DNA of 58,649 bases. Source: Candidatus Omnitrophota bacterium. GTDB taxonomy: Bacteria > Omnitrophota > Gorgyraeia > Zapsychrales > Zapsychraceae. The notes below the pieces were generated by a model, which saw only the letters and a list, made by a program, of their open reading frames with translations, searched no databases and was not told the DNA's origin. Below are positions 1-58,649 of this stretch, piece after piece. A program made the position numbers and the translations under genes. The stretch covers positions 1-58,649 of the forward strand of contig JADFZM010000003.1 of the NCBI GenBank assembly GCA_015232535.1, in the 5' to 3' direction. How positions within the stretch are numbered: the stretch's first letter is position 1; each line of letters opens with the position of its first letter.

Positions 1-3000
1 TACAAAGTTTTTATATTTTTCAAGAAGATTCTTCCTGCGGACAAGGATAATCCTTCGGCTAAACTTGAAAGTGCGGTGAAAGTGACAGAGGGGGCAGAGA
101 CTTTATTCGAAGGGAGGCCGGCGGGAGTAGAGATGGTCGATACTTTGATATACGGTCATCCAGCTCTTTGGCCGGTGTATAAAGAAGTTGCTAATAATCC
201 TATTAAAGGGAAGAAAGTCCTAGAGGGAATAGCTGAAGCGCTTCAATCTGAAAATTATTATGAGGTAATAGCGGAGATAAAGGAAGAGCTTGCTACTGAT
301 GGGGTAAGCGACAGAGTTGATGAAGAATATTTCTCGATACCGGAAAGGGAGAGCGGAACTCTAGGGATTCAGGATAAGGCGATGTTAAGCAGGTCTCATT
401 TATCAGATGAGGAGTTAGCTGTTCTAAGGGGTTCGGATGAAGAAGCCGGATTTATCTACAAGCGTGAATATGAAGAATCTCGTGTCAGGGGTCAGATAAC
501 AAATATCCAGGAAGCCCTGCGAATAACTAACTATGATGGGCGTAAGAGGCCGGAAGATCAAAATATCAAGGAAGCATTGATTGCTCTTGATGTTGATAAA
601 GTGATTGCGTGGATTGAAAGTCCTGAAGGAAAATTCAGCGGGCAAGAGGTCCACATATTGGATGGGGTTGGCCCGGACGCTAAGGCGATAGGGAGGCTTG
701 ACCGGAAAGTTGCCGAATATTATGGATTTCCCCACGAGACTGCGAACATTGTTATGATCGCGCCGGATGGAAATGTAATTGTACAGTTGCGTAATACCGA
801 TAGATTTGATGACCATCTGGGAATGTATGGCGGGCATTTGAAGGTGGGGTCAACTCATTATGAAGGAGCGCTGGCAGAAACATTGGAAGAGACGGGATTG
901 GCCTATCTGGATTTTAATCCATCCTTTGTGGGATATGAACATTACGCTATTGATGGAGATAATAATAAGGAACGCCGGTCATGGTTTGTTAAAATTTTGA
1001 CTCAAAGGGAGTATGCCAATATTGAAATAGAAGTTAACAGGCTAAAGACTTTGAAAGACCGATATACCCGCCTGGAGGTAAAAGAAATACTCTCCGAAGC
1101 AAGGGAGAGGGTCAAAGACGGTAAGAATGAAGTTGTCGGTAAGTATCTTATTCCTTTTGCAAAATTATTAAACGCTAAGAAGAAGACTTATGTCCTGGGG
1201 AAGATAAACGGAGCTATGCCGTATGAAAATAAGCCGGTCCGGTACTTGTATGTTAGGGACGCTTATCAGGGAAGAGTAAAGCGAATTATGGCATATTTTA
1301 CTCCGGATTCTTTGGACAGATTGTTTTCCGATGAAAATAAAGGCGACCTTTTACCTAAACTTGAACAGGCTGTCAATCAAGCACGACGAGTCATTGCCGG
1401 GATCGCCAAAGATTTAATTGATCGTGACGAAAAAGACGGAATAACCGTAGAGGCTGTTCAGAGAGCTTTACATAAAAAAAACACTATCGTTTTAAATTCA
1501 GGAATAGGGCGGGATCAGCAATCTTTAGCGGAGGAAGTTGTTCAAAAAGCGAATGAGGCAAGGGGTAGAAGCAAAAAGGGAATTGTAATAACTCTTATCG
1601 GAGGCGGTGGTACGGGAAAGAGTACAACGGCACAAGCTATTGCCAAGAAATTAAACGTTACAAATGTTTATGTTGGGCTCATTTATAGAGCTTTGGCTTT
1701 AGAAATACTAAAGGAAGGTTTCACTGCTGATGCTGATACTGTTGCAAAAGCTTTGGAAGAAACACCTCCTGGTTCCTCAAAAACAAGGGCGGCGATTATC
1801 CTAGAAAAGCTTGAGCTTATCTCGGATAATAATTTTAATCCGAGCATAACTTATAACGGTCAAGATATTAATAGTGAAATTGAAGAACGACGAGTCGACC
1901 TTGAAAAGGCAATGAGCGGAACAGCCTGGAGCCAAAATCTACACAAGCAGATAGCCCATTTCTGGCTTAAAACTGTTGAAGCAGAGGTCGCTCAGGGTAA
2001 AGATGTAGTCGTAGATCTGCGCCCTAAACAAGCCGAGTTGATAAAAGACAAGAAATTAACGGTTTATTTAACCGCAGATATTCTTATCCGGGCCGGCCGC
2101 CGGGCTAATGATAATATTGAATCTAAAGGCCTAAATAATACCGAGCAATCTTATGCATCTAGCGTTGTAGTTCCGGAGCAGGCCATATCGGTAGAAGACG
2201 TTTTGGCCCCGTACTATAACAACAAAGCAAGGGTTTATTTTGATGCCGAGCAAGCCAAGGTTGACAAAATGTGGGAAGGGGCTATAGGGTCCCCGCTTGG
2301 GGCATCGGTCGGTGTCCTTAGCCAGGAATTCTATGACTGGGTTCGTATTTCCTCGGGGGAAGGAGACAGGACCACCGGCGAATTATTCGCGAACTTCATT
2401 AAGGACCGCATTCCTGCCGAGTGGATAGAATCTCTTAAGACAGACAGGGATGCTTTCATTGAATTATTTCCCGGGCACATTGAACTAACGGAAGAAGAGA
2501 TTGTTAAAGATTATCCTAAGGCTAGCCTTCATCAAAGAAAGACGGAAATGGCTATCGAACAAATGTATGAGACCAAGAAAGGCCTTCATGCCCGATATAT
2601 TGTGGCCAATATGCCCGGGCGGTCATCCGTTGTTCAGTTGGTCGGGTTCCTTAAATTTATGGGGGTACCACATGATAAGATATTAATTCATCCCGAGCCA
2701 ACAAAAGAAGCAAAGATAGCATGGTATGAAAAGCTACTCGGGAAAGTAATAGACGAGGTAGATTCGATCGTTTTTATCCCGGTATCAAATGCCGATATTA
2801 GTCCTGCCCTGAATCCCAGCCCAGATAAGCAGTCTACGATCTACCCTTCTGAAAGCCAGCTTAAGATGAGGGTTAGTAATCAAACGGGCTTTGGAGGGAT
2901 TATCAAAGGAAAAGATGGCAAGAAAATTCTCGTGTTGAACATCCGTTCGATCTTTGGCGAAGCAACTAGTGATTTTGTAGATTGGCTTACACCGAAAGCC

Positions 3001-6000
3001 AAAAGTAGCGGACGGCTAAGAAAGATTGTTTTTTACGGTACGGCGGGGGCATTTAATTCTCCGGAGCCCGGGTCTATAAAGAAAAGAGTTGGTGATATTA
3101 TCGTTCCGGATCAAACTTCTATGGAGTTCTTTGACAGTGTTTTCGGCGGTCTTTTGTCATATGAAATAAGTTTTGATAATGCCGCGCTTCTAGCCAGACC
3201 ATTGACCCTGCATAAGATTGATATAGGTGATAAAGCTTTAAATGACTTTAATCAAGCTGAAAAAGAAATAATTGTTCAAGCTGTTAATGGGGTTTCGCTT
3301 ATTAAGCCGGAAAATGGCAAGCCGGTTTTAAATGCTACGACTGCTAATGTTGGAAACGAAACGGCCCGAATGGTTAGGCAGTTGCGCGGAAGCGGAGCTG
3401 AAGCGGCTGACATGGAGTTGTATTATTTGGTGAAAGGCATAGGTGAGATTAATGCTTCTCGCTCTTCAGGGGAAAAGATTCAGTTTTCAACAATGCTAAG
3501 AGTTGCAGATATTCCCGGAACTAAACAAGGAACGGATGCCAATATAAAAAGCCGAGATGATAGAGTTGTTAAGAAGATAAGAGAAATTATTAGTGACCAG
3601 GTTTTTACCTCCATAAGGGAGTTTTTTGATCAAGCCATGGTTCCCGATGGCATTCCAGTCTTGCCTTCGGGGAGTGACAGGGCTATGTTGGCTGATAAAA
3701 GAGATTTAAAAGAATACCAGGAAGTGGTTGCAAAGTATTCTAACAAGAAGAATAGCAAGGGGGAATTAGTCCCTAAAGATGTTAGCGGGGCTAGAATAAA
3801 GTTTGATGAAAAGACTTTAAAATCTTTGCCCTTTAGGGGAAACACGGTTGTTGTATGGTTTGATGAAGAAACAAATCAAAAATTTGTCGAGATAAAAAAG
3901 AGAATACAGGAAAAATTATCGCAACTGACTCGCCAGGACCATAAGCGCTATGGCGAAATGATGAATAAAGTGGCTTTTGTTGATGATAGATCATTTCATC
4001 TTACGCTTTTTGACTTAATCAATCCTGATGATTTTAGTAGCTTATCAGCTGAACAAAGAGAAATAAAAATTAAGGCAGTAAACGAGCAAATACGACAAGT
4101 CTTTGCTTCCTTGAGAGCAGAGGGTAGGCTGGCTCCTATTCAAGTAGGGGTTGACGCTTTAGGTTCATTTATGCCTTTTACGTATTCTTTACTAATTGCT
4201 TTGAGTACTCCCAGAAAACAAGAAGACCTAGATCGTATTAATTATATTAGAGAAGAAATAAGTAAAGCAACAGGGATTGTTTTGGCTAAGCCTTTTGTTG
4301 CCCATAGTACTTTGGGGTATATCGTTAATCCTATGAATGTTGAAGAGTATGCGGCGTACAAGAAAATTGTTGATGAGGTTATGGATGATCCGCAATTTAA
4401 GTTTGAGATTGAATTGGGTAACTTGGAATTACGTTTATTTGAGACCATGGATGATTATGGCGAAAATTCCGTTGATAAAGTTGATTTAGCGATGTATTCG
4501 GTCTTAGATATTAATGATCCCAAGAGTTCTGAAATTGCTTTGGTTGGAGGAAAGGCTGCCAGCTTAAAAGAGCTTGGCTCTATACCTGGGATCAGAGTTC
4601 CCGCCGGATTCAATGTTACAACGAAAGTTTACGCGGATTATCTGGAGCAGATCGGCGCTGCTCCCTATATAGCTAAACTTGAAGATTTCTCTGAACAGTG
4701 GAAAGTTCTTCCAGAGAATGAACCAGGCCGTGAAGCTCTGACAATTGAAATGCGCAGGTTGTCGGAAGAAATTCAAGCTATTATTTTAAGCGGAGAGATC
4801 CCCGAGGAGGTACTAGGTTTAATCTTGGAGTCATATAGAAGTTTGGATAAAGAAGGGCTGCCGGCCCTGGTTGCCGTTCGCTCTTCTGCAACAGCAGAAG
4901 ATATGCCAGGGGCATCATTTGCTGGGCAGTACAAGACTTATTTGAATCAGCAGGGTGATGCAAAGGTCATTGAGGCGATTAAGAAAGTTTGGGCTTCAAC
5001 CTACAATATGAACGCTATTGAATATCGTAACAAGCAGAATATGCAGCATAGTAAGAATAAAATGTGTGCGCTGATACTTGAAATGGTAAATCCCCAATCG
5101 GCGGGGACAGCGTTTTCTGTTGATACAGAAACAGGGGCGCCTTTTATAAGCCTTAATAATACATATGGTCTGGGCGAGGCAGAGGTTTCTGGCATCGTCA
5201 CGTCAGACACTTGGGTTATTGACCCGCAAACTAACACTATTCTCAAACGACGACTAGGCAAGAAAAACGTAAAGATTGTTTATGATCCCGAGAAAAGAGA
5301 GAATGTCATTTTGGAAAACTCTGAACGAGAAAGTAACAGATTCGCGATCAGTACTATTACGGCAAAAGAAATAGCAAGGCAGGTTAGAATTATCCATGAA
5401 CATTATACGAAGAAATCAGTAGATATTAAGTATATTGACGCAGAGTATGTCGTAACAAGCACGGGCGACGTTGTTTTTACACAAACTAGGCCGGAAACGG
5501 TCTGGGGAAAAGGCCGGGCAAAATTGTTAGCTGTAGATAAAGAGAAGGCAAGAAGTTATCCAGTTATTCTGGAGGGAGGGGTTACAGGCTCTTCGGGAGT
5601 GGCGACAGGAGTTATTAGAATTGTTCGTTCAGTAGAAGATGCCGCTAAATTTATTGAGCCAGGGGACATCATGGTCGCGCCCAATACAACCAATGTTTGG
5701 GAACACTCAATGGGGCTGGCCGGGGGCATCATTACAGAAGTTGGAGGAAATGGTAATCACACTGCTGTTGTGTCAAGAGAACAGGGAAAGCCGGCTATAG
5801 TCGGGAACTCTAATGCTATTGAAATACTAAAAGAATATGATAATCAGGAAGTCACTATAGATGCTACCTTAAAGAGAGTTTATTTAGGGGCGGTTCCTTC
5901 GGAATATTTCTATAGCCCTGATAAAATTCAGCCGCTTTATGGTGGCCTATACAGTGAAACCTTGGAGGATGGTTGGGAGGCCGCGAGTAAAACCGGGCAA

Positions 6001-8094
6001 ACTCATCTGGACTCAGAGGGAGGACGGTGGATTGGAAAGCCGAATGTTCCGGTCGGAGAATTTATGGGTATAATTTTTCAAAGAAATCATCGTTGGATTG
6101 CGGAACGATTAAAATCTCCTATTCGGGATAGATTTGAAAACAATATCTATCAAGTAAATTTCGAAGACATCTATCAATGGATGGAAAGGATTCAAGGCAT
6201 GAGCTTTGAGGAATTAGAGGCTATCCATATCGAAAAGATACAAACGATAAAAGAGTATTTAGAAAAAAGCAACGATCTTGAGTTGACAGAGGCGTCTATC
6301 CGCGAGTGGATAGATGTTTTTATTCGTATGAACGCCTATATGGGATTTGCATACAATTTTTATAAAATCACTGAAGGGATGCTGGAGGATGCTTTAAAGG
6401 AAAAAGCTATCCCTGAGCCATATTTTTCTCAGGTTCGACAAGGCATGAGTGTTATTTTTGGCGCGACAGAAGCTACCGAGAGATTAAAAGATTATAGAAA
6501 ACTTTTAGCCCTTTTAAGTAAAGACGGCGGTCAGCTTTTGAAAACATTGCAAGAGGCTTTGGCGGCCGGTAATTTTCTTGAGCTTGAAAAGTTATATCCC
6601 CAGTTCTATGAGTTACTTTTTTATCATGCGACTAATTACAAGGCTTCGAAAAGCATAGATGCTACTTTTTTTAGCGAACCTCCGCTTGCAGTAGTTGTTA
6701 AAGAGCTTATTCGTGATATCGAAGACAAAAGAATAATTAGAATCAATGAGCCGACTGCTGAGAATTTTTATCCTGATGACTACGAGTTTCAAAGGATTGC
6801 CCGGCTGGCTTTAATATCCGAGAAAGTTAGGCAGGATTCGCATCATATTAAGGCAAGAGGACAGTGGAAATTCGCAGAAGTTCTAAAACCGTTGGCGGTA
6901 TTCTTGATAGAAAAAGGAGAGATCGAGGCATTTGGAGATATTTTTGATCATTCTCCGGAGTGGATAATGGAAAAGGTCGCTGATTATGAAAAGGCGCGGC
7001 CGGCTGGAGATAAAGATAATCCCGTTTTTCATATTAAACCGTATGAGATACAGGATTTGATAGCAACTAATGATGATATGATCGGGAATGAGACTATTGA
7101 TGAAGCCATGCTTACGAGTATGGGTCGTTGGAAATTTGACTCAGTTCAGTGGATGGAGGCCTCAAGACAATTGGTACTTGTGAATGCTGCGCGCATAGAA
7201 GAGGTCGTTAAACCGGAATTCTTGGAAAAAGGACAGCATTCTTCTAGAGATATTGTTTTAACACCAAGAGAGTTGAATGATAAGGAGCATACCAAGATAG
7301 ATGGCCTTGCAGGTGGCCTAGGGATCGATAGTGCCAAGGTCATTGTTATTAAACTGGATCAGGTAGCGGCTTTTCATAGAATTTATGGGTTATATTCGGA
7401 TGGTGTTTTATTTATTAGAGAAGATATTCTCTCTGAGGGCAATCAGGATCAGATTAAAGAAGCCTTGGATCATTTGCGCTTAAAGCCAACAGGATTGAGT
7501 TATGAGGAATTAAAGAAGATCCAGTATCATGGGGACTTGAGAAGCCTTATAACGAAACTTTCTAATCGGACAATAAAATGGAAATTATTGTTTTCGTTGT
7601 ACGGCGAAAAGGAAGCAGAACTCTTGATGAGTGGGGTAACAGAGCAATCGATCAAAGACGCTATCATAAGGGCGATTTCGGAACAGTTGGGTGCCGCGAA
7701 ATTAGAATACCAAGAACAGGTAGCTCGTTTACGCAGCGATGCGCTATTTTACGATGGCGTAACAAGAGAGATGGTCAGGAATAAAGCGGGATTTATTCAA
7801 GCTGTCGATATTTTTAACAAAATGAATGATAGAGCAGTATTAGGTAAAGGCAAGATTGATAAGGCATCTTTATCCGATGTCGGAGGCGTTGATTTTAACA
7901 ATATTCGCGTAAACCGCATGGGTAATAACATCGATATTAAATTTAAACCCGCTCAAATGCAGGATATCCTTAATAATGGCATCGATGGTTTTGTCCCGGT
8001 CATTATTGATATAATTCCTCTTATGAATATTTTGCCAATCTTGGGCTTGGAGCCGGCGGATAAAGAGGAATTTAATGTGTCTAGTTTAAATTAG
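1..8094 (+). CDS. Giant multidomain protein, 5'-partial (at least 2697 codons in window). It is a fusion of Nudix-like, cytidylate-kinase-like, nucleoside phosphorylase/nucleosidase-like, 2H phosphoesterase and PEP-utilising (ATP-grasp + phosphohistidine swivel) domains, a long helical region, and a conserved 70-aa C-terminal module.
   Basis: The track ORF 76..8094 begins at a GTG. The same frame is stop-free back to nt 1 (YKVFIFFKKILPADKDNPSAKLESAV-KVTEG...) and no convincing RBS precedes nt 76, so the gene most likely starts upstream of the window. Domain motifs are listed as separate features. Confidence 0.9.
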   Translation, partial: YKVFIFFKKILPADKDNPSAKLESAVKVTEGAETLFEGRPAGVEMVDTLIYGHPALWPVYKEVANNPIKGKKVLEGIAEALQSENYYEVIAEIKEELATDGVSDRVDEEYFSIPERESGTLGIQDKAMLSRSHLSDEELAVLRGSDEEAGFIYKREYEESRVRGQITNIQEALRITNYDGRKRPEDQNIKEALIALDVDKVIAWIESPEGKFSGQEVHILDGVGPDAKAIGRLDRKVAEYYGFPHETANIVMIAPDGNVIVQLRNTDRFDDHLGMYGGHLKVGSTHYEGALAETLEETGLAYLDFNPSFVGYEHYAIDGDNNKERRSWFVKILTQREYANIEIEVNRLKTLKDRYTRLEVKEILSEARERVKDGKNEVVGKYLIPFAKLLNAKKKTYVLGKINGAMPYENKPVRYLYVRDAYQGRVKRIMAYFTPDSLDRLFSDENKGDLLPKLEQAVNQARRVIAGIAKDLIDRDEKDGITVEAVQRALHKKNTIVLNSGIGRDQQSLAEEVVQKANEARGRSKKGIVITLIGGGGTGKSTTAQAIAKKLNVTNVYVGLIYRALALEILKEGFTADADTVAKALEETPPGSSKTRAAIILEKLELISDNNFNPSITYNGQDINSEIEERRVDLEKAMSGTAWSQNLHKQIAHFWLKTVEAEVAQGKDVVVDLRPKQAELIKDKKLTVYLTADILIRAGRRANDNIESKGLNNTEQSYASSVVVPEQAISVEDVLAPYYNNKARVYFDAEQAKVDKMWEGAIGSPLGASVGVLSQEFYDWVRISSGEGDRTTGELFANFIKDRIPAEWIESLKTDRDAFIELFPGHIELTEEEIVKDYPKASLHQRKTEMAIEQMYETKKGLHARYIVANMPGRSSVVQLVGFLKFMGVPHDKILIHPEPTKEAKIAWYEKLLGKVIDEVDSIVFIPVSNADISPALNPSPDKQSTIYPSESQLKMRVSNQTGFGGIIKGKDGKKILVLNIRSIFGEATSDFVDWLTPKAKSSGRLRKIVFYGTAGAFNSPEPGSIKKRVGDIIVPDQTSMEFFDSVFGGLLSYEISFDNAALLARPLTLHKIDIGDKALNDFNQAEKEIIVQAVNGVSLIKPENGKPVLNATTANVGNETARMVRQLRGSGAEAADMELYYLVKGIGEINASRSSGEKIQFSTMLRVADIPGTKQGTDANIKSRDDRVVKKIREIISDQVFTSIREFFDQAMVPDGIPVLPSGSDRAMLADKRDLKEYQEVVAKYSNKKNSKGELVPKDVSGARIKFDEKTLKSLPFRGNTVVVWFDEETNQKFVEIKKRIQEKLSQLTRQDHKRYGEMMNKVAFVDDRSFHLTLFDLINPDDFSSLSAEQREIKIKAVNEQIRQVFASLRAEGRLAPIQVGVDALGSFMPFTYSLLIALSTPRKQEDLDRINYIREEISKATGIVLAKPFVAHSTLGYIVNPMNVEEYAAYKKIVDEVMDDPQFKFEIELGNLELRLFETMDDYGENSVDKVDLAMYSVLDINDPKSSEIALVGGKAASLKELGSIPGIRVPAGFNVTTKVYADYLEQIGAAPYIAKLEDFSEQWKVLPENEPGREALTIEMRRLSEEIQAIILSGEIPEEVLGLILESYRSLDKEGLPALVAVRSSATAEDMPGASFAGQYKTYLNQQGDAKVIEAIKKVWASTYNMNAIEYRNKQNMQHSKNKMCALILEMVNPQSAGTAFSVDTETGAPFISLNNTYGLGEAEVSGIVTSDTWVIDPQTNTILKRRLGKKNVKIVYDPEKRENVILENSERESNRFAISTITAKEIARQVRIIHEHYTKKSVDIKYIDAEYVVTSTGDVVFTQTRPETVWGKGRAKLLAVDKEKARSYPVILEGGVTGSSGVATGVIRIVRSVEDAAKFIEPGDIMVAPNTTNVWEHSMGLAGGIITEVGGNGNHTAVVSREQGKPAIVGNSNAIEILKEYDNQEVTIDATLKRVYLGAVPSEYFYSPDKIQPLYGGLYSETLEDGWEAASKTGQTHLDSEGGRWIGKPNVPVGEFMGIIFQRNHRWIAERLKSPIRDRFENNIYQVNFEDIYQWMERIQGMSFEELEAIHIEKIQTIKEYLEKSNDLELTEASIREWIDVFIRMNAYMGFAYNFYKITEGMLEDALKEKAIPEPYFSQVRQGMSVIFGATEATERLKDYRKLLALLSKDGGQLLKTLQEALAAGNFLELEKLYPQFYELLFYHATNYKASKSIDATFFSEPPLAVVVKELIRDIEDKRIIRINEPTAENFYPDDYEFQRIARLALISEKVRQDSHHIKARGQWKFAEVLKPLAVFLIEKGEIEAFGDIFDHSPEWIMEKVADYEKARPAGDKDNPVFHIKPYEIQDLIATNDDMIGNETIDEAMLTSMGRWKFDSVQWMEASRQLVLVNAARIEEVVKPEFLEKGQHSSRDIVLTPRELNDKEHTKIDGLAGGLGIDSAKVIVIKLDQVAAFHRIYGLYSDGVLFIREDILSEGNQDQIKEALDHLRLKPTGLSYEELKKIQYHGDLRSLITKLSNRTIKWKLLFSLYGEKEAELLMSGVTEQSIKDAIIRAISEQLGAAKLEYQEQVARLRSDALFYDGVTREMVRNKAGFIQAVDIFNKMNDRAVLGKGKIDKASLSDVGGVDFNNIRVNRMGNNIDIKFKPAQMQDILNNGIDGFVPVIIDIIPLMNILPILGLEPADKEEFNVSSLN
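700..1010 (+). other. Nudix-hydrolase-like domain within ORF1 (degenerate Nudix box)
   Basis: The segment IVMIAPDGNVIVQLRNTDRFDDHLGMYGGHLKVGSTHYEGALAETLEETGL (box at 829..900) resembles GX5EX7REUXEEXGU. The spacing is off by one and the box Arg is replaced by Ala (AETLEETGL). Confidence 0.55.
1576..2110 (+). other. Cytidylate kinase (CMK)-like P-loop domain within ORF1
   Basis: The Walker A motif is IVITLIGGGGTGKSTTAQAIAKKL (1600..1623). It is followed by VYVGLIYRALAL (compare CMK xDTGAMYRA) and a distal KLTVYLTADILIRAGRRAND (compare CMK FLTAsxexRAxRR). Confidence 0.7.
2920..3520 (+). other. Nucleoside phosphorylase / nucleosidase (PNP_UDP_1-like) domain within ORF1
   Basis: Three motifs fit this superfamily: KILVLNIRSIFGEA, IVFYGTAGAFN...VGDIIVPDQ (glycine-rich loop + GDxxV), and GAEAADMELYYL (compare the xDMEsaa motif). 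Confidence 0.5.
3840..4480 (+). other. 2H phosphoesterase (LigT / cyclic phosphodiesterase-like) domain within ORF1
   Basis: Two H-x-T/S-x motifs occur at the expected ~100-aa spacing: SFHLTLFDL (His codon 3997..3999) and VAHSTLGYI (His codon 4303..4305). Confidence 0.65.
4490..5510 (+). other. PPDK_N-type ATP-grasp (pyruvate phosphate dikinase / PEP synthase N-terminal) domain within ORF1
   Basis: The domain carries VGGKAASLKELGSIPGIRVPAGFNVTT and the near-canonical VAVRSSATAEDMPGASFAGQYKTYLN, and ends at FTQTRPETVW. Confidence 0.9.
5570..5890 (+). other. PEP-utilising enzyme mobile (phosphohistidine swivel) domain within ORF1
   Basis: Motifs are GSSGVATGVIRIV, GDIMVAPNTTNVWEHSM and GGIITEVGGNGNHTAVVSREQGKPAIVG. 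The putative phospho-His codon is at 5758..5760. Confidence 0.85.
7882..8091 (+). other. Conserved 70-aa C-terminal module (copy 1), shared with ORF2
   Basis: The sequence is GGVDFNNIRVNRMGNNIDIKFKPAQMQDILNNGIDGFVPVIIDIIPLMNILPILGLEPADKEEFNVSSLN-stop. It aligns with the last 70 aa of ORF2. Confidence 0.8.
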
Positions 8095-8182
8095 CTTTTA
8101 TACTTATTCTTCTTGGCACGAAGGCTTTTTCTAATATATACTTTCTTTATAATTTTAATTCCTATAACTATTTATATTAGAG

Positions 8183-8296
8183 ATGACATTTCACTTCCAA
8201 AATTTTAAATCCAACAAACTAAACAGGGGCTTAGGCTTTCTAGCCGCCTTCTTTCTAGTACTTGAATCCATTCTTTCTCCCGTTGCTTCTTATGCG
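8183..8296 (+). other. Sec-type signal peptide (or signal anchor) of ORF2
   Basis: In MTFHFQNFKSNKLNRGLGFLAAFFLVLESILSPVASYA|QS there is a basic n-region, a hydrophobic core and an A-x-A-like SYA site. ORF3 carries the same SYAQ junction. Confidence 0.7.
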
Positions 8297-11200
8297 CAAA
8301 GTGTTTATGATCTTCCGGCTGTAGGCGCTCAGGTTAATTTAAGCCAAAGCTTCGCCCCGGCGGTATTAAAAGGGATCAGGATCGACCCCAAAGAGCCGCT
8401 AAACTTTGATTTCATCGTCGATGCCGGCGATTCCGGATTAAAAGACGCGGAGTTAAAGAAAGAATCCGAAAAACTTATTAAATATTTCCTCGCCTCATTG
8501 ACCGTCCCTAAAGACGAGCTTTGGGTCAATTTATCCCCTTATGAAAAAGACCGCATAATCCCCGATTCGCTTTCCCAAACCGATATGGGACGCGACCTTC
8601 TCGCCCAGGATTATATCTTAAAGCAATTAACCGCGGCTTTGGTTTATCCGGAGGATGAACTGGGGGCAAAATTTTGGGAAGAGGTTTATTCTAAAGTTAA
8701 AACAAAATACGGCGCTAAAGACCTGCCGGTCAATACCTTGTCTAAGGTATGGATAATCCCGGATAAAGCGACTATATACGAGAAGAACAACACTGCTTAT
8801 ATCGTTGATTCCCATCTAAAGGTAATGCTTGAGGAGGATTATGTAGCCATGGATAAACAGAAAGCCATGGCGGAATCCCGCGATTCCTCGCGGGACAGTG
8901 ATTTACAAAGGACGAACGGGGAAATAAACAATATTCTGCGTTCGATCATAATCCCGGCAATTGAAAAAGAAGTTAATACCGGAAAGAATTTTGCTAATTT
9001 AAGGCAAGTTGTTAATTCTCTTATTTTGGCAACCTGGTATAAAACCAATTTAAAAGAAAGTTTACTTGGAAAAGTTTACGTCGATAAGAATAAAATATTT
9101 GGCATTGTTACCGCAGATGAGAATTTTAAAGAGAAAATATACAACCGTTATTTAGAAGCTTTAGAGGCCGGAGCAAGGAATTATATCAGAGAAGATTACG
9201 ATCCCAAGACTCGGCAGCTTGTTCCGCGCAAATATTTTGTTGGGGGATTAAACTTAGAAGGAATCGGATATCGCTCCTCTTCTGCGGACAATGAAAAAAT
9301 TAATCGTTTAAGCCCTGGGCCTGTATCAGAAATCAATCTGACTTTAAGAACGGATAGAAATATGCTTTCGGGGATCGAGAAGAAAGCCCCCGCATTAAGC
9401 CGGTTTAATGACCTTAAGATTGTTTCTTGGCAAAATGGAGCAATGATTGCCGAAGGTTATATTGATGATCCCAACGAAAAGATTTTGGTAAAATTACTGA
9501 CTGACGATTCTTTGAAAAATAAAAGAGAGTTTGCGGTTTATGAAGAATTACTTGCCCATGATTCTTCTTTAAGTTTTCTTGAATTATTTCCTTCATATGA
9601 AGGTCAGGCAGTTCTTGAATCTTCTGATTTAAATCTTCCTTTGTTTGCGGGTAAAATCGGCCTTAGTGAAGGAACAAAATATTTTGTTGTCAGAAAAGCA
9701 CAAGGGGTAAATATCAGAGAAAGAATCGTTGAATTAAAAGAAAAACTTCAAGGCGCTCATTCATTGGAAGCAGATGAACATGTTATCGGAGATTTATATT
9801 CGATTATAGATGCAATTAAAAGGCTTCATGCTAGAGGAATAATCCTAAAAAATCTAAGGGCTGATAATATATTAATTGATCCCCGAAAGAATTCGATTAC
9901 GATAGACGTAGTTTCATCTCTTTCCATCGCAGATGCCCATAATTCCGAAATAGATATTTATGGCGGGCAAAGAAAAACCTACCAACAGGGAAATAAATTG
10001 CTTTATTATGGAAAAGCCGATATAGAAAGTTTCGATGAAATAGCGTTATTGTACTCGGAAGGTTTATTAAGCTCAAAGTCTTCTTTAATATCGAGCTTGT
10101 CAAGCCTAAGGTTATCAGCGGCCGAGTTCTTTTATAAAACCAGCGACCCTTATGAATTATCCGAGGTAGTTCCATCAATAGGGGCTGATGAGATATTGCT
10201 TTTGTTGGCTAATAAAAGAAATAATATCGGTGTATGGAATCAATCCCGAAAGATAAGAGAATTAGGGGCAGAAAAAGGTGGAGAAGCGGTATTAGAGCTA
10301 AGAAAATTGTTAAATCCTTTAAAAACCCAGGAACCTCGCTTACGTTCGGCGGCCCTTGATGGTTTGATGGCGACAAATTCTCCATTGTCCGTTAGGGCAA
10401 TTGCCACCGCATTGAAGGATCCCGACCGTTTTGTTAAAAGATCGGCAGCCAGTTATTTGGGGAATTTTCCCAGAAGTAAAGTAGCGGTAAAGGCCTTGAT
10501 CAAGGCATTAGCGGACCCAGACAGCGCGGTTTTTGAGAATGCTCTTGATTCCATAAGTAAGATTGGAGACGAAGATACTATTGTTGAATTGAATATTCTA
10601 CGTTCGGGAGAGCCTAAGATAATGACGTTTTCAAGATTTGATGATCATGGAGGGATGATCAGATATACTAAAAAACCAGTTTACACAGGCTACAACGCCC
10701 AAAAATTGACTTATCAAGGAGAGGAGACCATTGAAAATCCCAGGGTCTCTCAATATTCTAAAACAATCGCAGATCTGCAGAGGAAATTAAAGGAGGAAAG
10801 ATTAAAAAGGAAAATCAATTTAGAAGAAGTTAAAGATAAAAGAATCCCAGCATTCTTCAAATGGCTTGAAGAAAAAGGCCTCGCAGATTATTTTGTTATA
10901 GTCGGCGGAGGCGTCCGCGATCTTTATACGGGAGAGATGCTTAACGATCTAGATATTGGAATAAAAGTAGAATTAACGGATGAAGAAAGGCTGCAGTTTA
11001 TAACTCCCATTAATCAGGCTACTGAAAGGGTTTGGCAATATTCAATGGATAAGCTAAAGTTATTGGCTGATGCCTTAGGTGAGGATGTAAATGTGTTCTT
11101 GCCGCCCCTTTTTGGGAAGAAATCAGTCTTCTGGAGCGATGGCAAGAACCCCACTATAGAAATACAATATACCGGCCCTATAAGACAGGTTGATTCAGAA

Positions 11201-13705
11201 GACGGCACTCCTATTTATATTAAAAGATCCTTATTTGATGAGAATGATCGTTCAGTCTATCTTACTAGGACCAATGCGGCGCTATTATCGACCGGGATTG
11301 ACTCTAGAGGTAACATTTATGGGAGGGTTAGCGCTTTTGATGATTTTGATAACGGTATCGCTCAATTAGCCGGAGATGGTGATAACTTTGATATAGGGGC
11401 CATAATGCGTTTTTTACGGCTCAAATATCAGTTCGGCTTGAAAATTACTCAGGATGATTATTCCTTGGTTCAAGAACAAATAAAGAGGTATTTATCGGAC
11501 GATTCGGAAATCCCCAGCGTTATAATTTATTTTGTTTTGAGCCGGCAGATAGAAAGGCTTCTTGCAACAGCCAAAGACAAAGATGCCGCGCATCTGGAAT
11601 TGGAAAGGCTAGGCATTTATAAATTATTGGACTTGGGAAAACACCGCCAAATAAAGCCGGAAGAAATTGAAGCTTGGGGATTGAATATTGCCCCGGCCTT
11701 AGAAGCGGCAATTATGGAAATTTCTGATATAAGAAAAAGTAGGCAGCGAGAAATATTAAAGTCCAGCTTATTGAATATATTAAATGTGCAAAGTAAGCCG
11801 ATAACGAAGAGGAGGCTTTTTGAGATTCTAAGGATTAATCCAGACTTTGCGAAAGTAAATTTCAGGGAAGTTCTTCAAACTATTGCTTATTATTCTATTT
11901 TAGCCAATCACATCTATTTACTAAGAAAACCATCTCTCTCTGACCTTGCGGAAGAAAGAGCTAATGCTGTGCCGGGATCGGGCGTGACAAATTCAAGATT
12001 ACGTTTTAGCATGGATGATGTCACAAATGTTATTATAAATCCTGAAGTATTAGAATATGATTTTGGTATAAGCTTCGATGAGTTGACTGATGAGGAGATT
12101 TTATTATTGGCTAAAACACCTTATCCCGCTATCGGGCAGACGCTAGGTTTGACTATAGCCGAAAATACCAAGTTAAACCTAAAGCAGTTATTGGAATTAT
12201 TGGAGATCAGGGATAATAGCCTAACAGAAATTGTCTTAGAGAATATTGTATCCAGGTTTAAAGGAGCTACTAATTTAAAAGATACGCTGCAGAGTAGGAT
12301 GCTGCTTATAAGAAATGAGCTAAGAGCTGCCCGTCTTTTGCGTTATGAATGGCTTAAGACTAATACGGATATAGTAGATAAATATAGCCTATCTTTTGTT
12401 GCTAATAATGAATATGCAGGGCTTAGAAATAAGGCCAAGAAATTTAAGGATGAAATTATTCTATATGCCAAAGCCATAGCCAAGCTGGACGGAAAAGACA
12501 CAGTTGTTCACGGTTCAGCGATGAATGTGGTTTTTAATCCTCTAGGTAATTTCCTGCCTCATTCATCAGCGCGATTAAATAGAAATATTGGCATGATAAA
12601 AATAGAGCAATTGCTGGATAAGGAATCAGAAATGGCACCTGTGTGGTCAAGATTAGACTCGGATGAATTATATTTATCCGAGAGAGAGGTCACTGGCGGG
12701 GATTCAGGAATAAATCAGGTCAGAGTCAAGAAATATATAAGGTATAGGGAAAGGAAGACCGGAAAGCTATACTATTCGACCCAATATGAAAAGGCCCAGA
12801 TGTTCTCGGTGATTTCCAGTTATTTGTTCTTTAGGTTGATCGGGCTACCAATCCGCCCGACATTTGTTTTAAGAAAAGAAGACGGAGAGCCGATTCTTTT
12901 AAGAGAGATAATTCACAACAGTTCGCCTTTGGACGAATACAAGATAGTTTTCGGCGAAGATGCTATACAATTTGCTTCCGTATGGAGGAGGCTGTTAAAG
13001 GGGGCGCTATTGGCGGACAATGTTCTGGGCCATCGCGGCCGGGGCCAAGACACTATTTCAATTATCACCAACGCGGATGGCTCGAAAAAACCCTTTTTTG
13101 ATGAAATGAGAAGTGCATTCGGGATTCCCGATGTTATTGATGATAAAATCCCTATTAGCGAGCAGGTAAATTATAATTTCTCCGATAACGTTGTTTCGCT
13201 GCCGGACCGGCAGGTAACGGCAGGAGTATCCGGGCTTTTCCCCGATGAATTATCAGCAAATCCTTATCAATCTAAGGCCCGGCATGCTGACCTGGCCTGG
13301 ATGGCAGGATATTTAAAGCAGGTAACCCCTGAACAATTGCGGGGAATTTTGGATTACGCGAATAAAGCTGTCCCGAATAATGGATTGGATGTTGAGGCGA
13401 TTTTTATGGAATGGCAAAAGGCTTTAGATAAAGTCCGGGAGATATATCCGGATAAAGCGCAATTATCCAACCGAAATTCTCAAGAGACCCCCGGCGGTAT
13501 CGACCTGAATCCGGATAATATAACGATGGATATTAAATCCGATGGGTTAAAGCCGCGCTTTGAGTTCTCCCCCGATATCCTTGAAGCTTATCCAATAAGG
13601 GGGTTTGAGCCGGTCATTATCAATATCTCTCCCATAAACAGCCTGCCTTTATACTTAGGGATCATTAAGGCAGAAGGCGAGATGAGTATAAGCCGCCTTA
13701 ATTGA
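8183..13705 (+). CDS. Giant secreted or membrane-anchored multidomain protein (1840 aa). It has a signal peptide, a conserved N-module, a pseudokinase-like domain, HEAT repeats, a CCA/polyA-polymerase-type nucleotidyltransferase, ~680 aa of unassigned sequence, and the conserved 70-aa C-terminal module.
   Basis: This is one long uninterrupted ORF whose ATG follows an 88-nt AT-rich spacer after ORF1. Domain motifs are listed separately. Confidence 0.92.
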   Translation: MTFHFQNFKSNKLNRGLGFLAAFFLVLESILSPVASYAQSVYDLPAVGAQVNLSQSFAPAVLKGIRIDPKEPLNFDFIVDAGDSGLKDAELKKESEKLIKYFLASLTVPKDELWVNLSPYEKDRIIPDSLSQTDMGRDLLAQDYILKQLTAALVYPEDELGAKFWEEVYSKVKTKYGAKDLPVNTLSKVWIIPDKATIYEKNNTAYIVDSHLKVMLEEDYVAMDKQKAMAESRDSSRDSDLQRTNGEINNILRSIIIPAIEKEVNTGKNFANLRQVVNSLILATWYKTNLKESLLGKVYVDKNKIFGIVTADENFKEKIYNRYLEALEAGARNYIREDYDPKTRQLVPRKYFVGGLNLEGIGYRSSSADNEKINRLSPGPVSEINLTLRTDRNMLSGIEKKAPALSRFNDLKIVSWQNGAMIAEGYIDDPNEKILVKLLTDDSLKNKREFAVYEELLAHDSSLSFLELFPSYEGQAVLESSDLNLPLFAGKIGLSEGTKYFVVRKAQGVNIRERIVELKEKLQGAHSLEADEHVIGDLYSIIDAIKRLHARGIILKNLRADNILIDPRKNSITIDVVSSLSIADAHNSEIDIYGGQRKTYQQGNKLLYYGKADIESFDEIALLYSEGLLSSKSSLISSLSSLRLSAAEFFYKTSDPYELSEVVPSIGADEILLLLANKRNNIGVWNQSRKIRELGAEKGGEAVLELRKLLNPLKTQEPRLRSAALDGLMATNSPLSVRAIATALKDPDRFVKRSAASYLGNFPRSKVAVKALIKALADPDSAVFENALDSISKIGDEDTIVELNILRSGEPKIMTFSRFDDHGGMIRYTKKPVYTGYNAQKLTYQGEETIENPRVSQYSKTIADLQRKLKEERLKRKINLEEVKDKRIPAFFKWLEEKGLADYFVIVGGGVRDLYTGEMLNDLDIGIKVELTDEERLQFITPINQATERVWQYSMDKLKLLADALGEDVNVFLPPLFGKKSVFWSDGKNPTIEIQYTGPIRQVDSEDGTPIYIKRSLFDENDRSVYLTRTNAALLSTGIDSRGNIYGRVSAFDDFDNGIAQLAGDGDNFDIGAIMRFLRLKYQFGLKITQDDYSLVQEQIKRYLSDDSEIPSVIIYFVLSRQIERLLATAKDKDAAHLELERLGIYKLLDLGKHRQIKPEEIEAWGLNIAPALEAAIMEISDIRKSRQREILKSSLLNILNVQSKPITKRRLFEILRINPDFAKVNFREVLQTIAYYSILANHIYLLRKPSLSDLAEERANAVPGSGVTNSRLRFSMDDVTNVIINPEVLEYDFGISFDELTDEEILLLAKTPYPAIGQTLGLTIAENTKLNLKQLLELLEIRDNSLTEIVLENIVSRFKGATNLKDTLQSRMLLIRNELRAARLLRYEWLKTNTDIVDKYSLSFVANNEYAGLRNKAKKFKDEIILYAKAIAKLDGKDTVVHGSAMNVVFNPLGNFLPHSSARLNRNIGMIKIEQLLDKESEMAPVWSRLDSDELYLSEREVTGGDSGINQVRVKKYIRYRERKTGKLYYSTQYEKAQMFSVISSYLFFRLIGLPIRPTFVLRKEDGEPILLREIIHNSSPLDEYKIVFGEDAIQFASVWRRLLKGALLADNVLGHRGRGQDTISIITNADGSKKPFFDEMRSAFGIPDVIDDKIPISEQVNYNFSDNVVSLPDRQVTAGVSGLFPDELSANPYQSKARHADLAWMAGYLKQVTPEQLRGILDYANKAVPNNGLDVEAIFMEWQKALDKVREIYPDKAQLSNRNSQETPGGIDLNPDNITMDIKSDGLKPRFEFSPDILEAYPIRGFEPVIINISPINSLPLYLGIIKAEGEMSISRLN
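8297..9247 (+). other. Conserved ~320-aa N-terminal module (copy 1), shared with ORF3
   Basis: Long runs are identical with ORF3: KLIKYFLASLTVP, WVNLSPYEKDR, MGRDLLAQDYILKQLT, LVYPEDELG, SHLKVMLEED, IEKEVN.GKNFA.LRQ, NLKESLLG, PRKYF.GG. Confidence 0.85.
9420..10060 (+). other. Protein-kinase-like domain of ORF2, probably a pseudokinase
   Basis: ILVKLL matches a VAIK-like Lys and FAVYEEL matches the alpha-C Glu. The catalytic-loop region LHARGIILKNLRADNILID (9826..9880) aligns to HxxGixHRDLKpxNILxD, with HRD replaced by LKN (catalytic Asp to Asn). TIDVV sits at the DFG position. Confidence 0.55.
10250..10595 (+). other. HEAT / PBS-lyase-type repeats in ORF2
   Basis: The segment LRSAALDGLMATNSPLSVRAIATALKDPDRFVKRSAASYLGNFPRSKVAVKALIKALADPDSAVFENALDSISKIGDEDTI shows the repeated (A/L)L.DPD..VR..A pattern. 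Confidence 0.7.
10840..11460 (+). other. tRNA nucleotidyltransferase / poly(A) polymerase family head domain (PolyA_pol-like) in ORF2
   Basis: YFVIVGGGVRDLYTGEMLNDLDIGIKV (10889..10966) matches the GGxVRDxLLGxxxxDxD signature. The downstream IMRFLRLKYQFGLKI matches the RxxRFxxxxgF helix motif. Confidence 0.8.
13493..13702 (+). other. Conserved 70-aa C-terminal module (copy 2), shared with ORF1
   Basis: The sequence is GGIDLNPDNITMDIKSDGLKPRFEFSPDILEAYPIRGFEPVIINISPINSLPLYLGIIKAEGEMSISRLN-stop. Confidence 0.8.
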
Positions 13706-13992
13706 CCCTAATAATTATCAATTTACCTCCTGAATCAATTTGCCTGTGGCTAAAGGCTCAAAAAGTCTAATGACCCGAATTATTCAAGGGATCTTTAAGT
13801 TAAGTTAGAACCTTTTTATTTTATGGGCAAGGCGAAAATCGTGCGTTATAATACAAAAGTAATATTATATTTAAACAAGTCCTAAATTGCTATAACCAGC
13901 CCTTAGCTTGCCATAAATTATTGTAGTTAAATAATTTGCATGTTGTTTTGTATAAAAGCCCGCTATGCGCTTGACATGCGCAATTTTTGCAA

Positions 13993-14040
13993 TTGACATA
14001 GCGGGTTTTTATGTTAATATTTTATGAACATATGTTCATA
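13993..14040 (+). promoter_or_regulatory. Candidate sigma70-type promoter plus palindromic operator of the ars operon
   Basis: TTGACA (13993..13998) is followed after 16 nt by TAATAT (14015..14020). A perfect 18-bp palindrome TATGAACATATGTTCATA (14023..14040) comes next and ends 17 nt before the ATG at 14058. Confidence 0.5.
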
Positions 14041-14057
14041 ACTATCGGCGAGCTCTA

Positions 14058-14363
14058 ATGCGTCCAAAAAAAACAAGATGGGTTAAATGCGAGCCGGGGG
14101 AAAGATGCTTCCGCCCCCGTTGTAAGCCATTAAATAAAGTTGAAGGCGTTTTTTTGACGTTGGATGAATTTGAAGCCATTCGATTGGCTGATTTCGAGCA
14201 ATTACAACAAATTGATGCGGCTAAGATGATGCGTATTTCTCGCCCGACTTTTTCTCGGATTCTTTCTTCTGCGCATAACAAAATAGCGGATGGTTTAGTA
14301 AATATAAAAGCGATAAAAATTGAAGGCGGTTGTTGCAAAATTGAAGAAGCGAGGGATAAATGA
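14058..14363 (+). CDS. DUF134 (UPF0251) family predicted DNA-binding protein, candidate regulator of the ars operon
   Basis: [20 protein letters not shown]...[59 protein letters not shown] is the typical DUF134 pattern with a sigma-70 region-4-like HTH. The stop overlaps the acr3 start (ATGA). Confidence 0.8.
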
Positions 14364-15406
14364 CGATGGGGTTTATAAAAAAACTTTCTTTACTTGATAG
14401 GTTTTTGACTTTATGGATTATTTTGGGGATGACCTCGGGTGTGGGGGTAGGATATTTCTATCCGCCCATTGTGAAGTTCTGGAACAAGTTCCACTTCGGC
14501 ACTACCAACATTCCCATTGCCATTGGTCTTATTTTGATGATGTATCCGCCTTTGGCAAAGGTTAAATATGAGGAATTAGGTGATGTATTTAGGGATAAGA
14601 AAATATTAGGTCTTTCTTTGATACAGAATTGGTTAATCGGGCCGGTGTTAATGTTTTTATTAGCAATAACATTTCTACATGGCTATCCCGAATATATGGT
14701 TGGTCTTATCATGATTGGCTTGGCGCGTTGCATTGCCATGGTTATTGTCTGGAGTGATTTGGCCGGAGGAGATACCGAGTATTGCGCGGGGTTGGTAGCG
14801 TTTAACTCAATATTTCAGGTTCTGTTCTTTTCCGCTTATGCTTGGGTATTTGTTACGATCTTGCCGGGTTGGTTTGGTTTAAAAGGTACGACAGTTAATA
14901 TTACTATGGGCCAGATTGCCGAAAGTGTTTTTATTTATTTAGGGATTCCATTTTTAGCGGGTATTATCACAAGATTTACTCTTATACGTTTTAAGAGTAA
15001 AGAGTGGTATCAGAATAAATTCATTCCCGCGATCAGTCCGGTAACCTTAATCGCTCTACTGTTTACGATTTTTGTAATGTTCTCGCTTAAAGGTGAATAT
15101 ATTGTAAAAATTCCTTTGGATGTTATGCGCATAGCGGTGCCGCTTCTGATTTATTTTGTAGTGATGTTTTTAGTTTCATTCTATATTGGTAAGAATTTTA
15201 ATGCCGGATATCCAAAAACAGCAACTTTGTCATTCACTGCCGCCAGTAATAACTTTGAACTTGCTATTGCCGTGGCTGTTGCGGTGTTTGGCATAAATTC
15301 CGGAGTGGCATTTGCCGCTGTTATCGGCCCTTTGGTGGAAGTTCCCGCCCTTATCGGACTGGTTAATGTTTCACTTTATTTTAAAAAGAGATATTTCCAT
15401 GAGTAA
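14360..15406 (+). CDS. acr3: Arsenite efflux permease, ACR3 family
   Basis: [38 protein letters not shown] and [19 protein letters not shown] are characteristic of ACR3. The protein is polytopic (~10 TM). An alternative ATG lies at 14366. Confidence 0.9.
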
Positions 15407-15821
15407 GGAAAGAGTTTTATTTGTCTGTATTCATAATTCCGCAAGGTCTCAAATGGCGGAGGCATTTTTAAAGCAGTTGGCTGGAGACAAATTTGATGTC
15501 GATAGTGCTGGACTTGAGCCTGGAAAACTCAATCCGATTGTCGTTGAGGTAATGAAAGAAGTCGGGATTGATATTTCCCAAAACAAGACCAAAAGCGTCC
15601 TCGACCTTTTGAAGGAGAGCAAGCTTTATAGTTATGTTATTACAGTCTGCGACCAATCGCAATCCCAAAAATGTCCTATCTTTCCAGGAGTAGCTAAACG
15701 ACTTCACTGGAGCTTTGTTGATCCTTCGAGTTTTCAGGGCAGTTGGGAAGAGAAATTAACGAGGACCAGAATTGTCCGTGAGCAGATAAGACAAAAGATT
15801 AGAGAATGGTTGCAAAGGTAG
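15399..15821 (+). CDS. arsC: Arsenate reductase, LMW-PTP / thioredoxin-coupled type
   Basis: [23 protein letters not shown] is a CX5R(S) P-loop, and [17 protein letters not shown] supplies the distal Cys pair. I place the start at ATG 15399 (8-nt overlap with acr3) rather than the track start 15312, whose extra N-terminus lies inside acr3. Confidence 0.88.
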
Positions 15822-15966
15822 GGTTTAAGTTGTAGTTTAATACTAATCTGGGTAAGAAATTGTTTCTGCCGATGCTGGCAGTCAGGGATGAACTGACCTA
15901 GCCCGGGGATTTGCGCTCGTTCAACCGGATTGTTTAAAGTCTTATATGCAGCGATAAAAGGAGAAC

Positions 15967-16446
15967 ATGAAACCCGAAACCGAAGGCAGAAAAGCTTTAA
16001 AGGCCCTATTAGAGGAAACCAAGGTCAAAGATGTCATGACGAGGGAGGTTTTGTCTATCGGCGTTGATGACAGCTTCAGCAAGGTCCCGGAGTTCTTCCA
16101 AAGGACCGGTTTCCGCCATCTTCCTGTTGTCGGTGAAAACGGCCGGTTCATGGGCCTGATCACAGAGCGGGATTTATATAAGATCAGGTCTCCCCGGAAG
16201 CTTATCGACGGATCCTGGTATTACGACAGCGAAATGCTGGACGATGTGATTTTAAAGCATGTTATGGTTAAAGACACCTTTACTATGAGCCCTGAAGCGA
16301 CTTTGGCCGAAGCCTTAACGAAAATGACTATATGCAAATATGGCTGCGTCCCGATCCTTGAAGAGGACGGGACGTTATGCGGTATCCTCACCCAGCATGA
16401 TCTTTTAAGAGTGGCTTACGAAATACTTAAAGGAAAAAGAAAATAG
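15967..16446 (+). CDS. CBS domain pair protein
   Basis: There are two CBS repeats: VKDVMTREVLSIGVDDSF...HLPVVGENGRFMGLITERDL and VMVKDTFTMSPEATLAEAL...CVPILEEDGTLCGILTQHDL. The RBS is AAGGAGA. Confidence 0.85.
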   Translation: MKPETEGRKALKALLEETKVKDVMTREVLSIGVDDSFSKVPEFFQRTGFRHLPVVGENGRFMGLITERDLYKIRSPRKLIDGSWYYDSEMLDDVILKHVMVKDTFTMSPEATLAEALTKMTICKYGCVPILEEDGTLCGILTQHDLLRVAYEILKGKRK

Positions 16447-16517
16447 TTACAAGCAATGTCCTGCCGCTGCTTAAGCGGACATCAATTTAAATTATTCTTA
16501 TACAAAAGGTTTTCAAA

Positions 16518-16985
16518 ATGTTAATAGAAAAGGTCAATAAGGTGCTCCAGGGCAAGGAATTCATACCCGTTGCGACATCCAGCCCGGAGGGAAGGCCTAA
16601 TTCCGCCCCAAAGCTTTTTATCAAATCGAGCAAAGGATTCCTCTATTTCGCCGATTATGTGATCGGCAAGACATGGGAGAACCTTTCCGTAAATCCTTTT
16701 GTTTCGATTTCTTTCATGGATTTTGAGAATTTAACCGGATATCAGATCAAGGGTTCGGTAACCCTTCTTACTTCCGGTAATGAATTCGAGGCAATAAGAA
16801 AAGAACTTGCCGAAAAAGAATTATCGCTAACCTCTAAGCGCATAGTAGAAGGTGTCCGGCGCGGTAAAGCGCACGCCAATTTCGCAGCTTCTTTCCCCGA
16901 TAACGGAGTAGTCATTAAGGTAAAAGTCGAAGAAGCTGTTGAGATCACCCCCGAAGGAAAGCTTAAGAAAGAGAAATTATCGTAG
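16518..16985 (+). CDS. Pyridoxamine 5'-phosphate oxidase-like (split-barrel FMN-binding) family protein
   Basis: The size (155 aa) and the pattern PVATSSPEGRPNSAPK...FADY...NL..NP.VSISF are typical of the Pyridox_ox_2 family. This is a by-eye call only. Confidence 0.5.
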   Translation: MLIEKVNKVLQGKEFIPVATSSPEGRPNSAPKLFIKSSKGFLYFADYVIGKTWENLSVNPFVSISFMDFENLTGYQIKGSVTLLTSGNEFEAIRKELAEKELSLTSKRIVEGVRRGKAHANFAASFPDNGVVIKVKVEEAVEITPEGKLKKEKLS

Positions 16986-17059
16986 ATCGGACTAGCTGCC
17001 GCTTGTAATAAAATTCCAACCGATTGTTTCAAACCTTTAAAGAAAAATTAAAGAAATAC

Positions 17060-17071
17060 TTGACAAGTCAA
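17060..17071 (+). promoter_or_regulatory. Candidate MarR box / -35 region upstream of marR-like gene
   Basis: TTGACAAGTCAA (inverted TTGAC/GTCAA arms) lies 41 nt upstream of ATG 17113. A near-identical copy is at 17602..17613. Confidence 0.35.
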
Positions 17072-17112
17072 CAATTGCGTTGTAATCTTTAAATAGATCA
17101 AAGGAGAACGGA

Positions 17113-17583
17113 ATGGATTATTTAAAGGGGTTGGGAATAGAGGTAGGGAGGGGCAATTATTACGAGGAAGCAATATACGGCACTATCCTCCTTTATAACC
17201 GCATCAATAGCGAAATAGGAATTTATCTGGACCAGTTCGACCTTTCTCCGGCAAAATTTAATGTGCTTATGGTTATCAAGCACCGGGGCAGCGAAGAGGG
17301 GATAAGCCAGGTTGAGATTAGCAAAAGGCTTTTGGTTACAGCGTCGAATATGACCCGCCTGATCGATAAGCTGGAGGATGAGAAATTGATAGAAAGGTTC
17401 GCACAGGAGGGAGATAGAAGGGTGAATTTGATCCGTGTTACCCAACGGGCAGCAAAGCTTCTGGATGATATATGGCCGGGATATATAGAGAAGTTAAAAG
17501 ATCTGATGAAGGATATGAGCAAAGAAGACCAAATAGCCTTGTCCGGATTAAGTTTAAAATGGTTAAATACTTTGGTGGAATAA
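17113..17583 (+). CDS. MarR family transcriptional regulator
   Basis: The winged-HTH pattern is LSPAKFNVLMVIKHRG..GISQVEISKRLLVTASNMTRLIDKLEDEKLIERFAQEGDRRVNLIRVT. The RBS is AAGGAGA. Confidence 0.88.
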   Translation: MDYLKGLGIEVGRGNYYEEAIYGTILLYNRINSEIGIYLDQFDLSPAKFNVLMVIKHRGSEEGISQVEISKRLLVTASNMTRLIDKLEDEKLIERFAQEGDRRVNLIRVTQRAAKLLDDIWPGYIEKLKDLMKDMSKEDQIALSGLSLKWLNTLVE

Positions 17584-17601
17584 ATTTTTTTATACTAATA
17601 G

Positions 17602-17613
17602 TTGATAAGTCAA
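17602..17613 (+). promoter_or_regulatory. Second copy of the TTGAyAAGTCAA box, downstream of marR and upstream of the lipoprotein gene
   Basis: TTGATAAGTCAA matches 17060..17071 at 11 of 12 positions. Confidence 0.3.
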
Positions 17614-17809
17614 TGATTAATAGGTGAACCGTAGTGGAAAAGGAGGCTCACAATAAAAAGCTTCTTATATATGCTGGTTCTTATTGCTCTTTTTTTAACG
17701 TTAATATTTGATTTTGCAAAAAGCGTTGCTGGAATTATATACAGGCTGGAAGGCGGCATTGCCCTAAAAGATGCGGCTTTTTGGTTGATTTAAAAACAAA
17801 ATATGAAAG

Positions 17810-18532
17810 ATGAAAATGAAAAGATTTATTAAAATGATGTTGTTCTTCGCAGTGGCTTTTACTCTCGCAGGTTGTTATTCAACCGGGCTTTCATTAAGGG
17901 AAAAAGGAAGCTTCAATTATTCAAATTTTATCTATGGTTTATACAATAGAAATGATTCAAAGGCTGAAGCTATAAAGAAGGTTAAAACTCCGATAAAATT
18001 GGCAGTAGCGCAGGTGGGCGAGAATACCCCGCCGGATATCATGGTAAAGATGCTGGAGAAAGAGGGCTATCTTGTTTCCGAGGTTATGGCCCTGCCGGCA
18101 GGAGGGAATGATATAGATTATTACAATAATGAAAGAAAATCAGGCTCCCAGGAGATCGAGAACAGGATGGATAAAATGCGGCGATTGGCCAAGGATTTGG
18201 GCACCGATTACATTTTTCTCTTCGGCGGTTCATCTGATATAGGGACTTCTTCAAACTGGCTTGGGTTTTTTGATATCACGATTGTCGGAGCTTTTGTAAT
18301 CCCCAGCCAGAAAATAACAGCCGAGGGGCGGGCGGCAGGGGCGCTTGTGGAAGTTGAAAGCGGTAAAGTAGTCCTTACCGTAAATTCCGAAGACAGCAAA
18401 ACCGCTTACGCGTCATCGGCTAATTTATCCGGCCAGCATGATGCGGTTTTGATATCGATGAGGAATGACTTAGTGGATCGTTTAAGCAAAGAGTTGATAA
18501 AAAAGCTCAGTTTTTACAGCGGGGATATTTAA
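17810..18532 (+). CDS. Putative lipoprotein, unknown function
   Basis: MKMKRFIKMMLFFAVAFTLAGC has a lipobox (L-A-G-C). I recognise no catalytic motif. Confidence 0.7.
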   Translation: MKMKRFIKMMLFFAVAFTLAGCYSTGLSLREKGSFNYSNFIYGLYNRNDSKAEAIKKVKTPIKLAVAQVGENTPPDIMVKMLEKEGYLVSEVMALPAGGNDIDYYNNERKSGSQEIENRMDKMRRLAKDLGTDYIFLFGGSSDIGTSSNWLGFFDITIVGAFVIPSQKITAEGRAAGALVEVESGKVVLTVNSEDSKTAYASSANLSGQHDAVLISMRNDLVDRLSKELIKKLSFYSGDI

Positions 18533-18824
18533 AATGAAGAAGTTTCCTTATTTAAATTGAACGTCAATGCTGATATTATGTTCAAAGGCCGAGAGTGAGG
18601 AATTAAAATACATGAATACAAATGGCGACCCGTTTTTTGCAAAAGAGGCTCAAAAGAGGCTTGAAGAATTTAATGATTCTCGTGGTATTAAAAGTTGTCA
18701 AAAAGCTTTACTTGAGTTCAGGCATAATTAAGAGGTTGGTATCAAGCAGTCAAAACAGTAAGATCATAGGAAAAAGCATTTTTAATTAGGTAATGATAAA
18801 AAAATTACTAAAAAGGAGGGAACT

Positions 18825-19286
18825 ATGTTAGCTAAAAAATTCGCATTGGGGTTTGGCATAGCGGTTCTTTTACCGATGGTGGTCCATTACGGGGTTAGCA
18901 CTTTTAACCCGGCACCCAAATGGAGAAATTATTACCAATATGAATATTACAACAATTACGAGGAAGAAAAGAACGCGTCTCCGGAGGAGAAGGCTAAAAA
19001 GCAGGCGGAAATACAAAAGAAAGACGAGGATTATAGAAAGGCTCAGAACTCTTTCGGAAAAAGCCTATTTCTTGTCGCGATCCCCGTAGGATTGGCGGCG
19101 ATTATCTTCGGCTCGCTTACCGCGGTGCAGGCTATCGGAACCGGGCTTATGTTTGGAGGGATTTTCACGATAATCGACGGTTATTGCTGGTATTGGTCGG
19201 AATTACAGGATTGGATGCGGTTTGTTTCTTTGCTTGTTGCTTTTATTGTGCTGATTTATATCGGCTACCGAAAAATGGCAAAGTAA
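18825..19286 (+). CDS. Hypothetical membrane protein (about 4 TM segments with a Tyr/Glu/Lys-rich loop)
   Basis: A strong RBS (AAAGGAGGG) sits 5 nt before the ATG. The protein has hydrophobic segments and a charged loop, NYYQYEYYNNYEEEKNASPEEKAKKQAEIQKKDEDYRK. Confidence 0.65.
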   Translation: MLAKKFALGFGIAVLLPMVVHYGVSTFNPAPKWRNYYQYEYYNNYEEEKNASPEEKAKKQAEIQKKDEDYRKAQNSFGKSLFLVAIPVGLAAIIFGSLTAVQAIGTGLMFGGIFTIIDGYCWYWSELQDWMRFVSLLVAFIVLIYIGYRKMAK

Positions 19287-19338
19287 AAAGACGGTGTGTT
19301 TTTCATAATCGAAGCTACTATTCTGAGGGGAGGGTTAG

Positions 19339-22300
19339 ATGGATAAAACCTGCAAATCAAAGCCTTTTAAGGCGCTAATGGTCTCGCAATTCTCAAGCGC
19401 TTTCAATGACAACTGCTTTAAGATCATCATTTCACTTTTAGCGATTAAAACCCTCTCCTCAGAGGAGTCTGCGGCAAAATTTGTAAGCTTTATCGGTTTT
19501 CTTTTCATTGCGCCTTTTATGATCATTTCCCCTTATGCGGGGATTCTCGCCGATCGGTTTTCAAAGCGTTCGATAATTATTGTTATGGAGGGGGTAAAAG
19601 TTTTTAACATGCTCCTCGCCTCTTTCGCTTTTTTAAGCGGGAACTTATGGCTTTTATCCGGGGTATTGTTCCTTTTGGTCCTTGAGAGCGCTCTGTTCAG
19701 CCCGGCGAAATACGGCATTTTGCCGGAGATATTAAAGGAAGAAGAACTCTCCCGCGGGAACGGTTTTATACAGATGTGGACTTTTGTAGCGGTCATTTCC
19801 GGCATTGTTTTAGGCGGAAAATGTTTTGATTTATTATCGGGTAGGTTAGTCTTCGCCGGAATGATAATGCTCGTTGTGGCCCTAGCCGGATTTTCGGCCA
19901 GTTTTTTGATTAAGACCGATTATGCCCCGGAAGGGAAAAAAAGTTTTAATGTCAATTTTGTAGCTGAGGCAATGGAATCATTTTCTGAAGTTAAAAAGGA
20001 CAAAGGTTTATTTCTGACAATGCTGGGATTGGCCTATTTTTCTTTTTTAAGCGCGGTTTTTCAAATGAATATTTTAATTTACGGCTCGCATGTCCTTTCG
20101 CTCCCGCAGTCGAAAAACAGCCTGCTTTTGGCTTTTGTTTTATGCGGAATTGCCGTAGGAGGAGTATTAGCCGGGAAATTATCCGATAAAAAGGTTGAAT
20201 TGGGGTTGGTCCCGGTAGGTGCTTTGGGGATGTGTTATTTTTGCTCAGTTTTGGGAATTTATCCGGGAAATTTCTTTAATACTTCTATTTTTCTTTCTTT
20301 GCTGGGGATTAGTGCCGGGTTTTATACCGTTCCCTTGAATGCTTTTTACCAGCGCTATAGCCCTTTGGAGAAAAGAGGGAAATTCCTTGCCGCGTCGAAT
20401 ATTTTTGGTTCGATTGCGACTCTCATCGCCTCGATTTTTATATGGTTTTTCGCCGGAAAGCTTAAGGTTAATGCCGCCGCGATATTTACCATTATAGGAT
20501 TAGTGTCAGTTTTCACGACAGCCTATATAGTCTCGAAGCTGCCGGATGCATTAATCCGACTGCTTAATTTATTGATTGCCCATTCGATTTACAAATTAAA
20601 AGTGGTCGGAAGCGAGAATATCCCCGATAAAGGCGGGGCGCTTATTGTCGCCAACCACATCTCTTTTGTAGACGGAGTATTGATACAGGCCTGCCTTAAG
20701 CGGCCGGTGCGCTTTATCATAAATAAAGACATGTATGAACTTCCCTGTTTAAAGCCGATTTGCCGGGCCATGCGCGCCATTTCTATTGACCAGAAAAGCG
20801 GGCCGAAAGCGATACTTAAGGTTTTGCACGAGGCGCGCGATGCCGTAAATCAGGGTGATTTGGTTTGTATTTTCCCTGAAGGCCATTTAAGCCGCACCGG
20901 CAACATGCTTCCCTTCTATAAGGGTTTTGAGGTGATCATGAAGGATTTAACCGCTCCGATAATCCCGCTTTACCTGGATAATGTCTGGGGAAGCATTTTC
21001 AGTTACGCCGACGGAAAATATTTCTGGAAATTCCCTAAATCGACCCGCTATCCTGTTTCTTTGGTTTTCGGAAAACAGCTTTCTTCCGGAGCAAAGGCTT
21101 ATCAGATCCGGACTTCCGTTCAGGAGCTGGGGGCGGAAGCAAATATGCTGCGCGGGCTTTACCGGCAGAAACTGCATTTGTCTTTTATCAATGAAGTTAA
21201 GCGCCATACTTTTTGTTTCTGCATGGCGGATTCGAGCGGTTTAAAATTACGATATTTCGAAGTGTTGGCAGCCGCGCTTTCTTTCTCCCGCACATTATTC
21301 CCTCCTTACCGCCGGCCGAAGGAGACAAATGAAATGGTCGGGGTGCTTTTGCCCTCGTCTTGTATTGCGGCAATCGCGAATTTATCGGTCTGTTATGCCG
21401 GTAAAGTCCCGGTAAACCTGAACTTCACTTTATCGGCGGAGGCGTTTAGCTCTTGCGTTAAACAGTGCAATATGAAAACGATTATTACTTCTCGTATTTT
21501 TATTGGGAAAATAGGCATGTCTGAAGCTCCGGGCATGGTTTTTGTCGAGGACATCAAGGATAAAATATCAAGATTGCGCCAGATATTCTTAGCTGTATGC
21601 TCGGTCATTCTTCCGGGTTATCTGCTTCGTCTTATTTTCGTCGAGGGCGATAAAAAGAACGTTGATGATGTCGCGACCGTTATTTTCTCGAGCGGCTCAA
21701 CGGGAGAGCCCAAAGGCGTTATGCTGACGCACGCTAATATCTTCTCGAACATCGAAAGCTTTTATCAGGTATTTGATATGCGGCATAATGATATTGTTAT
21801 GGCGGCTTTGCCTTTTTTCCATTCTTTCGGTTTTACCGCGACTTTGTGCTTTCCGATAGGGACCGGCTTAGGGGTTGTTTATCATGCAAACCCCGTCGAC
21901 GCTTCGACTATCGGGAAGCTTGTGATGAAATATAGGGCGACAATGATAATGGGTACCCCGACTTTCATCTCCAGCTATTTACGCAAATGCACCCCTGAGC
22001 AGTTCGCGTCGCTTCGACGGGCGGTGGTCGGCGCGGAGAAGCTCAAAGAACCCCTAGCCCGTGCGTTTTACGAAAAATTCAAGGTAATGCCTTTCGAGGG
22101 CTATGGAGCGACAGAGCTTTCTCCTATTGTTACCGTCGGGTTTCCCGATTATTATAACGAAGAAACAAAGGAAAGGCAACTGGGGCATAAGATCGGCAAA
22201 GTCGGGCATCCTATTCCGGGGGTGGCGGTCAAGGTTGTTGACCCCGAGACCTTTGAGGTAAAAGGATATGATGAGGAAGGCCTGCTTATGGTCAAAGGCG

Positions 22301-22785
22301 CTAACGTTATGAAGGGTTATTTGAATAATCCGTCTAAGACAGCCGAGGTGATAAAAGAAGGATGGTACATAACCGGCGATATCGCTACTATCGACCCCGA
22401 CGGGTTTGTCAAGATAACGGACCGCTTAAGCCGTTTCAGTAAGATCGGAGGGGAAATGGTCCCGCATATCAAGATAGAGGAAAATATCATGGAGGTTGTA
22501 GGTTGCGTTGAACCGGTAATCGCCGTAACTTCCGTTCCCGATGAAAGAAAAGGCGAGCGGCTGGCCGTTCTTCATTCTATTGATATCGATGCCGAGGAGA
22601 TTGTTAAGGCGCTTGCTCAAAAGGGTTTGCCTAATCTCTGGATACCGAAAAAAGAAAGCTTTTTCCGCGTTGAAGCGATCCCGCTTCTGGGCACGGGGAA
22701 GTCCGATCTAAAGAAGATAAAAAGCCTTGCGGATGAACTTTCGGTAAAAATCCCGGCCGCTTCATCCGAGGAGGGGCAGCCATGA
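19339..22785 (+). CDS. aas: Triple fusion: MFS lysophospholipid transporter (LplT-like) + PlsC-type acyltransferase + acyl-ACP synthetase / AMP-dependent ligase (Aas-like)
   Basis: The N-terminal ~400 aa is a polytopic MFS domain (GILADRFSKR). The acyltransferase motifs are VANHISFVDG (HX4D) and FPEGHLSRTG. The adenylation motifs are IFSSGSTGEPKGVMLTH, GYGATE, TGD and the terminal GKSD. Confidence 0.88.
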   Translation: MDKTCKSKPFKALMVSQFSSAFNDNCFKIIISLLAIKTLSSEESAAKFVSFIGFLFIAPFMIISPYAGILADRFSKRSIIIVMEGVKVFNMLLASFAFLSGNLWLLSGVLFLLVLESALFSPAKYGILPEILKEEELSRGNGFIQMWTFVAVISGIVLGGKCFDLLSGRLVFAGMIMLVVALAGFSASFLIKTDYAPEGKKSFNVNFVAEAMESFSEVKKDKGLFLTMLGLAYFSFLSAVFQMNILIYGSHVLSLPQSKNSLLLAFVLCGIAVGGVLAGKLSDKKVELGLVPVGALGMCYFCSVLGIYPGNFFNTSIFLSLLGISAGFYTVPLNAFYQRYSPLEKRGKFLAASNIFGSIATLIASIFIWFFAGKLKVNAAAIFTIIGLVSVFTTAYIVSKLPDALIRLLNLLIAHSIYKLKVVGSENIPDKGGALIVANHISFVDGVLIQACLKRPVRFIINKDMYELPCLKPICRAMRAISIDQKSGPKAILKVLHEARDAVNQGDLVCIFPEGHLSRTGNMLPFYKGFEVIMKDLTAPIIPLYLDNVWGSIFSYADGKYFWKFPKSTRYPVSLVFGKQLSSGAKAYQIRTSVQELGAEANMLRGLYRQKLHLSFINEVKRHTFCFCMADSSGLKLRYFEVLAAALSFSRTLFPPYRRPKETNEMVGVLLPSSCIAAIANLSVCYAGKVPVNLNFTLSAEAFSSCVKQCNMKTIITSRIFIGKIGMSEAPGMVFVEDIKDKISRLRQIFLAVCSVILPGYLLRLIFVEGDKKNVDDVATVIFSSGSTGEPKGVMLTHANIFSNIESFYQVFDMRHNDIVMAALPFFHSFGFTATLCFPIGTGLGVVYHANPVDASTIGKLVMKYRATMIMGTPTFISSYLRKCTPEQFASLRRAVVGAEKLKEPLARAFYEKFKVMPFEGYGATELSPIVTVGFPDYYNEETKERQLGHKIGKVGHPIPGVAVKVVDPETFEVKGYDEEGLLMVKGANVMKGYLNNPSKTAEVIKEGWYITGDIATIDPDGFVKITDRLSRFSKIGGEMVPHIKIEENIMEVVGCVEPVIAVTSVPDERKGERLAVLHSIDIDAEEIVKALAQKGLPNLWIPKKESFFRVEAIPLLGTGKSDLKKIKSLADELSVKIPAASSEEGQP

Positions 22786-23561
22786 TAAGTTTTGCCTTAG
22801 TCACCGGATTCCTGCTGACCGCCGATAATCAGAAAATATTTTACAACCATTATAAGTCCGGCCATGATAAAGTCATTATTATCGCCCACGGATTCTTTAA
22901 CAATAAAGATACTTTGCTCTTTAAAGAGCTCTCGGAGGGAATAGCCCGTGATTATGATGTTATCACCTTTGATTTTCGCGGGCACGGGAAAAGCAGCGGG
23001 CTTTTCGCCTGGACCACCCGAGAAGAAAATGACTTAACCCGTGTGATTCAATACGCTAAAGAAGAAAATTATAAAAAGATCGGAGTTATCGGTTTTTCTT
23101 TAGGAGCCGCGGTGTCGCTTATAAACGCCGGGAAAGAGAAAAACATTGACTCGCTGATTTCGGTAAGCGCTCCGACTGATTTCTGGAAGATAAATTATCA
23201 TTTCTGGGAACCGGACATGATAAAGGATTTGCGGCTGAATATAGGGAAGAAGGGAATCGGCAAAGGAGTGCGCCCGGGAAATCCTTTCCGCAAGAAAATC
23301 CGGCCTATTGATATTGTTTCTAAAATTTCTCCTCTTCCGGTTTTGTTTATTCACGGTAAAAAAGACTGGCTTATTAAGCCGCAGCATAGCGAAGAGCTTT
23401 ATGAAAAAGCAAAAAGGCCGCGCAAGCTTATTCTGCTCGCCTCCGCCGGGCATGCGGAGAGGATATTCGACGAATATCCGGATGAATTCTTGCGCCTCTG
23501 CCGTGACTGGTTTCAAAAAACATTCAAAAAAGATATGGAGGGCTTATGCGAGAAGCAATGA
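22782..23561 (+). CDS. Alpha/beta hydrolase (possible lysophospholipase/esterase)
   Basis: The motifs are IIIAHGFFNNKD, GHGKSSG, the nucleophile elbow GVIGFSLGAA (GxSxG), and a distal GHAE. An ATGA overlap links it to the upstream gene. Confidence 0.8.
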   Translation: MISFALVTGFLLTADNQKIFYNHYKSGHDKVIIIAHGFFNNKDTLLFKELSEGIARDYDVITFDFRGHGKSSGLFAWTTREENDLTRVIQYAKEENYKKIGVIGFSLGAAVSLINAGKEKNIDSLISVSAPTDFWKINYHFWEPDMIKDLRLNIGKKGIGKGVRPGNPFRKKIRPIDIVSKISPLPVLFIHGKKDWLIKPQHSEELYEKAKRPRKLILLASAGHAERIFDEYPDEFLRLCRDWFQKTFKKDMEGLCEKQ

Positions 23562-24304
23562 TAACGATTGCGCAGTTAGTATTTACTTTATTTTTATACG
23601 CTTTAGGGATTATTTTGATCGGGACCGCGGCTTTCCCGGGGGCGCTACTCATAAAACATGCTTGGATGATGAGTTTTCAGTCCGATCCTTTATTGCGAAT
23701 ATTCATTATATGCTTGTCTGGCGCGGCAGCTTATTTCATTTATGGAATAACTTTGATCGCGCTGGTTACTTTTATTAAGGTTTTACTTGGTTTATCCCTT
23801 AAAGAGGGTGAATATAAAATCCCTTCTTGGGGGGCGGCAAAATGGGCCTTGACCAATTCGCTGGTTCTGGTTGTTGCGGTGACTTTCATGGATTTTATCC
23901 TCTTGACTCCGCTGGCTCCGCTATTTTTCCGATTGATGGGGGCAAAGGTGGGTAAAAACGTACAGATAAATTCGAAGAATTGCGCCGATCTTTCTTTACT
24001 GGAGATCGGAGACGGGGCGGTTATAGGCGGGCACGCGACGGTTATCGCTCATTCGGTTGAAAGGGGAAGGATTGTCTTGCGCAAGGTGCGCATCGGCCCG
24101 AATGTTGTTGTCGGGTTAAATTCGGTGGTCCTTCCGGGGTCGGATTTGGGAAGGCGCTCGATGCTTGCGGCCGGAACAGTCTTGCAGAAAGACTCTCAGG
24201 TAGGCGAGCGGGAAGTTTATTTCGGAGTTCCGGCGCAGTCGGTCAAAGAAAGGCGCGAAAAAGAGGAGCTTTTGAAGAAGCTAGAGAATATAAAAGATTC
24301 TTGA
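23546..24304 (+). CDS. Membrane-anchored hexapeptide-repeat (left-handed beta-helix) transferase-like protein
   Basis: About 130 aa with 3-4 TM segments are followed by imperfect hexapeptide repeats, GAKVGKNVQINSKNCADLSLLEIGDGAVIGGHATVIAHSVERGRIVLRKVRIGPNVVVGLNSVVLPGSDLGRRSMLAAGTVL. Confidence 0.65.
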   Translation: MREAMITIAQLVFTLFLYALGIILIGTAAFPGALLIKHAWMMSFQSDPLLRIFIICLSGAAAYFIYGITLIALVTFIKVLLGLSLKEGEYKIPSWGAAKWALTNSLVLVVAVTFMDFILLTPLAPLFFRLMGAKVGKNVQINSKNCADLSLLEIGDGAVIGGHATVIAHSVERGRIVLRKVRIGPNVVVGLNSVVLPGSDLGRRSMLAAGTVLQKDSQVGEREVYFGVPAQSVKERREKEELLKKLENIKDS

Positions 24305-24344
24305 AAACTCGGACTGCTTTAAACACTTTTGCAGGAGGAATCTC

Positions 24345-24956
24345 ATGGCATCTGTTTATGACCTGAAACCGAAATTCCAAAACTTCTTACGCCCTCTTGT
24401 TTTTTTGTTACACAAATCAAATATTACCCCAAACCAGATTACCGTTTTTGCTCTCTTGGGATCTTGCGTTGTTGGTTTTATCGGGTTTTTTACGAATTGC
24501 AATCCTATATGGCTTATCTTGCTTCCTTCATGGCTTTTTATTCGAATGGCAATGAATGCTATAGACGGTATGTTGGCCCGTGAATATAACCTTAAATCGG
24601 TAGAAGGGGCAATGTTAAATGAATTGGGTGATGTGTTATCAGATATAATGCTTTATCTTCCTTTTTGCAGTGTTGGAAAAGGTGTGTTCTGGCCGGTAAT
24701 ATGTTTTGTTATGGGGTCTATCCTGACTGAGTTCTGCGGGTTGTTGGGTCAAGCCTTAGGAGGTAAACGTCGTTATGAAGGCCCGATGGGAAAAAGTGAC
24801 CGGGCTTTTGCGGTAGGGAGTATTTCTCTAATATCTTTCTTTCTCCCAAATGTTATTATTTATTGGCAATGGTTATTCGTTATTGCTTTTTTATTAACAT
24901 TATTGACCTGCGCGAATCGTTTAGCCTTTGCGGTAAAGGAGCTAAAGAATGAATAA
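24345..24956 (+). CDS. CDP-alcohol phosphatidyltransferase family protein
   Basis: NAIDGMLAREYNLKSVEGAMLNELGDVLSD fits D-G-x2-A-R-x8-G-x3-D-x3-D. It is a polytopic membrane protein. Confidence 0.85.
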   Translation: MASVYDLKPKFQNFLRPLVFLLHKSNITPNQITVFALLGSCVVGFIGFFTNCNPIWLILLPSWLFIRMAMNAIDGMLAREYNLKSVEGAMLNELGDVLSDIMLYLPFCSVGKGVFWPVICFVMGSILTEFCGLLGQALGGKRRYEGPMGKSDRAFAVGSISLISFFLPNVIIYWQWLFVIAFLLTLLTCANRLAFAVKELKNE

Positions 24957-25896
24957 TTTATTACTTTTTGCAACCTCTTCTCCGGTTAGGCAAGCGGCGA
25001 TGTTTATTTTATTACTTCTAACTTTTTCCTCTTTTTTAGTTTGGCTTCTGACAAAAATCCTTCCTCAAACCGACTGGAAGGAATTGACTCTGCGCGTACG
25101 TTCTTGGTGGATAATGGCAACGGTGTTTTTGGTAGCTGTTACCGTAAATCGTACTTTGACCCTATTGTTTTTCGCTCTAATGAGTTTCTGGGTGTTAAAA
25201 GAATATATAACAATTTTGGATACCAGAAGGGCAGATCATCGTGCTTTGTTTTGGGCGTTTCTTGTTATTCCGATCCATTATTATTTCATATCTATAAATT
25301 GGTACTTGATGTTCCTTATATTTATTCCGGTTTATGTCTTCCTTTTTCTTCCTTTAAGATTAGTTTTAACTGAAAAGACCGAGGGGTTCTTGTCTTCGGC
25401 AGCAAAAATCCAATGGGGATTAATGGCTTTTGTGTTTGGGTTAAGCCACATGGCCTATTTATCAATTATGCCGAGAATTGGAGGTTTACCCTCGAGTGGG
25501 CAGACGCTGCTTATTTTCTTGGTTATTGTTACGGAAATGAACGATGTTTTTCAGTATCTCTGGGGAAAGTCTTTGGGCCGGCACAAGATCCTTCCTTTGG
25601 TCAGCCCGAAGAAGACCTCGGAGGGCTTCTGGGGAGGGATTATTACAACAAGTGTCCTTAGCCTTTTCTTGCGATTTCTTACTCCTTTCGGAGTATTCGA
25701 AACTATATTTTTTGCGTTTTGTATAGCAGTAGCCGGGTTTTTTGGAGATGTTGTTATGTCGGCGGTAAAAAGGGATGCCGGGATAAAAGATTTTAGCAAT
25801 ATAATTCCCGGGCATGGGGGTGCCCTTGATAGGGTAGACTCCTTATGTTACACCGCCCCGATATTTTTTCATTTGATGGCATATTTTTACTATTGA
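24949..25896 (+). CDS. cdsA: Phosphatidate cytidylyltransferase (CDP-diglyceride synthase)
   Basis: SPKKTSEGFWGG and GDVVMSAVKRDAGIKDFSNIIPGHGGALDRVDS form the CdsA signature. It overlaps the upstream gene by 8 nt. Confidence 0.9.
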   Translation: MNNLLLFATSSPVRQAAMFILLLLTFSSFLVWLLTKILPQTDWKELTLRVRSWWIMATVFLVAVTVNRTLTLLFFALMSFWVLKEYITILDTRRADHRALFWAFLVIPIHYYFISINWYLMFLIFIPVYVFLFLPLRLVLTEKTEGFLSSAAKIQWGLMAFVFGLSHMAYLSIMPRIGGLPSSGQTLLIFLVIVTEMNDVFQYLWGKSLGRHKILPLVSPKKTSEGFWGGIITTSVLSLFLRFLTPFGVFETIFFAFCIAVAGFFGDVVMSAVKRDAGIKDFSNIIPGHGGALDRVDSLCYTAPIFFHLMAYFYY

Positions 25897-25897
25897 G

Positions 25898-26530
25898 ATG
25901 GCTAATCTTATACGCGCTATTTTCTTTGTTTGTGTAATCCGCCCAATTATGGGTTTTTTCATCGGCCTTAGGGTGCGAGGGAGAGAAAACTTGCCCCAAA
26001 AGCACCCGTTTATTATTATCGCCAATCATTCGAGCCATCTCGATACAGTCGCTATCATGAATCTTTTCCCGTTAAAATTCTTAAGCAGGATTCATCCGGT
26101 TGCTGCCGCTGATTATTTTAATCGCAATACAATAGTTTCATTCGTAAGCAGATTGTTTTTCAATATCTTACCTATCGAACGTAAACACATTTGCCATAAT
26201 CGGAATCCTCTTGATGCTATTTCAGCTATTCTTGCGGCGGGGAGCAGTATAATTCTTTTCCCTGAGGGGACGCGTTCTTTATCCGGCGAAATAGCTCCTT
26301 TCCATTCCGGCATTGCCCATGTAGCTAAGCAATTTCCCATCGTCCCCATAATCCCTGTTTACATGTCGAACATGTGGAGGGCTTTGCCGAAAGGGGAGTT
26401 TATTATTTTACCGTTTATATGCGAGATGAATATCGGGAAGCCTATTTATCCTGATGGTTCGAAAGAAGAAATAATGGAGATATTGCGCAATACTATTGTT
26501 CGGCTAAAAGGGGAGTCTTCTTGGCAATAA
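25898..26530 (+). CDS. plsC: 1-acyl-sn-glycerol-3-phosphate (lysophospholipid) acyltransferase
   Basis: The motifs are IIIANHSSHLDT (HX4D), FPEGTRS, and a downstream PIIPVYM block. Confidence 0.85.
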   Translation: MANLIRAIFFVCVIRPIMGFFIGLRVRGRENLPQKHPFIIIANHSSHLDTVAIMNLFPLKFLSRIHPVAAADYFNRNTIVSFVSRLFFNILPIERKHICHNRNPLDAISAILAAGSSIILFPEGTRSLSGEIAPFHSGIAHVAKQFPIVPIIPVYMSNMWRALPKGEFIILPFICEMNIGKPIYPDGSKEEIMEILRNTIVRLKGESSWQ

Positions 26531-27078
26531 TAAAACTTGTATCTTTTTTCTGGGGCTTTGCGGAAGCGACTTTCTTTTTTATCATACCGGATGTCTTTCT
26601 GGCTTGGTTAGTTCTAACTCAAAAAGAATACAAGAAAATTAGAGCGGCGGTTTCTTGGGCAGTATTCGGGGCGATTTGCGGGGGAGTTTTGATGTATTGG
26701 CTTGGCTATTTTATCCGACCAGAAATATTAATTGGAATGTTGGATCATATCCCGGGGATTAGTCAAGCGATTATCAGTGATGTATCAGCCCAGATAGAAA
26801 AAGGCGGCATTTCAAGTGTTTTCCTCGGCATAATTAAGGGAATACCATATAAGCTTTATGCTTCGCAGTGGGGTTATTATAAGGGCAATATATGGATTTT
26901 GATCGCTTGCTCCGTTTTTGCCCGAGGAGGAAGGTTTATTTTAAGCGTTTTAGTGACCTTTTTCATTGATTCAATGGCCAAAAAACTATTTATCAATTGG
27001 GAGCATGTTAAAAGACCGGTTTTTACAGTTTTTTGGATTACTTTCTATATATTTTATTTCATCCAGTATCCGTTGTAA
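26521..27078 (+). CDS. Hypothetical membrane protein, last gene of the lipid operon
   Basis: The ORF has a TTG start that overlaps the plsC stop by 10 nt. It has several TM segments. The family is not recognised, and any DedA/YqaA-like resemblance is weak. Confidence 0.55.
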   Translation: MAIIKLVSFFWGFAEATFFFIIPDVFLAWLVLTQKEYKKIRAAVSWAVFGAICGGVLMYWLGYFIRPEILIGMLDHIPGISQAIISDVSAQIEKGGISSVFLGIIKGIPYKLYASQWGYYKGNIWILIACSVFARGGRFILSVLVTFFIDSMAKKLFINWEHVKRPVFTVFWITFYIFYFIQYPL

Positions 27079-27244
27079 TTCCTTAAGTTTGTTCCGAGGC
27101 TGTATAGTAATCCAGCTGACATGCTGTAACCGCAATTGATTGAATAAATATTCTCGGATTTAAAATCCTTGCCAGCGGTATTCAATGCCAATATAATATG
27201 TTTCAGAATTTTTGTATTACAGAACGCCGGAGATTTAAACGACT

Positions 27245-29224
27245 ATGCGGATTTTTCCCAAACTGATTATCCTTTCTCTTTCTATTTCCCTTATCCCCGC
27301 AATATTTATTTCCTACGTAATTTTTGTCAATGTCCGTTCAAGCATGGAAAGGGAGTTTATTGATAAGTTAAAATCGGTTACTTCCCTAAAGGCAGAACGC
27401 ATAGAAACCTTCTTTTCCGTCAATAAGGAAACGATCCGTTCTGCCCGCAACTTGTTGATATTGAAGCAGAATTTGCCGATTTTGGCGGAAAAAATAAAAA
27501 GCAAGAATGCGGCCACTGTAAATGAAGCAAGGAAGATTTTAGATAGTTATTTGATCCCATTTCGCTCATCCTACGGTTATGCGGATGTTATCCTAAGGGA
27601 TCCGTCAGGATCGATCCTTTATTCGGCAAATAAACAGAATTCTTCTTTTTCGTTAAGTTTGCCTTTTGTGGTTGCGGCGAAAAATGATCCTCAAGAAATA
27701 ACGAGAGGGAATGTAACAAAGTCATCCTACCAAGGCTTCCCCTATATAATTCCGGTAGCTAGCGGCATTCGAGGTTATAATGGCGAAACTATCGGCTACA
27801 TTGAGGCTTATGTCGACATGGAGGAGGTTTATAAAATTTTACGGGATAATACCGGGACGGGAAACACCGGGGAATCTTTGATCGTCCAGAAGACAGGAAA
27901 AAATAAGGTTATATTCTTAAGCCCCTTACGTTTTGACCCGAAGGCGATTTTAAAGAAAGAAGTTGTTTTGGGTCAGGATGAAGCCCTCCCTGCGCAAAAA
28001 GCGGCAAAAGGAGAATCAGGGATCGGATTAAGTATTGATTACCGGGGAAGAGAGGTTATTTCCTGCTGGAGGTATTTGCCTTCATTAGGATACGGGCTTG
28101 TTTCAAAAGTCGATACCGAGGAAGCTTTTGCCTCTATCGGGAAAATCCAAAAGCTTATATTCTTCGTTTTTATCCTGACTTTTATAATGGTTTTTATCGT
28201 AGCATTCTCTTTGGCAAAGTCCATTTCTGACCCGATACATGAATTGCATAAGGGCACGGAAATTATCGGAGCGGGTAATCTTAACCATAAAGTTGGAAAA
28301 AAGTCGAGAGACGAGATCGGCCAGCTTTCCCGGGCATTTGACGAGATGGTTGGTAACCTTAAAATGACTACCGCTTCAAAGGCCGAATTGGAAGAAGAAG
28401 TCAAACAGCGCAAAAATGCGGAGGAAAATTTAAAGGTGGCAATTTCTGATTTGGAGCGCTCCAACAAAGAGTTGGAGCAGTTTGCATATGTCGCATCGCA
28501 CGATTTGCAGGAGCCTTTAAGAATGGTCACGAGTTATACTCAGCTTTTGGAGAAGAAATATAACGATATGTTAGACGATAAAGGAAGGGAATTTATTCAT
28601 TACGCCACCGACGGGGCGAAGCGGATGCAGAATTTAATCACCGATCTGCTCCAATTCTCGAGGGTAAGTACCAAGGGCAAGCCCTTTGTCAGTTGTGATG
28701 CATCTAAATGCTGCGAGAACGCTATAGCAAATTTGTCTGTTGCTATAAAAGAATCCGGCGCCAAAATAGAAGCTAATAAGCTTCCCAAAATTATCGCTGA
28801 TGAGGCGCAGATCTCCTCTTTGTTTCAAAATCTTATATCTAATTCTTTAAAATACCGGGGAGAAGCTACTCCTCAGATAAAAATATCATGTGCGGAGCGG
28901 CCTGGTGAGTGGCTTTTCTTTGTGAGGGATAACGGGATTGGCATCGAAAGGGAATATCACGAGCGGATCTTTGTCCTATTCCAAAGGCTTCATACCCGAG
29001 AAGAATACAGCGGAACAGGGATAGGTTTAGCGGTTTGCAAGAAAATAGTCGAGCGCCATGGGGGCAATATATGGGTCGAATCCGAGATAGGGAAAGGCGC
29101 GATTTTTTATTTTACTATTCCCAAGAAGCAGAAAAGGAAGATCGGCGAAATCCTGGTCGAGGACGGGCTGATAACCTCCGAAGCCTTGGATAAGACCCTA
29201 AAGAAGCAGGAAGGCCGATCATAA
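27245..29224 (+). CDS. Sensor histidine kinase: TM, Cache-like periplasmic domain, TM, HAMP, HisKA, HATPase_c, and a C-terminal MshEN/T2SSE_N-like 24-aa motif
   Basis: The H-box is FAYVASHDLQEPLRMV (His codon 28499..28501). The N box is NLISNSLKY. The G boxes are DNGIGI and GTGIGLAVC. The HAMP domain contains DEIGQLSRAFDEM. The tail is KIGEILVEDGLITSEALDKTLKKQ. Confidence 0.9.
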   Translation: MRIFPKLIILSLSISLIPAIFISYVIFVNVRSSMEREFIDKLKSVTSLKAERIETFFSVNKETIRSARNLLILKQNLPILAEKIKSKNAATVNEARKILDSYLIPFRSSYGYADVILRDPSGSILYSANKQNSSFSLSLPFVVAAKNDPQEITRGNVTKSSYQGFPYIIPVASGIRGYNGETIGYIEAYVDMEEVYKILRDNTGTGNTGESLIVQKTGKNKVIFLSPLRFDPKAILKKEVVLGQDEALPAQKAAKGESGIGLSIDYRGREVISCWRYLPSLGYGLVSKVDTEEAFASIGKIQKLIFFVFILTFIMVFIVAFSLAKSISDPIHELHKGTEIIGAGNLNHKVGKKSRDEIGQLSRAFDEMVGNLKMTTASKAELEEEVKQRKNAEENLKVAISDLERSNKELEQFAYVASHDLQEPLRMVTSYTQLLEKKYNDMLDDKGREFIHYATDGAKRMQNLITDLLQFSRVSTKGKPFVSCDASKCCENAIANLSVAIKESGAKIEANKLPKIIADEAQISSLFQNLISNSLKYRGEATPQIKISCAERPGEWLFFVRDNGIGIEREYHERIFVLFQRLHTREEYSGTGIGLAVCKKIVERHGGNIWVESEIGKGAIFYFTIPKKQKRKIGEILVEDGLITSEALDKTLKKQEGRS

Positions 29225-29241
29225 AAGAAAGGGATTAAAAA

Positions 29242-29685
29242 ATGTCTAATGCGCATGTTATAGAGATATTGCTTGTTGAGGATAACCCCGGGGATATAAA
29301 CCTTACAAAAGAAGCGTTGTCGGAAAGCAAAATGGCGAATAAACTCTCGGTAGTAAAAGACGGAGTTGAAGCGATGAAATTTTTACGCAAGGAAGGCCAA
29401 TATTCTGACACTACTTCTCCGGATATAGTTTTTCTTGATTTGAACCTGCCTAAAAAAGACGGCCGTGAGGTATTAAAAGAGCTTAAAGAGGATGCTCAAT
29501 TACGGGTCATACCGGTTGTTGTCTTGACTAGCTCCGAGGCGGAGGAAGATATCATAAAGGCTTATTTAAATCACGCGAATTGTTATGTGCGAAAACCGCT
29601 TGATTTCGCAAAATTCCTGGAAGTGGTGAGAAAAATCGAGGATTTCTGGTTCTCGATTGTAAAGCTTCCTCATCGTGATAAATAA
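29242..29685 (+). CDS. Stand-alone response regulator receiver
   Basis: The motifs are [32 protein letters not shown] and YVRKP. Confidence 0.9.
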
Positions 29686-29707
29686 CGTTTATAACAGCAG
29701 GAGATTT

Positions 29708-30076
29708 ATGCCAAAGAAAATATTGATCGTTGACGACAATCCCGGCGACCTGTTTTTGATGACAGTTGCCCTCGATGAGTCAGGGGTAGCTTATGAACTA
29801 GCAAGCGCTTTATCCGGAGAAGAAGCCATCAAAAAAGCGGAAGATTTCCGCCCCGAACTCGCTATCGTTGATACCCGCCTGCCTAAAATAGACGGTTATG
29901 AAACCTGCAAGAAATTGAAGGAAAAATTCGGAGCTTCATGCAAGGTTGTAATCATAACAGGGTTAATCGATGCGGTTGATAGCATTAAGGCCCGCATCTC
30001 AGCATGCGACGCTTATTGCGTTAAAACTCTCGATAGGAAAGACCTGATAGAAACGGTAAAAAGGCTTTCTTTGTAG
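29708..30076 (+). CDS. Stand-alone response regulator receiver
   Basis: MPKKILIVDDNPGD is preceded by the RBS AGGAG. The protein also carries AIVDTRLPKIDG and VVIITG. I prefer ATG 29708 to the non-ATG track start at 29675. Confidence 0.85.
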   Translation: MPKKILIVDDNPGDLFLMTVALDESGVAYELASALSGEEAIKKAEDFRPELAIVDTRLPKIDGYETCKKLKEKFGASCKVVIITGLIDAVDSIKARISACDAYCVKTLDRKDLIETVKRLSL

Positions 30077-30131
30077 TATTGTTTTCCCCATAAAAAGCCT
30101 ATAAAAACAGCGAAATCATGTTACAAATAAT

Positions 30132-30163
30132 ATTATGGCAATATCGCCTAATATTGCTATAAT
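30132..30163 (+). promoter_or_regulatory. Imperfect palindrome overlapping a TATAAT -10 box upstream of pckG
   Basis: ATTATGGCAATAT (30132..30144) and ATATTGCTATAAT (30151..30163) are inverted repeats matching at 12 of 13 positions. TATAAT lies at 30158..30163. Confidence 0.3.
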
Positions 30164-30211
30164 ATCCCCCAATAAATTAATTATTAACAATTTGTAAGAA
30201 GGATTTGGGAA

Positions 30212-31984
30212 ATGACAACACCGCTAGAAAAATGGGTCGATGAACAGGCTAAACTTACCCGGCCGAAAAAGATATATTGGTGCGACGGCTCGGAAAAAGA
30301 GGCGAAAATGCTTCTTGATATAGGGATGAACGAGGAGAAAATAAACGGCCAGCCGGTTTTTGAAGCGCTTAACCATAAAAATTGGCCAAAGGCTTATTAT
30401 CACCGCAGCCACCCTTCGGATGTTGCCCGCACCGAACAGCTTACTTTTGTCTGCCACAAAGATAAAGATACCGCCGGCCCGAATAATAATTGGATGGACC
30501 CCGATGAAGCAAAGGCAAAGATGAGACAGCTTTCCGAAGGGTGTATGAAGGGCAGGACAATGTATGTCATGCCATATACTATGGGGCATCCGGATTCTCC
30601 TTATTCCAAAGCTTGCATACAGTTAACGGATATCTCTTATGTGGTTGTCAGCATGCGCATCATGACTCGTATGGGAAAATCCGCCTTGGATAAGATAGGC
30701 AAAAGTGAAAACTTTGTAAAAGGCCTGCACTCGATCGGCGATTTAGATCCCAATCGGCGTTTTATCATGCATTTCCCCGAGGAGAGTTTTGTATGGAGCA
30801 TCGGTTCCGGTTACGGCGGCAATGCGCTTTTGGGCAAGAAATGTTTTTCGCTTCGTATCGCTTCCTGCCAGGGGCATAAAGAAGGATGGCTCGCCGAGCA
30901 TATGGTGATAATCGGCATAGAAGACCCTAAAGGAAATGTTACTTATGTTACAGCGGCCTTGCCTTCGGCCTGCGGCAAGACAAACTTGGCCATGCTCGAA
31001 TCGGCTTTGCCCGGTTATAAGGTCTGGACGCTGGGTGATGATATCGCCTGGCTTAATGTAGGCGAGGACGGAAGGCTTTGGGCCATAAACCCCGAAGCCG
31101 GGCTTTTCGGGGTGGCTCCGGGGACATCAATGAGCACTAATCCCAATATGATGAGAACTCTAAAAGCGGATAAGTTCTTCCCGACTTTATTTACCAATAC
31201 GGCTTTAAATACTGATACAAACGAACCGTGGTGGGAAGGCCTCGACGGAGGAGTTCCCGGCAATCTTTTGGATTGGCAAGGCGCTAATTGGGACAAATCA
31301 AAATCGACAAAGGCCGCTCATCCTAATTCGCGTTTTACTGTCTCGATAACTAATTCTCCAACTCTTTCTAAAGAATTCAATAATCCTAAAGGCGTTCCCA
31401 TATCGGCGATAATCCTCGGCGGGAAAAGGACTCAGCTTATCCCCTTGGTGTGCGAAGCGCCTGACTGGCAGTCGGGAGTTTTTACGGCTGTCCGTACCGG
31501 CTCCGAGACTACCGCCGCCGCCGCGCATCAGGTGGGGGTTTTGCGCCGTGACCCTATGGCGATGCTTCCTTTTTGCGGTTACAATATGGCGGATTATTTC
31601 GCTCATTGGTTAAAGATCGGTAAAAAGTTAACTCATCCCCCGAAGATCTTCTCGGTTAATTGGTTTAGGATGGATGATGAAGGAAAATATATTTGGCCCG
31701 GCTTCGGCGATAATATCCGCGTTCTAAAATGGGTTATCGACCGGGTAAATAATAAAGTTGATGCTAAAGAAACCCCGATAGGCCTCATTCCTCATTTAAA
31801 GGATTTGAGCTTAGAAGGGCTTAATATCCCTCATGCTAAATTGGCGCGATTATTTGAAATAGACAAAGATGGCTGGAAAGCCGAAATCAGCGATATTGAA
31901 AAGTTCCTCTCGCAGTTCGGCAGCCGCCTTCCCGAGGGAATTAAGGAAGAATTTAAAAAGCTCTCTGAAGAAATCTGCATTTAA
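30212..31984 (+). CDS. pckG: Phosphoenolpyruvate carboxykinase (GTP)
   Basis: The motifs are GSGYGGNALLGKKCFSLRIAS, PSACGKTNLAML, NPEAGLFGVAPGTS and FSVNWFR. Confidence 0.93.
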   Translation: MTTPLEKWVDEQAKLTRPKKIYWCDGSEKEAKMLLDIGMNEEKINGQPVFEALNHKNWPKAYYHRSHPSDVARTEQLTFVCHKDKDTAGPNNNWMDPDEAKAKMRQLSEGCMKGRTMYVMPYTMGHPDSPYSKACIQLTDISYVVVSMRIMTRMGKSALDKIGKSENFVKGLHSIGDLDPNRRFIMHFPEESFVWSIGSGYGGNALLGKKCFSLRIASCQGHKEGWLAEHMVIIGIEDPKGNVTYVTAALPSACGKTNLAMLESALPGYKVWTLGDDIAWLNVGEDGRLWAINPEAGLFGVAPGTSMSTNPNMMRTLKADKFFPTLFTNTALNTDTNEPWWEGLDGGVPGNLLDWQGANWDKSKSTKAAHPNSRFTVSITNSPTLSKEFNNPKGVPISAIILGGKRTQLIPLVCEAPDWQSGVFTAVRTGSETTAAAAHQVGVLRRDPMAMLPFCGYNMADYFAHWLKIGKKLTHPPKIFSVNWFRMDDEGKYIWPGFGDNIRVLKWVIDRVNNKVDAKETPIGLIPHLKDLSLEGLNIPHAKLARLFEIDKDGWKAEISDIEKFLSQFGSRLPEGIKEEFKKLSEEICI

Positions 31985-31998
31985 AGAGTTGCTTTCAC

Positions 31999-32042
31999 GG
32001 CGGGGAAGAAAAGAGCCGTTCTCTCCCCGCCGATTTATTTTA
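31999..32042 (+). terminator. Rho-independent terminator after pckG
   Basis: The stem GGCGGGGA (31999..32006) pairs with TCCCCGCC (32024..32031) and is followed by the T-rich GATTTATTTTAT. Confidence 0.65.
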
Positions 32043-32413
32043 TCCAGAGCTGTTTACTGGATTTAATTGCGCGAAAAAACTGAGTACTTAAGGGTGTGGG
32101 TGGATGTGCGTTTGAGAGCGGGTTATAGTGAGCATTATCGAGGAATCAATGGCTCTTGTCCCAAAGATCATGAAGCGATTTCTCAGCTCGATATTCTTCG
32201 GCGGTCAATTATCATTAAAAAAAAGCTCCTTAGCTTTCCGGTGGCTTCACAACTATACGGTTTTCCTCCTGCAGAAAGAATTCTACAATAACGGCATACC
32301 GTTTTTTATAGTTCCGATAAGAGTTTGAGGGGTCATTATCGTAATTGTTTATATAACCTATCTTTTCCCTATAAAATAAGTATAATAGGCTAATAAAATG
32401 GAATAGACTATCT

Positions 32414-32770
32414 ATGACTGACAAAACGACATTGTTTAAAAAAGAATTAAGTATAGACCTTAAAGAGCTGCTTACGGAAATGCACGTGGCGGAAGATGTT
32501 TTTATCCGGATATTGAAGATCTCTATAGAGACTACGGAAGAAGACCTCGCGTCTTTGAAAGCTTACATTGAAGAGGGAAATAGAGAAAAAGCCGAAGAAA
32601 CTTCTCACAAGCTTAAAGGGGTATATGCCAATATGCGCATAACTCCGCTTTATAAAATTGCCGCGGACATGTATTCATTGGCTAGAAGCGAGCAAGGTTT
32701 ATCAGAGCTGAATCCTCTTTTGGATCTGTTCTCGCAAAATTACTCTAAGCTTAAAGCGATATTAGATTGA
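32414..32770 (+). CDS. Histidine phosphotransfer (HPt) domain protein
   Basis: AEETSHKLKGVYANMRI contains the HxLKG phospho-His motif. The protein is small (118 aa) and helical. Confidence 0.8.
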   Translation: MTDKTTLFKKELSIDLKELLTEMHVAEDVFIRILKISIETTEEDLASLKAYIEEGNREKAEETSHKLKGVYANMRITPLYKIAADMYSLARSEQGLSELNPLLDLFSQNYSKLKAILD

Positions 32771-32802
32771 TAAATACGATCTATCAAGAAAGCACATCCT
32801 TT

Positions 32803-33198
32803 ATGTGGAAAGCTATAATTGTTGATGATAATAAAAATAACCGCGAGCTGGTATTAGAGATCCTGCGCGGCCACGCTCTTTGCGACATTGCCTGCGACGG
32901 CAAGGAGGCAAAAGAGCGATATGATAAATCAATAGGGGCGAAAAAGCCTTATGATTTCATGATCCTCGATATAAATATGCCTGAGGTAGACGGGCTGGAG
33001 GTCCTTTCCTATATTCGGGGAAAGGAAAAGAAATCCGGCATTCGCTCAGGAGAAGGCCTGGCGATAATAATGGCTACGGCCTTTGAAGAGCCTTTCGCCG
33101 ATGCTTTTGATTCAGGCTGTGACGATTATATTCTTAAGCCTATTGACGGACAAAGGCTTTTGGAAAAAATAAGGGTGAAGCTCGCAGTTCAGAAATAG
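32803..33198 (+). CDS. Stand-alone response regulator receiver
   Basis: The motifs are MWKAIIVDDNKNNRE, DFMILDINMPEVDG, IIMATA and YILKP. An alternative TTG start at 32767 overlaps the Hpt stop. Confidence 0.85.
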   Translation: MWKAIIVDDNKNNRELVLEILRGHALCDIACDGKEAKERYDKSIGAKKPYDFMILDINMPEVDGLEVLSYIRGKEKKSGIRSGEGLAIIMATAFEEPFADAFDSGCDDYILKPIDGQRLLEKIRVKLAVQK

Positions 33199-33240
33199 GA
33201 TTTTGTTTCTCGGTGAGTTTGCAAAAAATAAGGAAAGTGC

Positions 33241-36200
33241 ATGGCAAGTTATTTTCAGGCAAGGTTAGATTACATATTCTTTATATACGGATTAGCATTT
33301 ATCCTTCTAGCGGTCATTTGTTTCTTCTTGAGTTATCGCCGGGAGAATAAAATCCCCTGGAATATGCTGGGGTTTTTCGGCCTGGTGCACGGGATTAATG
33401 AATGGCTGGATATGTTGGCTATTATCGCCGGAGACGGGGCCGGATTTAAGTTGGCCCGTACGGGAATAATGGCCGTATCTTTTATCTTCCTTTTTGAATT
33501 TGGCAGGCAGGGGATGATTATCCTGAGGGGCAAAGGCTTGAAGAGGTATTGGACGATTATCCCGGTTTTGTTGTTCCTCTCGGGTGGGTTGCTTTCGATA
33601 AACTATCTTAATCCTTTCGGGCGGTATTTTCTTGGTCTTCCGGGCGCGCTTTTAGCTTCGTTTGTACTATTTCTTTTAGCCGGGAAAGATAAGAAGAATT
33701 ACGGCTATTTTTTCGCCTCCGCAACGGGCTTAGCCCTTTACGCTATTGCTTCGGGGTTTATTGTCCCTAAATCGGGGTTCGCCCCAGCCTCGTTTATAAA
33801 TCATGATTCTTTTCTTGCTTTTGCCAATTTCCCGGTACAGCTTTTACGTTGCCTGCTAGCCTGTATTGTCACCTATTCGCTTTGGCTATATTACGAGGAG
33901 GCTATTCAAATCAGGCAGGAAGATAAAAGAACTGAAAGAGTATTGCGTAAGGCAGGCCTTGTATTTTTAATCGCGATTATTGTTTCCGGATGGCTTTTGA
34001 CCGACTGGATGGGGCGAAAAAAGACCGAAGCGAACAAAGAAGATTTGCTGGCTTTTGCACGCCGCAGCCAAATGTTGTTGGATGTAAAAGACATTATGGC
34101 CCTTACAGGAACGAAAGCTGATATTCAAATTCAGGCATATCGGCATCTTAAAGATACTCTGCAGGTCCTTCGTTCTTCTCTGCCCAGGGTAAGGTTTATT
34201 TATTTAATGAGGATTTATGAAGGAAAAGTGATATTTCTTGTCGATTCAGAAACTCCCGGCAGCAAGGATGAATCGCTTCCCGGCGATGTGTATGATGATG
34301 GCAGCCCTGTTTTGACACAGGTTTTTGTTGATGGCCTTGAAAGAGTCGAAGGGCCGGTAAAAGATTCTTGGGGTACTTGGTTCAGCAGTTTTAACCCGGT
34401 CATAAATATCGAGGACAATAGTATCAACGCTATTTTGGGCGTTGATATGGATGCCGGTTTGTTTCTTTCCGAGATTCAACAGGAAAGGAAAAAAGGTATC
34501 TTCCTTTCTTTTCTTCTCGCCTTAGCAGTGATTTGGTCTTTTGTGTATCGGCGTATTTTTATCGAAGCGGTTAGGTTGGTTGGGACAAAAAAAGGGTTGC
34601 CTGTTTTGGTCAGGTTTGGATCAGGGTTTGTAGGTGTTTTTGTTTTGCTGGCCATAACTCTTTTTGTTTTCTTTGAGTCTAGGTCTATGAGCATTAGAAG
34701 TTTTAAGGACATCTTTGAAGACAAAGCAGAACAAAGAGCTTTATTGTTAAATAATAAGTTATCCGATATCATAGACGATCTGGAAGATGTAAATTCTTTG
34801 TATAAATCATCAAATGAAGTCGACAGGGATGAGTTTTATACTTATACGGGCGAGACTTTCCCTTCCGATAACGGAATTCGTTCGATTCTTTGGTTACCGC
34901 GAATATCAAAGCCCGAACGCCGGCAGTTTGAAGAAAGCCTCATAAAAGAGGGTTTCTCCGGGTTCAGGGTTATGGAAAAAGATGAAAAAGGCATTATCGT
35001 TAACGCTAAGGAAAGGGAAGAATATTATCCTGTTCTTTATCACTCAGTCTTTAATCAACATAGTGGGCTCATAGGATTTGATCTTGCTTCGGAGGGTTTT
35101 ATTGCCCAGTTCTTGTCGGAAGCAGGCGATATGGGTCATCCTTTTTCTTTTCATTTGGCTGATAGCTCGCTAAAAGAGGAAGATCATAGCGATATTATGG
35201 TTTTGGTCCCTGTATATAAAAACGGCCGGCCTATAGATACTTTAATTGAAAGGCGAGAAAACCTGCAGGGATTTATCGCCGTGATATTTAACTTGGGAGA
35301 AATGATAGAGAAAACCCTGGCTAACAAACCCAGGGAAGGTATCAATCTGCTTATCGAGGAAGTTATGCTGAGAAAATCCAAGGAGAGGGAGCCTTTATAT
35401 TTTCACCCCTCTCGCTTGGACCATGCTTCGCAGCAAAAACTTTTTAAAGGGGTTGCGTCCGATTTACTGATCAACTTCGGAGATCTGAAAATAAATCTTC
35501 ATTCATTTCCCGGGAAAGCTTTCACAAAGAAAAACCTTTCTTACTCTTATTGGGCTGTTTTGCCTATCGGGTTGGTTTTGACTTTACTTTTATTCATGCT
35601 TCTCAATCAGACTGTCACCGGGCGGCTGAAAGCGGAAGGAATGGTGATTATCCGTACCGAAGAGCTTATGCGGGAAAAGAAATTGCTCGAGCAAAAAGAG
35701 GAGGCTTTGACCGAGGCGCAGATTATCGGAAAGATGGGGAGCTGGGAGATCGACTTGGCGAAGGGAAAACGGACTTGGTCCAAGCAGATGTTTTCTTTGC
35801 TGGAGGTCCCCGAGACAATTGAGCCGTCGGTTGATGTTATAAAAATGCGCGCTCATCCCGACGATTGGGATGTGCTATCCGGCAGGCTGCAGGCTTTGAC
35901 CAAGGAATTCAAGCCTTACCGCCTTGAGCATAGGATTATAACTCCTTCGGGAAAGGTAAAATGGTTGAGCGTTATTGGTGATATTATCTATGACTCGTCA
36001 AAAAATCCTGTAAAAGCCCGGGGCACTCTTCAGGATATTACCGAGAAGAAGAACGCCGAAATATCTTTTCGGGAACAGGCGGATTTCTTAAAAGCCCTTT
36101 TTAATTCGGTGCCGATCCCGGTTTTTTTCAAGGATATTAACGGCCGGTATATGGGCATAAACAAAGGTTTTGAAACTTTCTACGGAAAGCCGGCGGAATA

Positions 36201-38391
36201 TTTTATCGGCAAAACCGTTTTTGATATAGCGCCGAAGGAGTTGGCTGAAGTTTATCATGCAAAAGACAAGGAGCTTTTTGATAACCCCGGAGAGCAAGTT
36301 TATAACTCGCAAGTTATAAATGAGAACAAAGAGCTTCGGGACGTGATTTTCTATAAGGCCACTTTCTTGGATCAGAACGGTAAAGTCGGCGGTCTTATCG
36401 GCGCAATAATGGATATGACCGAACAGGCCCGCTCACAGGAAAGGGTGGCCCGTATCGCTAGGGAATGGGAAGCAACCTTTGCTTCGATAACTGATATGGT
36501 TTCTATACAGGACAAAGATTCTCGCCTGATCAGGGTTAACAAAGCGTATGCCGAAATGTTCAAATGCAAACCTGATGAGCTCATCGGGAAACGGTGCTAT
36601 AATATTGTCCACAATTTAGAAGCTCCTTGCGAAAATTGCCCGCATGAACAGACGCTTAAATCAAAGAAGGGGGCTATCGAAGAGGTCTATGAGCCGACTC
36701 TTGGTTGTTATCTGGAGGTTTCAACATCGCCTATTTTTGATGACAAAGGAGAGGTGTCCGGCACAGTCCACATAGCAAAGGATATCACCACTCGAAAGAA
36801 AGCCGAGATTGAATTAAGGGAGGCAAAAAAGAAAGCGGAAGAGGCCAGCTTGGCAAAGAGCCGGTTTCTTGCTAATATGTCCCATGAGGTCCGTACCCCG
36901 ATGAACGCTATAATCGGATTCCTTGACCTGTTAAAAGCTACGGAGCTCAACGACTTGCAACTGCGTTATGTCGGCATCATTGTCTCAAGCGGCAAGGCTT
37001 TGTTGGATATTATTAACGATATACTCGATATTTCTAAGATCGAGGCGGGTAAGATAATCCTTGAGAGCGTTGATTTTAATTTAGAACATTTACTGGAAGG
37101 CGTTTTTGAGCTGATGAAAATCCGGCTGGAAGGGAAATCCGTCGAGCTTTCATATTCTATTGATAAAGGCGTGCCGCTTGATTTAAGGGGAGACCCGACC
37201 CGTTTAAGGCAGGTAATATTTAATCTTGTAGGTAATGCCATTAAGTTTACCGAAAAAGGGGCAATAACGCTTAACATTCAAAATCATGGCCAGGAACAAG
37301 AAGGAAGCCAGGAACTATTCTTCTCGGTAAAAGATACCGGGATTGGAATTTCCGAAGATAAATTGGAAGATATTTTCAAGCCTTTTACCCAGGCGGATGA
37401 AACAACGACGAGGAAATACGGAGGGACCGGCCTGGGGTTATCGATCGCGAGCGGATTTATCAGGCTTATGGGCGGCGATATTTGGGCGGAATCAAAGATC
37501 GCAGAGGGGAGCAGGTTTAACTTTACGGTCAAGTATAAGAAGATCATGCCTGTCGTGGAAAAAGATATATATCCTTTACTGAAGCAGGATTTGAAAGGTA
37601 AGGCAGTAATGGTTGTCGACGATAATCTCGTAGCCCGCGAGAAATTATCCGGGGTTTTCCGGGCGATCGGGATGGAAGTTATTGAGGTTTCATCCGGGGC
37701 ACAAGCTCTGGATAGTTTAAAGGGTGAGCTCAGCGGGGCTCTGCCGGAGATTATTTCAATCGACGATATTATGCCCCAGATGAACGGCTTCCAATTAGCG
37801 AGAAAAATAAAGGAAGACCCGCTATTAACTAAAATTAAATTGATCGCTATAACATCCGATGCCCGTATCGGCTCGGCGTCCCATGCCCGGGAATCCGGTT
37901 TTGACGCTTTTCTTCCCGATACCGCCGGAAACGAGGACCTTATCAAATGCGTCAGCACGGTTTTGGGGGATAAAAGGGCGGGCGGGCAGATAGTTACCCG
38001 GCATATGGCGCAGGAGCTTTCCTGTAAAGGGATAAAGGTCCTTTTAGTCGAGGATGTTTTAGCTAACAGGCTTCTGATGGAAGAGTATTTTAAAGAGCTT
38101 GGTTGCCCCTTTGATATAGCCAGTAACGGCCAGGAAGCGGTAAATAAAGTAAAGCAAAACAATTACGATGTTGTTTTGATGGATTTGCTGATGCCGGTTA
38201 TGGACGGCATAACCAGCACGAAATTGATCCGTTCCGATATAAATAAAGATATCCCCATTATCGCTTTGACAGCCGCGGCAATGAAAGAAGATGCTGACCG
38301 GGCGCTCGAGGCGGGCATGAATGACTTTCTCTCTAAGCCTATTGATATAAAAAATCTCAGGGAGAAGCTTTTCCGGTGGGGAAGGGCATAA
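33241..38391 (+). CDS. Giant hybrid sensor histidine kinase (1716 aa): polytopic N-terminal membrane domain, periplasmic sensor modules including a CHASE-like domain, about 3 PAS domains, HisKA, HATPase_c and two receiver domains
   Basis: The CHASE-like region is LWLPRISKPERRQFEES...EEYYPVLYH...IGFDLASE. PAS-like segments include FLKALFNSVPIPVFFKDINGRYMGINKGFETFYG and WEATFASITDMVSIQDKDSRLIRVNKAYAEMF. The H-box is FLANMSHEVRTPMNAIIGF (His codon 36883..36885). The ATP-binding boxes are VGNAIKFT, DTGIGI and GGTGLGLSI. The receivers carry VMVVDDN... and KVLLVEDVLANR...VVLMDLLMPVMDG...SKP. Confidence 0.92.
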   Translation: MASYFQARLDYIFFIYGLAFILLAVICFFLSYRRENKIPWNMLGFFGLVHGINEWLDMLAIIAGDGAGFKLARTGIMAVSFIFLFEFGRQGMIILRGKGLKRYWTIIPVLLFLSGGLLSINYLNPFGRYFLGLPGALLASFVLFLLAGKDKKNYGYFFASATGLALYAIASGFIVPKSGFAPASFINHDSFLAFANFPVQLLRCLLACIVTYSLWLYYEEAIQIRQEDKRTERVLRKAGLVFLIAIIVSGWLLTDWMGRKKTEANKEDLLAFARRSQMLLDVKDIMALTGTKADIQIQAYRHLKDTLQVLRSSLPRVRFIYLMRIYEGKVIFLVDSETPGSKDESLPGDVYDDGSPVLTQVFVDGLERVEGPVKDSWGTWFSSFNPVINIEDNSINAILGVDMDAGLFLSEIQQERKKGIFLSFLLALAVIWSFVYRRIFIEAVRLVGTKKGLPVLVRFGSGFVGVFVLLAITLFVFFESRSMSIRSFKDIFEDKAEQRALLLNNKLSDIIDDLEDVNSLYKSSNEVDRDEFYTYTGETFPSDNGIRSILWLPRISKPERRQFEESLIKEGFSGFRVMEKDEKGIIVNAKEREEYYPVLYHSVFNQHSGLIGFDLASEGFIAQFLSEAGDMGHPFSFHLADSSLKEEDHSDIMVLVPVYKNGRPIDTLIERRENLQGFIAVIFNLGEMIEKTLANKPREGINLLIEEVMLRKSKEREPLYFHPSRLDHASQQKLFKGVASDLLINFGDLKINLHSFPGKAFTKKNLSYSYWAVLPIGLVLTLLLFMLLNQTVTGRLKAEGMVIIRTEELMREKKLLEQKEEALTEAQIIGKMGSWEIDLAKGKRTWSKQMFSLLEVPETIEPSVDVIKMRAHPDDWDVLSGRLQALTKEFKPYRLEHRIITPSGKVKWLSVIGDIIYDSSKNPVKARGTLQDITEKKNAEISFREQADFLKALFNSVPIPVFFKDINGRYMGINKGFETFYGKPAEYFIGKTVFDIAPKELAEVYHAKDKELFDNPGEQVYNSQVINENKELRDVIFYKATFLDQNGKVGGLIGAIMDMTEQARSQERVARIAREWEATFASITDMVSIQDKDSRLIRVNKAYAEMFKCKPDELIGKRCYNIVHNLEAPCENCPHEQTLKSKKGAIEEVYEPTLGCYLEVSTSPIFDDKGEVSGTVHIAKDITTRKKAEIELREAKKKAEEASLAKSRFLANMSHEVRTPMNAIIGFLDLLKATELNDLQLRYVGIIVSSGKALLDIINDILDISKIEAGKIILESVDFNLEHLLEGVFELMKIRLEGKSVELSYSIDKGVPLDLRGDPTRLRQVIFNLVGNAIKFTEKGAITLNIQNHGQEQEGSQELFFSVKDTGIGISEDKLEDIFKPFTQADETTTRKYGGTGLGLSIASGFIRLMGGDIWAESKIAEGSRFNFTVKYKKIMPVVEKDIYPLLKQDLKGKAVMVVDDNLVAREKLSGVFRAIGMEVIEVSSGAQALDSLKGELSGALPEIISIDDIMPQMNGFQLARKIKEDPLLTKIKLIAITSDARIGSASHARESGFDAFLPDTAGNEDLIKCVSTVLGDKRAGGQIVTRHMAQELSCKGIKVLLVEDVLANRLLMEEYFKELGCPFDIASNGQEAVNKVKQNNYDVVLMDLLMPVMDGITSTKLIRSDINKDIPIIALTAAAMKEDADRALEAGMNDFLSKPIDIKNLREKLFRWGRA

Positions 38392-38543
38392 AGAAACCAA
38401 GAAAAATTGTTTAGGCTAAACGAAAGAAGGCTGGCGGGCAAATAGATTGTTAGGTTAAATTGCCTGAAGCGACATCAAGTTAAACTCCTCAATTAAAAAG
38501 CACCCCGGATAAATTCCGGGCAAAGCGAAAGGTATATTAAATC

Positions 38544-39809
38544 ATGACTCAACATATTTCAAGCGGCGGTCAGCACCCTCATAAGGGCGGCGGCGAAAAC
38601 CGGGACTTTTTCGGATTGGGGATAGCGCCCAATATCCTAGATGTCTTAGAGAGAATGAAATTCTCTATTCCGACACCAATTCAGTTCAAGGCTATACCCT
38701 CAGCGCTTGAAGGAAAAGATATAATCGGCGTTGCCCAAACAGGGACGGGAAAAACGCATTCTTTTGCTATTCCGATGGTCCAAAATTTGGCACAAAAGAA
38801 AGGGACAGGCCTGGTTATTGCTCCTACGAGAGAACTGGCTCTGCAGATAGACGAGGCTTTTGATGAAATAGCCCGTCCTTTCGGGATGCGGCGGGCTTGC
38901 CTGATAGGCGGTGCATCGATGCGGGATCAAGTGCATGCCTTAGAGCGAAATCCAAGGATTGTTATCGCGACCCCGGGTAGGCTTATCGATCATATCGGGC
39001 AGTGGAATTTCCTGCCCCAAGAAGTTGTTATGCTGGTTTTGGATGAGGCTGATCGGATGCTGGATATGGGTTTCGCGCCACAGGTCGATAAGATTTTGAA
39101 ATTCCTGCCCAAAGAGAGGCAGACAATGCTTTTTTCGGCTACTATTCCCCGCGCCATCATGGAGATAGCTGCTAAGCATATGAAATTACCCGTCAGCATT
39201 GAGGTAGCGCCCTCCGGTACCACCGCCGAGAAAATTACTCAGGAAGTATTTATAATTAAGAAAGAAGATAAATTAAAGCTCTTGCGTAAAATCCTTGATC
39301 AGTATAAAGGTTCGATACTTCTTTTTTCCCGGACCAAGCATAATGCCCACCGGATAACGCGCTCGATAAGGGAAATGGGTTTCCGCTCGGCGGAGATACA
39401 CTCCGACAGGTCACTTCCGCAGCGCCGGGAAGCACTGGAAGGTTTTAAGTCCGGCAAATACCGGGTTTTGGTTGCGACCGATATTGCCTCAAGAGGCATT
39501 GATGTTTTCGGCATCGAGCTGGTTATAAATTACGACCTCCCCGAGGACGCGGAGAATTATGTCCACCGTATCGGACGGACCGGCCGGGCCGGGCATAAAG
39601 GCCACGCGATATCGTTTGCCACCCCCGACCAGAAAAATGAAGTACGGGATATTGAGAAGCTTATACGCACTACTTTACCCGTCGGGAAGCATCAGGGGCT
39701 TTCGGAGGAAGGGTTTACCCGCTTTATTCAAAAGCGCCCTCAAAGGAGTTTCGTCCAGGGTTTCCGCCACAAAAAGCAGGATTTTCGCCGTCGGCATAAT
39801 AAAAGTTGA
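38544..39809 (+). CDS. DEAD-box ATP-dependent RNA helicase (RhlE/CshA-like)
   Basis: The Q motif region is PTPIQ, followed by AQTGTGKT, PTRELA, VLDEADRMLDMGF, SAT, ARGID and HRIGRTGRAG. The C-terminal tail is basic. Confidence 0.93.
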   Translation: MTQHISSGGQHPHKGGGENRDFFGLGIAPNILDVLERMKFSIPTPIQFKAIPSALEGKDIIGVAQTGTGKTHSFAIPMVQNLAQKKGTGLVIAPTRELALQIDEAFDEIARPFGMRRACLIGGASMRDQVHALERNPRIVIATPGRLIDHIGQWNFLPQEVVMLVLDEADRMLDMGFAPQVDKILKFLPKERQTMLFSATIPRAIMEIAAKHMKLPVSIEVAPSGTTAEKITQEVFIIKKEDKLKLLRKILDQYKGSILLFSRTKHNAHRITRSIREMGFRSAEIHSDRSLPQRREALEGFKSGKYRVLVATDIASRGIDVFGIELVINYDLPEDAENYVHRIGRTGRAGHKGHAISFATPDQKNEVRDIEKLIRTTLPVGKHQGLSEEGFTRFIQKRPQRSFVQGFRHKKQDFRRRHNKS

Positions 39810-39881
39810 CAAACTAGTATCAAGAGCTTAATATCTTTTTTTTACTTGAAGGCTTGATTTTTATTATCCGTCTTTAAAGCC

Positions 39882-41057
39882 ATGACCTATAACCCCTTTG
39901 TTTACGGGGCACCCAGGCTTTACCAAGGGGAAAAGGCCATGGACATATTTTTTCAATTCGAAAAAAAACCAGTTAGATTTAGCGATCCGTTATTTATTAT
40001 CGAATGTTACGATGAAAGGTCTTTTTCGGAGAGTTTCCGAAGGATCGAATCGGCATTGAAGGACGGATTTTATATTGCTGGTTTCTTTTCTTATGAAGCC
40101 GGGTATTCTTTTGAGAAGCGTTTGAATGTTAAGGGCAAGTCGGAATTCCCGTTGATCTACCTCGGTGTTTATAAAGATTATTCAAAATTCAAGCCTGCCT
40201 TATCCGGGAATAAACAAAAGAATTGTGTTGAAAATTTAAAGCTCAGTATTTCATTTGAGGACTATTCAAAAAATATCCGGGCCATCCGCGATTATATAGC
40301 CCAGGGAGAAGTTTACCAGATAACCTATTGTTTAAAAATGTATTTTGATTTTAGCGGGGACCCGTTTTCCTTATATTCGGAGCTTTTAAAGGAACAGCCT
40401 GTGCCTTACCCTGCCTATATAGATACGGGCAAATACCGGATCTTGTCCTGTTCACCGGAGATGTTTTTAAAGAAAGAAAAAGAGCGTATTTGCGCCAAAC
40501 CGATGAAAGGGACATGGTTTAGGGGGAATAATTGGGTATCCGATAAGCTCGAGAAAATAAGGTTCCGGCAGGATGAGAAAAACCGCGCGGAGAATGTGAT
40601 GATCGCCGATCTTCTTAGGAACGACCTAGGGCGCACGGCGAGCGGCATCCGCGCGCCAAAGCTTTTTGAGGTTGACGGGTACAAAACTCTTTATCAAATG
40701 ACATCGACGGTCACGGGAAATGTAGAAAAGGATATCGATTTATATAAACTATTTGCTTCGATATTTCCTTCTGGGTCAGTGACGGGCGCGCCCAAAATCC
40801 GGGCAATGGAAATTATAAAAGAGCTCGAGCGAGAAGAACGGCGGATATATACCGGCGCTATCGGCTATATTACTCCCGACAAAAACTTATTTTTCAATGT
40901 TCCGATAAGGACCATTCTCATAAATGAAAGAAAAGCTGAGATGGGAATAGGCGGCGGGATAGTATGGGATTCGACACCTGAGGGAGAATGGAAAGAAGGA
41001 TTGCTTAAAGCGCGGTTTTTGACCAAGTTTTCCTCTTCGAACGCCTCTTTTTCTTAG
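39882..41057 (+). CDS. pabB: Chorismate-binding enzyme, aminodeoxychorismate synthase component I-like (PabB/TrpE family)
   Basis: The motifs are VYQITYC, SCSPEMFLK, KPMKGT, ENVMIADLLRNDLGR, SGSVTGAPKIRAMEIIKELE..RRIYTGAIGYI and GIGGGIVWDS. An alternative ATG lies at 39939. Confidence 0.8.
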   Translation: MTYNPFVYGAPRLYQGEKAMDIFFQFEKKPVRFSDPLFIIECYDERSFSESFRRIESALKDGFYIAGFFSYEAGYSFEKRLNVKGKSEFPLIYLGVYKDYSKFKPALSGNKQKNCVENLKLSISFEDYSKNIRAIRDYIAQGEVYQITYCLKMYFDFSGDPFSLYSELLKEQPVPYPAYIDTGKYRILSCSPEMFLKKEKERICAKPMKGTWFRGNNWVSDKLEKIRFRQDEKNRAENVMIADLLRNDLGRTASGIRAPKLFEVDGYKTLYQMTSTVTGNVEKDIDLYKLFASIFPSGSVTGAPKIRAMEIIKELEREERRIYTGAIGYITPDKNLFFNVPIRTILINERKAEMGIGGGIVWDSTPEGEWKEGLLKARFLTKFSSSNASFS

Positions 41058-41129
41058 TTTATACCTACCGGAGGATACATGCCAAAGAATGAAAGTATTT
41101 TATAGCGTAGAAGTAATTTAATATTTTAT

Positions 41130-41158
41130 TTGTCAACGCGCTAAATATGATTTATCAT
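41130..41158 (+). promoter_or_regulatory. Candidate sigma70-type promoter of the abrB-tolC-macAB-MFS operon
   Basis: TTGTCA (41130..41135) is separated by 17 nt from TATCAT (41153..41158). Confidence 0.45.
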
Positions 41159-41223
41159 ACATTTCATGTAATTCATATTGCTCTTTCGCAGGAAAGAGCC
41201 ATATGGCGCAAGGAGGTGTCTAT

Positions 41224-41463
41224 ATGCAGGCGATATTTAGAGGCAAGGCTTACGGGGCCGTTACCGTCGGGGAAAGAGGGCAACTGGTAATACCGGCTCA
41301 GCTAAGGAAAGAGTTCAACATCAATCCCGGAGACCAGCTTATGGTTTTTGCCAAGCCCGACAAGAAGGTCATAAGCCTTATGCATGCAAAGGATTTCGCG
41401 AAATTCTTGGAACAGGCAGCGAGGATGATTTCCAAGCTGGAAAGAAAGATTGATAAAAAGTAG
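41224..41463 (+). CDS. AbrB/MazE/SpoVT family DNA-binding protein
   Basis: VTVGERGQLVIPAQLRKEFNINPGDQLMVF is the SpoVT-AbrB swapped-hairpin motif. I prefer ATG 41224, which has an AAGGAGGT RBS 6 nt upstream, over the track start 41203. Confidence 0.8.
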   Translation: MQAIFRGKAYGAVTVGERGQLVIPAQLRKEFNINPGDQLMVFAKPDKKVISLMHAKDFAKFLEQAARMISKLERKIDKK

Positions 41464-41473
41464 GAAAAGAGCG

Positions 41474-42736
41474 ATGCAAATCATATTTATTAGTCTTTTT
41501 TTATTATTTTCATCCCCGGGAATTTCCATAGCTGAAGAGATTTTATCCTGGGAAGATTGCATTAAGGAAGCGGCAAAGAACCATCCCGACCTTATATCCG
41601 CAAAAGAAGTCCTTAAGCAATCACAGGCTAACAAAGAAATAACAAAAAGCTCAGCCCTGCCGCAGGTAGGCGCCAGCGTAAGCGCGTCAAGCTCAAAAAA
41701 GTCTACAGCTGAGGGAACAGATGAAACCTACAGCTATGGGGTTACGGCAACGCAGCTTCTTTTTGACGGATTCAAGGCCCAAGACGATATAAAGGCGGCT
41801 TCCGAGGATTTGCAGGCGGCGCGCTACGGCTTTCAATACGCCTCTTCGCAGGTAAGGAAGGAATTAAGAGCGGCTTTCATTAATTTGCTCAAGGCGCAGG
41901 AATTGTCAGTGATAACCGAAGAGATCTATAAAATAAGAAAAAGCAATCTGGATTTAATAACTTTGCGCTACGAGTCCGGCGTCGAGCATAAAGGCGCGCT
42001 GCTTAAGGCCAGGGCAAACTTAGCCCAGGCGCAATTGGAAATTGACGAGAATAAAAGAAATATTAATTCTGCCCAAAGGGAGTTGTCTTCTCACTTGGGC
42101 CGAACTGAAAGCTCCCGGTTGAAGGTGAACGGAAGCCTTGGGGTAAAATTTGCGAAAGAAGAATCTCCGGATTTCGATAAATTAGCGCAAGCCCATCCCA
42201 ATCTGGCAAAATATGTTTCGCAAAGAAATTCCGCGGTGTTTTCCCTTAAATCCGCTAAGGCCGGTTTTATTCCTGAGCTTAATGCCCATGGAGGCGCGAG
42301 CCGAAGTTCTTCGGAGTGGCCCCCCGAGGGCGAAGCCTGGAACGCAGGGCTAACATTATCGGTCCCTATTTTCGAAGGCGGATTAAAGACCGCGCAATTA
42401 CGGAAGGCAGAGGCAGTTTACAACCAAGCGGTTGCGGATGAAAAAAGCGTCAGAAATTCAGTGGCTGTTTCTATTGAAAAAGCGTGGGGGGAATTAATCT
42501 CGGCCGTTGATTCGGTCGATATCGAAAGGCAATTTCTGGATGCTGCCGAGGAGCGGGCAAAGATATCCGAGGAGCAGTATTCGCTTGGCTTGATTCAGTT
42601 CGACAATTGGACGATAATCGAAGACGACCTGGTCAGGGCAAAAAAGGCCTTCTTGGATGCTCAGATAAATGCTTTGGTTTCCGAGGCGAATTGGATTCAG
42701 GCGAAAGGAGAAACCCTGGAATATGCGCAAAATTAA
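41474..42736 (+). CDS. TolC family outer-membrane efflux protein
   Basis: The signal peptide is MQIIFISLFLLFSSPGISIA. The two-repeat OEP pattern is present (LSWEDCIKEAAKNHPDL...; PNLAKYVSQRNSA...). ATG 41474 is preferred over 41450. Confidence 0.85.
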   Translation: MQIIFISLFLLFSSPGISIAEEILSWEDCIKEAAKNHPDLISAKEVLKQSQANKEITKSSALPQVGASVSASSSKKSTAEGTDETYSYGVTATQLLFDGFKAQDDIKAASEDLQAARYGFQYASSQVRKELRAAFINLLKAQELSVITEEIYKIRKSNLDLITLRYESGVEHKGALLKARANLAQAQLEIDENKRNINSAQRELSSHLGRTESSRLKVNGSLGVKFAKEESPDFDKLAQAHPNLAKYVSQRNSAVFSLKSAKAGFIPELNAHGGASRSSSEWPPEGEAWNAGLTLSVPIFEGGLKTAQLRKAEAVYNQAVADEKSVRNSVAVSIEKAWGELISAVDSVDIERQFLDAAEERAKISEEQYSLGLIQFDNWTIIEDDLVRAKKAFLDAQINALVSEANWIQAKGETLEYAQN

Positions 42737-43682
42737 TAAAAAGGCTATTATTGTTACCTTGCTTGTTTTTTGTTCCGTATTTATTTTGGTTATGAAAAAA
42801 CAAAATAAAAGCGGTTCAAAAGAGATCAAGATGGAAATTACTCCCGCGATCGGCACAATCGAGAATTATATTTCAACGACGGGAACGGTCCTTCCTAAAA
42901 ACAGGCTGGAGATAAAGCCGCCGGTAAGCGGCCGCATAGAAAGTATACTTGTAAAAGAAGGTGATATTGTAAAAAGCTCTCAGGTCTTAGGATGGATGAG
43001 CTCGACCGACCGGGCGGCTTTGCTGGACGCGGCGAGGGGCAAAGGAGAGGAAACCCTTCAATATTGGCAAGAAACTTATAAGCCCATACCGCTTATCGCC
43101 CCTATCGACGGAGAAGTTATCGTCGCCACCATTCAGCCCGGGCAGGCGGTTTTAACGGTTGAGGCGGTTGTTGTATTGTCCGATAGGTTGATTGTCCGGG
43201 CCCAGGTCGATGAAACTGACATTGGCAAAATAAAGAAAGAAGGTAAAGCTTTCGTAACCCTTGATGCTTATCCGCAGGAAAGAATAAATGCAGTTGTATC
43301 GCATATATATTACGAATCGAAAACGGTCAGCAATGTGACTGTTTATGAGGTTGATCTTTTATCCGAGGAACTTCCCGCATTTTTCCGCTCCGGGATGAAT
43401 GCGAATATTGATTTTATCGAGGAAAGCAGGTCTGACGTTCTAACAGTCCCTCTTAATGCCGTTCAAAAAGAAAAAGAAGGGAATTTTGTAATGGTAAAAG
43501 ATAAAAGCCTCAAAGGTATTGCGAAAAAGCAGGTAGTCCTAGGAATATCCGACGAGAAGAACGTTGAAATTGTTTCGGGAATCGATCTTTCCGATAAAAT
43601 CATCGTCAAGACCAAGAAATACGAGCTGCCGGAGAACAAAGAAGGCGGCAATCCGTTTATGCCGAACCGCAGAAAACAATGA
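42723..43682 (+). CDS. macA: Periplasmic adaptor (HlyD/MacA-like membrane fusion protein)
   Basis: [16 protein letters not shown] is the N-terminal anchor. The lipoyl/barrel motifs are [45 protein letters not shown] and VPLNAV. The start overlaps the tolC stop. Confidence 0.8.
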
Positions 43683-45646
43683 TCGAGCTTAAAAATATTT
43701 ATAAAACTTACCAGATGGGCAAGGTTCAGGTAAAGGCCTTAGACGGTGTTTCTTTGAGCGTGGGAACAGGAGAATTCCTGGCAATAATGGGCCCGTCGGG
43801 ATCGGGCAAGTCGACCTTAATGCATGTGCTTGGCCTTTTAGATAAGCCGGACAAAGGGGAATATTTACTCGGCGGAAATACGGTTAATGATATCCCGGAA
43901 GAGAAAATATCCGCTATAAGGAACCTTCTAGCGGGTTTTATTTTTCAGCAATTTCACCTGCTTCCCCGGATGAGCGCACTTGAAAACGTAAAACTCCCTT
44001 TGATCTATGCCGGAAGAGGCGCATCTGATGCAGAGGCGGAAAGGCGTATCAAGGATGTGGGGTTGGAGGACAGGGGCAACCACCGTCCGAATGAGCTTTC
44101 CGGCGGGCAACAGCAAAGGGTGGCGATAGCCAGGGCTTTGGTGAACGATCCTCTTTTGATCCTTGCCGATGAACCTACCGGGAATCTGGATTCAAAAAGC
44201 AAAGAAGAGATAATGAGTATCCTTCGTGAGCTTAATGATCGGGGAAAAACCGTTATTGTAGTCACGCATGAGGACGAAGTTGCCGCGTATGCTAAAAGGG
44301 TTATAAGAATGCGGGACGGCAGGGTAATTTCCGATGAAAAGAAACGCTACGGGGGGCGTTTCTCGAGCCAGGATCAGGTGGATAAAATATTCCGCTCTGT
44401 TATGTCGTCGACAGAGCGTGTTTCCCTTCGGGGTAAAGTTTTAGATTGCCTAAGGCAGGCAGTCGTCTCTATGCTGTCGCATAAGATGCGCTCGGTTTTA
44501 TCGATTTTAGGGATACTTATAGGAGTCGCAGCGGTTATTGCGATGCTTGCATTGGGGCAGGGCGCAAAAGAATCGATAGAAAAACAGCTCGCTTCTTTAG
44601 GGTCAAATCTACTTGTTATACGTCCCGGTTCCTCCCGGATACACGGGGTGTCGATGGAGGCGGGAACGGTTACCCGCTTCACTTTCCGCGACGTTAGGGA
44701 TATTCACTCGCTCTTTGGTTTAGTTAAAAAAGTTTGCCCGTCGGTAAACGGAAAGGGGCAGATTGTTTACGGCAACAAGAATTGGAGCACTCAAGTTGAA
44801 GGGGTAGGAGTGGATTACGCCGAAATGCGCGCGGCAATACCTGTTTTGGGAAGGTTTTTCTCCGAGGAGGAAATGAGGATGAGGGAAAAAGTCGCGGTTT
44901 TGGGTCAAACCGTTGTCCGCGAACTTTTCGGGGACCAAAATCCGGTCGGAGAAACAATAAAGGTAAACGGCGTTAATTTTAAGGTTATCGGGATACTTCC
45001 TTCCAAAGGCGGAGATTCCTGGCGTGACCGCGATGATAATATTGTCATTCCGATTACGACCGCCATGTTTAGAGTTTTCGGGAAGGAATATATTGATTCT
45101 ATATCAGTCGAGATAGTCAGCCCTCAACTTATTGATTCGGCTCAGGAAGAGATCAAGGCCCTTATCATTACCAAGCATCGCCTTGATAAGAAAGATGAGG
45201 ACAGTTTTCAGATCCGTAACATGTCGGAGATAAAAAGCACGCTTGAATCGACGACAAAAACAATGTCGCTTCTTTTAGGGGCGATCGCGGCGATATCGCT
45301 TTTGGTCGGGGGGATAGGAATTATGAATATTATGCTCGTTTCGGTCACCGAACGCACCCGCGAAATAGGGTTAAGGAAAGCGATCGGGGCCAATAATAAG
45401 GATATTCTTGTGCAATTTATTATCGAGGCTGTTTTGATGTCTTTTATCGGAGGAATATCCGGGATAATTCTGGGGACCGGTGCGGCAGTTCTTATAACGC
45501 TTTTTGCCGGATGGTCAGTCAAGATCACGGTTTCTTCTATTGTAATGGCGGTTGGTTTTTCTGTTGCTATCGGGGTTTTCTTCGGTATCTGGCCGGCGAA
45601 GCAAGCTTCCAAACTTGATCCTATTGAAGCGCTGAGGTATGAGTAG
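43679..45646 (+). CDS. macB: MacB-type ABC transporter (fused ATPase + FtsX-like permease)
   Basis: The motifs are [35 protein letters not shown] and VTHE. A periplasmic core domain is followed by C-terminal FtsX helices with [14 protein letters not shown]. Confidence 0.92.
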
Positions 45647-45654
45647 AGCATCCT

Positions 45655-46908
45655 ATGACAAACAACAACCAAAATGAATCGGGGCTAAAATTCGTGCTTC
45701 GCGCTTTTAGGAATAGAAATTACCGGATATTTTTTGTCGGGCAGGGAGCCTCTTTGGTGGGCACCTGGATGCAGCAAATGGCTATGAGCTGGTTGGTTTA
45801 CCGTCTTACCAATTCGCCTTTTCTTTTGGGAATGATCGGATTTTTGGGGCAGGTCCCGACATTTTTATTGGCGCCTTTAGCCGGGGTTATAGCCGACAGG
45901 CATAACCGCCATAGGCTTTTGGTTATTGTGAATATTCTTTCGATGCTTCAGGCGGCTGTGTTGGCCTGGCTATTTTTTACTCACAATTTGCAAATATGGC
46001 ATATTCTAGCCTTAAGCGTTTTTGTGGGGATGGTCAACGCCTTTGAAATCCCTACACGGCATTCGTTTACATTCGAACTTGTTGAACACAAAGAAGACCT
46101 GGGGAATGCCATTGCGCTTAACTCTTCTATGTTCAATATAGCTCGGCTGATCGGGCCTTCTATCGCCGGAATTATGATCTCTGTGGCCGGAGAAGGATGG
46201 TGTTTTACTCTTAATGCTTTAAGTTTTCTCGCTGTCATAGGGGCATTATTGCTGATGAGAGGTCTTGGATCAAGGCCGAAAAATAATGATAACGATATAT
46301 GGCGGGATTTAAAGGTCGGTTTTGTTTATGCTTTTAATCATAAGTTGATCAGAAATGTTCTTTTGCTATTGAGTTTTATTACTTTAATGGGTGTTCCTTT
46401 TCAAGTATTGATGCCAGTTTATGCCAAGGATATTTTTCACGGTGACTCGCGCACACTTGGCTTTTTATGGGCTATGGCCGGAGTGGGCGCCCTTACAGGC
46501 ACGCTTTATTTGGCGGGAAGGGGAAATGCTATGGGTTTACTTCCGATCGTCACTTCTTCGACCGTGATTTTCTCCGTTTCGATTATTGCCTTTTCGTTTT
46601 GCAGTATTTTCTGGCTGACGATGGCAATAATCGGGGTTGCCGCTTTTTATATGATGGTGAATATGGCCGCGAGCAATACTATTTTGCAGACTGTTGTCGA
46701 TGAAGATAAGCGCGGCAGGGTAATGAGTTTTTTTACTATGTCCTTTATGGGGACCGCTCCTTTTGGAAGTTTGATAGCCGGGGTTGTTGCCGAGAAGATC
46801 GGCGGGCCTTGGACTTTGCTTGTCACGGGTATTATATGCCTTATCGGAGCCGTTATCTTTCAGAAGGTTATAACGGATAAACCTATTAGCGATAGCCTGA
46901 AGGCTTAG
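45655..46908 (+). CDS. MFS transporter (EntS/MFS_3-like)
   Basis: The protein has about 12 TM segments and the motif GVIADRHNRHRLL (MFS motif A-like). Confidence 0.8.
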   Translation: MTNNNQNESGLKFVLRAFRNRNYRIFFVGQGASLVGTWMQQMAMSWLVYRLTNSPFLLGMIGFLGQVPTFLLAPLAGVIADRHNRHRLLVIVNILSMLQAAVLAWLFFTHNLQIWHILALSVFVGMVNAFEIPTRHSFTFELVEHKEDLGNAIALNSSMFNIARLIGPSIAGIMISVAGEGWCFTLNALSFLAVIGALLLMRGLGSRPKNNDNDIWRDLKVGFVYAFNHKLIRNVLLLLSFITLMGVPFQVLMPVYAKDIFHGDSRTLGFLWAMAGVGALTGTLYLAGRGNAMGLLPIVTSSTVIFSVSIIAFSFCSIFWLTMAIIGVAAFYMMVNMAASNTILQTVVDEDKRGRVMSFFTMSFMGTAPFGSLIAGVVAEKIGGPWTLLVTGIICLIGAVIFQKVITDKPISDSLKA

Positions 46909-47000
46909 GGAAGTTGTTGGGGCGATAAATTCGGCTATAAAATAAGTTGCATTTAGGAAATAATATGTTAAACTAAAAACAGTAAAGAAGCATGTCTCAA

Positions 47001-47037
47001 GCCGCAAGGTTTTTGAGCTAGCCTTGCGGTTTTTTTA
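47001..47037 (+). terminator. Rho-independent terminator after the MFS gene
   Basis: The stem CCGCAAGG (47002..47009) pairs with CCTTGCGG (47022..47029) and is followed by T8. Confidence 0.8.
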
Positions 47038-47220
47038 TTAATCCTAATTTTGTATATGAATTTTTGGATTGAAGAAATCAAGCGCATAATAAAGTGCGCC
47101 GCAAAATTGGGATAACCCCGCGGGATGGTTTGTTGCCGTATAGCAACAAAACATGGCGGGAATATCAGGGGATTTTGCTAGTGCAAAATCAAGGTTAATG
47201 CTAAAAGGAGGAAACAGGAA

Positions 47221-47421
47221 ATGGTACGAGGAAAAGTAAAGTGGTTCAGCAATCAAAAAGGTTATGGTTTTATCACTCCCGAATCAGGAAGCGATGTATT
47301 CGTGCATCACTCTGAAATTCAAGGCGAGGGTTATAAAACTCTTAACGAAGGGCAGGAAGTAGAGTTCTCAATAACTAAAGGTCCAAAAGGCGAACAAGCT
47401 ACCAAAGTAGTGAAACTATAA
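47221..47421 (+). CDS. cspA: Cold-shock protein (CspA family)
   Basis: [33 protein letters not shown] contains the RNP1 (KGYGFI) and RNP2 (VFVHH) motifs. The RBS is AAAGGAGGA. Confidence 0.95.
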
Positions 47422-47435
47422 ATTCTCTGCACAAT

Positions 47436-47475
47436 CCCCGGACGGTTTAAGGACTGTCCGGGGATTTCCTTTTTA
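47436..47475 (+). terminator. Rho-independent terminator after cspA
   Basis: The stem CCCCGGAC (47436..47443) pairs with GTCCGGGG (47456..47463) and is followed by ATTTCCTTTTT. Confidence 0.75.
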
Positions 47476-47552
47476 CCCCATCGATATAAACAATAATTTA
47501 TCCGAAGAAACTTTGACAGGCTCTTTCTTCTGTAGTATATTTAACTCGCTGA

Positions 47553-47570
47553 ATAGTTAACATAGTTAAC
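47553..47570 (+). promoter_or_regulatory. Tandem ATAGTTAAC ATAGTTAAC repeat (each unit contains the palindrome GTTAAC), candidate MarR operator
   Basis: A perfect 9-nt direct repeat lies immediately upstream of the marR-like gene that heads the RND operon. Confidence 0.4.
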
Positions 47571-47587
47571 AATTAATGGAGTTAGAT

Positions 47588-48046
47588 ATGAGCCATATCC
47601 CCTTACCCGAGTTTGCCGACAGGATCAACGAAATTCTTCCGGTATTGTTCCGCGAGTTCTCTAAAAGGCAGGCTAACGAGTTTTTCAAGGGCAAGATTAC
47701 TATGCCGCAATTCCTTGTTTTAGGATTTTTATACAAGCAAAAAGAAGCAAAGATGTCGGATTTGGCAATGTTCATGAAAGTTTCAACTCCCGCCATGACC
47801 GGCACCGTCGATAGGATGGTAAGAGACGGTTATGTGTCACGTTTATACGAAGCCAATGACCGAAGGATCATAAATATCGGACTGACCGCAAAAGGCATAG
47901 CTTTGGTAAAGAAAATATATGAGCAAAGGCGGGAAATGATAATCAATGTGTTCGGAAAATTAACCGAAAAAGATCGAGAGGATTATTTGAGGGTATTAAC
48001 CCAAGTACATAATGTGATGGTAACCGAAAACAACGTTAATTTATGA
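47588..48046 (+). CDS. MarR family transcriptional regulator
   Basis: The winged-HTH pattern is ITMPQFLVLGFLYKQKEAKMSDLAMFMKVSTPAMTGTVDRMVRDGYVSRLYEANDRRIINIGLT. An alternative start lies at 47576. The stop overlaps the tolC start (ATGA). Confidence 0.88.
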   Translation: MSHIPLPEFADRINEILPVLFREFSKRQANEFFKGKITMPQFLVLGFLYKQKEAKMSDLAMFMKVSTPAMTGTVDRMVRDGYVSRLYEANDRRIINIGLTAKGIALVKKIYEQRREMIINVFGKLTEKDREDYLRVLTQVHNVMVTENNVNL

Positions 48047-49320
48047 AAAAAATTTTAGCAAGCCTAGTAACATTTACCTTTATATATGCCCAGCTGATAT
48101 ACGCAAGCGAGCCGATATCCTTGACCATTGAACAGGCGCTAGGATTAGCCCTTCGTGATAACCGGGAAATTTTGTTAAAGTCACAAGAAGTAGAGAAATC
48201 TAAGAAGAAATTAAGCGAGACTATTTCAGGGTTTATGCCGAGCATCACGCTCGGAGGAAGCTGGTCGCAGACGAATGAATTATACGATTCAAGCCTAAAA
48301 CAAACGACTGCTCAGGGGACATTAAAACAGTATCTTTTCAGGGGAGGAAAAGCGATTAATACCGTCTCGCAGAACAAAGCAAAAGTCTCAGTTGCCGAAG
48401 CGGTCCTCGAGAAAACCCGAATTGAAACCGTTTTAAATGTGCAAAAAGCCTTCTATCTTATTTTACTGGCACAAGAGTATGCTTCGCTTAATGAAAGAAT
48501 AGTTGAAAATGCCAAAATACATTACCAAAGCATTGAAATCCGCTATCAAAAAGGCCGAGCTTCTTCCTTGGAAAGGGCTCTCATGAAGGAAGAACTGGAG
48601 AATGTCGAGCAGGTTTACGGCTCATCTTTGAGCCAGGTCGAATCAGCCCAAACGTTGCTAAAAAATTTGCTTTTTATAGCTTTGGATACGGAAGTAAAAC
48701 CGCAAGGGGATTTCTCCTCCACATCTGACCAGCTTAAATGGGAAGACGGTTATCTTCAGGCGCTTAAGACCCGCCCGGAAATAAAGCAGTATGAATCGCA
48801 GATAAAAGCGGATAAAAAAGGAATCGAGATCGCGAAAGCCGATACCCGTCCGACTATATATGCTTCCTGGGATTATTACGGCCGCTCCCATACAAGCGGC
48901 ACGGCAACAAAGAATTGGAATGATTATAACGTTATCGGGGTCACAGTCTCCTGGCCGATATTCGACGGATGGACGACAAAATCCAAGGTAGAACAGGCCA
49001 TAATCGATCTTAAGGAAACCGAGCTTAGTAAAGAGAAGGTAACTTCAGATATTATTTCGGAATTGAAGAATGCTTATTTGGACATGAATGATGCCTTTGC
49101 CAAAATAAAGTCGCAGGAAGCAGAGGCGGCATTTTACAAGGAGTATTTAGATGAGTTTCAGGCGAAACACGACAAAGGAATAGCCAGCGTTCTTGATTTA
49201 AGCGACGCGAAACTCGCCTTTGAGGTTTCTCTTTTCAGCCAAAAACAAGCCGTATATGAATATCTGGTTGCCAAGGCGAGGTATCAAAAGGCAATGGGAG
49301 GAAGGATCAATGAAAAATAG
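48043..49320 (+). CDS. TolC family outer-membrane efflux protein
   Basis: The signal peptide is MKKILASLVTFTFIYAQLIYA. The OEP repeats are LTIEQALGLALRDNREIL and YLQALKTRPEIKQYESQ. Confidence 0.88.
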   Translation: MKKILASLVTFTFIYAQLIYASEPISLTIEQALGLALRDNREILLKSQEVEKSKKKLSETISGFMPSITLGGSWSQTNELYDSSLKQTTAQGTLKQYLFRGGKAINTVSQNKAKVSVAEAVLEKTRIETVLNVQKAFYLILLAQEYASLNERIVENAKIHYQSIEIRYQKGRASSLERALMKEELENVEQVYGSSLSQVESAQTLLKNLLFIALDTEVKPQGDFSSTSDQLKWEDGYLQALKTRPEIKQYESQIKADKKGIEIAKADTRPTIYASWDYYGRSHTSGTATKNWNDYNVIGVTVSWPIFDGWTTKSKVEQAIIDLKETELSKEKVTSDIISELKNAYLDMNDAFAKIKSQEAEAAFYKEYLDEFQAKHDKGIASVLDLSDAKLAFEVSLFSQKQAVYEYLVAKARYQKAMGGRINEK

Positions 49321-50259
49321 CTGGAATAGTTTCTATCAGGCAATAATTTCCCATAAAGCGAATTTGGGGAAAATCAGTAAGAAGTTTTTATATCTTCTTT
49401 TGGCCGCTGTATTGATTGTGGTCATAACCAGAAGTGTATCTCCTAAGAAGGAAAAGGCGAAGAAAACAGAGTCAATCCCCGTTAAAGTCAATGTGACCCA
49501 ACTGACCCAGCTTAACGAGATTATCGAATACGTCGGGGATGTCAAGGCCGATGAAGAAGCGATAGTTTATCCTAAGGTAACAGGGAAAGTGATTGAAAAA
49601 GCGAAAAAAGACGGCGATGTTGTCACGAAAGGGGAACCCTTAATGTATGTAGACCGTGATGAAGTCGGGTTAGAATATCAGAAAGCCCCGATAGAAAGCC
49701 CGATAAACGGTGTATTAGGGAGGATATATGTCGATGTCGGGACGAATGTCGCCCCTTCAACCGCTTGTGCCTTGGTCGTGAATATAGATAAGGTGAAAAT
49801 AGAGCTTGATATCCCGGAGAAATACCTTCCTTTTGTCAGTATTTCTCAACCGGCCCAGGTCAGGGTCGATGCTTATCCCGATGAGATCTTTAATGGCGAG
49901 GTTACTAAAGTCAGCCCGGTTATCGATATCTCGACGAGGAGCGCTCCCGTTGAGATTACTTTAGCCAATTTTGACCATCGCCTTAAATCGGGGATGTTTG
50001 CCAAAGCCTTATTGACCGTAAAGGAACATAAAAATGTTGCGGTAACCCAAAGGAAGCTGTTATCGGCAAGGAACCCAATGCCTATCTTTATGTTGTGGAG
50101 AATAATAAAGCGGTGTTAAGGAAAGTTTCTTTAGGGATAAGGCAGGGGCCGTATTATGAAGTTGATGAGGGGATAAAAGAAGGCGAAAAAGTTGTTGTTA
50201 TGGGCCAACAAAGGCTTTTTGAAGGGGCGGAAGTTTCGGTTGAGGAGGAAGGAAAATGA
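49310..50259 (+). pseudogene. RND-type periplasmic adaptor (membrane fusion protein) interrupted by a 1-nt frameshift near 50032..50048
   Basis: The first frame (ATG 49310) gives a TM anchor and lipoyl/barrel motifs (VGDVKADEEAIVYPKVTGKVIEK..., SPINGVLGRIYVDVG), then runs into 25 junk codons and a stop at 50119. The -1 frame continues from about 50044 with the canonical MFP C-terminus NPKEAVIGKEPNAYLYVVENNKAVLRKVSLGIRQGPYYEVDEGIKEGEKVVVMGQQRLFEGAEVSVEEEGK. It ends at TGA 50257..50259, overlapping the RND pump ATG (ATGA). Confidence 0.85.
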
Positions 50260-53200
50260 ACCTTCCGGAATTTGGTGTAAGAAAGCCGGTCACAAATATG
50301 ATGATTTTTCTTTCGATCATCATCATTGCTTTCTATAGCCTTACCCGCCTCGGGATCGATATGATGCCCAAGATCGAACCGCCGTCGATTACCGTTATTT
50401 CCGCTTATCCGGGGGCTAGCCCCGAGGACGTTGAGATAAAAGTGACGGAACCTTTGGAGAATCAGCTATCAACCACTCCGGGAATAGAGAAAATAACCTC
50501 ATCGTCTATGGACGGGGTTTCAACAGTTACGCTAAAATTCAAATGGGGGACTAATTTAGATGAAGCCTCCAATGATATCCGCGACAGGATCGAATTAGCC
50601 AAAAGGCAGCTTCCTTCCATTCCCGATGAGATGGACAACCCGTTTATTTTTAAGTTTAACACCGCTAATTTCCCTATCCTTTTTATGGGGATCACGGCCA
50701 AAGAATCATATTCCGGGCTTTATGATTTAATAGAGAAAAGAGTAGCTGATACGATCCGGCAGATACCTGGGGTGGGGACCGTACAGGCTTTCGGCGGGCT
50801 GGAGAGGCAAATAAATATATGGATCGACCATGCAAAGCTGGAGGGATACGGCTTATCGATATTCGACATACAAGGTGCCTTGAAGAAAGAAAATGTTACC
50901 CAGCCCTTGGGAAGCATTAAATCCGGGATGACGGATTATCTTCTGCGCCTTCCGGGGGAATTTGCGACACCCGATGAGATAAATAAAGTCATACTTTCCA
51001 AGAAAGACGGGAAATACATTTACCTGAGGGACGTTGCCACGATCGAGGACGGGTTTAAAGAACAGTTGATGAAAATAAGGTTTAACCGTAAGCAGGCGCT
51101 ACTCATGATGATGCTTAAGCAAACCGGCACAAATACAGTCGAGGTCGCAACGAAGATTAAAAAGAAATTGAAGGAATTAGAGAAGGTACTGCCGCAGGAC
51201 GTAAAGATGCATATTATTTTCGACAGCTCTAAAGATATCATAAGTGCTCTAGATTCTCTTAAGAGCTCTGTTTGGCTGGGGGTTATTTTGGTGGTTTTTG
51301 TCGTCTGGTTTTTCCTGAGGCAGATAATGGGTAGCTTGATAATTGCTTTGACTATCCCTTTTTCTCTTCTTATTTCTTTTGTTTATCTTTTTCTGGCCGG
51401 AAAAACAATAAATGTCATCAGCCTGTCATCTTTGGCTATAGCCTCGGGGATGGTGGTAGACAATGCCATTGTTGTCGTAGATAACGTTTACCGGCACCTG
51501 GAACGGGGCAAAAGGCCGACGGAAGCCGCTATTTACGGCACCTCGGAGATGGCCCTTTCGGTCGGGGCATCGACTTTGACCACGGTCGTAGTTTTCCTTC
51601 CGATGTTATTTGTTACCGGAGTTACGGGTATAATGTTCGGGGAACTTGCGGTAATTGTTACCGTAACTTTGATCGCCTCATTATTCACCGCGATAACCTT
51701 TAGCCCCATGCTTTGTTCGAAATGGTTAAGGGTGCAGACGCTGCTCAAGGGGGGGAACCGTTGGCAGTTATTCTTTAATAATTTCTATGAAACATCCGAA
51801 AGGATGTTTAAGGGCTGGGAAGAATATTATTCTAAGGCCCTGGGATGGTGCCTATCGCACAGAAGAAGGGTTATAACTGTTTTTAGCGTTGTTTTTGTTG
51901 TTAGCCTGATATTGGTAAAGTTCATCGGCACGGAATTTATTCCCGAGGAAGATACGGGAGATTTAAGGGTTAATGTCAGTTTGGGCTTAGGAACACGGCT
52001 TGAGGAGACGGATAAGGTTGCTCATCGTATCGAGGATATTTATGAGAAATATGTTCCGGAGGCGACCGTTATTTATGCCAGAAGCGGAGAGACACCTTCT
52101 TCGCGCCGTTCGACAGCCGGGGCTTCGGGAAAACATGTCGTAGTCAGCGGGGCGAAATTAATCGAAAAATCGAAGAGGAAAAGATCTGTTTGGGATATCG
52201 GCCAGGGGGTAAGGAATGAAATCAAGAAAATCCCCGGGGTTATAAAGACGGACATCGTCGCCGGTAATCCGATGAGCCGCATGATCGTCGGTGGTTCCGG
52301 GAAAAGCATCGAGATCGATATTATCGGCAATTCCTTCGAAGAGACGGGAAAACTGGCCGAGAGGATAAAAGCTTTAGTGGAAAAAGTCCCGGGGGCGGTT
52401 GATGCCTCGATCTCCCGCGAAATAAACCGCCCGGAATTAAAGATTGCAGTAGATCGGGAGAAAGCGGCTGTTCTGGGTTTGGATATGAGCACGACCGCGA
52501 ATACTATCAAATCTTTTATTGAAGGCACGACAGCGACGAGGTATCGGGAAAAAGGGGAGACTTATGACATCTATTTAAGGCTGGAAGAAAGTTCGCGTTC
52601 TAAGATAGAAGATGTGGAGAACCTCTCGATCGTTTCGCCTTCAACGGGGAAGATGGTTAAATTAAGCAACTTTGCCGCTGTTTACGAAGAGGCCGGGGCG
52701 GTCGCCATAGAAAGGCAGAACAGAGAAAGGATAGTCAAGGTCGAATGCAATGTTTATAAGACCTCTCCGGGAAGGCTAAGGGAAGCGATCAAAAAAGAGT
52801 TGGACAAGATTACTATTCCCGAGGATATTATCGTCGAGTTTGGGGGCGAGGCGGAAGAACAGGCTAAGGCATTCAAGGACCTGATCTTGCTCCTTATTCT
52901 GGGCATAATATTGGTCTATATGGTCATGGCCGCGCAATTTGAATCTCTTTTGGACCCTTTTATCGTTATGTTTTCCGTCCCTTTTACTTTTACGGGTGTG
53001 TTCGTCGCGCTTTTCATCACCCGGATGACTTTAAGCATTATTTCATTTTTGGGAATAATAATGTTAATGGGTATCGTGGTTAACAATGCCATTGTGCTCA
53101 TCAGTTATATCAATATCCTGCGGGCCAGGGGTTATTCACTTTTTGATGCGATAACGGTTGGTGGCAAAGAAAGGCTGCGCCCCGTACTTATGACTACGAT

Positions 53201-53384
53201 CACTACTTTAGCCGGGCTTTTGCCTTTGGCTTTTTTTCAAGGAGAAGGTTCCGAGACCTGGCAGCCTTTGGGGATAACGATGCTGGGAGGATTGACGGTG
53301 TCTACTTTGGTAACCATGCTTTATGTCCCGACTTTGTATGCGATTTTTGAGACCAGAGTCCGCGGGAAAAACGGGCGTCGGTAG
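50256..53384 (+). CDS. RND efflux transporter permease (AcrB/HAE1-like)
   Basis: The 1042-aa protein has 12-TM RND topology with two large periplasmic loops. Motifs include GIDMMPKIEPPSITVISAYPGASPEDVE, ASGMVVDNAIVVVDNV and MGIVVNNAIVLISY. Confidence 0.93.
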   Translation: MNLPEFGVRKPVTNMMIFLSIIIIAFYSLTRLGIDMMPKIEPPSITVISAYPGASPEDVEIKVTEPLENQLSTTPGIEKITSSSMDGVSTVTLKFKWGTNLDEASNDIRDRIELAKRQLPSIPDEMDNPFIFKFNTANFPILFMGITAKESYSGLYDLIEKRVADTIRQIPGVGTVQAFGGLERQINIWIDHAKLEGYGLSIFDIQGALKKENVTQPLGSIKSGMTDYLLRLPGEFATPDEINKVILSKKDGKYIYLRDVATIEDGFKEQLMKIRFNRKQALLMMMLKQTGTNTVEVATKIKKKLKELEKVLPQDVKMHIIFDSSKDIISALDSLKSSVWLGVILVVFVVWFFLRQIMGSLIIALTIPFSLLISFVYLFLAGKTINVISLSSLAIASGMVVDNAIVVVDNVYRHLERGKRPTEAAIYGTSEMALSVGASTLTTVVVFLPMLFVTGVTGIMFGELAVIVTVTLIASLFTAITFSPMLCSKWLRVQTLLKGGNRWQLFFNNFYETSERMFKGWEEYYSKALGWCLSHRRRVITVFSVVFVVSLILVKFIGTEFIPEEDTGDLRVNVSLGLGTRLEETDKVAHRIEDIYEKYVPEATVIYARSGETPSSRRSTAGASGKHVVVSGAKLIEKSKRKRSVWDIGQGVRNEIKKIPGVIKTDIVAGNPMSRMIVGGSGKSIEIDIIGNSFEETGKLAERIKALVEKVPGAVDASISREINRPELKIAVDREKAAVLGLDMSTTANTIKSFIEGTTATRYREKGETYDIYLRLEESSRSKIEDVENLSIVSPSTGKMVKLSNFAAVYEEAGAVAIERQNRERIVKVECNVYKTSPGRLREAIKKELDKITIPEDIIVEFGGEAEEQAKAFKDLILLLILGIILVYMVMAAQFESLLDPFIVMFSVPFTFTGVFVALFITRMTLSIISFLGIIMLMGIVVNNAIVLISYINILRARGYSLFDAITVGGKERLRPVLMTTITTLAGLLPLAFFQGEGSETWQPLGITMLGGLTVSTLVTMLYVPTLYAIFETRVRGKNGRR

Positions 53385-53404
53385 TAAAAAGGGGAGGTTG
53401 TTTT

Positions 53405-53698
53405 ATGCAGAAAATGGTAATGATAACATATAATGAATCTATCGACGCTGAGGTGATGGAAGCCTTGGAAATATCGGGCTTAAGCAGTTACACTAAAATT
53501 CCCGGAGTACTGGGAAAAGGAAATCTTTCCGGTACCCATTTAGGCACTGATGTATGGCCGGGCAAGAATAATATTTTATACATTGCGTGCGAGGAAAGAG
53601 AGGCGAGGCAGCTTCTCACTTCGGTCAGGAGCTTAAGGAAAGAAATCGGGAAAGAAGGACTCAAGGCTTTTGTTTTGCCGCTGGAGGAGCAGACTTAA
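53405..53698 (+). CDS. Small PII-like transporter-associated protein (resembles the PG0541/DUF3240-type proteins encoded after RND pumps)
   Basis: This 97-aa protein begins MVMITYNESIDAEVMEALEISGL...YTKIPGVLGKG, consistent with a beta-alpha-beta ferredoxin-like start. An RBS (GGGGAGG) is present and the gene sits directly downstream of the pump. The family assignment comes from memory of sequence pattern and context. Confidence 0.5.
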   Translation: MQKMVMITYNESIDAEVMEALEISGLSSYTKIPGVLGKGNLSGTHLGTDVWPGKNNILYIACEEREARQLLTSVRSLRKEIGKEGLKAFVLPLEEQT

Positions 53699-53797
53699 CT
53701 AGTCAATAATCAAGAAAAAACTTGTTATATCAGGAATATATTTTATAATTCGTAAATAAAGCAGTTTTAATCAAAGAAACCGAGAATTTTAAGAATG

Positions 53798-53832
53798 AAC
53801 CTTGATTAAGCTCAATCAAGGTTTTTATTTTT
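53798..53832 (+). terminator. Rho-independent terminator of the RND operon
   Basis: A perfect 10-bp stem, AACCTTGATT (53798..53807) with AATCAAGGTT (53814..53823), has a 6-nt loop and is followed by TTTATTTTT. Confidence 0.85.
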
Positions 53833-53847
53833 AGGAAAGAGATTCAA

Positions 53848-55491
53848 ATGTTTGTCCCAAAGCTATTCACAACTCTTAAGGATTATTCCCGGGAGAGCTT
53901 TTTTAAGGATTTAACAGCGGGTATTATCGTCGGTATTGTGGCCATACCTTTGGCCATTGCTTTCGCTATCGCGAGCGGGGTTTCTCCGCAAAACGGATTG
54001 ATAACCGCGATCGTAGCCGGATTCCTTGTTTCTGTCCTAGGCGGGAGCCGCGTTCAGATCGGCGGGCCGACCGGCGCTTTTATCGTTATTGTTTACGGGA
54101 TCGTACAGAAATACGGCAATGAAGGCCTTATTATCGCCACTTTTATCGCCGGAATTCTGCTTATTGTTATGGGTTTGGCAAAATTCGGAACGATCATCAA
54201 ATTTATCCCGCATTCGGTGATCGTCGGGTTTACCAGCGGAATCGCATTGATAATCTTTTCTTCCCAGGTTAAGGATTTTCTGGGATTGTCTATCGACACA
54301 ATTCCCGCTGATTTTATCGAAAAATGGAAGCTCTTCATTGTTAATCTGCACACCGTTAATTATTGGGCGGTTTTATTGTCTTTATTGACCGTTTTAATTA
54401 TTGTGATCTGGCCGAAAGTTTCCAGGGAATTGCCGGGCGGGCTGGTTGCGATCATCGTGACTTCTTTTTTGGTCAGCTTTTTTAACTTACCGGTCGAAAC
54501 AATAGGTTCGCGCTTCGGCAGCCTGCCGCATTCTTTGCCTGTGCCGCATCTTCCAAGAATCGATATGCAGGTAATCCGCGAGCTTTTTCAGCCGGCGTTT
54601 ACTATCGCTCTTTTGGGGGCGATAGAATCCCTGCTTTCCGCGGTGGTTGCCGACGGAATGATAGGAGGCAAGCACCGTTCGAATATGGAGCTTGTCGCTC
54701 AGGGGGTGTCGAATATCGGCTCGGCACTTTTTGGCGGGATGCCGGCAACGGGTGCGATCGCCCGTACGGTTACTAATATCCGTAACGGCGGGAGGACCCC
54801 GATCGCCGGAATTGTTCATGCTATCACGGTACTGATCGTTCTTCTTCTCTTCGGAAAGCTCATAACAAAAGTTCCTTTTGCCTGCCTGGCGGGGATATTG
54901 GTTGTTATTGCGTATTACATGAGCGAATGGCGTTCCTTCCGGGAACTTTTAAACGGGTCAAAAGGCGGGAAAATAATCCTTCTTTCCACCTTTTTTGTTA
55001 CTATTTTTATCGATCTTCCCTCGGCTATAGAGCTAGGAGTGATCCTTTCCGCGTTTCTTTTTATGAAAAGAATGTCGGATGCGACAACGATACAAATATA
55101 TGCTAAGGAGATCGAAAGCGATGATAATAACGGAGAAGAACTAAGCGCTAAATTCGTGATTCCGGATGGGGTGCAGGTCTATGAGGTAAACGGACCCTTA
55201 TTTTTCGGGGCGGCCAATCATTTCGATGAGATTGACTTAAGCCTCAGCGGGAAGCCGAAGGTGAGAATATTGAGGTTTAGAAATGTTCCCTTGATCGACT
55301 CAACAGGAATGCATGCCTTAAAATGTTTCTATCAAAAATGCAAACGAAGCGGAATAAGGCTTATTATAACCGGTTTGCATGTCCAGCCCCTAAACGAAGT
55401 TGTTAAATCAAACCTTTATGACCTGATCGGCGAAGACAATGTCTTCTCCAGCATGAAAGAGTCGATCGAGAAGGCCAAAAGTTACCTCTAA
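53848..55491 (+). CDS. SulP family inorganic anion transporter with C-terminal STAS domain
   Basis: The motifs are DLTAGIIVGIVAIPLAIAFAIASGV, GGSRVQIGGPTGAF and GAIARTVTNIRNGGRTP. The STAS tail is VYEVNGPLFFGAANHF...LRFRNVPLIDSTG. Confidence 0.92.
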   Translation: MFVPKLFTTLKDYSRESFFKDLTAGIIVGIVAIPLAIAFAIASGVSPQNGLITAIVAGFLVSVLGGSRVQIGGPTGAFIVIVYGIVQKYGNEGLIIATFIAGILLIVMGLAKFGTIIKFIPHSVIVGFTSGIALIIFSSQVKDFLGLSIDTIPADFIEKWKLFIVNLHTVNYWAVLLSLLTVLIIVIWPKVSRELPGGLVAIIVTSFLVSFFNLPVETIGSRFGSLPHSLPVPHLPRIDMQVIRELFQPAFTIALLGAIESLLSAVVADGMIGGKHRSNMELVAQGVSNIGSALFGGMPATGAIARTVTNIRNGGRTPIAGIVHAITVLIVLLLFGKLITKVPFACLAGILVVIAYYMSEWRSFRELLNGSKGGKIILLSTFFVTIFIDLPSAIELGVILSAFLFMKRMSDATTIQIYAKEIESDDNNGEELSAKFVIPDGVQVYEVNGPLFFGAANHFDEIDLSLSGKPKVRILRFRNVPLIDSTGMHALKCFYQKCKRSGIRLIITGLHVQPLNEVVKSNLYDLIGEDNVFSSMKESIEKAKSYL

Positions 55492-55845
55492 AAAATTACC
55501 GGTCCTTTTTCTATCAATAAAAATTTTAGGACTCAATTATTGAGATTAATTGTAAATAATTTTATCACGATTATAAGTTATTGCGGTGAAATGATTTACG
55601 TATGTGTAATTTTCTTTGCTCGCTTGCCATCGCAAAATTACATATGTTATACTTAATTCAAGTTCCAAAAGTTCTTAATTTTTAGGCCCACGCCACGGAT
55701 AACCTAAAATAATTATGGGTTATGCTGTCTTTTGCTATACCCCAATTGAATCCTGATTTTTCCAAGTAATTTATTTTTAAATATTTTTTATTTAAAAAGA
55801 TAAAAGATAGTGGATATCATAATTTAAAATCAAGGAGAAATTAAA

Positions 55846-58649
55846 ATGATCAGGTTTATAGAAAACAAAAAACAAACAAAATATCACCGCTTAATTTGCG
55901 CTGTGGTGCTTATCGCCTTTGTCTTTACTGGCATAATCCCGCCTTCTTACGCGCAAATAGCCGCACAGACTGTATTGAACCTGCCTGTGCCGGGGGCGAT
56001 GGTGCCGGTGAGCTCCGGCTACATACCTACTCTAATAAAGGGGATCACTATACATCCCGAAAACCAACTTCTCTTTGATTTTATTGTGGATACCGGAGAC
56101 AGCCAGTTGCAGGGGAAAGAGCTGACCGATGAAGCGGTCAAACTTATCAAATATTTTCTTGCTTCTTTGACCGTTCCGGAAGATGAAATGTGGGTCAACC
56201 TGTCCCCTTATGAGAAAGACCGTGTTGTTCCCGATGGATTCGGAGTAACCGAAATGGGCCGCGACCTTTTGGCGCAGGATTACATTTTAAAACAGCTTAC
56301 CTCGACGCTTGTTTACCCTGAAGATGAATTAGGCAAAACGTTCTGGGCGCGGGTATACGAAAAGACTCAAAAAGAATTTAATACAACTGATATCCCGATG
56401 AATACCTTTAACAAGATATGGATATTACCGGAAAAAGCGGCTGTTTACGAGCACGGCAACAGCGTTTTTGTCGTTGAAAGCCATTTGAAGGTCATGCTCG
56501 AGGAAGACTTTGTGGCTTTAAATAAGAATTTAGGTATAAAAAGTTTCGGCCTTGAGGGCGTTGAAAAAGAATCCGCTGAAAAATACAGTGCGGTATCAAG
56601 CAAAATTATCAAAGAAATATTAATTCCTGAGATTGAGAAAGAAGTTAATGAAGGTAAAAACTTTGCGCAGTTGAGGCAAATTTATAATTCGGTCATCTTA
56701 GCCAGCTGGTATAAAGAGAATTTAAAGGAAAGCTTGTTGGGACAGGTTTATGTCGGGAAGAATAAGACATTCGGCGTGGATGTTGAGGATAAAGAAATCA
56801 AACAAAGGATTTATAATCAGTATTTAGAGGCTTTTAAGAAAGGCGTTTACAACTATATTAAGGAAGATTATGACTCTCAAACAAAGACTATTATCCCCAG
56901 GAAATATTTTTCCGGCGGTTCAAAGATGGGTAATGTAAAAGTTGCCAAAAGAAGCGGTAATGACGTGGCAATGTTGGCCTCGCGCAAAAATGGCGATGTT
57001 TTAGATTTTAGAACAAATTTAGCCGATGCGGGAGAGGGCGCTTTACCTGGTGCAATAGCAGAAGCCGATCGCTTTGCAGAAGAGGCCAGCTCTGGGCTTT
57101 CCTTAATAGCCGTTGAGCCGGGGACCGATGAGGCTATTTTCGGCCAAACCACAATAGAATTAAATGGACGGCAAGTTTATACCAGCGAATTAAAGAGTAT
57201 ACTTGAAGCGATGGGCGATGATTTGCTGACCCAAAATGTTGCGCAAGCCGCCGGCCCGCAAGGCCAGGCATCAGAGGATGTCAGAATTCTGAGGTTCAAT
57301 GTGCTAGAACGCTTGGTTGATGCAAGAATGACACAGGCAGTTACTAGGCCCTTGAGCGGTGAAAATCCTCTCAATTATGTTGAATTCAGCAAAGAGCTAT
57401 TAGCCTCATTAGTTGAATACCTAAAACCAAGTGAAACCGGAGCACGCCTTGTCATAAATGGTGCTGAGATGTATTTAGAATGGAAACAAGCATATAAAGA
57501 AGCTGACAGTTCTTTTATTATTAATAAAGCCAGATTTTGGGTTGATTTTCGTAGAAAAGTAGCAGATGAAGAGGAACGCCTAATGAGGGATTTTCATCGG
57601 GGGTTTCTGGATTATAGGCTGGTTGAGTTATCCCGTTTCCTGGAAAATAAAGTTTTAAATGTAGAGGTAACTTCCTTCACAATGCGAAGTGGAAGTATGG
57701 GATTAGAATGGGAGGAAGATGAGGGACACTTGAAATTTTCTATTAGGCAAGGAAAACTAGAAATAATATTCAATGATAAGGACGTTGTTTATACTAGTCT
57801 CATCTCATACAAGAGCCCAGTTCAAGTCCTTAGGGAAATCTTGGATGTCAGCAATTACCAAAACAAAAGAAATTTAGAAATAAAGTTAACTGACCAAACC
57901 GTGAAAATAATCACAGATAAAATAAGGGAATTAGAATCCCGTGAGGCCGCGATAAAAGATATGGCCGATAATGTTAAAAAAGGCGGGGACATCGTTGGAT
58001 TGCACTCTTGGGCGGACGAAGATACCCTGGCCGGTTTCACCGCCGCAAAGAAAGCCGGTCTTAATCCTGAGTTAAAAGGCCCACAGCAGACAAATCGGGT
58101 GCGTTCGCAAAATCCCCAAGCAATATTATTACAGACCGTAAAAAAGGGCGGATTATCCGAAGCTGTCAGAGCCGGGGCGGATGTTTTAATCTCCTCTGAA
58201 ATGCTCTTGAAAGGAGAAATAGCTCAAGCCCGCGAAGACGCAAAAGAAAAGAATATCCTGATAATTGCCGGTATTAACACACAGCCCAAAGAAGGGGAGA
58301 TTTCTGTTCAAAGTCAAATCGCCATGGCCTTCAAAAATGGAGCCGACGGCGTAAAATTCAAACCCGCCGGTAGAGGGCTGGAATACAAGGTCCTTGATTG
58401 GATTGAAATTGTCCGTGAAAGATATCCAACAATGATTATTATGGTAGCCGGAGGCGTGACCAATCAAAACCGTAATCAATTCGGGCCCGATGTCATCGCC
58501 GGAATTGGAGCGGATTCGCTTCGTGAAATTAATTCGATAGCTAATTGGGCAGTTAAAAAAACAACCACCGACACCTCCATGCTGGCCACTTACAAACTGC
58601 CCAAAGGGACGATGGAATTCGGCGGAGAAGTTGTAGGGATCCTTGCTTT
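55846..58649 (+). CDS. Third giant-family ORF, 3'-partial (at least 934 codons, no stop in window): signal peptide + conserved N-module + unassigned region + aldolase-like TIM-barrel segment
   Basis: This ORF is absent from the supplied track. I translated the frame starting at ATG 55846 (RBS AAGGAG 8 nt upstream) codon by codon to nt 58649 and found no stop. The N-terminus is MIRFIENKKQTKYHRLICAVVLIAFVFTGIIPPSYA|QI, and it then parallels ORF2. Confidence 0.9.
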   Translation, partial: MIRFIENKKQTKYHRLICAVVLIAFVFTGIIPPSYAQIAAQTVLNLPVPGAMVPVSSGYIPTLIKGITIHPENQLLFDFIVDTGDSQLQGKELTDEAVKLIKYFLASLTVPEDEMWVNLSPYEKDRVVPDGFGVTEMGRDLLAQDYILKQLTSTLVYPEDELGKTFWARVYEKTQKEFNTTDIPMNTFNKIWILPEKAAVYEHGNSVFVVESHLKVMLEEDFVALNKNLGIKSFGLEGVEKESAEKYSAVSSKIIKEILIPEIEKEVNEGKNFAQLRQIYNSVILASWYKENLKESLLGQVYVGKNKTFGVDVEDKEIKQRIYNQYLEAFKKGVYNYIKEDYDSQTKTIIPRKYFSGGSKMGNVKVAKRSGNDVAMLASRKNGDVLDFRTNLADAGEGALPGAIAEADRFAEEASSGLSLIAVEPGTDEAIFGQTTIELNGRQVYTSELKSILEAMGDDLLTQNVAQAAGPQGQASEDVRILRFNVLERLVDARMTQAVTRPLSGENPLNYVEFSKELLASLVEYLKPSETGARLVINGAEMYLEWKQAYKEADSSFIINKARFWVDFRRKVADEEERLMRDFHRGFLDYRLVELSRFLENKVLNVEVTSFTMRSGSMGLEWEEDEGHLKFSIRQGKLEIIFNDKDVVYTSLISYKSPVQVLREILDVSNYQNKRNLEIKLTDQTVKIITDKIRELESREAAIKDMADNVKKGGDIVGLHSWADEDTLAGFTAAKKAGLNPELKGPQQTNRVRSQNPQAILLQTVKKGGLSEAVRAGADVLISSEMLLKGEIAQAREDAKEKNILIIAGINTQPKEGEISVQSQIAMAFKNGADGVKFKPAGRGLEYKVLDWIEIVRERYPTMIIMVAGGVTNQNRNQFGPDVIAGIGADSLREINSIANWAVKKTTTDTSMLATYKLPKGTMEFGGEVVGILA
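55954..56919 (+). other. Conserved ~320-aa N-terminal module (copy 2), shared with ORF2
   Basis: The module reads LIKGITIHPENQLLFDFIVDTGD...KLIKYFLASLTVPEDEMWVNLSPYEKDRVVPD...MGRDLLAQDYILKQLTSTLVYPEDELG...SHLKVMLEEDFVAL...IEKEVNEGKNFAQLRQ...NLKESLLGQVYV...PRKYFSGG. Confidence 0.85.
57960..58560 (+). other. Possible KDPG-aldolase-like / phosphate-binding TIM-barrel segment in ORF3
   Basis: ILIIAGINTQ...AMAFKNGADGVKFKPAG...RERYPTMIIMVAGGVTNQN resembles the GA..vKfFPa ... ptGGv..(d)N pattern of Eda-type aldolases. This is a weak by-eye call. Confidence 0.3.

Follow-up and report, generated by a model that had tools for sequence, protein, structure and literature searches.

A probable head-tail carrier protein of Omnitrophota with a minimal class II nucleotidyltransferase and two degenerate kinase folds

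ORF2 is one open frame of 1840 aa (8183..13705, + strand, as are all features below) in the window, i.e., the whole stretch of 58,649 nucleotides of Candidatus Omnitrophota DNA that was analyzed. We favor, with reasonable confidence, an explanation in which ORF2 is a member of an Omnitrophota family of exported modular "head-tail" proteins, with two degenerate kinase folds and a nucleotidyltransferase (NTase) that is probably active placed between a signal peptide and head on one side and a tail on the other. The cargo is resolved by fold and motif state into four units. The first is a fast-evolving kinase fold of the eukaryotic type that has lost its catalytic Asp, a pseudokinase that probably serves as a binding or scaffold domain. 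The second consists of HEAT repeats and a short linker, the third of a minimal class II NTase that keeps all residues invariant in its family, including the metal-binding DxD, and the fourth of a helical part followed by an atypical kinase of the CtkA/PI4KII-like type that is probably dead as well. Of the modules of ORF2, we infer that only the NTase is catalytically competent.

Omnitrophota are uncultured, very small bacteria that are suspected to be predators or parasites. Why their long multi-enzyme proteins carry NTP-dependent enzymes of the cytoplasmic type behind export signals is a recognized puzzle, and ORF2 is a small and tractable member of this protein class.

Modular layout and predicted export signal

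Proteins of the carrier family begin with a signal peptide and a conserved head of 320 aa and end in a conserved tail of 70 aa, with variable cargo cassettes in between, and ORF2 contains a predicted signal peptide, the head, enzyme cassettes, and the tail. The head module (aa 39-375, 8297..9307) shares 50% identity with that of the same-genus orthologue P0007 and was matched by phmmer in 29 of the 87 relatives listed. The tail module (aa 1770-1840, 13490..13702) begins with GGIDLNP, is common to ORF1 and the orthologue (38% identity to the latter), and is present in 21 of the 87 relatives listed. Behind the head lies the junction motif T-D-R-N-M-L-S-G (aa 390-397, 9350..9373), the sole match of the D-x-[AN]-M type in ORF2; D-N-S-M occupies this place in the orthologue, and the kinase cassette of P0012 is flanked by DRAM and DLAM. 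The order of head, N-terminal kinase-like domain (PKL1), HEAT repeats, NTase, and tail is the same in P0007, which is without the C-terminal kinase-like domain (PKL2) altogether. Identity between both proteins amounts to 45-50% for the head, HEAT repeats, and NTase and to 27% for PKL1. A middle segment (aa 1160-1272, 11660..11998), for which no family match was obtained in Pfam or NCBIfam, is partly common to the orthologue (33% identity over 63 pairs), the BLASTP match extending to about aa 1230.

A Sec-type signal peptide is predicted for aa 1-38 (8183..8296) by reading by eye and hydrophobicity. Residues 16-34 form the sole hydrophobic 19-residue window of ORF2 (Kyte-Doolittle 1.9-2.0); K9, K12, and R15 lie before them and S-Y-A↓Q after them, with small residues at -3 and -1, and the orthologue reads V-N-A↓Q at the equivalent site. 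The basic residues and the small-x-small site in both orthologues thus predict an N-in/C-out orientation with cleavage, and the N-terminal export signal proposed in an earlier, sequence-only reading of this DNA is supported. Alternatively, the hydrophobic segment may be an inner-membrane anchor that leaves the cargo in the cytoplasm of the producer, where ORF2 would form a membrane-tethered multi-enzyme scaffold with the ORF1 enzymes. Such a topology would suit the cargo enzymes of ORF1 and ORF2, which are all NTP dependent and of the cytoplasmic type, as well as the finding that ORF1 and ORF2 are not flanked by secretion-system genes within the window; furthermore, 46% of 916 long Omnitrophota proteins are described as TM-only and cytoplasm-facing (10.64898/2026.06.07.730766). 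We nevertheless consider it unlikely, given the predicted cleavage in both orthologues and the single hydrophobic segment (the hydrophobicity scan detected no internal TM helix in ORF2), directly followed by the conserved head, which, as does the conserved tail at the end of the protein, looks like a sorting module.

That an enzyme of the cytoplasmic type stands behind a signal peptide, previously noted as unexpected, is real but usual in the family. The cargo of ORF1 includes Nudix, cytidylate kinase, and PPDK domains, and enzymes of this type behind signal peptides are reported for long Omnitrophota proteins in two preprints (bioRxiv 10.1101/2023.11.21.568195; 10.64898/2026.06.07.730766). 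Such cargo is the rule in the Omnitrophota head/tail family and therefore no peculiarity of ORF2. According to the same preprints, HEAT_2 is the commonest domain of the giant Omnitrophota proteins, which also contain PPDK, NUDIX, and kinase cassettes and of which 94% have a signal peptide or TM helices. ORF2 thus resembles the "Archaeovorins" (West-Roberts et al. 2023, bioRxiv 10.1101/2023.11.21.568195), which are likewise Omnitrophota proteins with a signal peptide, HEAT_2, and cassettes of the cytoplasmic type on one chain. In contrast to these proteins of tens of thousands of residues, ORF2 has only 1840 aa and no internal TM helix. Neither preprint uses the term "nucleotidyltransferase" in its main text (0 occurrences); their supplements might list the Pfam family.

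HEAT repeats and the minimal class II NTase

The NTase cassette (aa 876-1155, 10808..11647) comprises only the head and neck of a class II (CCA/PAP-type) enzyme. Its motif A is complete (G908 G909 G V R912 D913 ... D922 L D924) and corresponds to the string GGGVRDLYTGEMLNDLD (aa 908-924 of ORF2, nt 10904-10954), which is one of two strings quoted in the sequence-only reading, both of which were found at their places; further key residues are G998, P999, R1076, and R1079. Pfam PolyA_pol (PF01743) matched ORF2 below the cut-off of 23 bits (E 0.13, 13 bits) and over 23 residues only. A profile of 28 NTase sequences retrieved from the PDB the human mitochondrial CCA enzyme (3.3e-7) and PAP (1.5e-6). 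The AF2 model of the cassette (pLDDT 91.8) matched class II CCA/A-adding enzymes by Foldseek (E 1.2e-7), and VIA aligned 220 residues with residues 1-248 of the 417-residue chain of 3h3a (Z 15.2, rmsd 3.3). The presence of a CCA/polyA-type NTase head is thus well founded.

The cassette is not a conventional CCA-adding enzyme or poly(A) polymerase. Like the class II enzymes and PAP I, as represented by 3H3A (Thermotoga maritima CCA-adding), 4WBY (Aquifex aeolicus A-adding), 1MIV (Bacillus stearothermophilus), 4X4W (human TRNT1), and 3AQK (Escherichia coli PAP), the cassette has the head and neck fold and GG-x-VRD...DxD, and it can be aligned with them from motif C to motif D, the Arg of EDxxR included. 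In contrast to these enzymes, it has no body or tail and no counterpart of motif B, carries an extra helical insert after the DxD strand, scores below the Pfam cut-off, and is located, usually preceded by HEAT repeats, inside long proteins with signal peptides. The class II matches by VIA (Z 15.2-10.5, 199-233 residues aligned) end at chain residues ~222-260 in chains of 350-425 residues. Overall, the Foldseek and VIA matches extend over chain residues ~1-230/250 only. Since the carrier tail begins within ~15-20 aa of the NTase cassette in P0019, P0040, P0072, and P0073, these relatives have no body/tail domain, i.e., the part that forms the tRNA-binding site of class II enzymes (PMC8563995). 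Opposite the R-R-D of human TRNT1, the motif B (DxxRRD) responsible for ribose recognition (PMC2910056), ORF2 reads R-T-N and the family x-T-G, an alignment that comes from ungapped extension of a HMMER alignment and is uncertain by a few residues. Motif D (EDxxR), the nucleotide template (PMC7014341, PMC2532741), reads G1072-A1073-I-M-R1076 in ORF2, so that only the Arg is kept; G, D, and R occur at these positions in 22, 12, and 26 of the 28 family members, respectively, the E-D pair of the class II enzymes being G-A in ORF2 and G-D in 12/28. A PF01743 search of the same genome returned two canonical PolyA_pol genes elsewhere and not the ORF2 site. As the cassette lacks the body and tail that bind tRNA as well as the motifs for ribose recognition and base templating, its acceptor is probably not the tRNA CCA end.

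In the family alignment (A1), whose 28 sequences are 24-51% identical to ORF2, GG, DxD, and GP are invariant (28/28), and R912, D913, R1076, and R1079 are present in 26/28. The position of the third carboxylate (993) is occupied by E in 11, by D in 7, and by another residue in 10 of the 28 sequences; as the family does not fix this position, it is not certain that the NTase is catalytically competent. The retention of the invariant residues and the 45% identity between the orthologues argue for selection on the active site; the NTase of P0007 has an insertion of ~140 aa between the GGGVRD helix and the DxD strand. A whole-library HMMER search of 1.84 billion proteins identified the ~280-aa cassette in 88 cluster representatives including ORF2, most of which match ORF2 only over this stretch. 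The named relatives are restricted to Omnitrophota, all ten sources looked up being Candidatus Omnitrophota MAGs. Within the phylum, the cassette was present in 25 of 401 genomes, inside open frames of 1,508 to 57,099 aa, and is thus shared with the giant Omnitrophota proteins.

The HEAT repeats (aa 700-808, 10280..10606), of the PBS-lyase/alphaRep type, were significant as proposed: Pfam HEAT_2 (PF13646) matched aa 741-802 with E 3.7e-10 (40.4 bits, above the cut-off of 27.7), and alphaRep proteins of the PDB matched with E 5e-28 to 1e-10, the best of them over aa ~701-808. They are 46% identical to those of the orthologue. The linker that follows (aa 811-875, 10613..10807) shares 25% identity with its orthologue and was found directly upstream of the NTase in 14 of 59 cassette rows, ORF2 included. 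HEAT repeats just upstream of the NTase were detected in 38 of the 58 testable cassettes, as compared to 20.2/58 expected for random positions, and downstream in 4 of 36, which corresponds to an association about two-fold over background among cluster representatives that are not independent. The HEAT-linker-NTase arrangement is a recurrent unit.

Two kinase folds with altered catalytic loops

PKL1 (aa ~410-650, 9410..10132) has a kinase fold, as judged from sequence comparison. Its single sequence matched Pfam Pkinase (PF00069) with E 0.038 and 13.8 bits, below the gathering cut-off of 31.7, which is passed by a paralogous module in genome G087 (34.7 bits); NCBIfam gave weak LanL, LanKC, and Kdo kinase matches at aa 496-599. 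A six-sequence profile (A2) retrieved 2070 kinase chains from the PDB at E≤1, with NEK1 as the best match (1.9e-7). The control profile A4, which is made of four sequences and leaves out the two members that have HRD/DFG, retrieved 727 PDB chains, kinases only (best 1.1e-4). In the ESM Atlas, the ten best named clusters were all kinases (0.94-0.96). The profile searches that had been named as decisive for this region thus place it inside the kinase fold. Like eukaryotic-type kinases (PF00069), with which it shares profile-level homology that begins behind the alpha-C helix and extends past the catalytic loop into the C-lobe, PKL1 appears to have a beta-3 Lys and an alpha-C Glu. Unlike these kinases, it has L-K-N for HRD and no GxGxxG loop (none between aa 400 and 437), and its catalytic positions vary between orthologues.

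The catalytic loop (L-K-N557-L-R-A-D-N562) is contained in the second quoted string, LKNLRADNILID (aa 555-566 of ORF2, nt 9845-9880). N557 stands at the position of the HRD Asp, confirming the noted replacement of the catalytic Asp by Asn; the orthologue also has N, and D is present in four of the six aligned modules. As to the residues thought to be retained, K437 and E449 are the candidate Lys and Glu (their columns hold K/R and E in 5/6 modules, the Lys column being one residue out of register in 3/6 rows), whereas D575 precedes the DFG Asp of the relatives by two alignment columns, so that retention of the latter is uncertain. The orthologue has HRN, Asp in place of N562, and Asn near the DFG position. 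These differing key residues, together with an identity of only 27%, which makes PKL1 one of the least conserved domains between the orthologues, fit a non-catalytic pseudokinase, one of the options raised before; they lend no support to an AMPylating or other atypical catalytic role. The opposing explanation, which sees an active enzyme of an atypical kind (AMPylase or nucleotide binder) in the kinase fold and has the NTase, as a CCA/poly(A)-type enzyme, acting on the 3' ends of tRNA or RNA once the protein is exported, appears quite improbable to us. It can draw on the retention of K437, E449, N562, and possibly D575, on the GG...DxD and motif D Arg of the NTase, and on the CCA enzymes being the best matches by profile and fold. 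Against it stand the changes in the orthologue, a residue combination in ORF2 that is shared by none of six module relatives, an NTase without RRD, with G-A for E-D, and without the body and tail that bind tRNA in class II enzymes (PMC8563995), and the two canonical PolyA_pol genes elsewhere in the genome.

The approximately 680 aa previously left unassigned (11460..13490) are now accounted for by a short helical segment and a helical/atypical-kinase domain with a loop that is degenerate in ORF2. The helical N-terminal part of this cassette (aa 1273-1440, 11999..12502) aligns with P0012, P0039, P0051, and P0056 and forms helices in the AF2 model (pLDDT 72-85, model residues 1-110). PKL2 (aa ~1470-1762, 12590..13468) is modeled as an atypical kinase fold of the CtkA/PI4KII-alpha/actin-fragmin-kinase type, with moderate confidence because its AF2 model has a pLDDT of 62.9, with values <50 around the catalytic loop. 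The best VIA match was CtkA 3akj (Z 13.2, 226 aligned, rmsd 3.9), followed by PI4KII-alpha (12.5), actin-fragmin kinase (12.3), CotH (11.8), HipA (11.6), and MavQ (10.0). The likeness to CtkA (3AKJ, Helicobacter pylori), PI4KII-alpha (4HND), actin-fragmin kinase (1CJA), and MavQ (7M7A, Legionella) covers 214-235 aligned residues. Foldseek returned only PI3K-gamma and Vps34 (E 1.3e-4, but TM 0.24); these matches include the helical and kinase arrangement, and a helical region precedes the kinase fold in PI3K as well.

All four homologues of the PKL2 cassette have the catalytic loop G-Y-x-D-R-D-x-x-N-L, whose D-R-D-x-x-N, followed by another Asp, resembles the DRHxxN motif of PI3/4-kinases. ORF2 reads G-H-R-G-R-G-Q-D-T-I (aa 1616-1625), with D1640 within FFDEM, and no other reading frame restores the motif, so that the deviation is not an artefact of a frameshift. 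With G-R-G-Q-D-T instead of D-R-D-x-x-N, PKL2 is probably dead. ORF2 further differs from the PI3K/PI4K-like kinases in that the cassette matches no Pfam or PDB family at the sequence level and belongs to a rare family. PI3_PI4_kinase (PF00454) gave no match at E≤1 for ORF2 or the four homologues, and a single Atlas cluster at rank 26, with PF00454 in 19% of its members, is a lead only. The whole-library search retrieved four other cluster representatives of the cassette, and among other genomes of the phylum, PKL2 had weak partial matches only (5/400, E 2e-4 to 7e-3).

Since the calls on PKL1 and PKL2 are based on motif loss and some pseudokinase-like folds catalyze other reactions, "dead" is to be read as presumed. 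The loss of catalytic-loop residues in two of the three enzyme folds might even indicate that the cargo is largely a relic, with all enzyme-like modules inactive and ORF2 acting as a structural or adhesive surface protein around the HEAT repeats. The ~140-aa insertion in the NTase of the orthologue, the absence of PKL2 from it, and the variable third carboxylate would agree with this scenario, to which we nevertheless give little chance: the NTase has retained all residues that are invariant in a family whose members are 24-51% identical to ORF2, and it is as well kept between the orthologues as the HEAT repeats. Cargo cassettes can be catalytically degenerate, as are both kinase folds of ORF2, even though the four homologues of PKL2 keep the loop, and domain lists based on fold only consequently overstate the enzymatic repertoire.

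Possible role of the HEAT-NTase unit

In the explanation that we favor, two degenerate kinase folds accompany one probably active NTase, for which the HEAT repeats may provide a substrate-binding platform. Once exported via Sec, ORF2 would act on the surface of the cell or within a host or prey cell in which NTPs are available. To our knowledge, there is no obvious NTP supply for NTP-dependent enzymes outside the cytoplasm, which counts against this explanation. A more specific proposal, which we consider tentative and on balance doubtful, is that the HEAT-linker-NTase unit is a previously undescribed exported nucleotidyl-transferase effector, i.e., a stripped CCA core, retargeted by HEAT repeats and delivered by predatory or epibiotic Omnitrophota on head-tail carriers to modify RNA ends or proteins of host or prey, with the kinase folds as targeting or decoy domains. 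There are precedents for the general idea of a pol-beta-fold NTase or kinase-like fold that leaves its producer and targets molecules of another cell: Legionella DrrA/SidM is a secreted effector and a pol-beta-type AMPylase, and SelO and SidJ are enzymes with a pseudokinase fold. The ORF2 NTase belongs to a different subfamily, and none of the three was among the matches of the fold searches.

As a branch that consists of head and neck only and is coupled to HEAT repeats, the cassette is a new, naturally occurring version of the tRNA nucleotidyltransferase catalytic core. With a high-confidence model and 87 relatives, it is a well-defined and probably active module that lends itself to expression and assay. 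ORF1 and ORF2 have an ars operon and lipid genes as neighbors in the window, and efflux pumps are encoded further on.

Carrier architecture and predicted export signal of ORF2

All features under study lie in a single open reading frame, ORF2 (8183..13705, + strand), which encodes a protein of 1,840 aa. It is preceded by the longer ORF1 (1..8094), which is open at its 5' end and encodes NUDIX, cytidylate kinase, 2H-phosphoesterase, PPDK_N, and swivel domains; a tail of ~70 aa is common to the C termini of both proteins. The sequence-only reading had described ORF2 as a kinase fold lacking the catalytic Asp, HEAT repeats, and a CCA/poly(A)-type nucleotidyltransferase (NTase) behind a signal peptide. 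The kinase-loop string that it quoted, LKNLRADNILID, was found as placed at aa 555-566 (nt 9845-9880), as was the NTase string, GGGVRDLYTGEMLNDLD, at aa 908-924 (nt 10904-10954). The observation was confirmed, and the interpretation built on it was supported in part only. When ORF2 was searched as a single sequence, the HEAT repeats gave the sole significant match (Pfam HEAT_2, E 3.7e-10; alphaRep proteins in the PDB, E 5e-28). The Pkinase (E 0.038) and PolyA_pol (E 0.13 over 23 residues) matches were far under the Pfam cut-offs, and NCBIfam added only weak kinase-type matches at aa 496-599 (LanL, LanKC, and Kdo kinase). When homologues of aa 410-1140 were sought by word matching, HEAT words dominated, and only five unrelated HEAT proteins and ORF2 itself were retrieved; later searches therefore left the HEAT region out.

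The named relatives of ORF2 (10/10) were proteins from Candidatus Omnitrophota MAGs, annotated as hypothetical, HEAT-repeat, or ATP-binding proteins. Many relatives share the head and tail, the conserved modules that frame variable enzyme cargo, and the carrier belongs to an already described class, the Omnitrophota multi-enzyme proteins. According to the main text of two preprints, giant proteins of Omnitrophota carry HEAT_2 more often than any other domain and frequently contain PPDK, NUDIX, and kinase cassettes, and a signal peptide or transmembrane helices are present in 94% of 916 long Omnitrophota proteins (bioRxiv 10.1101/2023.11.21.568195; 10.64898/2026.06.07.730766). The word "nucleotidyltransferase" does not occur in the main text of either, and their supplements might list PolyA_pol. 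ORF2 has only one hydrophobic 19-residue window (aa 16-34), with K9, K12, and R15 before it and S-Y-A↓Q after it. By the usual rules, the N terminus is a predicted Sec-type signal, without an internal transmembrane helix.

The same-genus orthologue P0007 (genome G355; 1508 aa) has the order head, kinase-like domain, HEAT repeats, NTase, and tail, as in ORF2, a putative cleavage site V-N-A↓Q, and no C-terminal kinase-like cassette. The two proteins are 36% identical over 936 aligned positions, with 50% identity in the head, 46% in HEAT, 45% in the NTase, and 27% in the first kinase-like domain. The P0007 gene (L018:3903-8426, - strand, contig C106) lies between guaB/guaA-like genes and groEL and is thus not syntenic with the window. 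No paralogue of the whole ORF2 payload was found in its own genome. A D-x-[AN]-M junction motif (TDRNMLSG) directly follows the ORF2 head (9350-9373), and the kinase cassette of the relative P0012 has DRAM on one side and DLAM on the other; the ORF2 site equivalent to the upstream one of P0012, NSRLRFSMDD, is without this motif. Such sites may mark the borders of cassettes or be sites of processing.

The nucleotidyltransferase cassette and its HEAT repeats

With aa 860-1780 as the query, HMMER retrieved 88 representatives from the whole library, ORF2 among them, and all but four matched only the first ~300 query residues. The positions of the matches vary within proteins of up to 7840 aa. Across 28 aligned NTase cassettes, GG, DxD, and one GP pair were invariant, and R912, D913, R1076, and R1079 were present in 26/28; ORF2 (cassette at aa 876-1155) retains all of them. 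In the PDB, the profile built from this alignment matched CCA-adding enzymes of class II at 3.3e-7 and poly(A) polymerase of the E. coli type at 1.5e-6; the similarity covers motif A and, separately, the part running from motif C to motif D. At E<=1e-5, the profile detected the cassette in 25/401 phylum genomes, inside open frames of 1,508-57,099 aa; about ten of the matches were full-length. Some relatives carry two or three copies on a single chain, such as P0010 (7840 aa; at ~3389, ~3708, and ~5682) and P0042 (1576 aa; at ~414 and ~851). In P0007, a ~140-aa insertion separates the GGGVRDLY helix from the D-I-D strand, so that motif A is split.

The AF2 model of the cassette had a pLDDT of 91.8, and Foldseek placed only CCA/A-adding enzymes of class II or PAP in ranks 1-43 (E from 1.2e-7). 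In VIA, the model aligned with the Thermotoga maritima CCA enzyme at Z 15.2 (rmsd 3.3, 220 aligned), covering only residues 1-248 of 417, and with residues 1-228 of the B. stearothermophilus enzyme. [quoted passage not shown] In several relatives, the carrier tail starts 15-20 residues past the cassette.

The nucleotide-recognition motifs differ from those described for class II enzymes. Opposite motif B, the RRD described for ribose recognition (PMC2910056), an ungapped extension of the HMMER alignment places R-T-N for ORF2 and x-T-G for the family; in ORF2, motif D, described as the nucleotide template EDxxR (PMC7014341, PMC2532741), reads G-A-I-M-R. By the strand order of the model, position 993 might be a candidate third-carboxylate site; it is E in ORF2, but the 28 family members have E (11), D (7), or another residue (10) there. 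The ORF2 NTase was rejected as the housekeeping CCA enzyme, because two canonical PolyA_pol genes are present on other contigs of the genome (C201:7248-7631, + strand, L025; C164:6762-7130, - strand, L026; 98.7 and 54.6 bits). Presumably, one encodes the housekeeping CCA-adding enzyme and the other a further enzyme of class II. The window contains no tRNA genes.

We searched the 88 proteins, counting ORF2 and leaving out P0015 as a near-duplicate of P0007, with HMMs iterated from ORF2 segments. HEAT repeats ended <=350 aa upstream of the NTase in 38/58 cassettes with enough upstream sequence, against 20.2/58 expected for random positions in the same proteins, and started <=350 aa downstream in 4/36; another 17 cassettes were too close to the record start for the upstream count. 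As the representatives are related to one another, this bias is to be read as a tendency and not as a statistic. The 65-aa linker between HEAT and NTase was recognisable in 14/59 rows. HEAT, linker, and NTase look like a unit, in which the HEAT repeats may take the place of body and tail as a substrate platform.

Two kinase-like domains with degenerate catalytic loops

The first kinase-like domain (PKL1, aa ~410-650) had matches in 16/401 phylum genomes, counting that of ORF2, most of them inside very long open frames. They comprised four paralogous modules (genomes G070, G087, G046, and G356), the orthologue, and otherwise ordinary Ser/Thr kinases. With 34.7 bits (E 1.7e-8), the G087 module scored above the cut-off for Pkinase; that of G356 reached 25.1 bits. 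A profile of six PKL1 sequences matched 2070 kinase chains in the PDB at E<=1 (best, NEK1, 1.9e-7, and PDK1, 2.1e-7). When the two members with canonical HRD and DFG motifs were left out, the resulting control profile still matched 727 chains, kinases only (best, 1.1e-4), which rules out that the kinase call rests only on these two relatives. In the ESM Atlas, the ten best named matches to aa 400-690 were all kinase clusters (0.94-0.96). Both profiles, the G087 score, and these clusters support a predicted kinase fold for PKL1.

At the HRD Asp position, ORF2 (N557) and the orthologue have Asn, whereas the other modules have Asp (4/4). The catalytic-loop Asn position holds N562 in ORF2, Asp in the orthologue, and D, E, D, and H in the other four modules. 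K437 and E449 align with Lys/Arg and Glu in 5/6 PKL1 sequences. The DFG-position Asp had seemed retained in the sequence-only reading; in the six-module alignment, D575 lies two columns ahead of the DFG Asp, a place where the orthologue carries Asn. From these positions and the identity of only 27% between the orthologues, we read PKL1 as a putative pseudokinase under relaxed constraint at catalytic positions, rather than as an alternative enzyme. Kinase-domain proteins at three loci (L011, L012, and L013, in the Omnitrophota genomes G399, G255, and G299) carry I-H-G-G-I-K-P-N-N in place of HRDxKxxN, or I-Y-G-G-L-K-P-H-N in L013; this is another conserved pseudokinase-like form, unrelated to the ORF2 module.

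The C-terminal cassette (aa 1273-1762) falls in the stretch previously left unassigned. It was matched by four representatives (P0012, P0039, P0051, and P0056); in P0012, a remnant of the head precedes the cassette, and a GHKL ATPase and the tail follow it. A Pfam search with this domain gave nothing meaningful. Its best PDB profile match, CatSper zeta (E 0.0011), involved a low-complexity helical stretch and was judged to be due to chance. Of 400 other phylum genomes, five had a match, weak and partial in each case (E 2e-4 to 7e-3), and the ESM Atlas returned 29 unnamed clusters and a single weak PI3_PI4_kinase lead for aa 1480-1770. The AF2 model had a pLDDT of 62.9 overall (core, 55-88; <50 around the loop), and Foldseek retrieved only PI3K-gamma, PI3K-alpha, PI3K-delta, and Vps34 (E 1.3e-4, probability 0.99-1.0, TM only 0.24). 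VIA, which is independent of Foldseek, placed atypical kinases on top, namely, CtkA (Z 13.2), PI4KII-alpha (12.5), actin-fragmin kinase (12.3), CotH (11.8), HipA (11.6), Fam20 (10.6), and MavQ (10.0), with 211-244 residues aligned in each case at model residues ~198-490.

All four homologues contain G-Y-x-D-R-D-x-x-N-L followed by F-x-D-x-K-x-S-x-G, where ORF2 has G-H-R-G-R-G-Q-D-T-I and F-F-D-E-M-R-S-A-F-G. By the order of secondary structures in the model (helix, loop, two strands, Asp), the D-R-D-x-x-N stretch occupies the place of the kinase catalytic loop. We read the cassette as an atypical kinase family, whose ORF2 copy has lost both Asp residues and the Asn from the loop. A frameshift or assembly artefact behind the degenerate loops was rejected, since the other two frames hold stops or unrelated sequence, and none restores D-R-D-x-x-N in the C-terminal cassette.

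Proposed working of ORF2

ORF2 combines a predicted Sec-like signal and the carrier-family head and tail with two kinase folds, each degenerate in its catalytic loop, and, downstream of HEAT repeats, a minimal, conserved NTase core of class II. We propose that the NTase would be the sole active module and would nucleotidylate an acceptor other than the tRNA 3' end, that the dead kinase folds would serve binding and not catalysis, and that the protein would act outside the cytoplasm of its producer. The main puzzle, for the whole carrier family, is the source of NTP for NTP-dependent cargo. This puzzle leaves room for cargo that faces the producer's cytoplasm, and also for the bolder reading that such carriers are effectors delivered to another cell. 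No dedicated secretion system was seen adjoining ORF1/ORF2 in the gene neighbourhood, nor were type II secretion or pilus genes adjoining them found in the window.

The NTase forms a branch of the class II nucleotidyltransferases that consists of head and neck only and is coupled to HEAT repeats, a new variant of the catalytic core. Literature searches (Omnitrophota and nucleotidyltransferase; Omnitrophica and pseudokinase) found no paper on such an enzyme or linking these bacteria with a pseudokinase. Elsewhere in the window, two efflux gene sets are present, OEP-HlyD-MacB(ABC/FtsX)-MFS at 41450-46908 and OEP-(HlyD-like)-AcrB at 48043-53384.

Follow-up and report, generated by a model that had tools for sequence, protein, structure and literature searches.

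A C-terminal module and a conserved N-terminal domain enclose variable cargo in a large family of modular proteins, predicted to be exported, from Omnitrophota

The window, i.e., the whole analyzed stretch of 58,649 nucleotides (58.6 kb), contained three members of one protein family: ORF1, ORF2, and ORF3. Their features, all on the forward strand, are as follows.

1..8094, + strand: ORF1; 5′ end lost at the window edge, at least 2,697 codons visible
7882..8046, + strand: conserved core of the ORF1 C-module, GGVDFN…GFVPVIIDIIP…ILG
8047..8091, + strand: variable, acidic tail of ORF1, LEPADKEEFNVSSLN; its SSLN end is a sub-clade trait
8183..13705, + strand: ORF2, a complete member of 1,840 aa with signal peptide, N-domain, HEAT cargo, and C-module
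8183..8296, + strand: Sec-type signal peptide of ORF2, cut predicted between …SYA and QS, as read from the sequence
8297..9247, + strand: N-domain of ORF2, residues 39–355, with PRKYFVGG at its end
9248..13492, + strand: variable cargo of ORF2, with HEAT repeats as the sole Pfam detection
13493..13660, + strand: conserved core of the ORF2 C-module, GGIDLN…GFEPVIINISP…YLG
13661..13702, + strand: variable tail of ORF2, IIKAEGEMSISRLN
55846..58649, + strand: ORF3, the third family member (tblastn E = 2e-127), leaving the window at its right edge
55846–55953, + strand: signal peptide of ORF3, from the translation
55954–56919, + strand: N-domain of ORF3, 53% identical to the N-domain of ORF2

The reading frame of ORF1 was open to the left window edge, with no in-frame stop upstream of position 76; its visible part encoded NUDIX, cytidylate kinase, 2H-phosphoesterase-like, PPDK_N, and PEP-utilizers domains (Pfam). 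The C-terminal module that the first-pass annotation had recognized in both ORF1 and ORF2 is real, and the translations matched that earlier reading exactly. In a six-frame scan of the window, the pattern GG[IVL]D[FLIVM][NTSD] was found only at positions 7882 and 13493, with the stop 70 codons on. The last 120 residues of ORF1 and ORF2 shared 36% identity (BLASTP, E = 6e-6), and a local HMM trained on 316 distinct modules, the ORF1 and ORF2 copies among them, scored 1.6e-12 for ORF1 (match at residues 2628–2688) and 1.5e-17 for ORF2. The coding stretches of the two genes were only 56% identical in DNA. The earlier statement that the two proteins share no other similarity proved to be a window artefact: ORF1 is open to the left edge and its N-terminus lies out of view, and therefore the statement reflects where the window was cut.

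In the window copies, the conserved core starts at GG and ends at LG, a span of about 55 residues, and the remaining 14–15 residues form a variable polar tail. The opening GG is invariant, and the GGIDL and GFxPVIINIxP elements are near-invariant. Both copies are indeed exactly 70 residues long and end in S-x-LN, as had been described; however, among the 316 distinct modules the length varied, with 10–104 residues following the GxxPVIIxI motif, and LN and SSLN endings were present in only 14 and 6 modules, respectively, so the 70-residue length and the S-x-LN ending are features of a sub-clade. Tail endings similar to that of ORF1 were found in the relatives P0001, P0002, P0274, and P0287. The longest hydrophobic run, PVIINI, comprises only 5–6 residues and is flanked by prolines. 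S, N, E, and Q abound in the polar tail, which is variable in length, unconserved, and free of Cys and of Arg/Lys clusters. With neither a transmembrane segment nor a basic tail, the module does not qualify as a sortase-type signal or a tail anchor; this agrees with the misfit to PEP-CTERM, GlyGly-CTERM, and IPTL-CTERM tags noted earlier and makes the tail anchor proposed alongside it unlikely. A role of the module as an export or assembly recognition signal is plausible.

Further homologues of the module, whose absence would have refuted the first-pass annotation, proved decisively abundant: among 1.84 billion representative proteins, 5,667 matched its profile at E ≤ 1e-3 and 2,421 at E ≤ 1e-10, and in all of the best 150 matches of this search the module was located at the extreme C-terminus. 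Neither internal nor tandem copies were present in any of 347 module-bearing proteins. Module sites were confirmed at 151 places in species-representative genomes, nearly all of them from Omnitrophota; named carriers likewise belonged nearly exclusively to this phylum, with several copies per genome (five sites in each of two MAGs). Carriers were arranged in tandem at several loci. No module copy was found on viral contigs. A profile search of 5.8 billion proteins gave 67 matches, all 63–139 aa in length. Stand-alone, module-only small proteins were considered and rejected: the contigs of two of these 67 matches, P0001 and P0038, were examined, and both proteins turned out to be frameshift-broken pieces of long genes on long-read contigs. 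Most other small module-only matches lay on contigs too short for a whole gene.

The carriers are not otherwise unrelated proteins: nearly all share an N-domain of about 320 residues behind a Sec signal peptide. This domain was located at the N-terminus in 53 of the 60 module carriers with a complete 5′ end, and carriers at the genome loci had N-termini with 45–54% identity to the N-domain of ORF2 (E from 1e-90 to 1e-114). More than 1,400 relatives of the N-domain were found, nearly all of them lacking Pfam annotation. Predicted signal peptides of ORF2, ORF3, and their relatives end in …YA directly before a Q, and ‘AQ’ occurred at the end of the signal peptide in 182 of 217 N-domain proteins; the prediction of export comes from signal-peptide features alone. 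The smallest arrangement was represented by P0313 (438 aa), consisting of a signal peptide, the N-domain, and the module with a linker of just 22 residues; its gene was intact and present on five contigs. Both ends were carried by the 45 proteins of alignment A5. For 107 two-ended proteins, mean identity was 53% between N-domains and 46% between modules; distances of the two regions were weakly correlated (r = 0.25), a value that neither proves nor excludes a direct interaction between the N- and C-terminal parts. Judged by sequence, the C-module is one half of a two-part scaffold and not a portable tag on unrelated proteins. The scaffold defines a very large family of modular proteins, predicted to be exported and, according to the named records, belonging to Omnitrophota.

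The region between the two ends is highly variable, differing between members and reaching lengths from 0 up to about 3,000 residues. With P0313 left out for having a short linker only, the middles of the other 106 two-ended proteins fell into 88 clusters, 63 of which had no detectable relative within the set. The similarity of ORF2 to other carriers was confined to its two ends, and none was found between them. Part of the cargo consists of cytoplasmic-type enzyme domains (NUDIX, kinases, PPDK, HATPase_c), often nucleotide-using ones, and Zeta toxin, ankyrin, and HEAT repeats were also detected. ATP-using cargo outside the cytoplasm is hard to rationalise unless it is delivered into another cell. 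The C-terminal placement of the module could also be a legacy, with cargo always having been inserted into one linker of an ancestral protein made of the N- and C-terminal parts.

The module, called unrecognised in the first-pass annotation, indeed matched no known family: scans against NCBIfam and Pfam, performed for the two window copies at E ≤ 10 and for 69 members at E ≤ 1, gave no significant match, and no known sorting-signal model fits. No PDB sequence match for the module was found. The COMM domain (PF07258) gave Pfam matches in 14 of the 69 members (best E = 0.0025); it was rejected because these members are homologous and hence non-independent, all the matches are sub-threshold, and no COMMD chain appeared in a PDB profile search at E ≤ 10. 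A literature search on the motifs of the module returned nothing relevant, and the module was undescribed there. In public assemblies, no exact record of ORF2 was found. Neither a sortase, rhombosortase, or transporter gene linked to the module nor any other consistently linked gene family was seen at 79 loci; the commonest neighbours (response regulator, ABC ATPase, TPR, and integrase families) were generic, each occurring at no more than 10 of the 79 loci.

Structure prediction (AF2) for the module alone gave a low-confidence, essentially unfolded model (pLDDT of 66.6, pTM of 0.23), in which two short strands and a helix were accompanied by an extended segment; within P0313 the prediction for the module was similar. 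According to these models, the module is not an autonomous fold. In the model of P0313, a helix stood at the N-terminus, and a linker of low confidence came next. The GGIDL hairpin reached pLDDT values of 77–89 within P0313 versus 55–68 in the module alone, which weakly suggests that the hairpin packs against the N-domain. The GFxPVIIxI strand remained a low-confidence element in the P0313 model (pLDDT below 50 for PVIIDI). A fold search with the P0313 model against PDB and BFVD returned no match at E ≤ 0.001; ClyA-type toxins (NheA, MakA) were retrieved with E ≥ 0.16 and TM < 0.2 and were treated as noise.

With a probability of about 0.5, we consider the module to be a protein-binding or export-recognition domain, which cooperates with the N-domain in targeting or holding exported cargo. 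A member would be composed of a cleavable Sec signal peptide (ending in …YA before a Q), the N-domain, the cargo, the module of about 55 residues, and a short disordered tail, and the module itself of the GGIDL hairpin, a short helix, the GF-x-PVIINI-x-P strand, and L-x-x-F-LG. After the predicted Sec export, the module would serve as a small protein-binding domain, not as a membrane anchor, with its GGIDL and GFxPVIINIxP elements touching one common partner; candidates for this partner are a lineage-specific component of export or surface assembly, or the N-domain. Enzyme cargo of diverse kinds would thereby be targeted to, or held at, sites outside the cytoplasm, where it might act on host or prey cells. 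A bolder version, which we regard as rather unlikely, is that the N-domain and the C-module form a self-contained Omnitrophota delivery scaffold, new to science, whose ends would cooperate after Sec export, either mutually or through a single lineage-specific machine, to bring exchangeable, ATP-using enzyme cargo through the outer membrane and deliver it into or onto cells of a host or prey.

Several other explanations have to be weighed. The module and the N-domain may bind each other, either in cis, forming a loop in which the cargo is a giant insertion, or in trans by head-to-tail docking, where the PVIINI strand would complete the N-domain sheet of the next molecule so that multi-enzyme proteins would be strung into chains or form a coat on the surface; the module would then be structural, and no separate machinery would read it as a signal. 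The co-occurrence of both ends in 53 of the 60 complete carriers, exactly one N-domain and one module per protein, and the minimal protein P0313 composed of just these two parts are in line with such binding, as are the better-modeled GGIDL hairpin beside the N-domain (pLDDT of 77–89 against 55–68 alone), the inability of the module to form an autonomous fold in AF2, and the absence of a linked machinery gene at 79 loci. On the other hand, the PVIIDI strand had a pLDDT below 50 in the cis model of P0313, and the distances of the two regions were only weakly correlated (r = 0.25); we find this explanation rather doubtful. A cleaved sorting signal of the sortase, exosortase, rhombosortase, or T9SS-CTD-like type, cut by a transpeptidase, e.g., between GG and IDL, and leaving the cargo attached to the envelope, would account for the invariant GG at the module start, for the strictly C-terminal position in the matches examined, and for the combination of Sec signals, diverse cargo, and many carriers per genome, which resembles T9SS and exosortase substrates. 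Nevertheless, neither a transmembrane helix nor a basic cluster is present, the module matches no curated sorting-signal model of NCBIfam or Pfam, its core of about 55 residues with two short strands and a helix (low-confidence models) is too small for a T9SS sandwich, no sortase-like neighbour was seen at 79 loci, and tags of this kind do not come together with an N-domain of 320 residues; a cleaved signal is, in our opinion, improbable.

One-step export straight from the cytoplasm, with the module as a C-terminal secretion signal of the T1SS or T4SS type, would explain the cytoplasmic-type cargo, whose kinases, NUDIX, Zeta toxin, ankyrin, and HEAT repeats resemble injected effectors; the window copies carry acidic residues after the core, and TolC-like, HlyD-like, and ABC genes are present in the window. 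These efflux genes, however, encode MacB and AcrB systems of a generic kind, lie downstream at a distance of about 28 kb from the ORF2 end, and are not conserved neighbours of the carriers. The carriers have a predicted classical cleavable Sec signal peptide, which is absent from T1SS substrates, their extreme C-terminus is unconserved (10–104 residues after the motif), and no RTX or HemolysinCabind repeats were detected by Pfam, making this route highly improbable. Finally, the window itself displays only two module copies, in adjacent genes, as would be expected from a chance likeness or a recent duplication limited to this locus; thousands of homologues and 151 sites in other genomes practically rule this out, and the ORF1 and ORF2 coding stretches are just 56% identical in DNA. 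The preferred reading remains that of a binding or recognition domain cooperating with the N-domain.

Omnitrophota are uncultured, ultra-small, and probably host- or prey-dependent bacteria. A role in contact with other cells is assumed for the long and giant multi-enzyme proteins of this phylum, for which no targeting logic is known. A head domain and a tail module surrounding hundreds of unrelated cargo regions provide a sequence handle on the exported repertoire of each genome and help in designing experiments on how these proteins exit the cell or assemble. The N-domain and the C-module are definable as two new domain families for databases. If the two ends do form a delivery scaffold, they would constitute a new protein-export or translocation signal system for an uncultured, host-dependent nanobacterial phylum.

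Among known systems, the T9SS CTD of Bacteroidota (Por_Secre_tail) resembles the module in being lineage-restricted, strictly C-terminal, shorter than 100 residues, distinct from membrane anchors, and present on many different Sec-exported proteins per genome; T9SS cargo is otherwise unrelated, and the cargo regions of the module are likewise diverse. The two differ in the host phylum (Bacteroidota versus Omnitrophota) and in sequence, since neither the two window copies nor the 69 members matched TIGR04183/Por_Secre_tail. The T9SS CTD is a seven-stranded Ig-like β-sandwich of about 70–100 residues, whereas the module core of about 55 residues was not predicted to be one (low-confidence models). 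T9SS cargo lacks the N-domain, whereas 53 of the 60 module carriers are paired with this 320-residue domain. PorU, PorV, and SprA of the T9SS machinery were found neither in the window nor among conserved neighbours.

LPXTG, PEP-CTERM, GlyGly-CTERM, and IPTL-CTERM signals are, like the module, C-terminal, lineage-specific, and carried by many secreted proteins per genome; however, they consist of a motif, a transmembrane helix, and a basic cluster, while the module has no helix, cluster, HMM match, or sortase-like neighbour. RTX-type T1SS substrates possess GGxGxDxUx repeats, no signal peptide, and a secretion signal in the last ~50 residues; the carriers differ in all these traits. The C-terminal β-barrel of T5aSS autotransporters comprises about 250–300 residues versus about 55 conserved residues here, and no Autotransporter domain was detected by Pfam. 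MARTX toxins share with the family two conserved ends that enclose a mosaic of variable enzymatic effector domains, of a kind whose normal place of action is a cytoplasm; the analogy is confined to architecture. The arms of MARTX toxins are long regions of glycine-rich repeats, secretion proceeds via T1SS without a Sec signal, and the effectors are freed by a cysteine protease domain. In contrast, the window proteins gave no Pfam match to MARTX repeats or Peptidase_C80, and the carriers have a Sec signal.

The nearest parallel in the phylum itself is provided by the giant and long proteins of Omnitrophota (‘Archaeovorins’; West-Roberts et al. 2023, bioRxiv 10.1101/2023.11.21.568195; 2026 preprint 10.64898/2026.06.07.730766). 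The searched passages of these two preprints do not describe the N-domain or the C-module, and, compared with the proteins presented there, the family members are smaller (0.4–3.4 kaa) and lack multiple transmembrane helices. Nevertheless, the same passages report the same cargo (HEAT_2, PPDK_N, NUDIX, HATPase_c, and methyltransferases), and in both groups metabolic-type domains are, puzzlingly, placed behind signal peptides.

The tails of ORF1 and ORF2 had been proposed in the first-pass annotation to share a 70-residue C-terminal sorting or anchoring signal, and its translations of both stretches matched exactly on re-translation. A third member of the same protein family, ORF3, was found at the right edge of the window. 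The features of the window referred to below are:

76-8094 as listed, + strand: ORF1, frame 1 open from base 1, N-terminus outside the window
8183-13705, + strand: ORF2, complete
19339-22785, + strand: single ORF of 1,148 aa, fusion of an MFS transporter, an acyltransferase and an AMP-binding enzyme
41450-46908, + strand: tripartite efflux system 1 (OEP, HlyD-type MFP and MacB-type ABC), then an MFS_3 "transmembrane secretion effector" protein
48043-53384, + strand: tripartite efflux system 2 (OEP, MFP and AcrB-type RND pump)
55846-58649, + strand: ORF3, open at the right edge, with signal peptide and N-terminal domain

A six-frame scan of the window with GG[IVL]D[FLIVM][NTSD] gave two sites only, both 70 codons ahead of a stop. 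The last 120 residues of ORF1 and ORF2 are 36% identical (BLASTP, E = 6e-6); the DNA identity of the two module coding stretches is only 56%, so the two diverged long ago and are not the product of recent local copying. Frame 1 is open from base 1 onward; the window edge therefore cuts ORF1 off, and the real gene is longer than seen. GTG at 76 is merely the first possible start within the window (positions 1-75 of the + strand are open).

A profile built from the two copies matched 67 proteins among 5.8 billion (E down to 2e-17), in all of which the module lies 58-92 residues from the protein end. A second profile, made from those 67 sequences, matched 5,667 proteins at E ≤ 1e-3 and 2,421 at the stricter E ≤ 1e-10 among 1.84 billion representatives. 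A lack of further homologues, named in the first-pass annotation as grounds for a local duplication only, is thereby refuted. The module lies at the extreme C-terminus in 150 of 150 of the best second-profile matches (best 150 of 5,667), and no internal or tandem copy was found in any of the 347 collected proteins in which a local HMM detected it. Chance resemblance and local duplication are refuted as explanations. The database proteins from the 67-match search are short and "module-only" (63-139 aa). In both long-read contigs that were inspected, L080 (649-10330) and L081 (10001-14320), frameshifts split the carrier gene, with the module downstream of the pieces, and housekeeping genes (aconitase, IlvD) are likewise broken. 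The short entries look like gene-calling fragments, and public counts of short family members are therefore inflated.

The module consensus is GGIDL(T/N)PxxxxLxxxxxGxxIKFxxDPAxLxxLxxxxGF-x-PVIINI-x-P-x-x-x-L-x-x-FLG. A GG-to-GF spacing of 37 residues is found in 223 of 316 modules, one of 36 in 58. Across these 316 modules the tail after the core is polar, unconserved and essentially devoid of Cys, hydrophobic helices and basic clusters; a median of 22 residues (range 10-104) follows the GxxPVIIxI motif, and an LN ending occurs in 14. Exactly 70 residues and a terminal S-x-LN, noted for the two copies in the first-pass annotation, therefore belong to a sub-clade only, which includes the relatives P0001, P0002, P0274 and P0287. 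Overall, the module is abundant, strictly C-terminal, about 55 residues long and new, and it is without a membrane-anchor layout.

One genome per GTDB species was scanned for the exact peptide GFVPVIIN only; this gave 151 confirmed sites, of which 79 loci were kept. The carriers were almost all Candidatus Omnitrophota MAGs, with several sites per genome (five each in HK-STAS-OMNI-4 and HKST-UBA13). Some bore no other label than "uncultured Planctomycetales" or "bacterium", and one "uncultured Alphaproteobacteria"; two named genera among the carriers resolve to Omnitrophota. No module copy was found in IMG/VR viral contigs.

In 79 of 79 loci the motif stood 19-113 residues ahead of the stop codon that ends a long ORF, the longest of >3,400 aa. 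In nearly every case BLASTP of ORF2 against the locus carriers revealed two common segments, the C-terminal module and the first ~360 residues of ORF2 (45-54% identity, E from 1e-90 to 1e-114). The latter segment, hereafter the N-domain, was at the very N-terminus of 53 of 60 carriers with a complete 5' end in the locus; N-domain carriers with complete 5' ends were 604 to 3,066 aa long (median 1,717). In ORF2 the N-domain spans residues 39-355; that of ORF3 is 53% identical to it (E = 2e-127), and the true start of ORF1 probably carries the same signal peptide and N-domain. A search with the N-domain alone, in which 8,000 candidates were scored, gave >1,400 relatives at E ≤ 1e-10; those with a named source, a part of the set, were mostly Omnitrophota, with a few archaeal bins and unbinned metagenome records. 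The relatives carry no Pfam annotation for it, and direct Pfam and NCBIfam scans gave no match.

The N-domains are preceded by a typical Sec signal peptide ending in YAQ, with AQ at this place in 182 of 217 proteins. The ending (S)YA followed by Q was seen in ORF2 (residues 36-40; window 8288-8302), in ORF3 (residues 34-38) and in relatives P0200-P0425. By the usual -3/-1 rule, SPase I would cleave between A and Q, and the mature N-terminus would therefore be glutamine. Such a start is reminiscent of the "Q-rule" of Bacteroidetes (pyroglutamate formed once SPase I has cleaved), an entry in the reference list of PMC11285876. The module and this new N-terminal domain, which follows a Sec signal, occur as a pair. 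In alignment A3, MAFFT repeatedly placed the module's IKFHLDPAMLQQLQNAP on the N-domain end NYIKEDYDPxTQxxxPRKYF, and a GG pair borders each of the two segments (GGIDL in the module, YFSGG in the N-domain). This overlay is probably an alignment artefact; an internal duplication may lie behind the resemblance.

The cargo between the two ends is highly diverse. In 107 non-redundant two-ended proteins mean identity was 53% for N-domains and 46% for modules. The middles of 106 of them (P0313, with a short linker only, was left out) formed 88 clusters, 63 without a detectable relative in the set. Recognisable domains were mostly of cytoplasmic, nucleotide-using kinds: NUDIX, cytidylate kinase, 2H-phosphoesterase-like, PPDK_N and PEP-utilizers in ORF1 (Pfam), HEAT repeats as the only Pfam match in ORF2, and protein kinase, Zeta toxin, methyltransferases, HATPase_c, HAD, GNAT, ROK and ankyrin in other carriers. 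The Pfam scan of the 934 visible residues of ORF3 gave no match. By eye and below Pfam significance, a protein-kinase-like catalytic-loop motif, HARGIILKNLRADNILID, was seen in ORF2 at residues ~540-570 (window ~9800-9890), and a nucleotidyltransferase-like one (poly(A) polymerase/CCA-adding enzyme), GGGVRDLYTGEMLNDLDIG, at residues ~905-925 (window ~10895-10960). The Pfam families listed for giant Omnitrophota proteins in West-Roberts et al. 2023 are the same as in the cargo here.

The minimal carrier P0313 has 438 aa: between its signal peptide and N-domain and the module there is only a 22-residue linker. The gene is intact and present on five contigs; on one (L082, 2704-4020) another family member, of 1,110 aa (4093-7425), comes immediately after it. 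Tandem family members on the same strand are frequent (L003, L010, L022, L031, L082 and ORF1-ORF2 of the window). No conserved partner gene was found among the clustered neighbour ORFs of the 79 loci; a response regulator (in 10 loci), an ABC ATPase (in 8), a TPR protein and an integrase were the commonest neighbour families. Elsewhere the window carried ordinary chromosomal genes that share this strand, among them those for transporters, lipid synthesis, two-component systems and PEPCK. The 1,148-aa ORF looks like an LplT-Aas type lysophospholipid transporter/re-acylation fusion and is followed by lipid genes, encoding an α/β-hydrolase, a hexapeptide transferase, a CDP-alcohol phosphatidyltransferase, CdsA and a further acyltransferase. 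The two efflux systems are generic but, being TolC-type, indicate that the organism has an outer membrane.

Modelled alone with AF2, the module had almost no secondary structure (mean pLDDT 66.6, pTM 0.23) and seems not to be an autonomous domain. The AF2 model of P0313 (alignment A5, 45 two-ended sequences) reached a mean pLDDT of 72.5 and a pTM of 0.69. Its N-domain, composed of two long β-hairpins together with long helices, was confident (mean pLDDT of 10-residue blocks mostly 72-94 across residues 31-290, with a single block at 64). In the module, the GGIDL hairpin region had a pLDDT of 77-89, and the GLIPVIIDI strand was below 50. The rise in predicted confidence suggests that this hairpin may pack on the N-domain. 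Foldseek of the P0313 model against PDB and BFVD found nothing significant (best E ≥ 0.16, TM < 0.2), and profile searches of PDB sequences gave no match.

With a probability of about 0.5, we consider the module a putative binding domain of small size that depends on a partner. The near-invariant GGIDL and GFxPVIINIxP would be recognised by a factor shared across the whole family, and both conserved ends would, once the protein has been exported by Sec, jointly target, hold or assemble the cargo outside the cytoplasm. In the strongest rival explanation, itself rather unlikely, the partner would be the N-domain itself, in a cis clasp or a head-to-tail assembly. A cleaved signal of sortase or CTD type is improbable: the transmembrane and basic layout is missing, the module is small, and HMMs, including curated sorting-signal models, did not match it. 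A one-step T1SS or T4SS signal is very improbable, since the proteins carry a Sec signal and their extreme C-terminus is not conserved.

The N-domain and the module are two domain families absent from Pfam-A and NCBIfam models. Neither is described in the searched passages of the papers on Omnitrophota giant proteins, and the module motifs did not occur in searchable papers. By its logic, the module resembles T9SS CTDs, being C-terminal, lineage-specific and attached to diverse Sec-exported cargo; the whole architecture resembles MARTX toxins, in which conserved ends enclose exchangeable effectors. The module proteins show the defining features of neither family. We rate both ends as putative terminal modules that would serve targeting or assembly, with the variable cargo between them.
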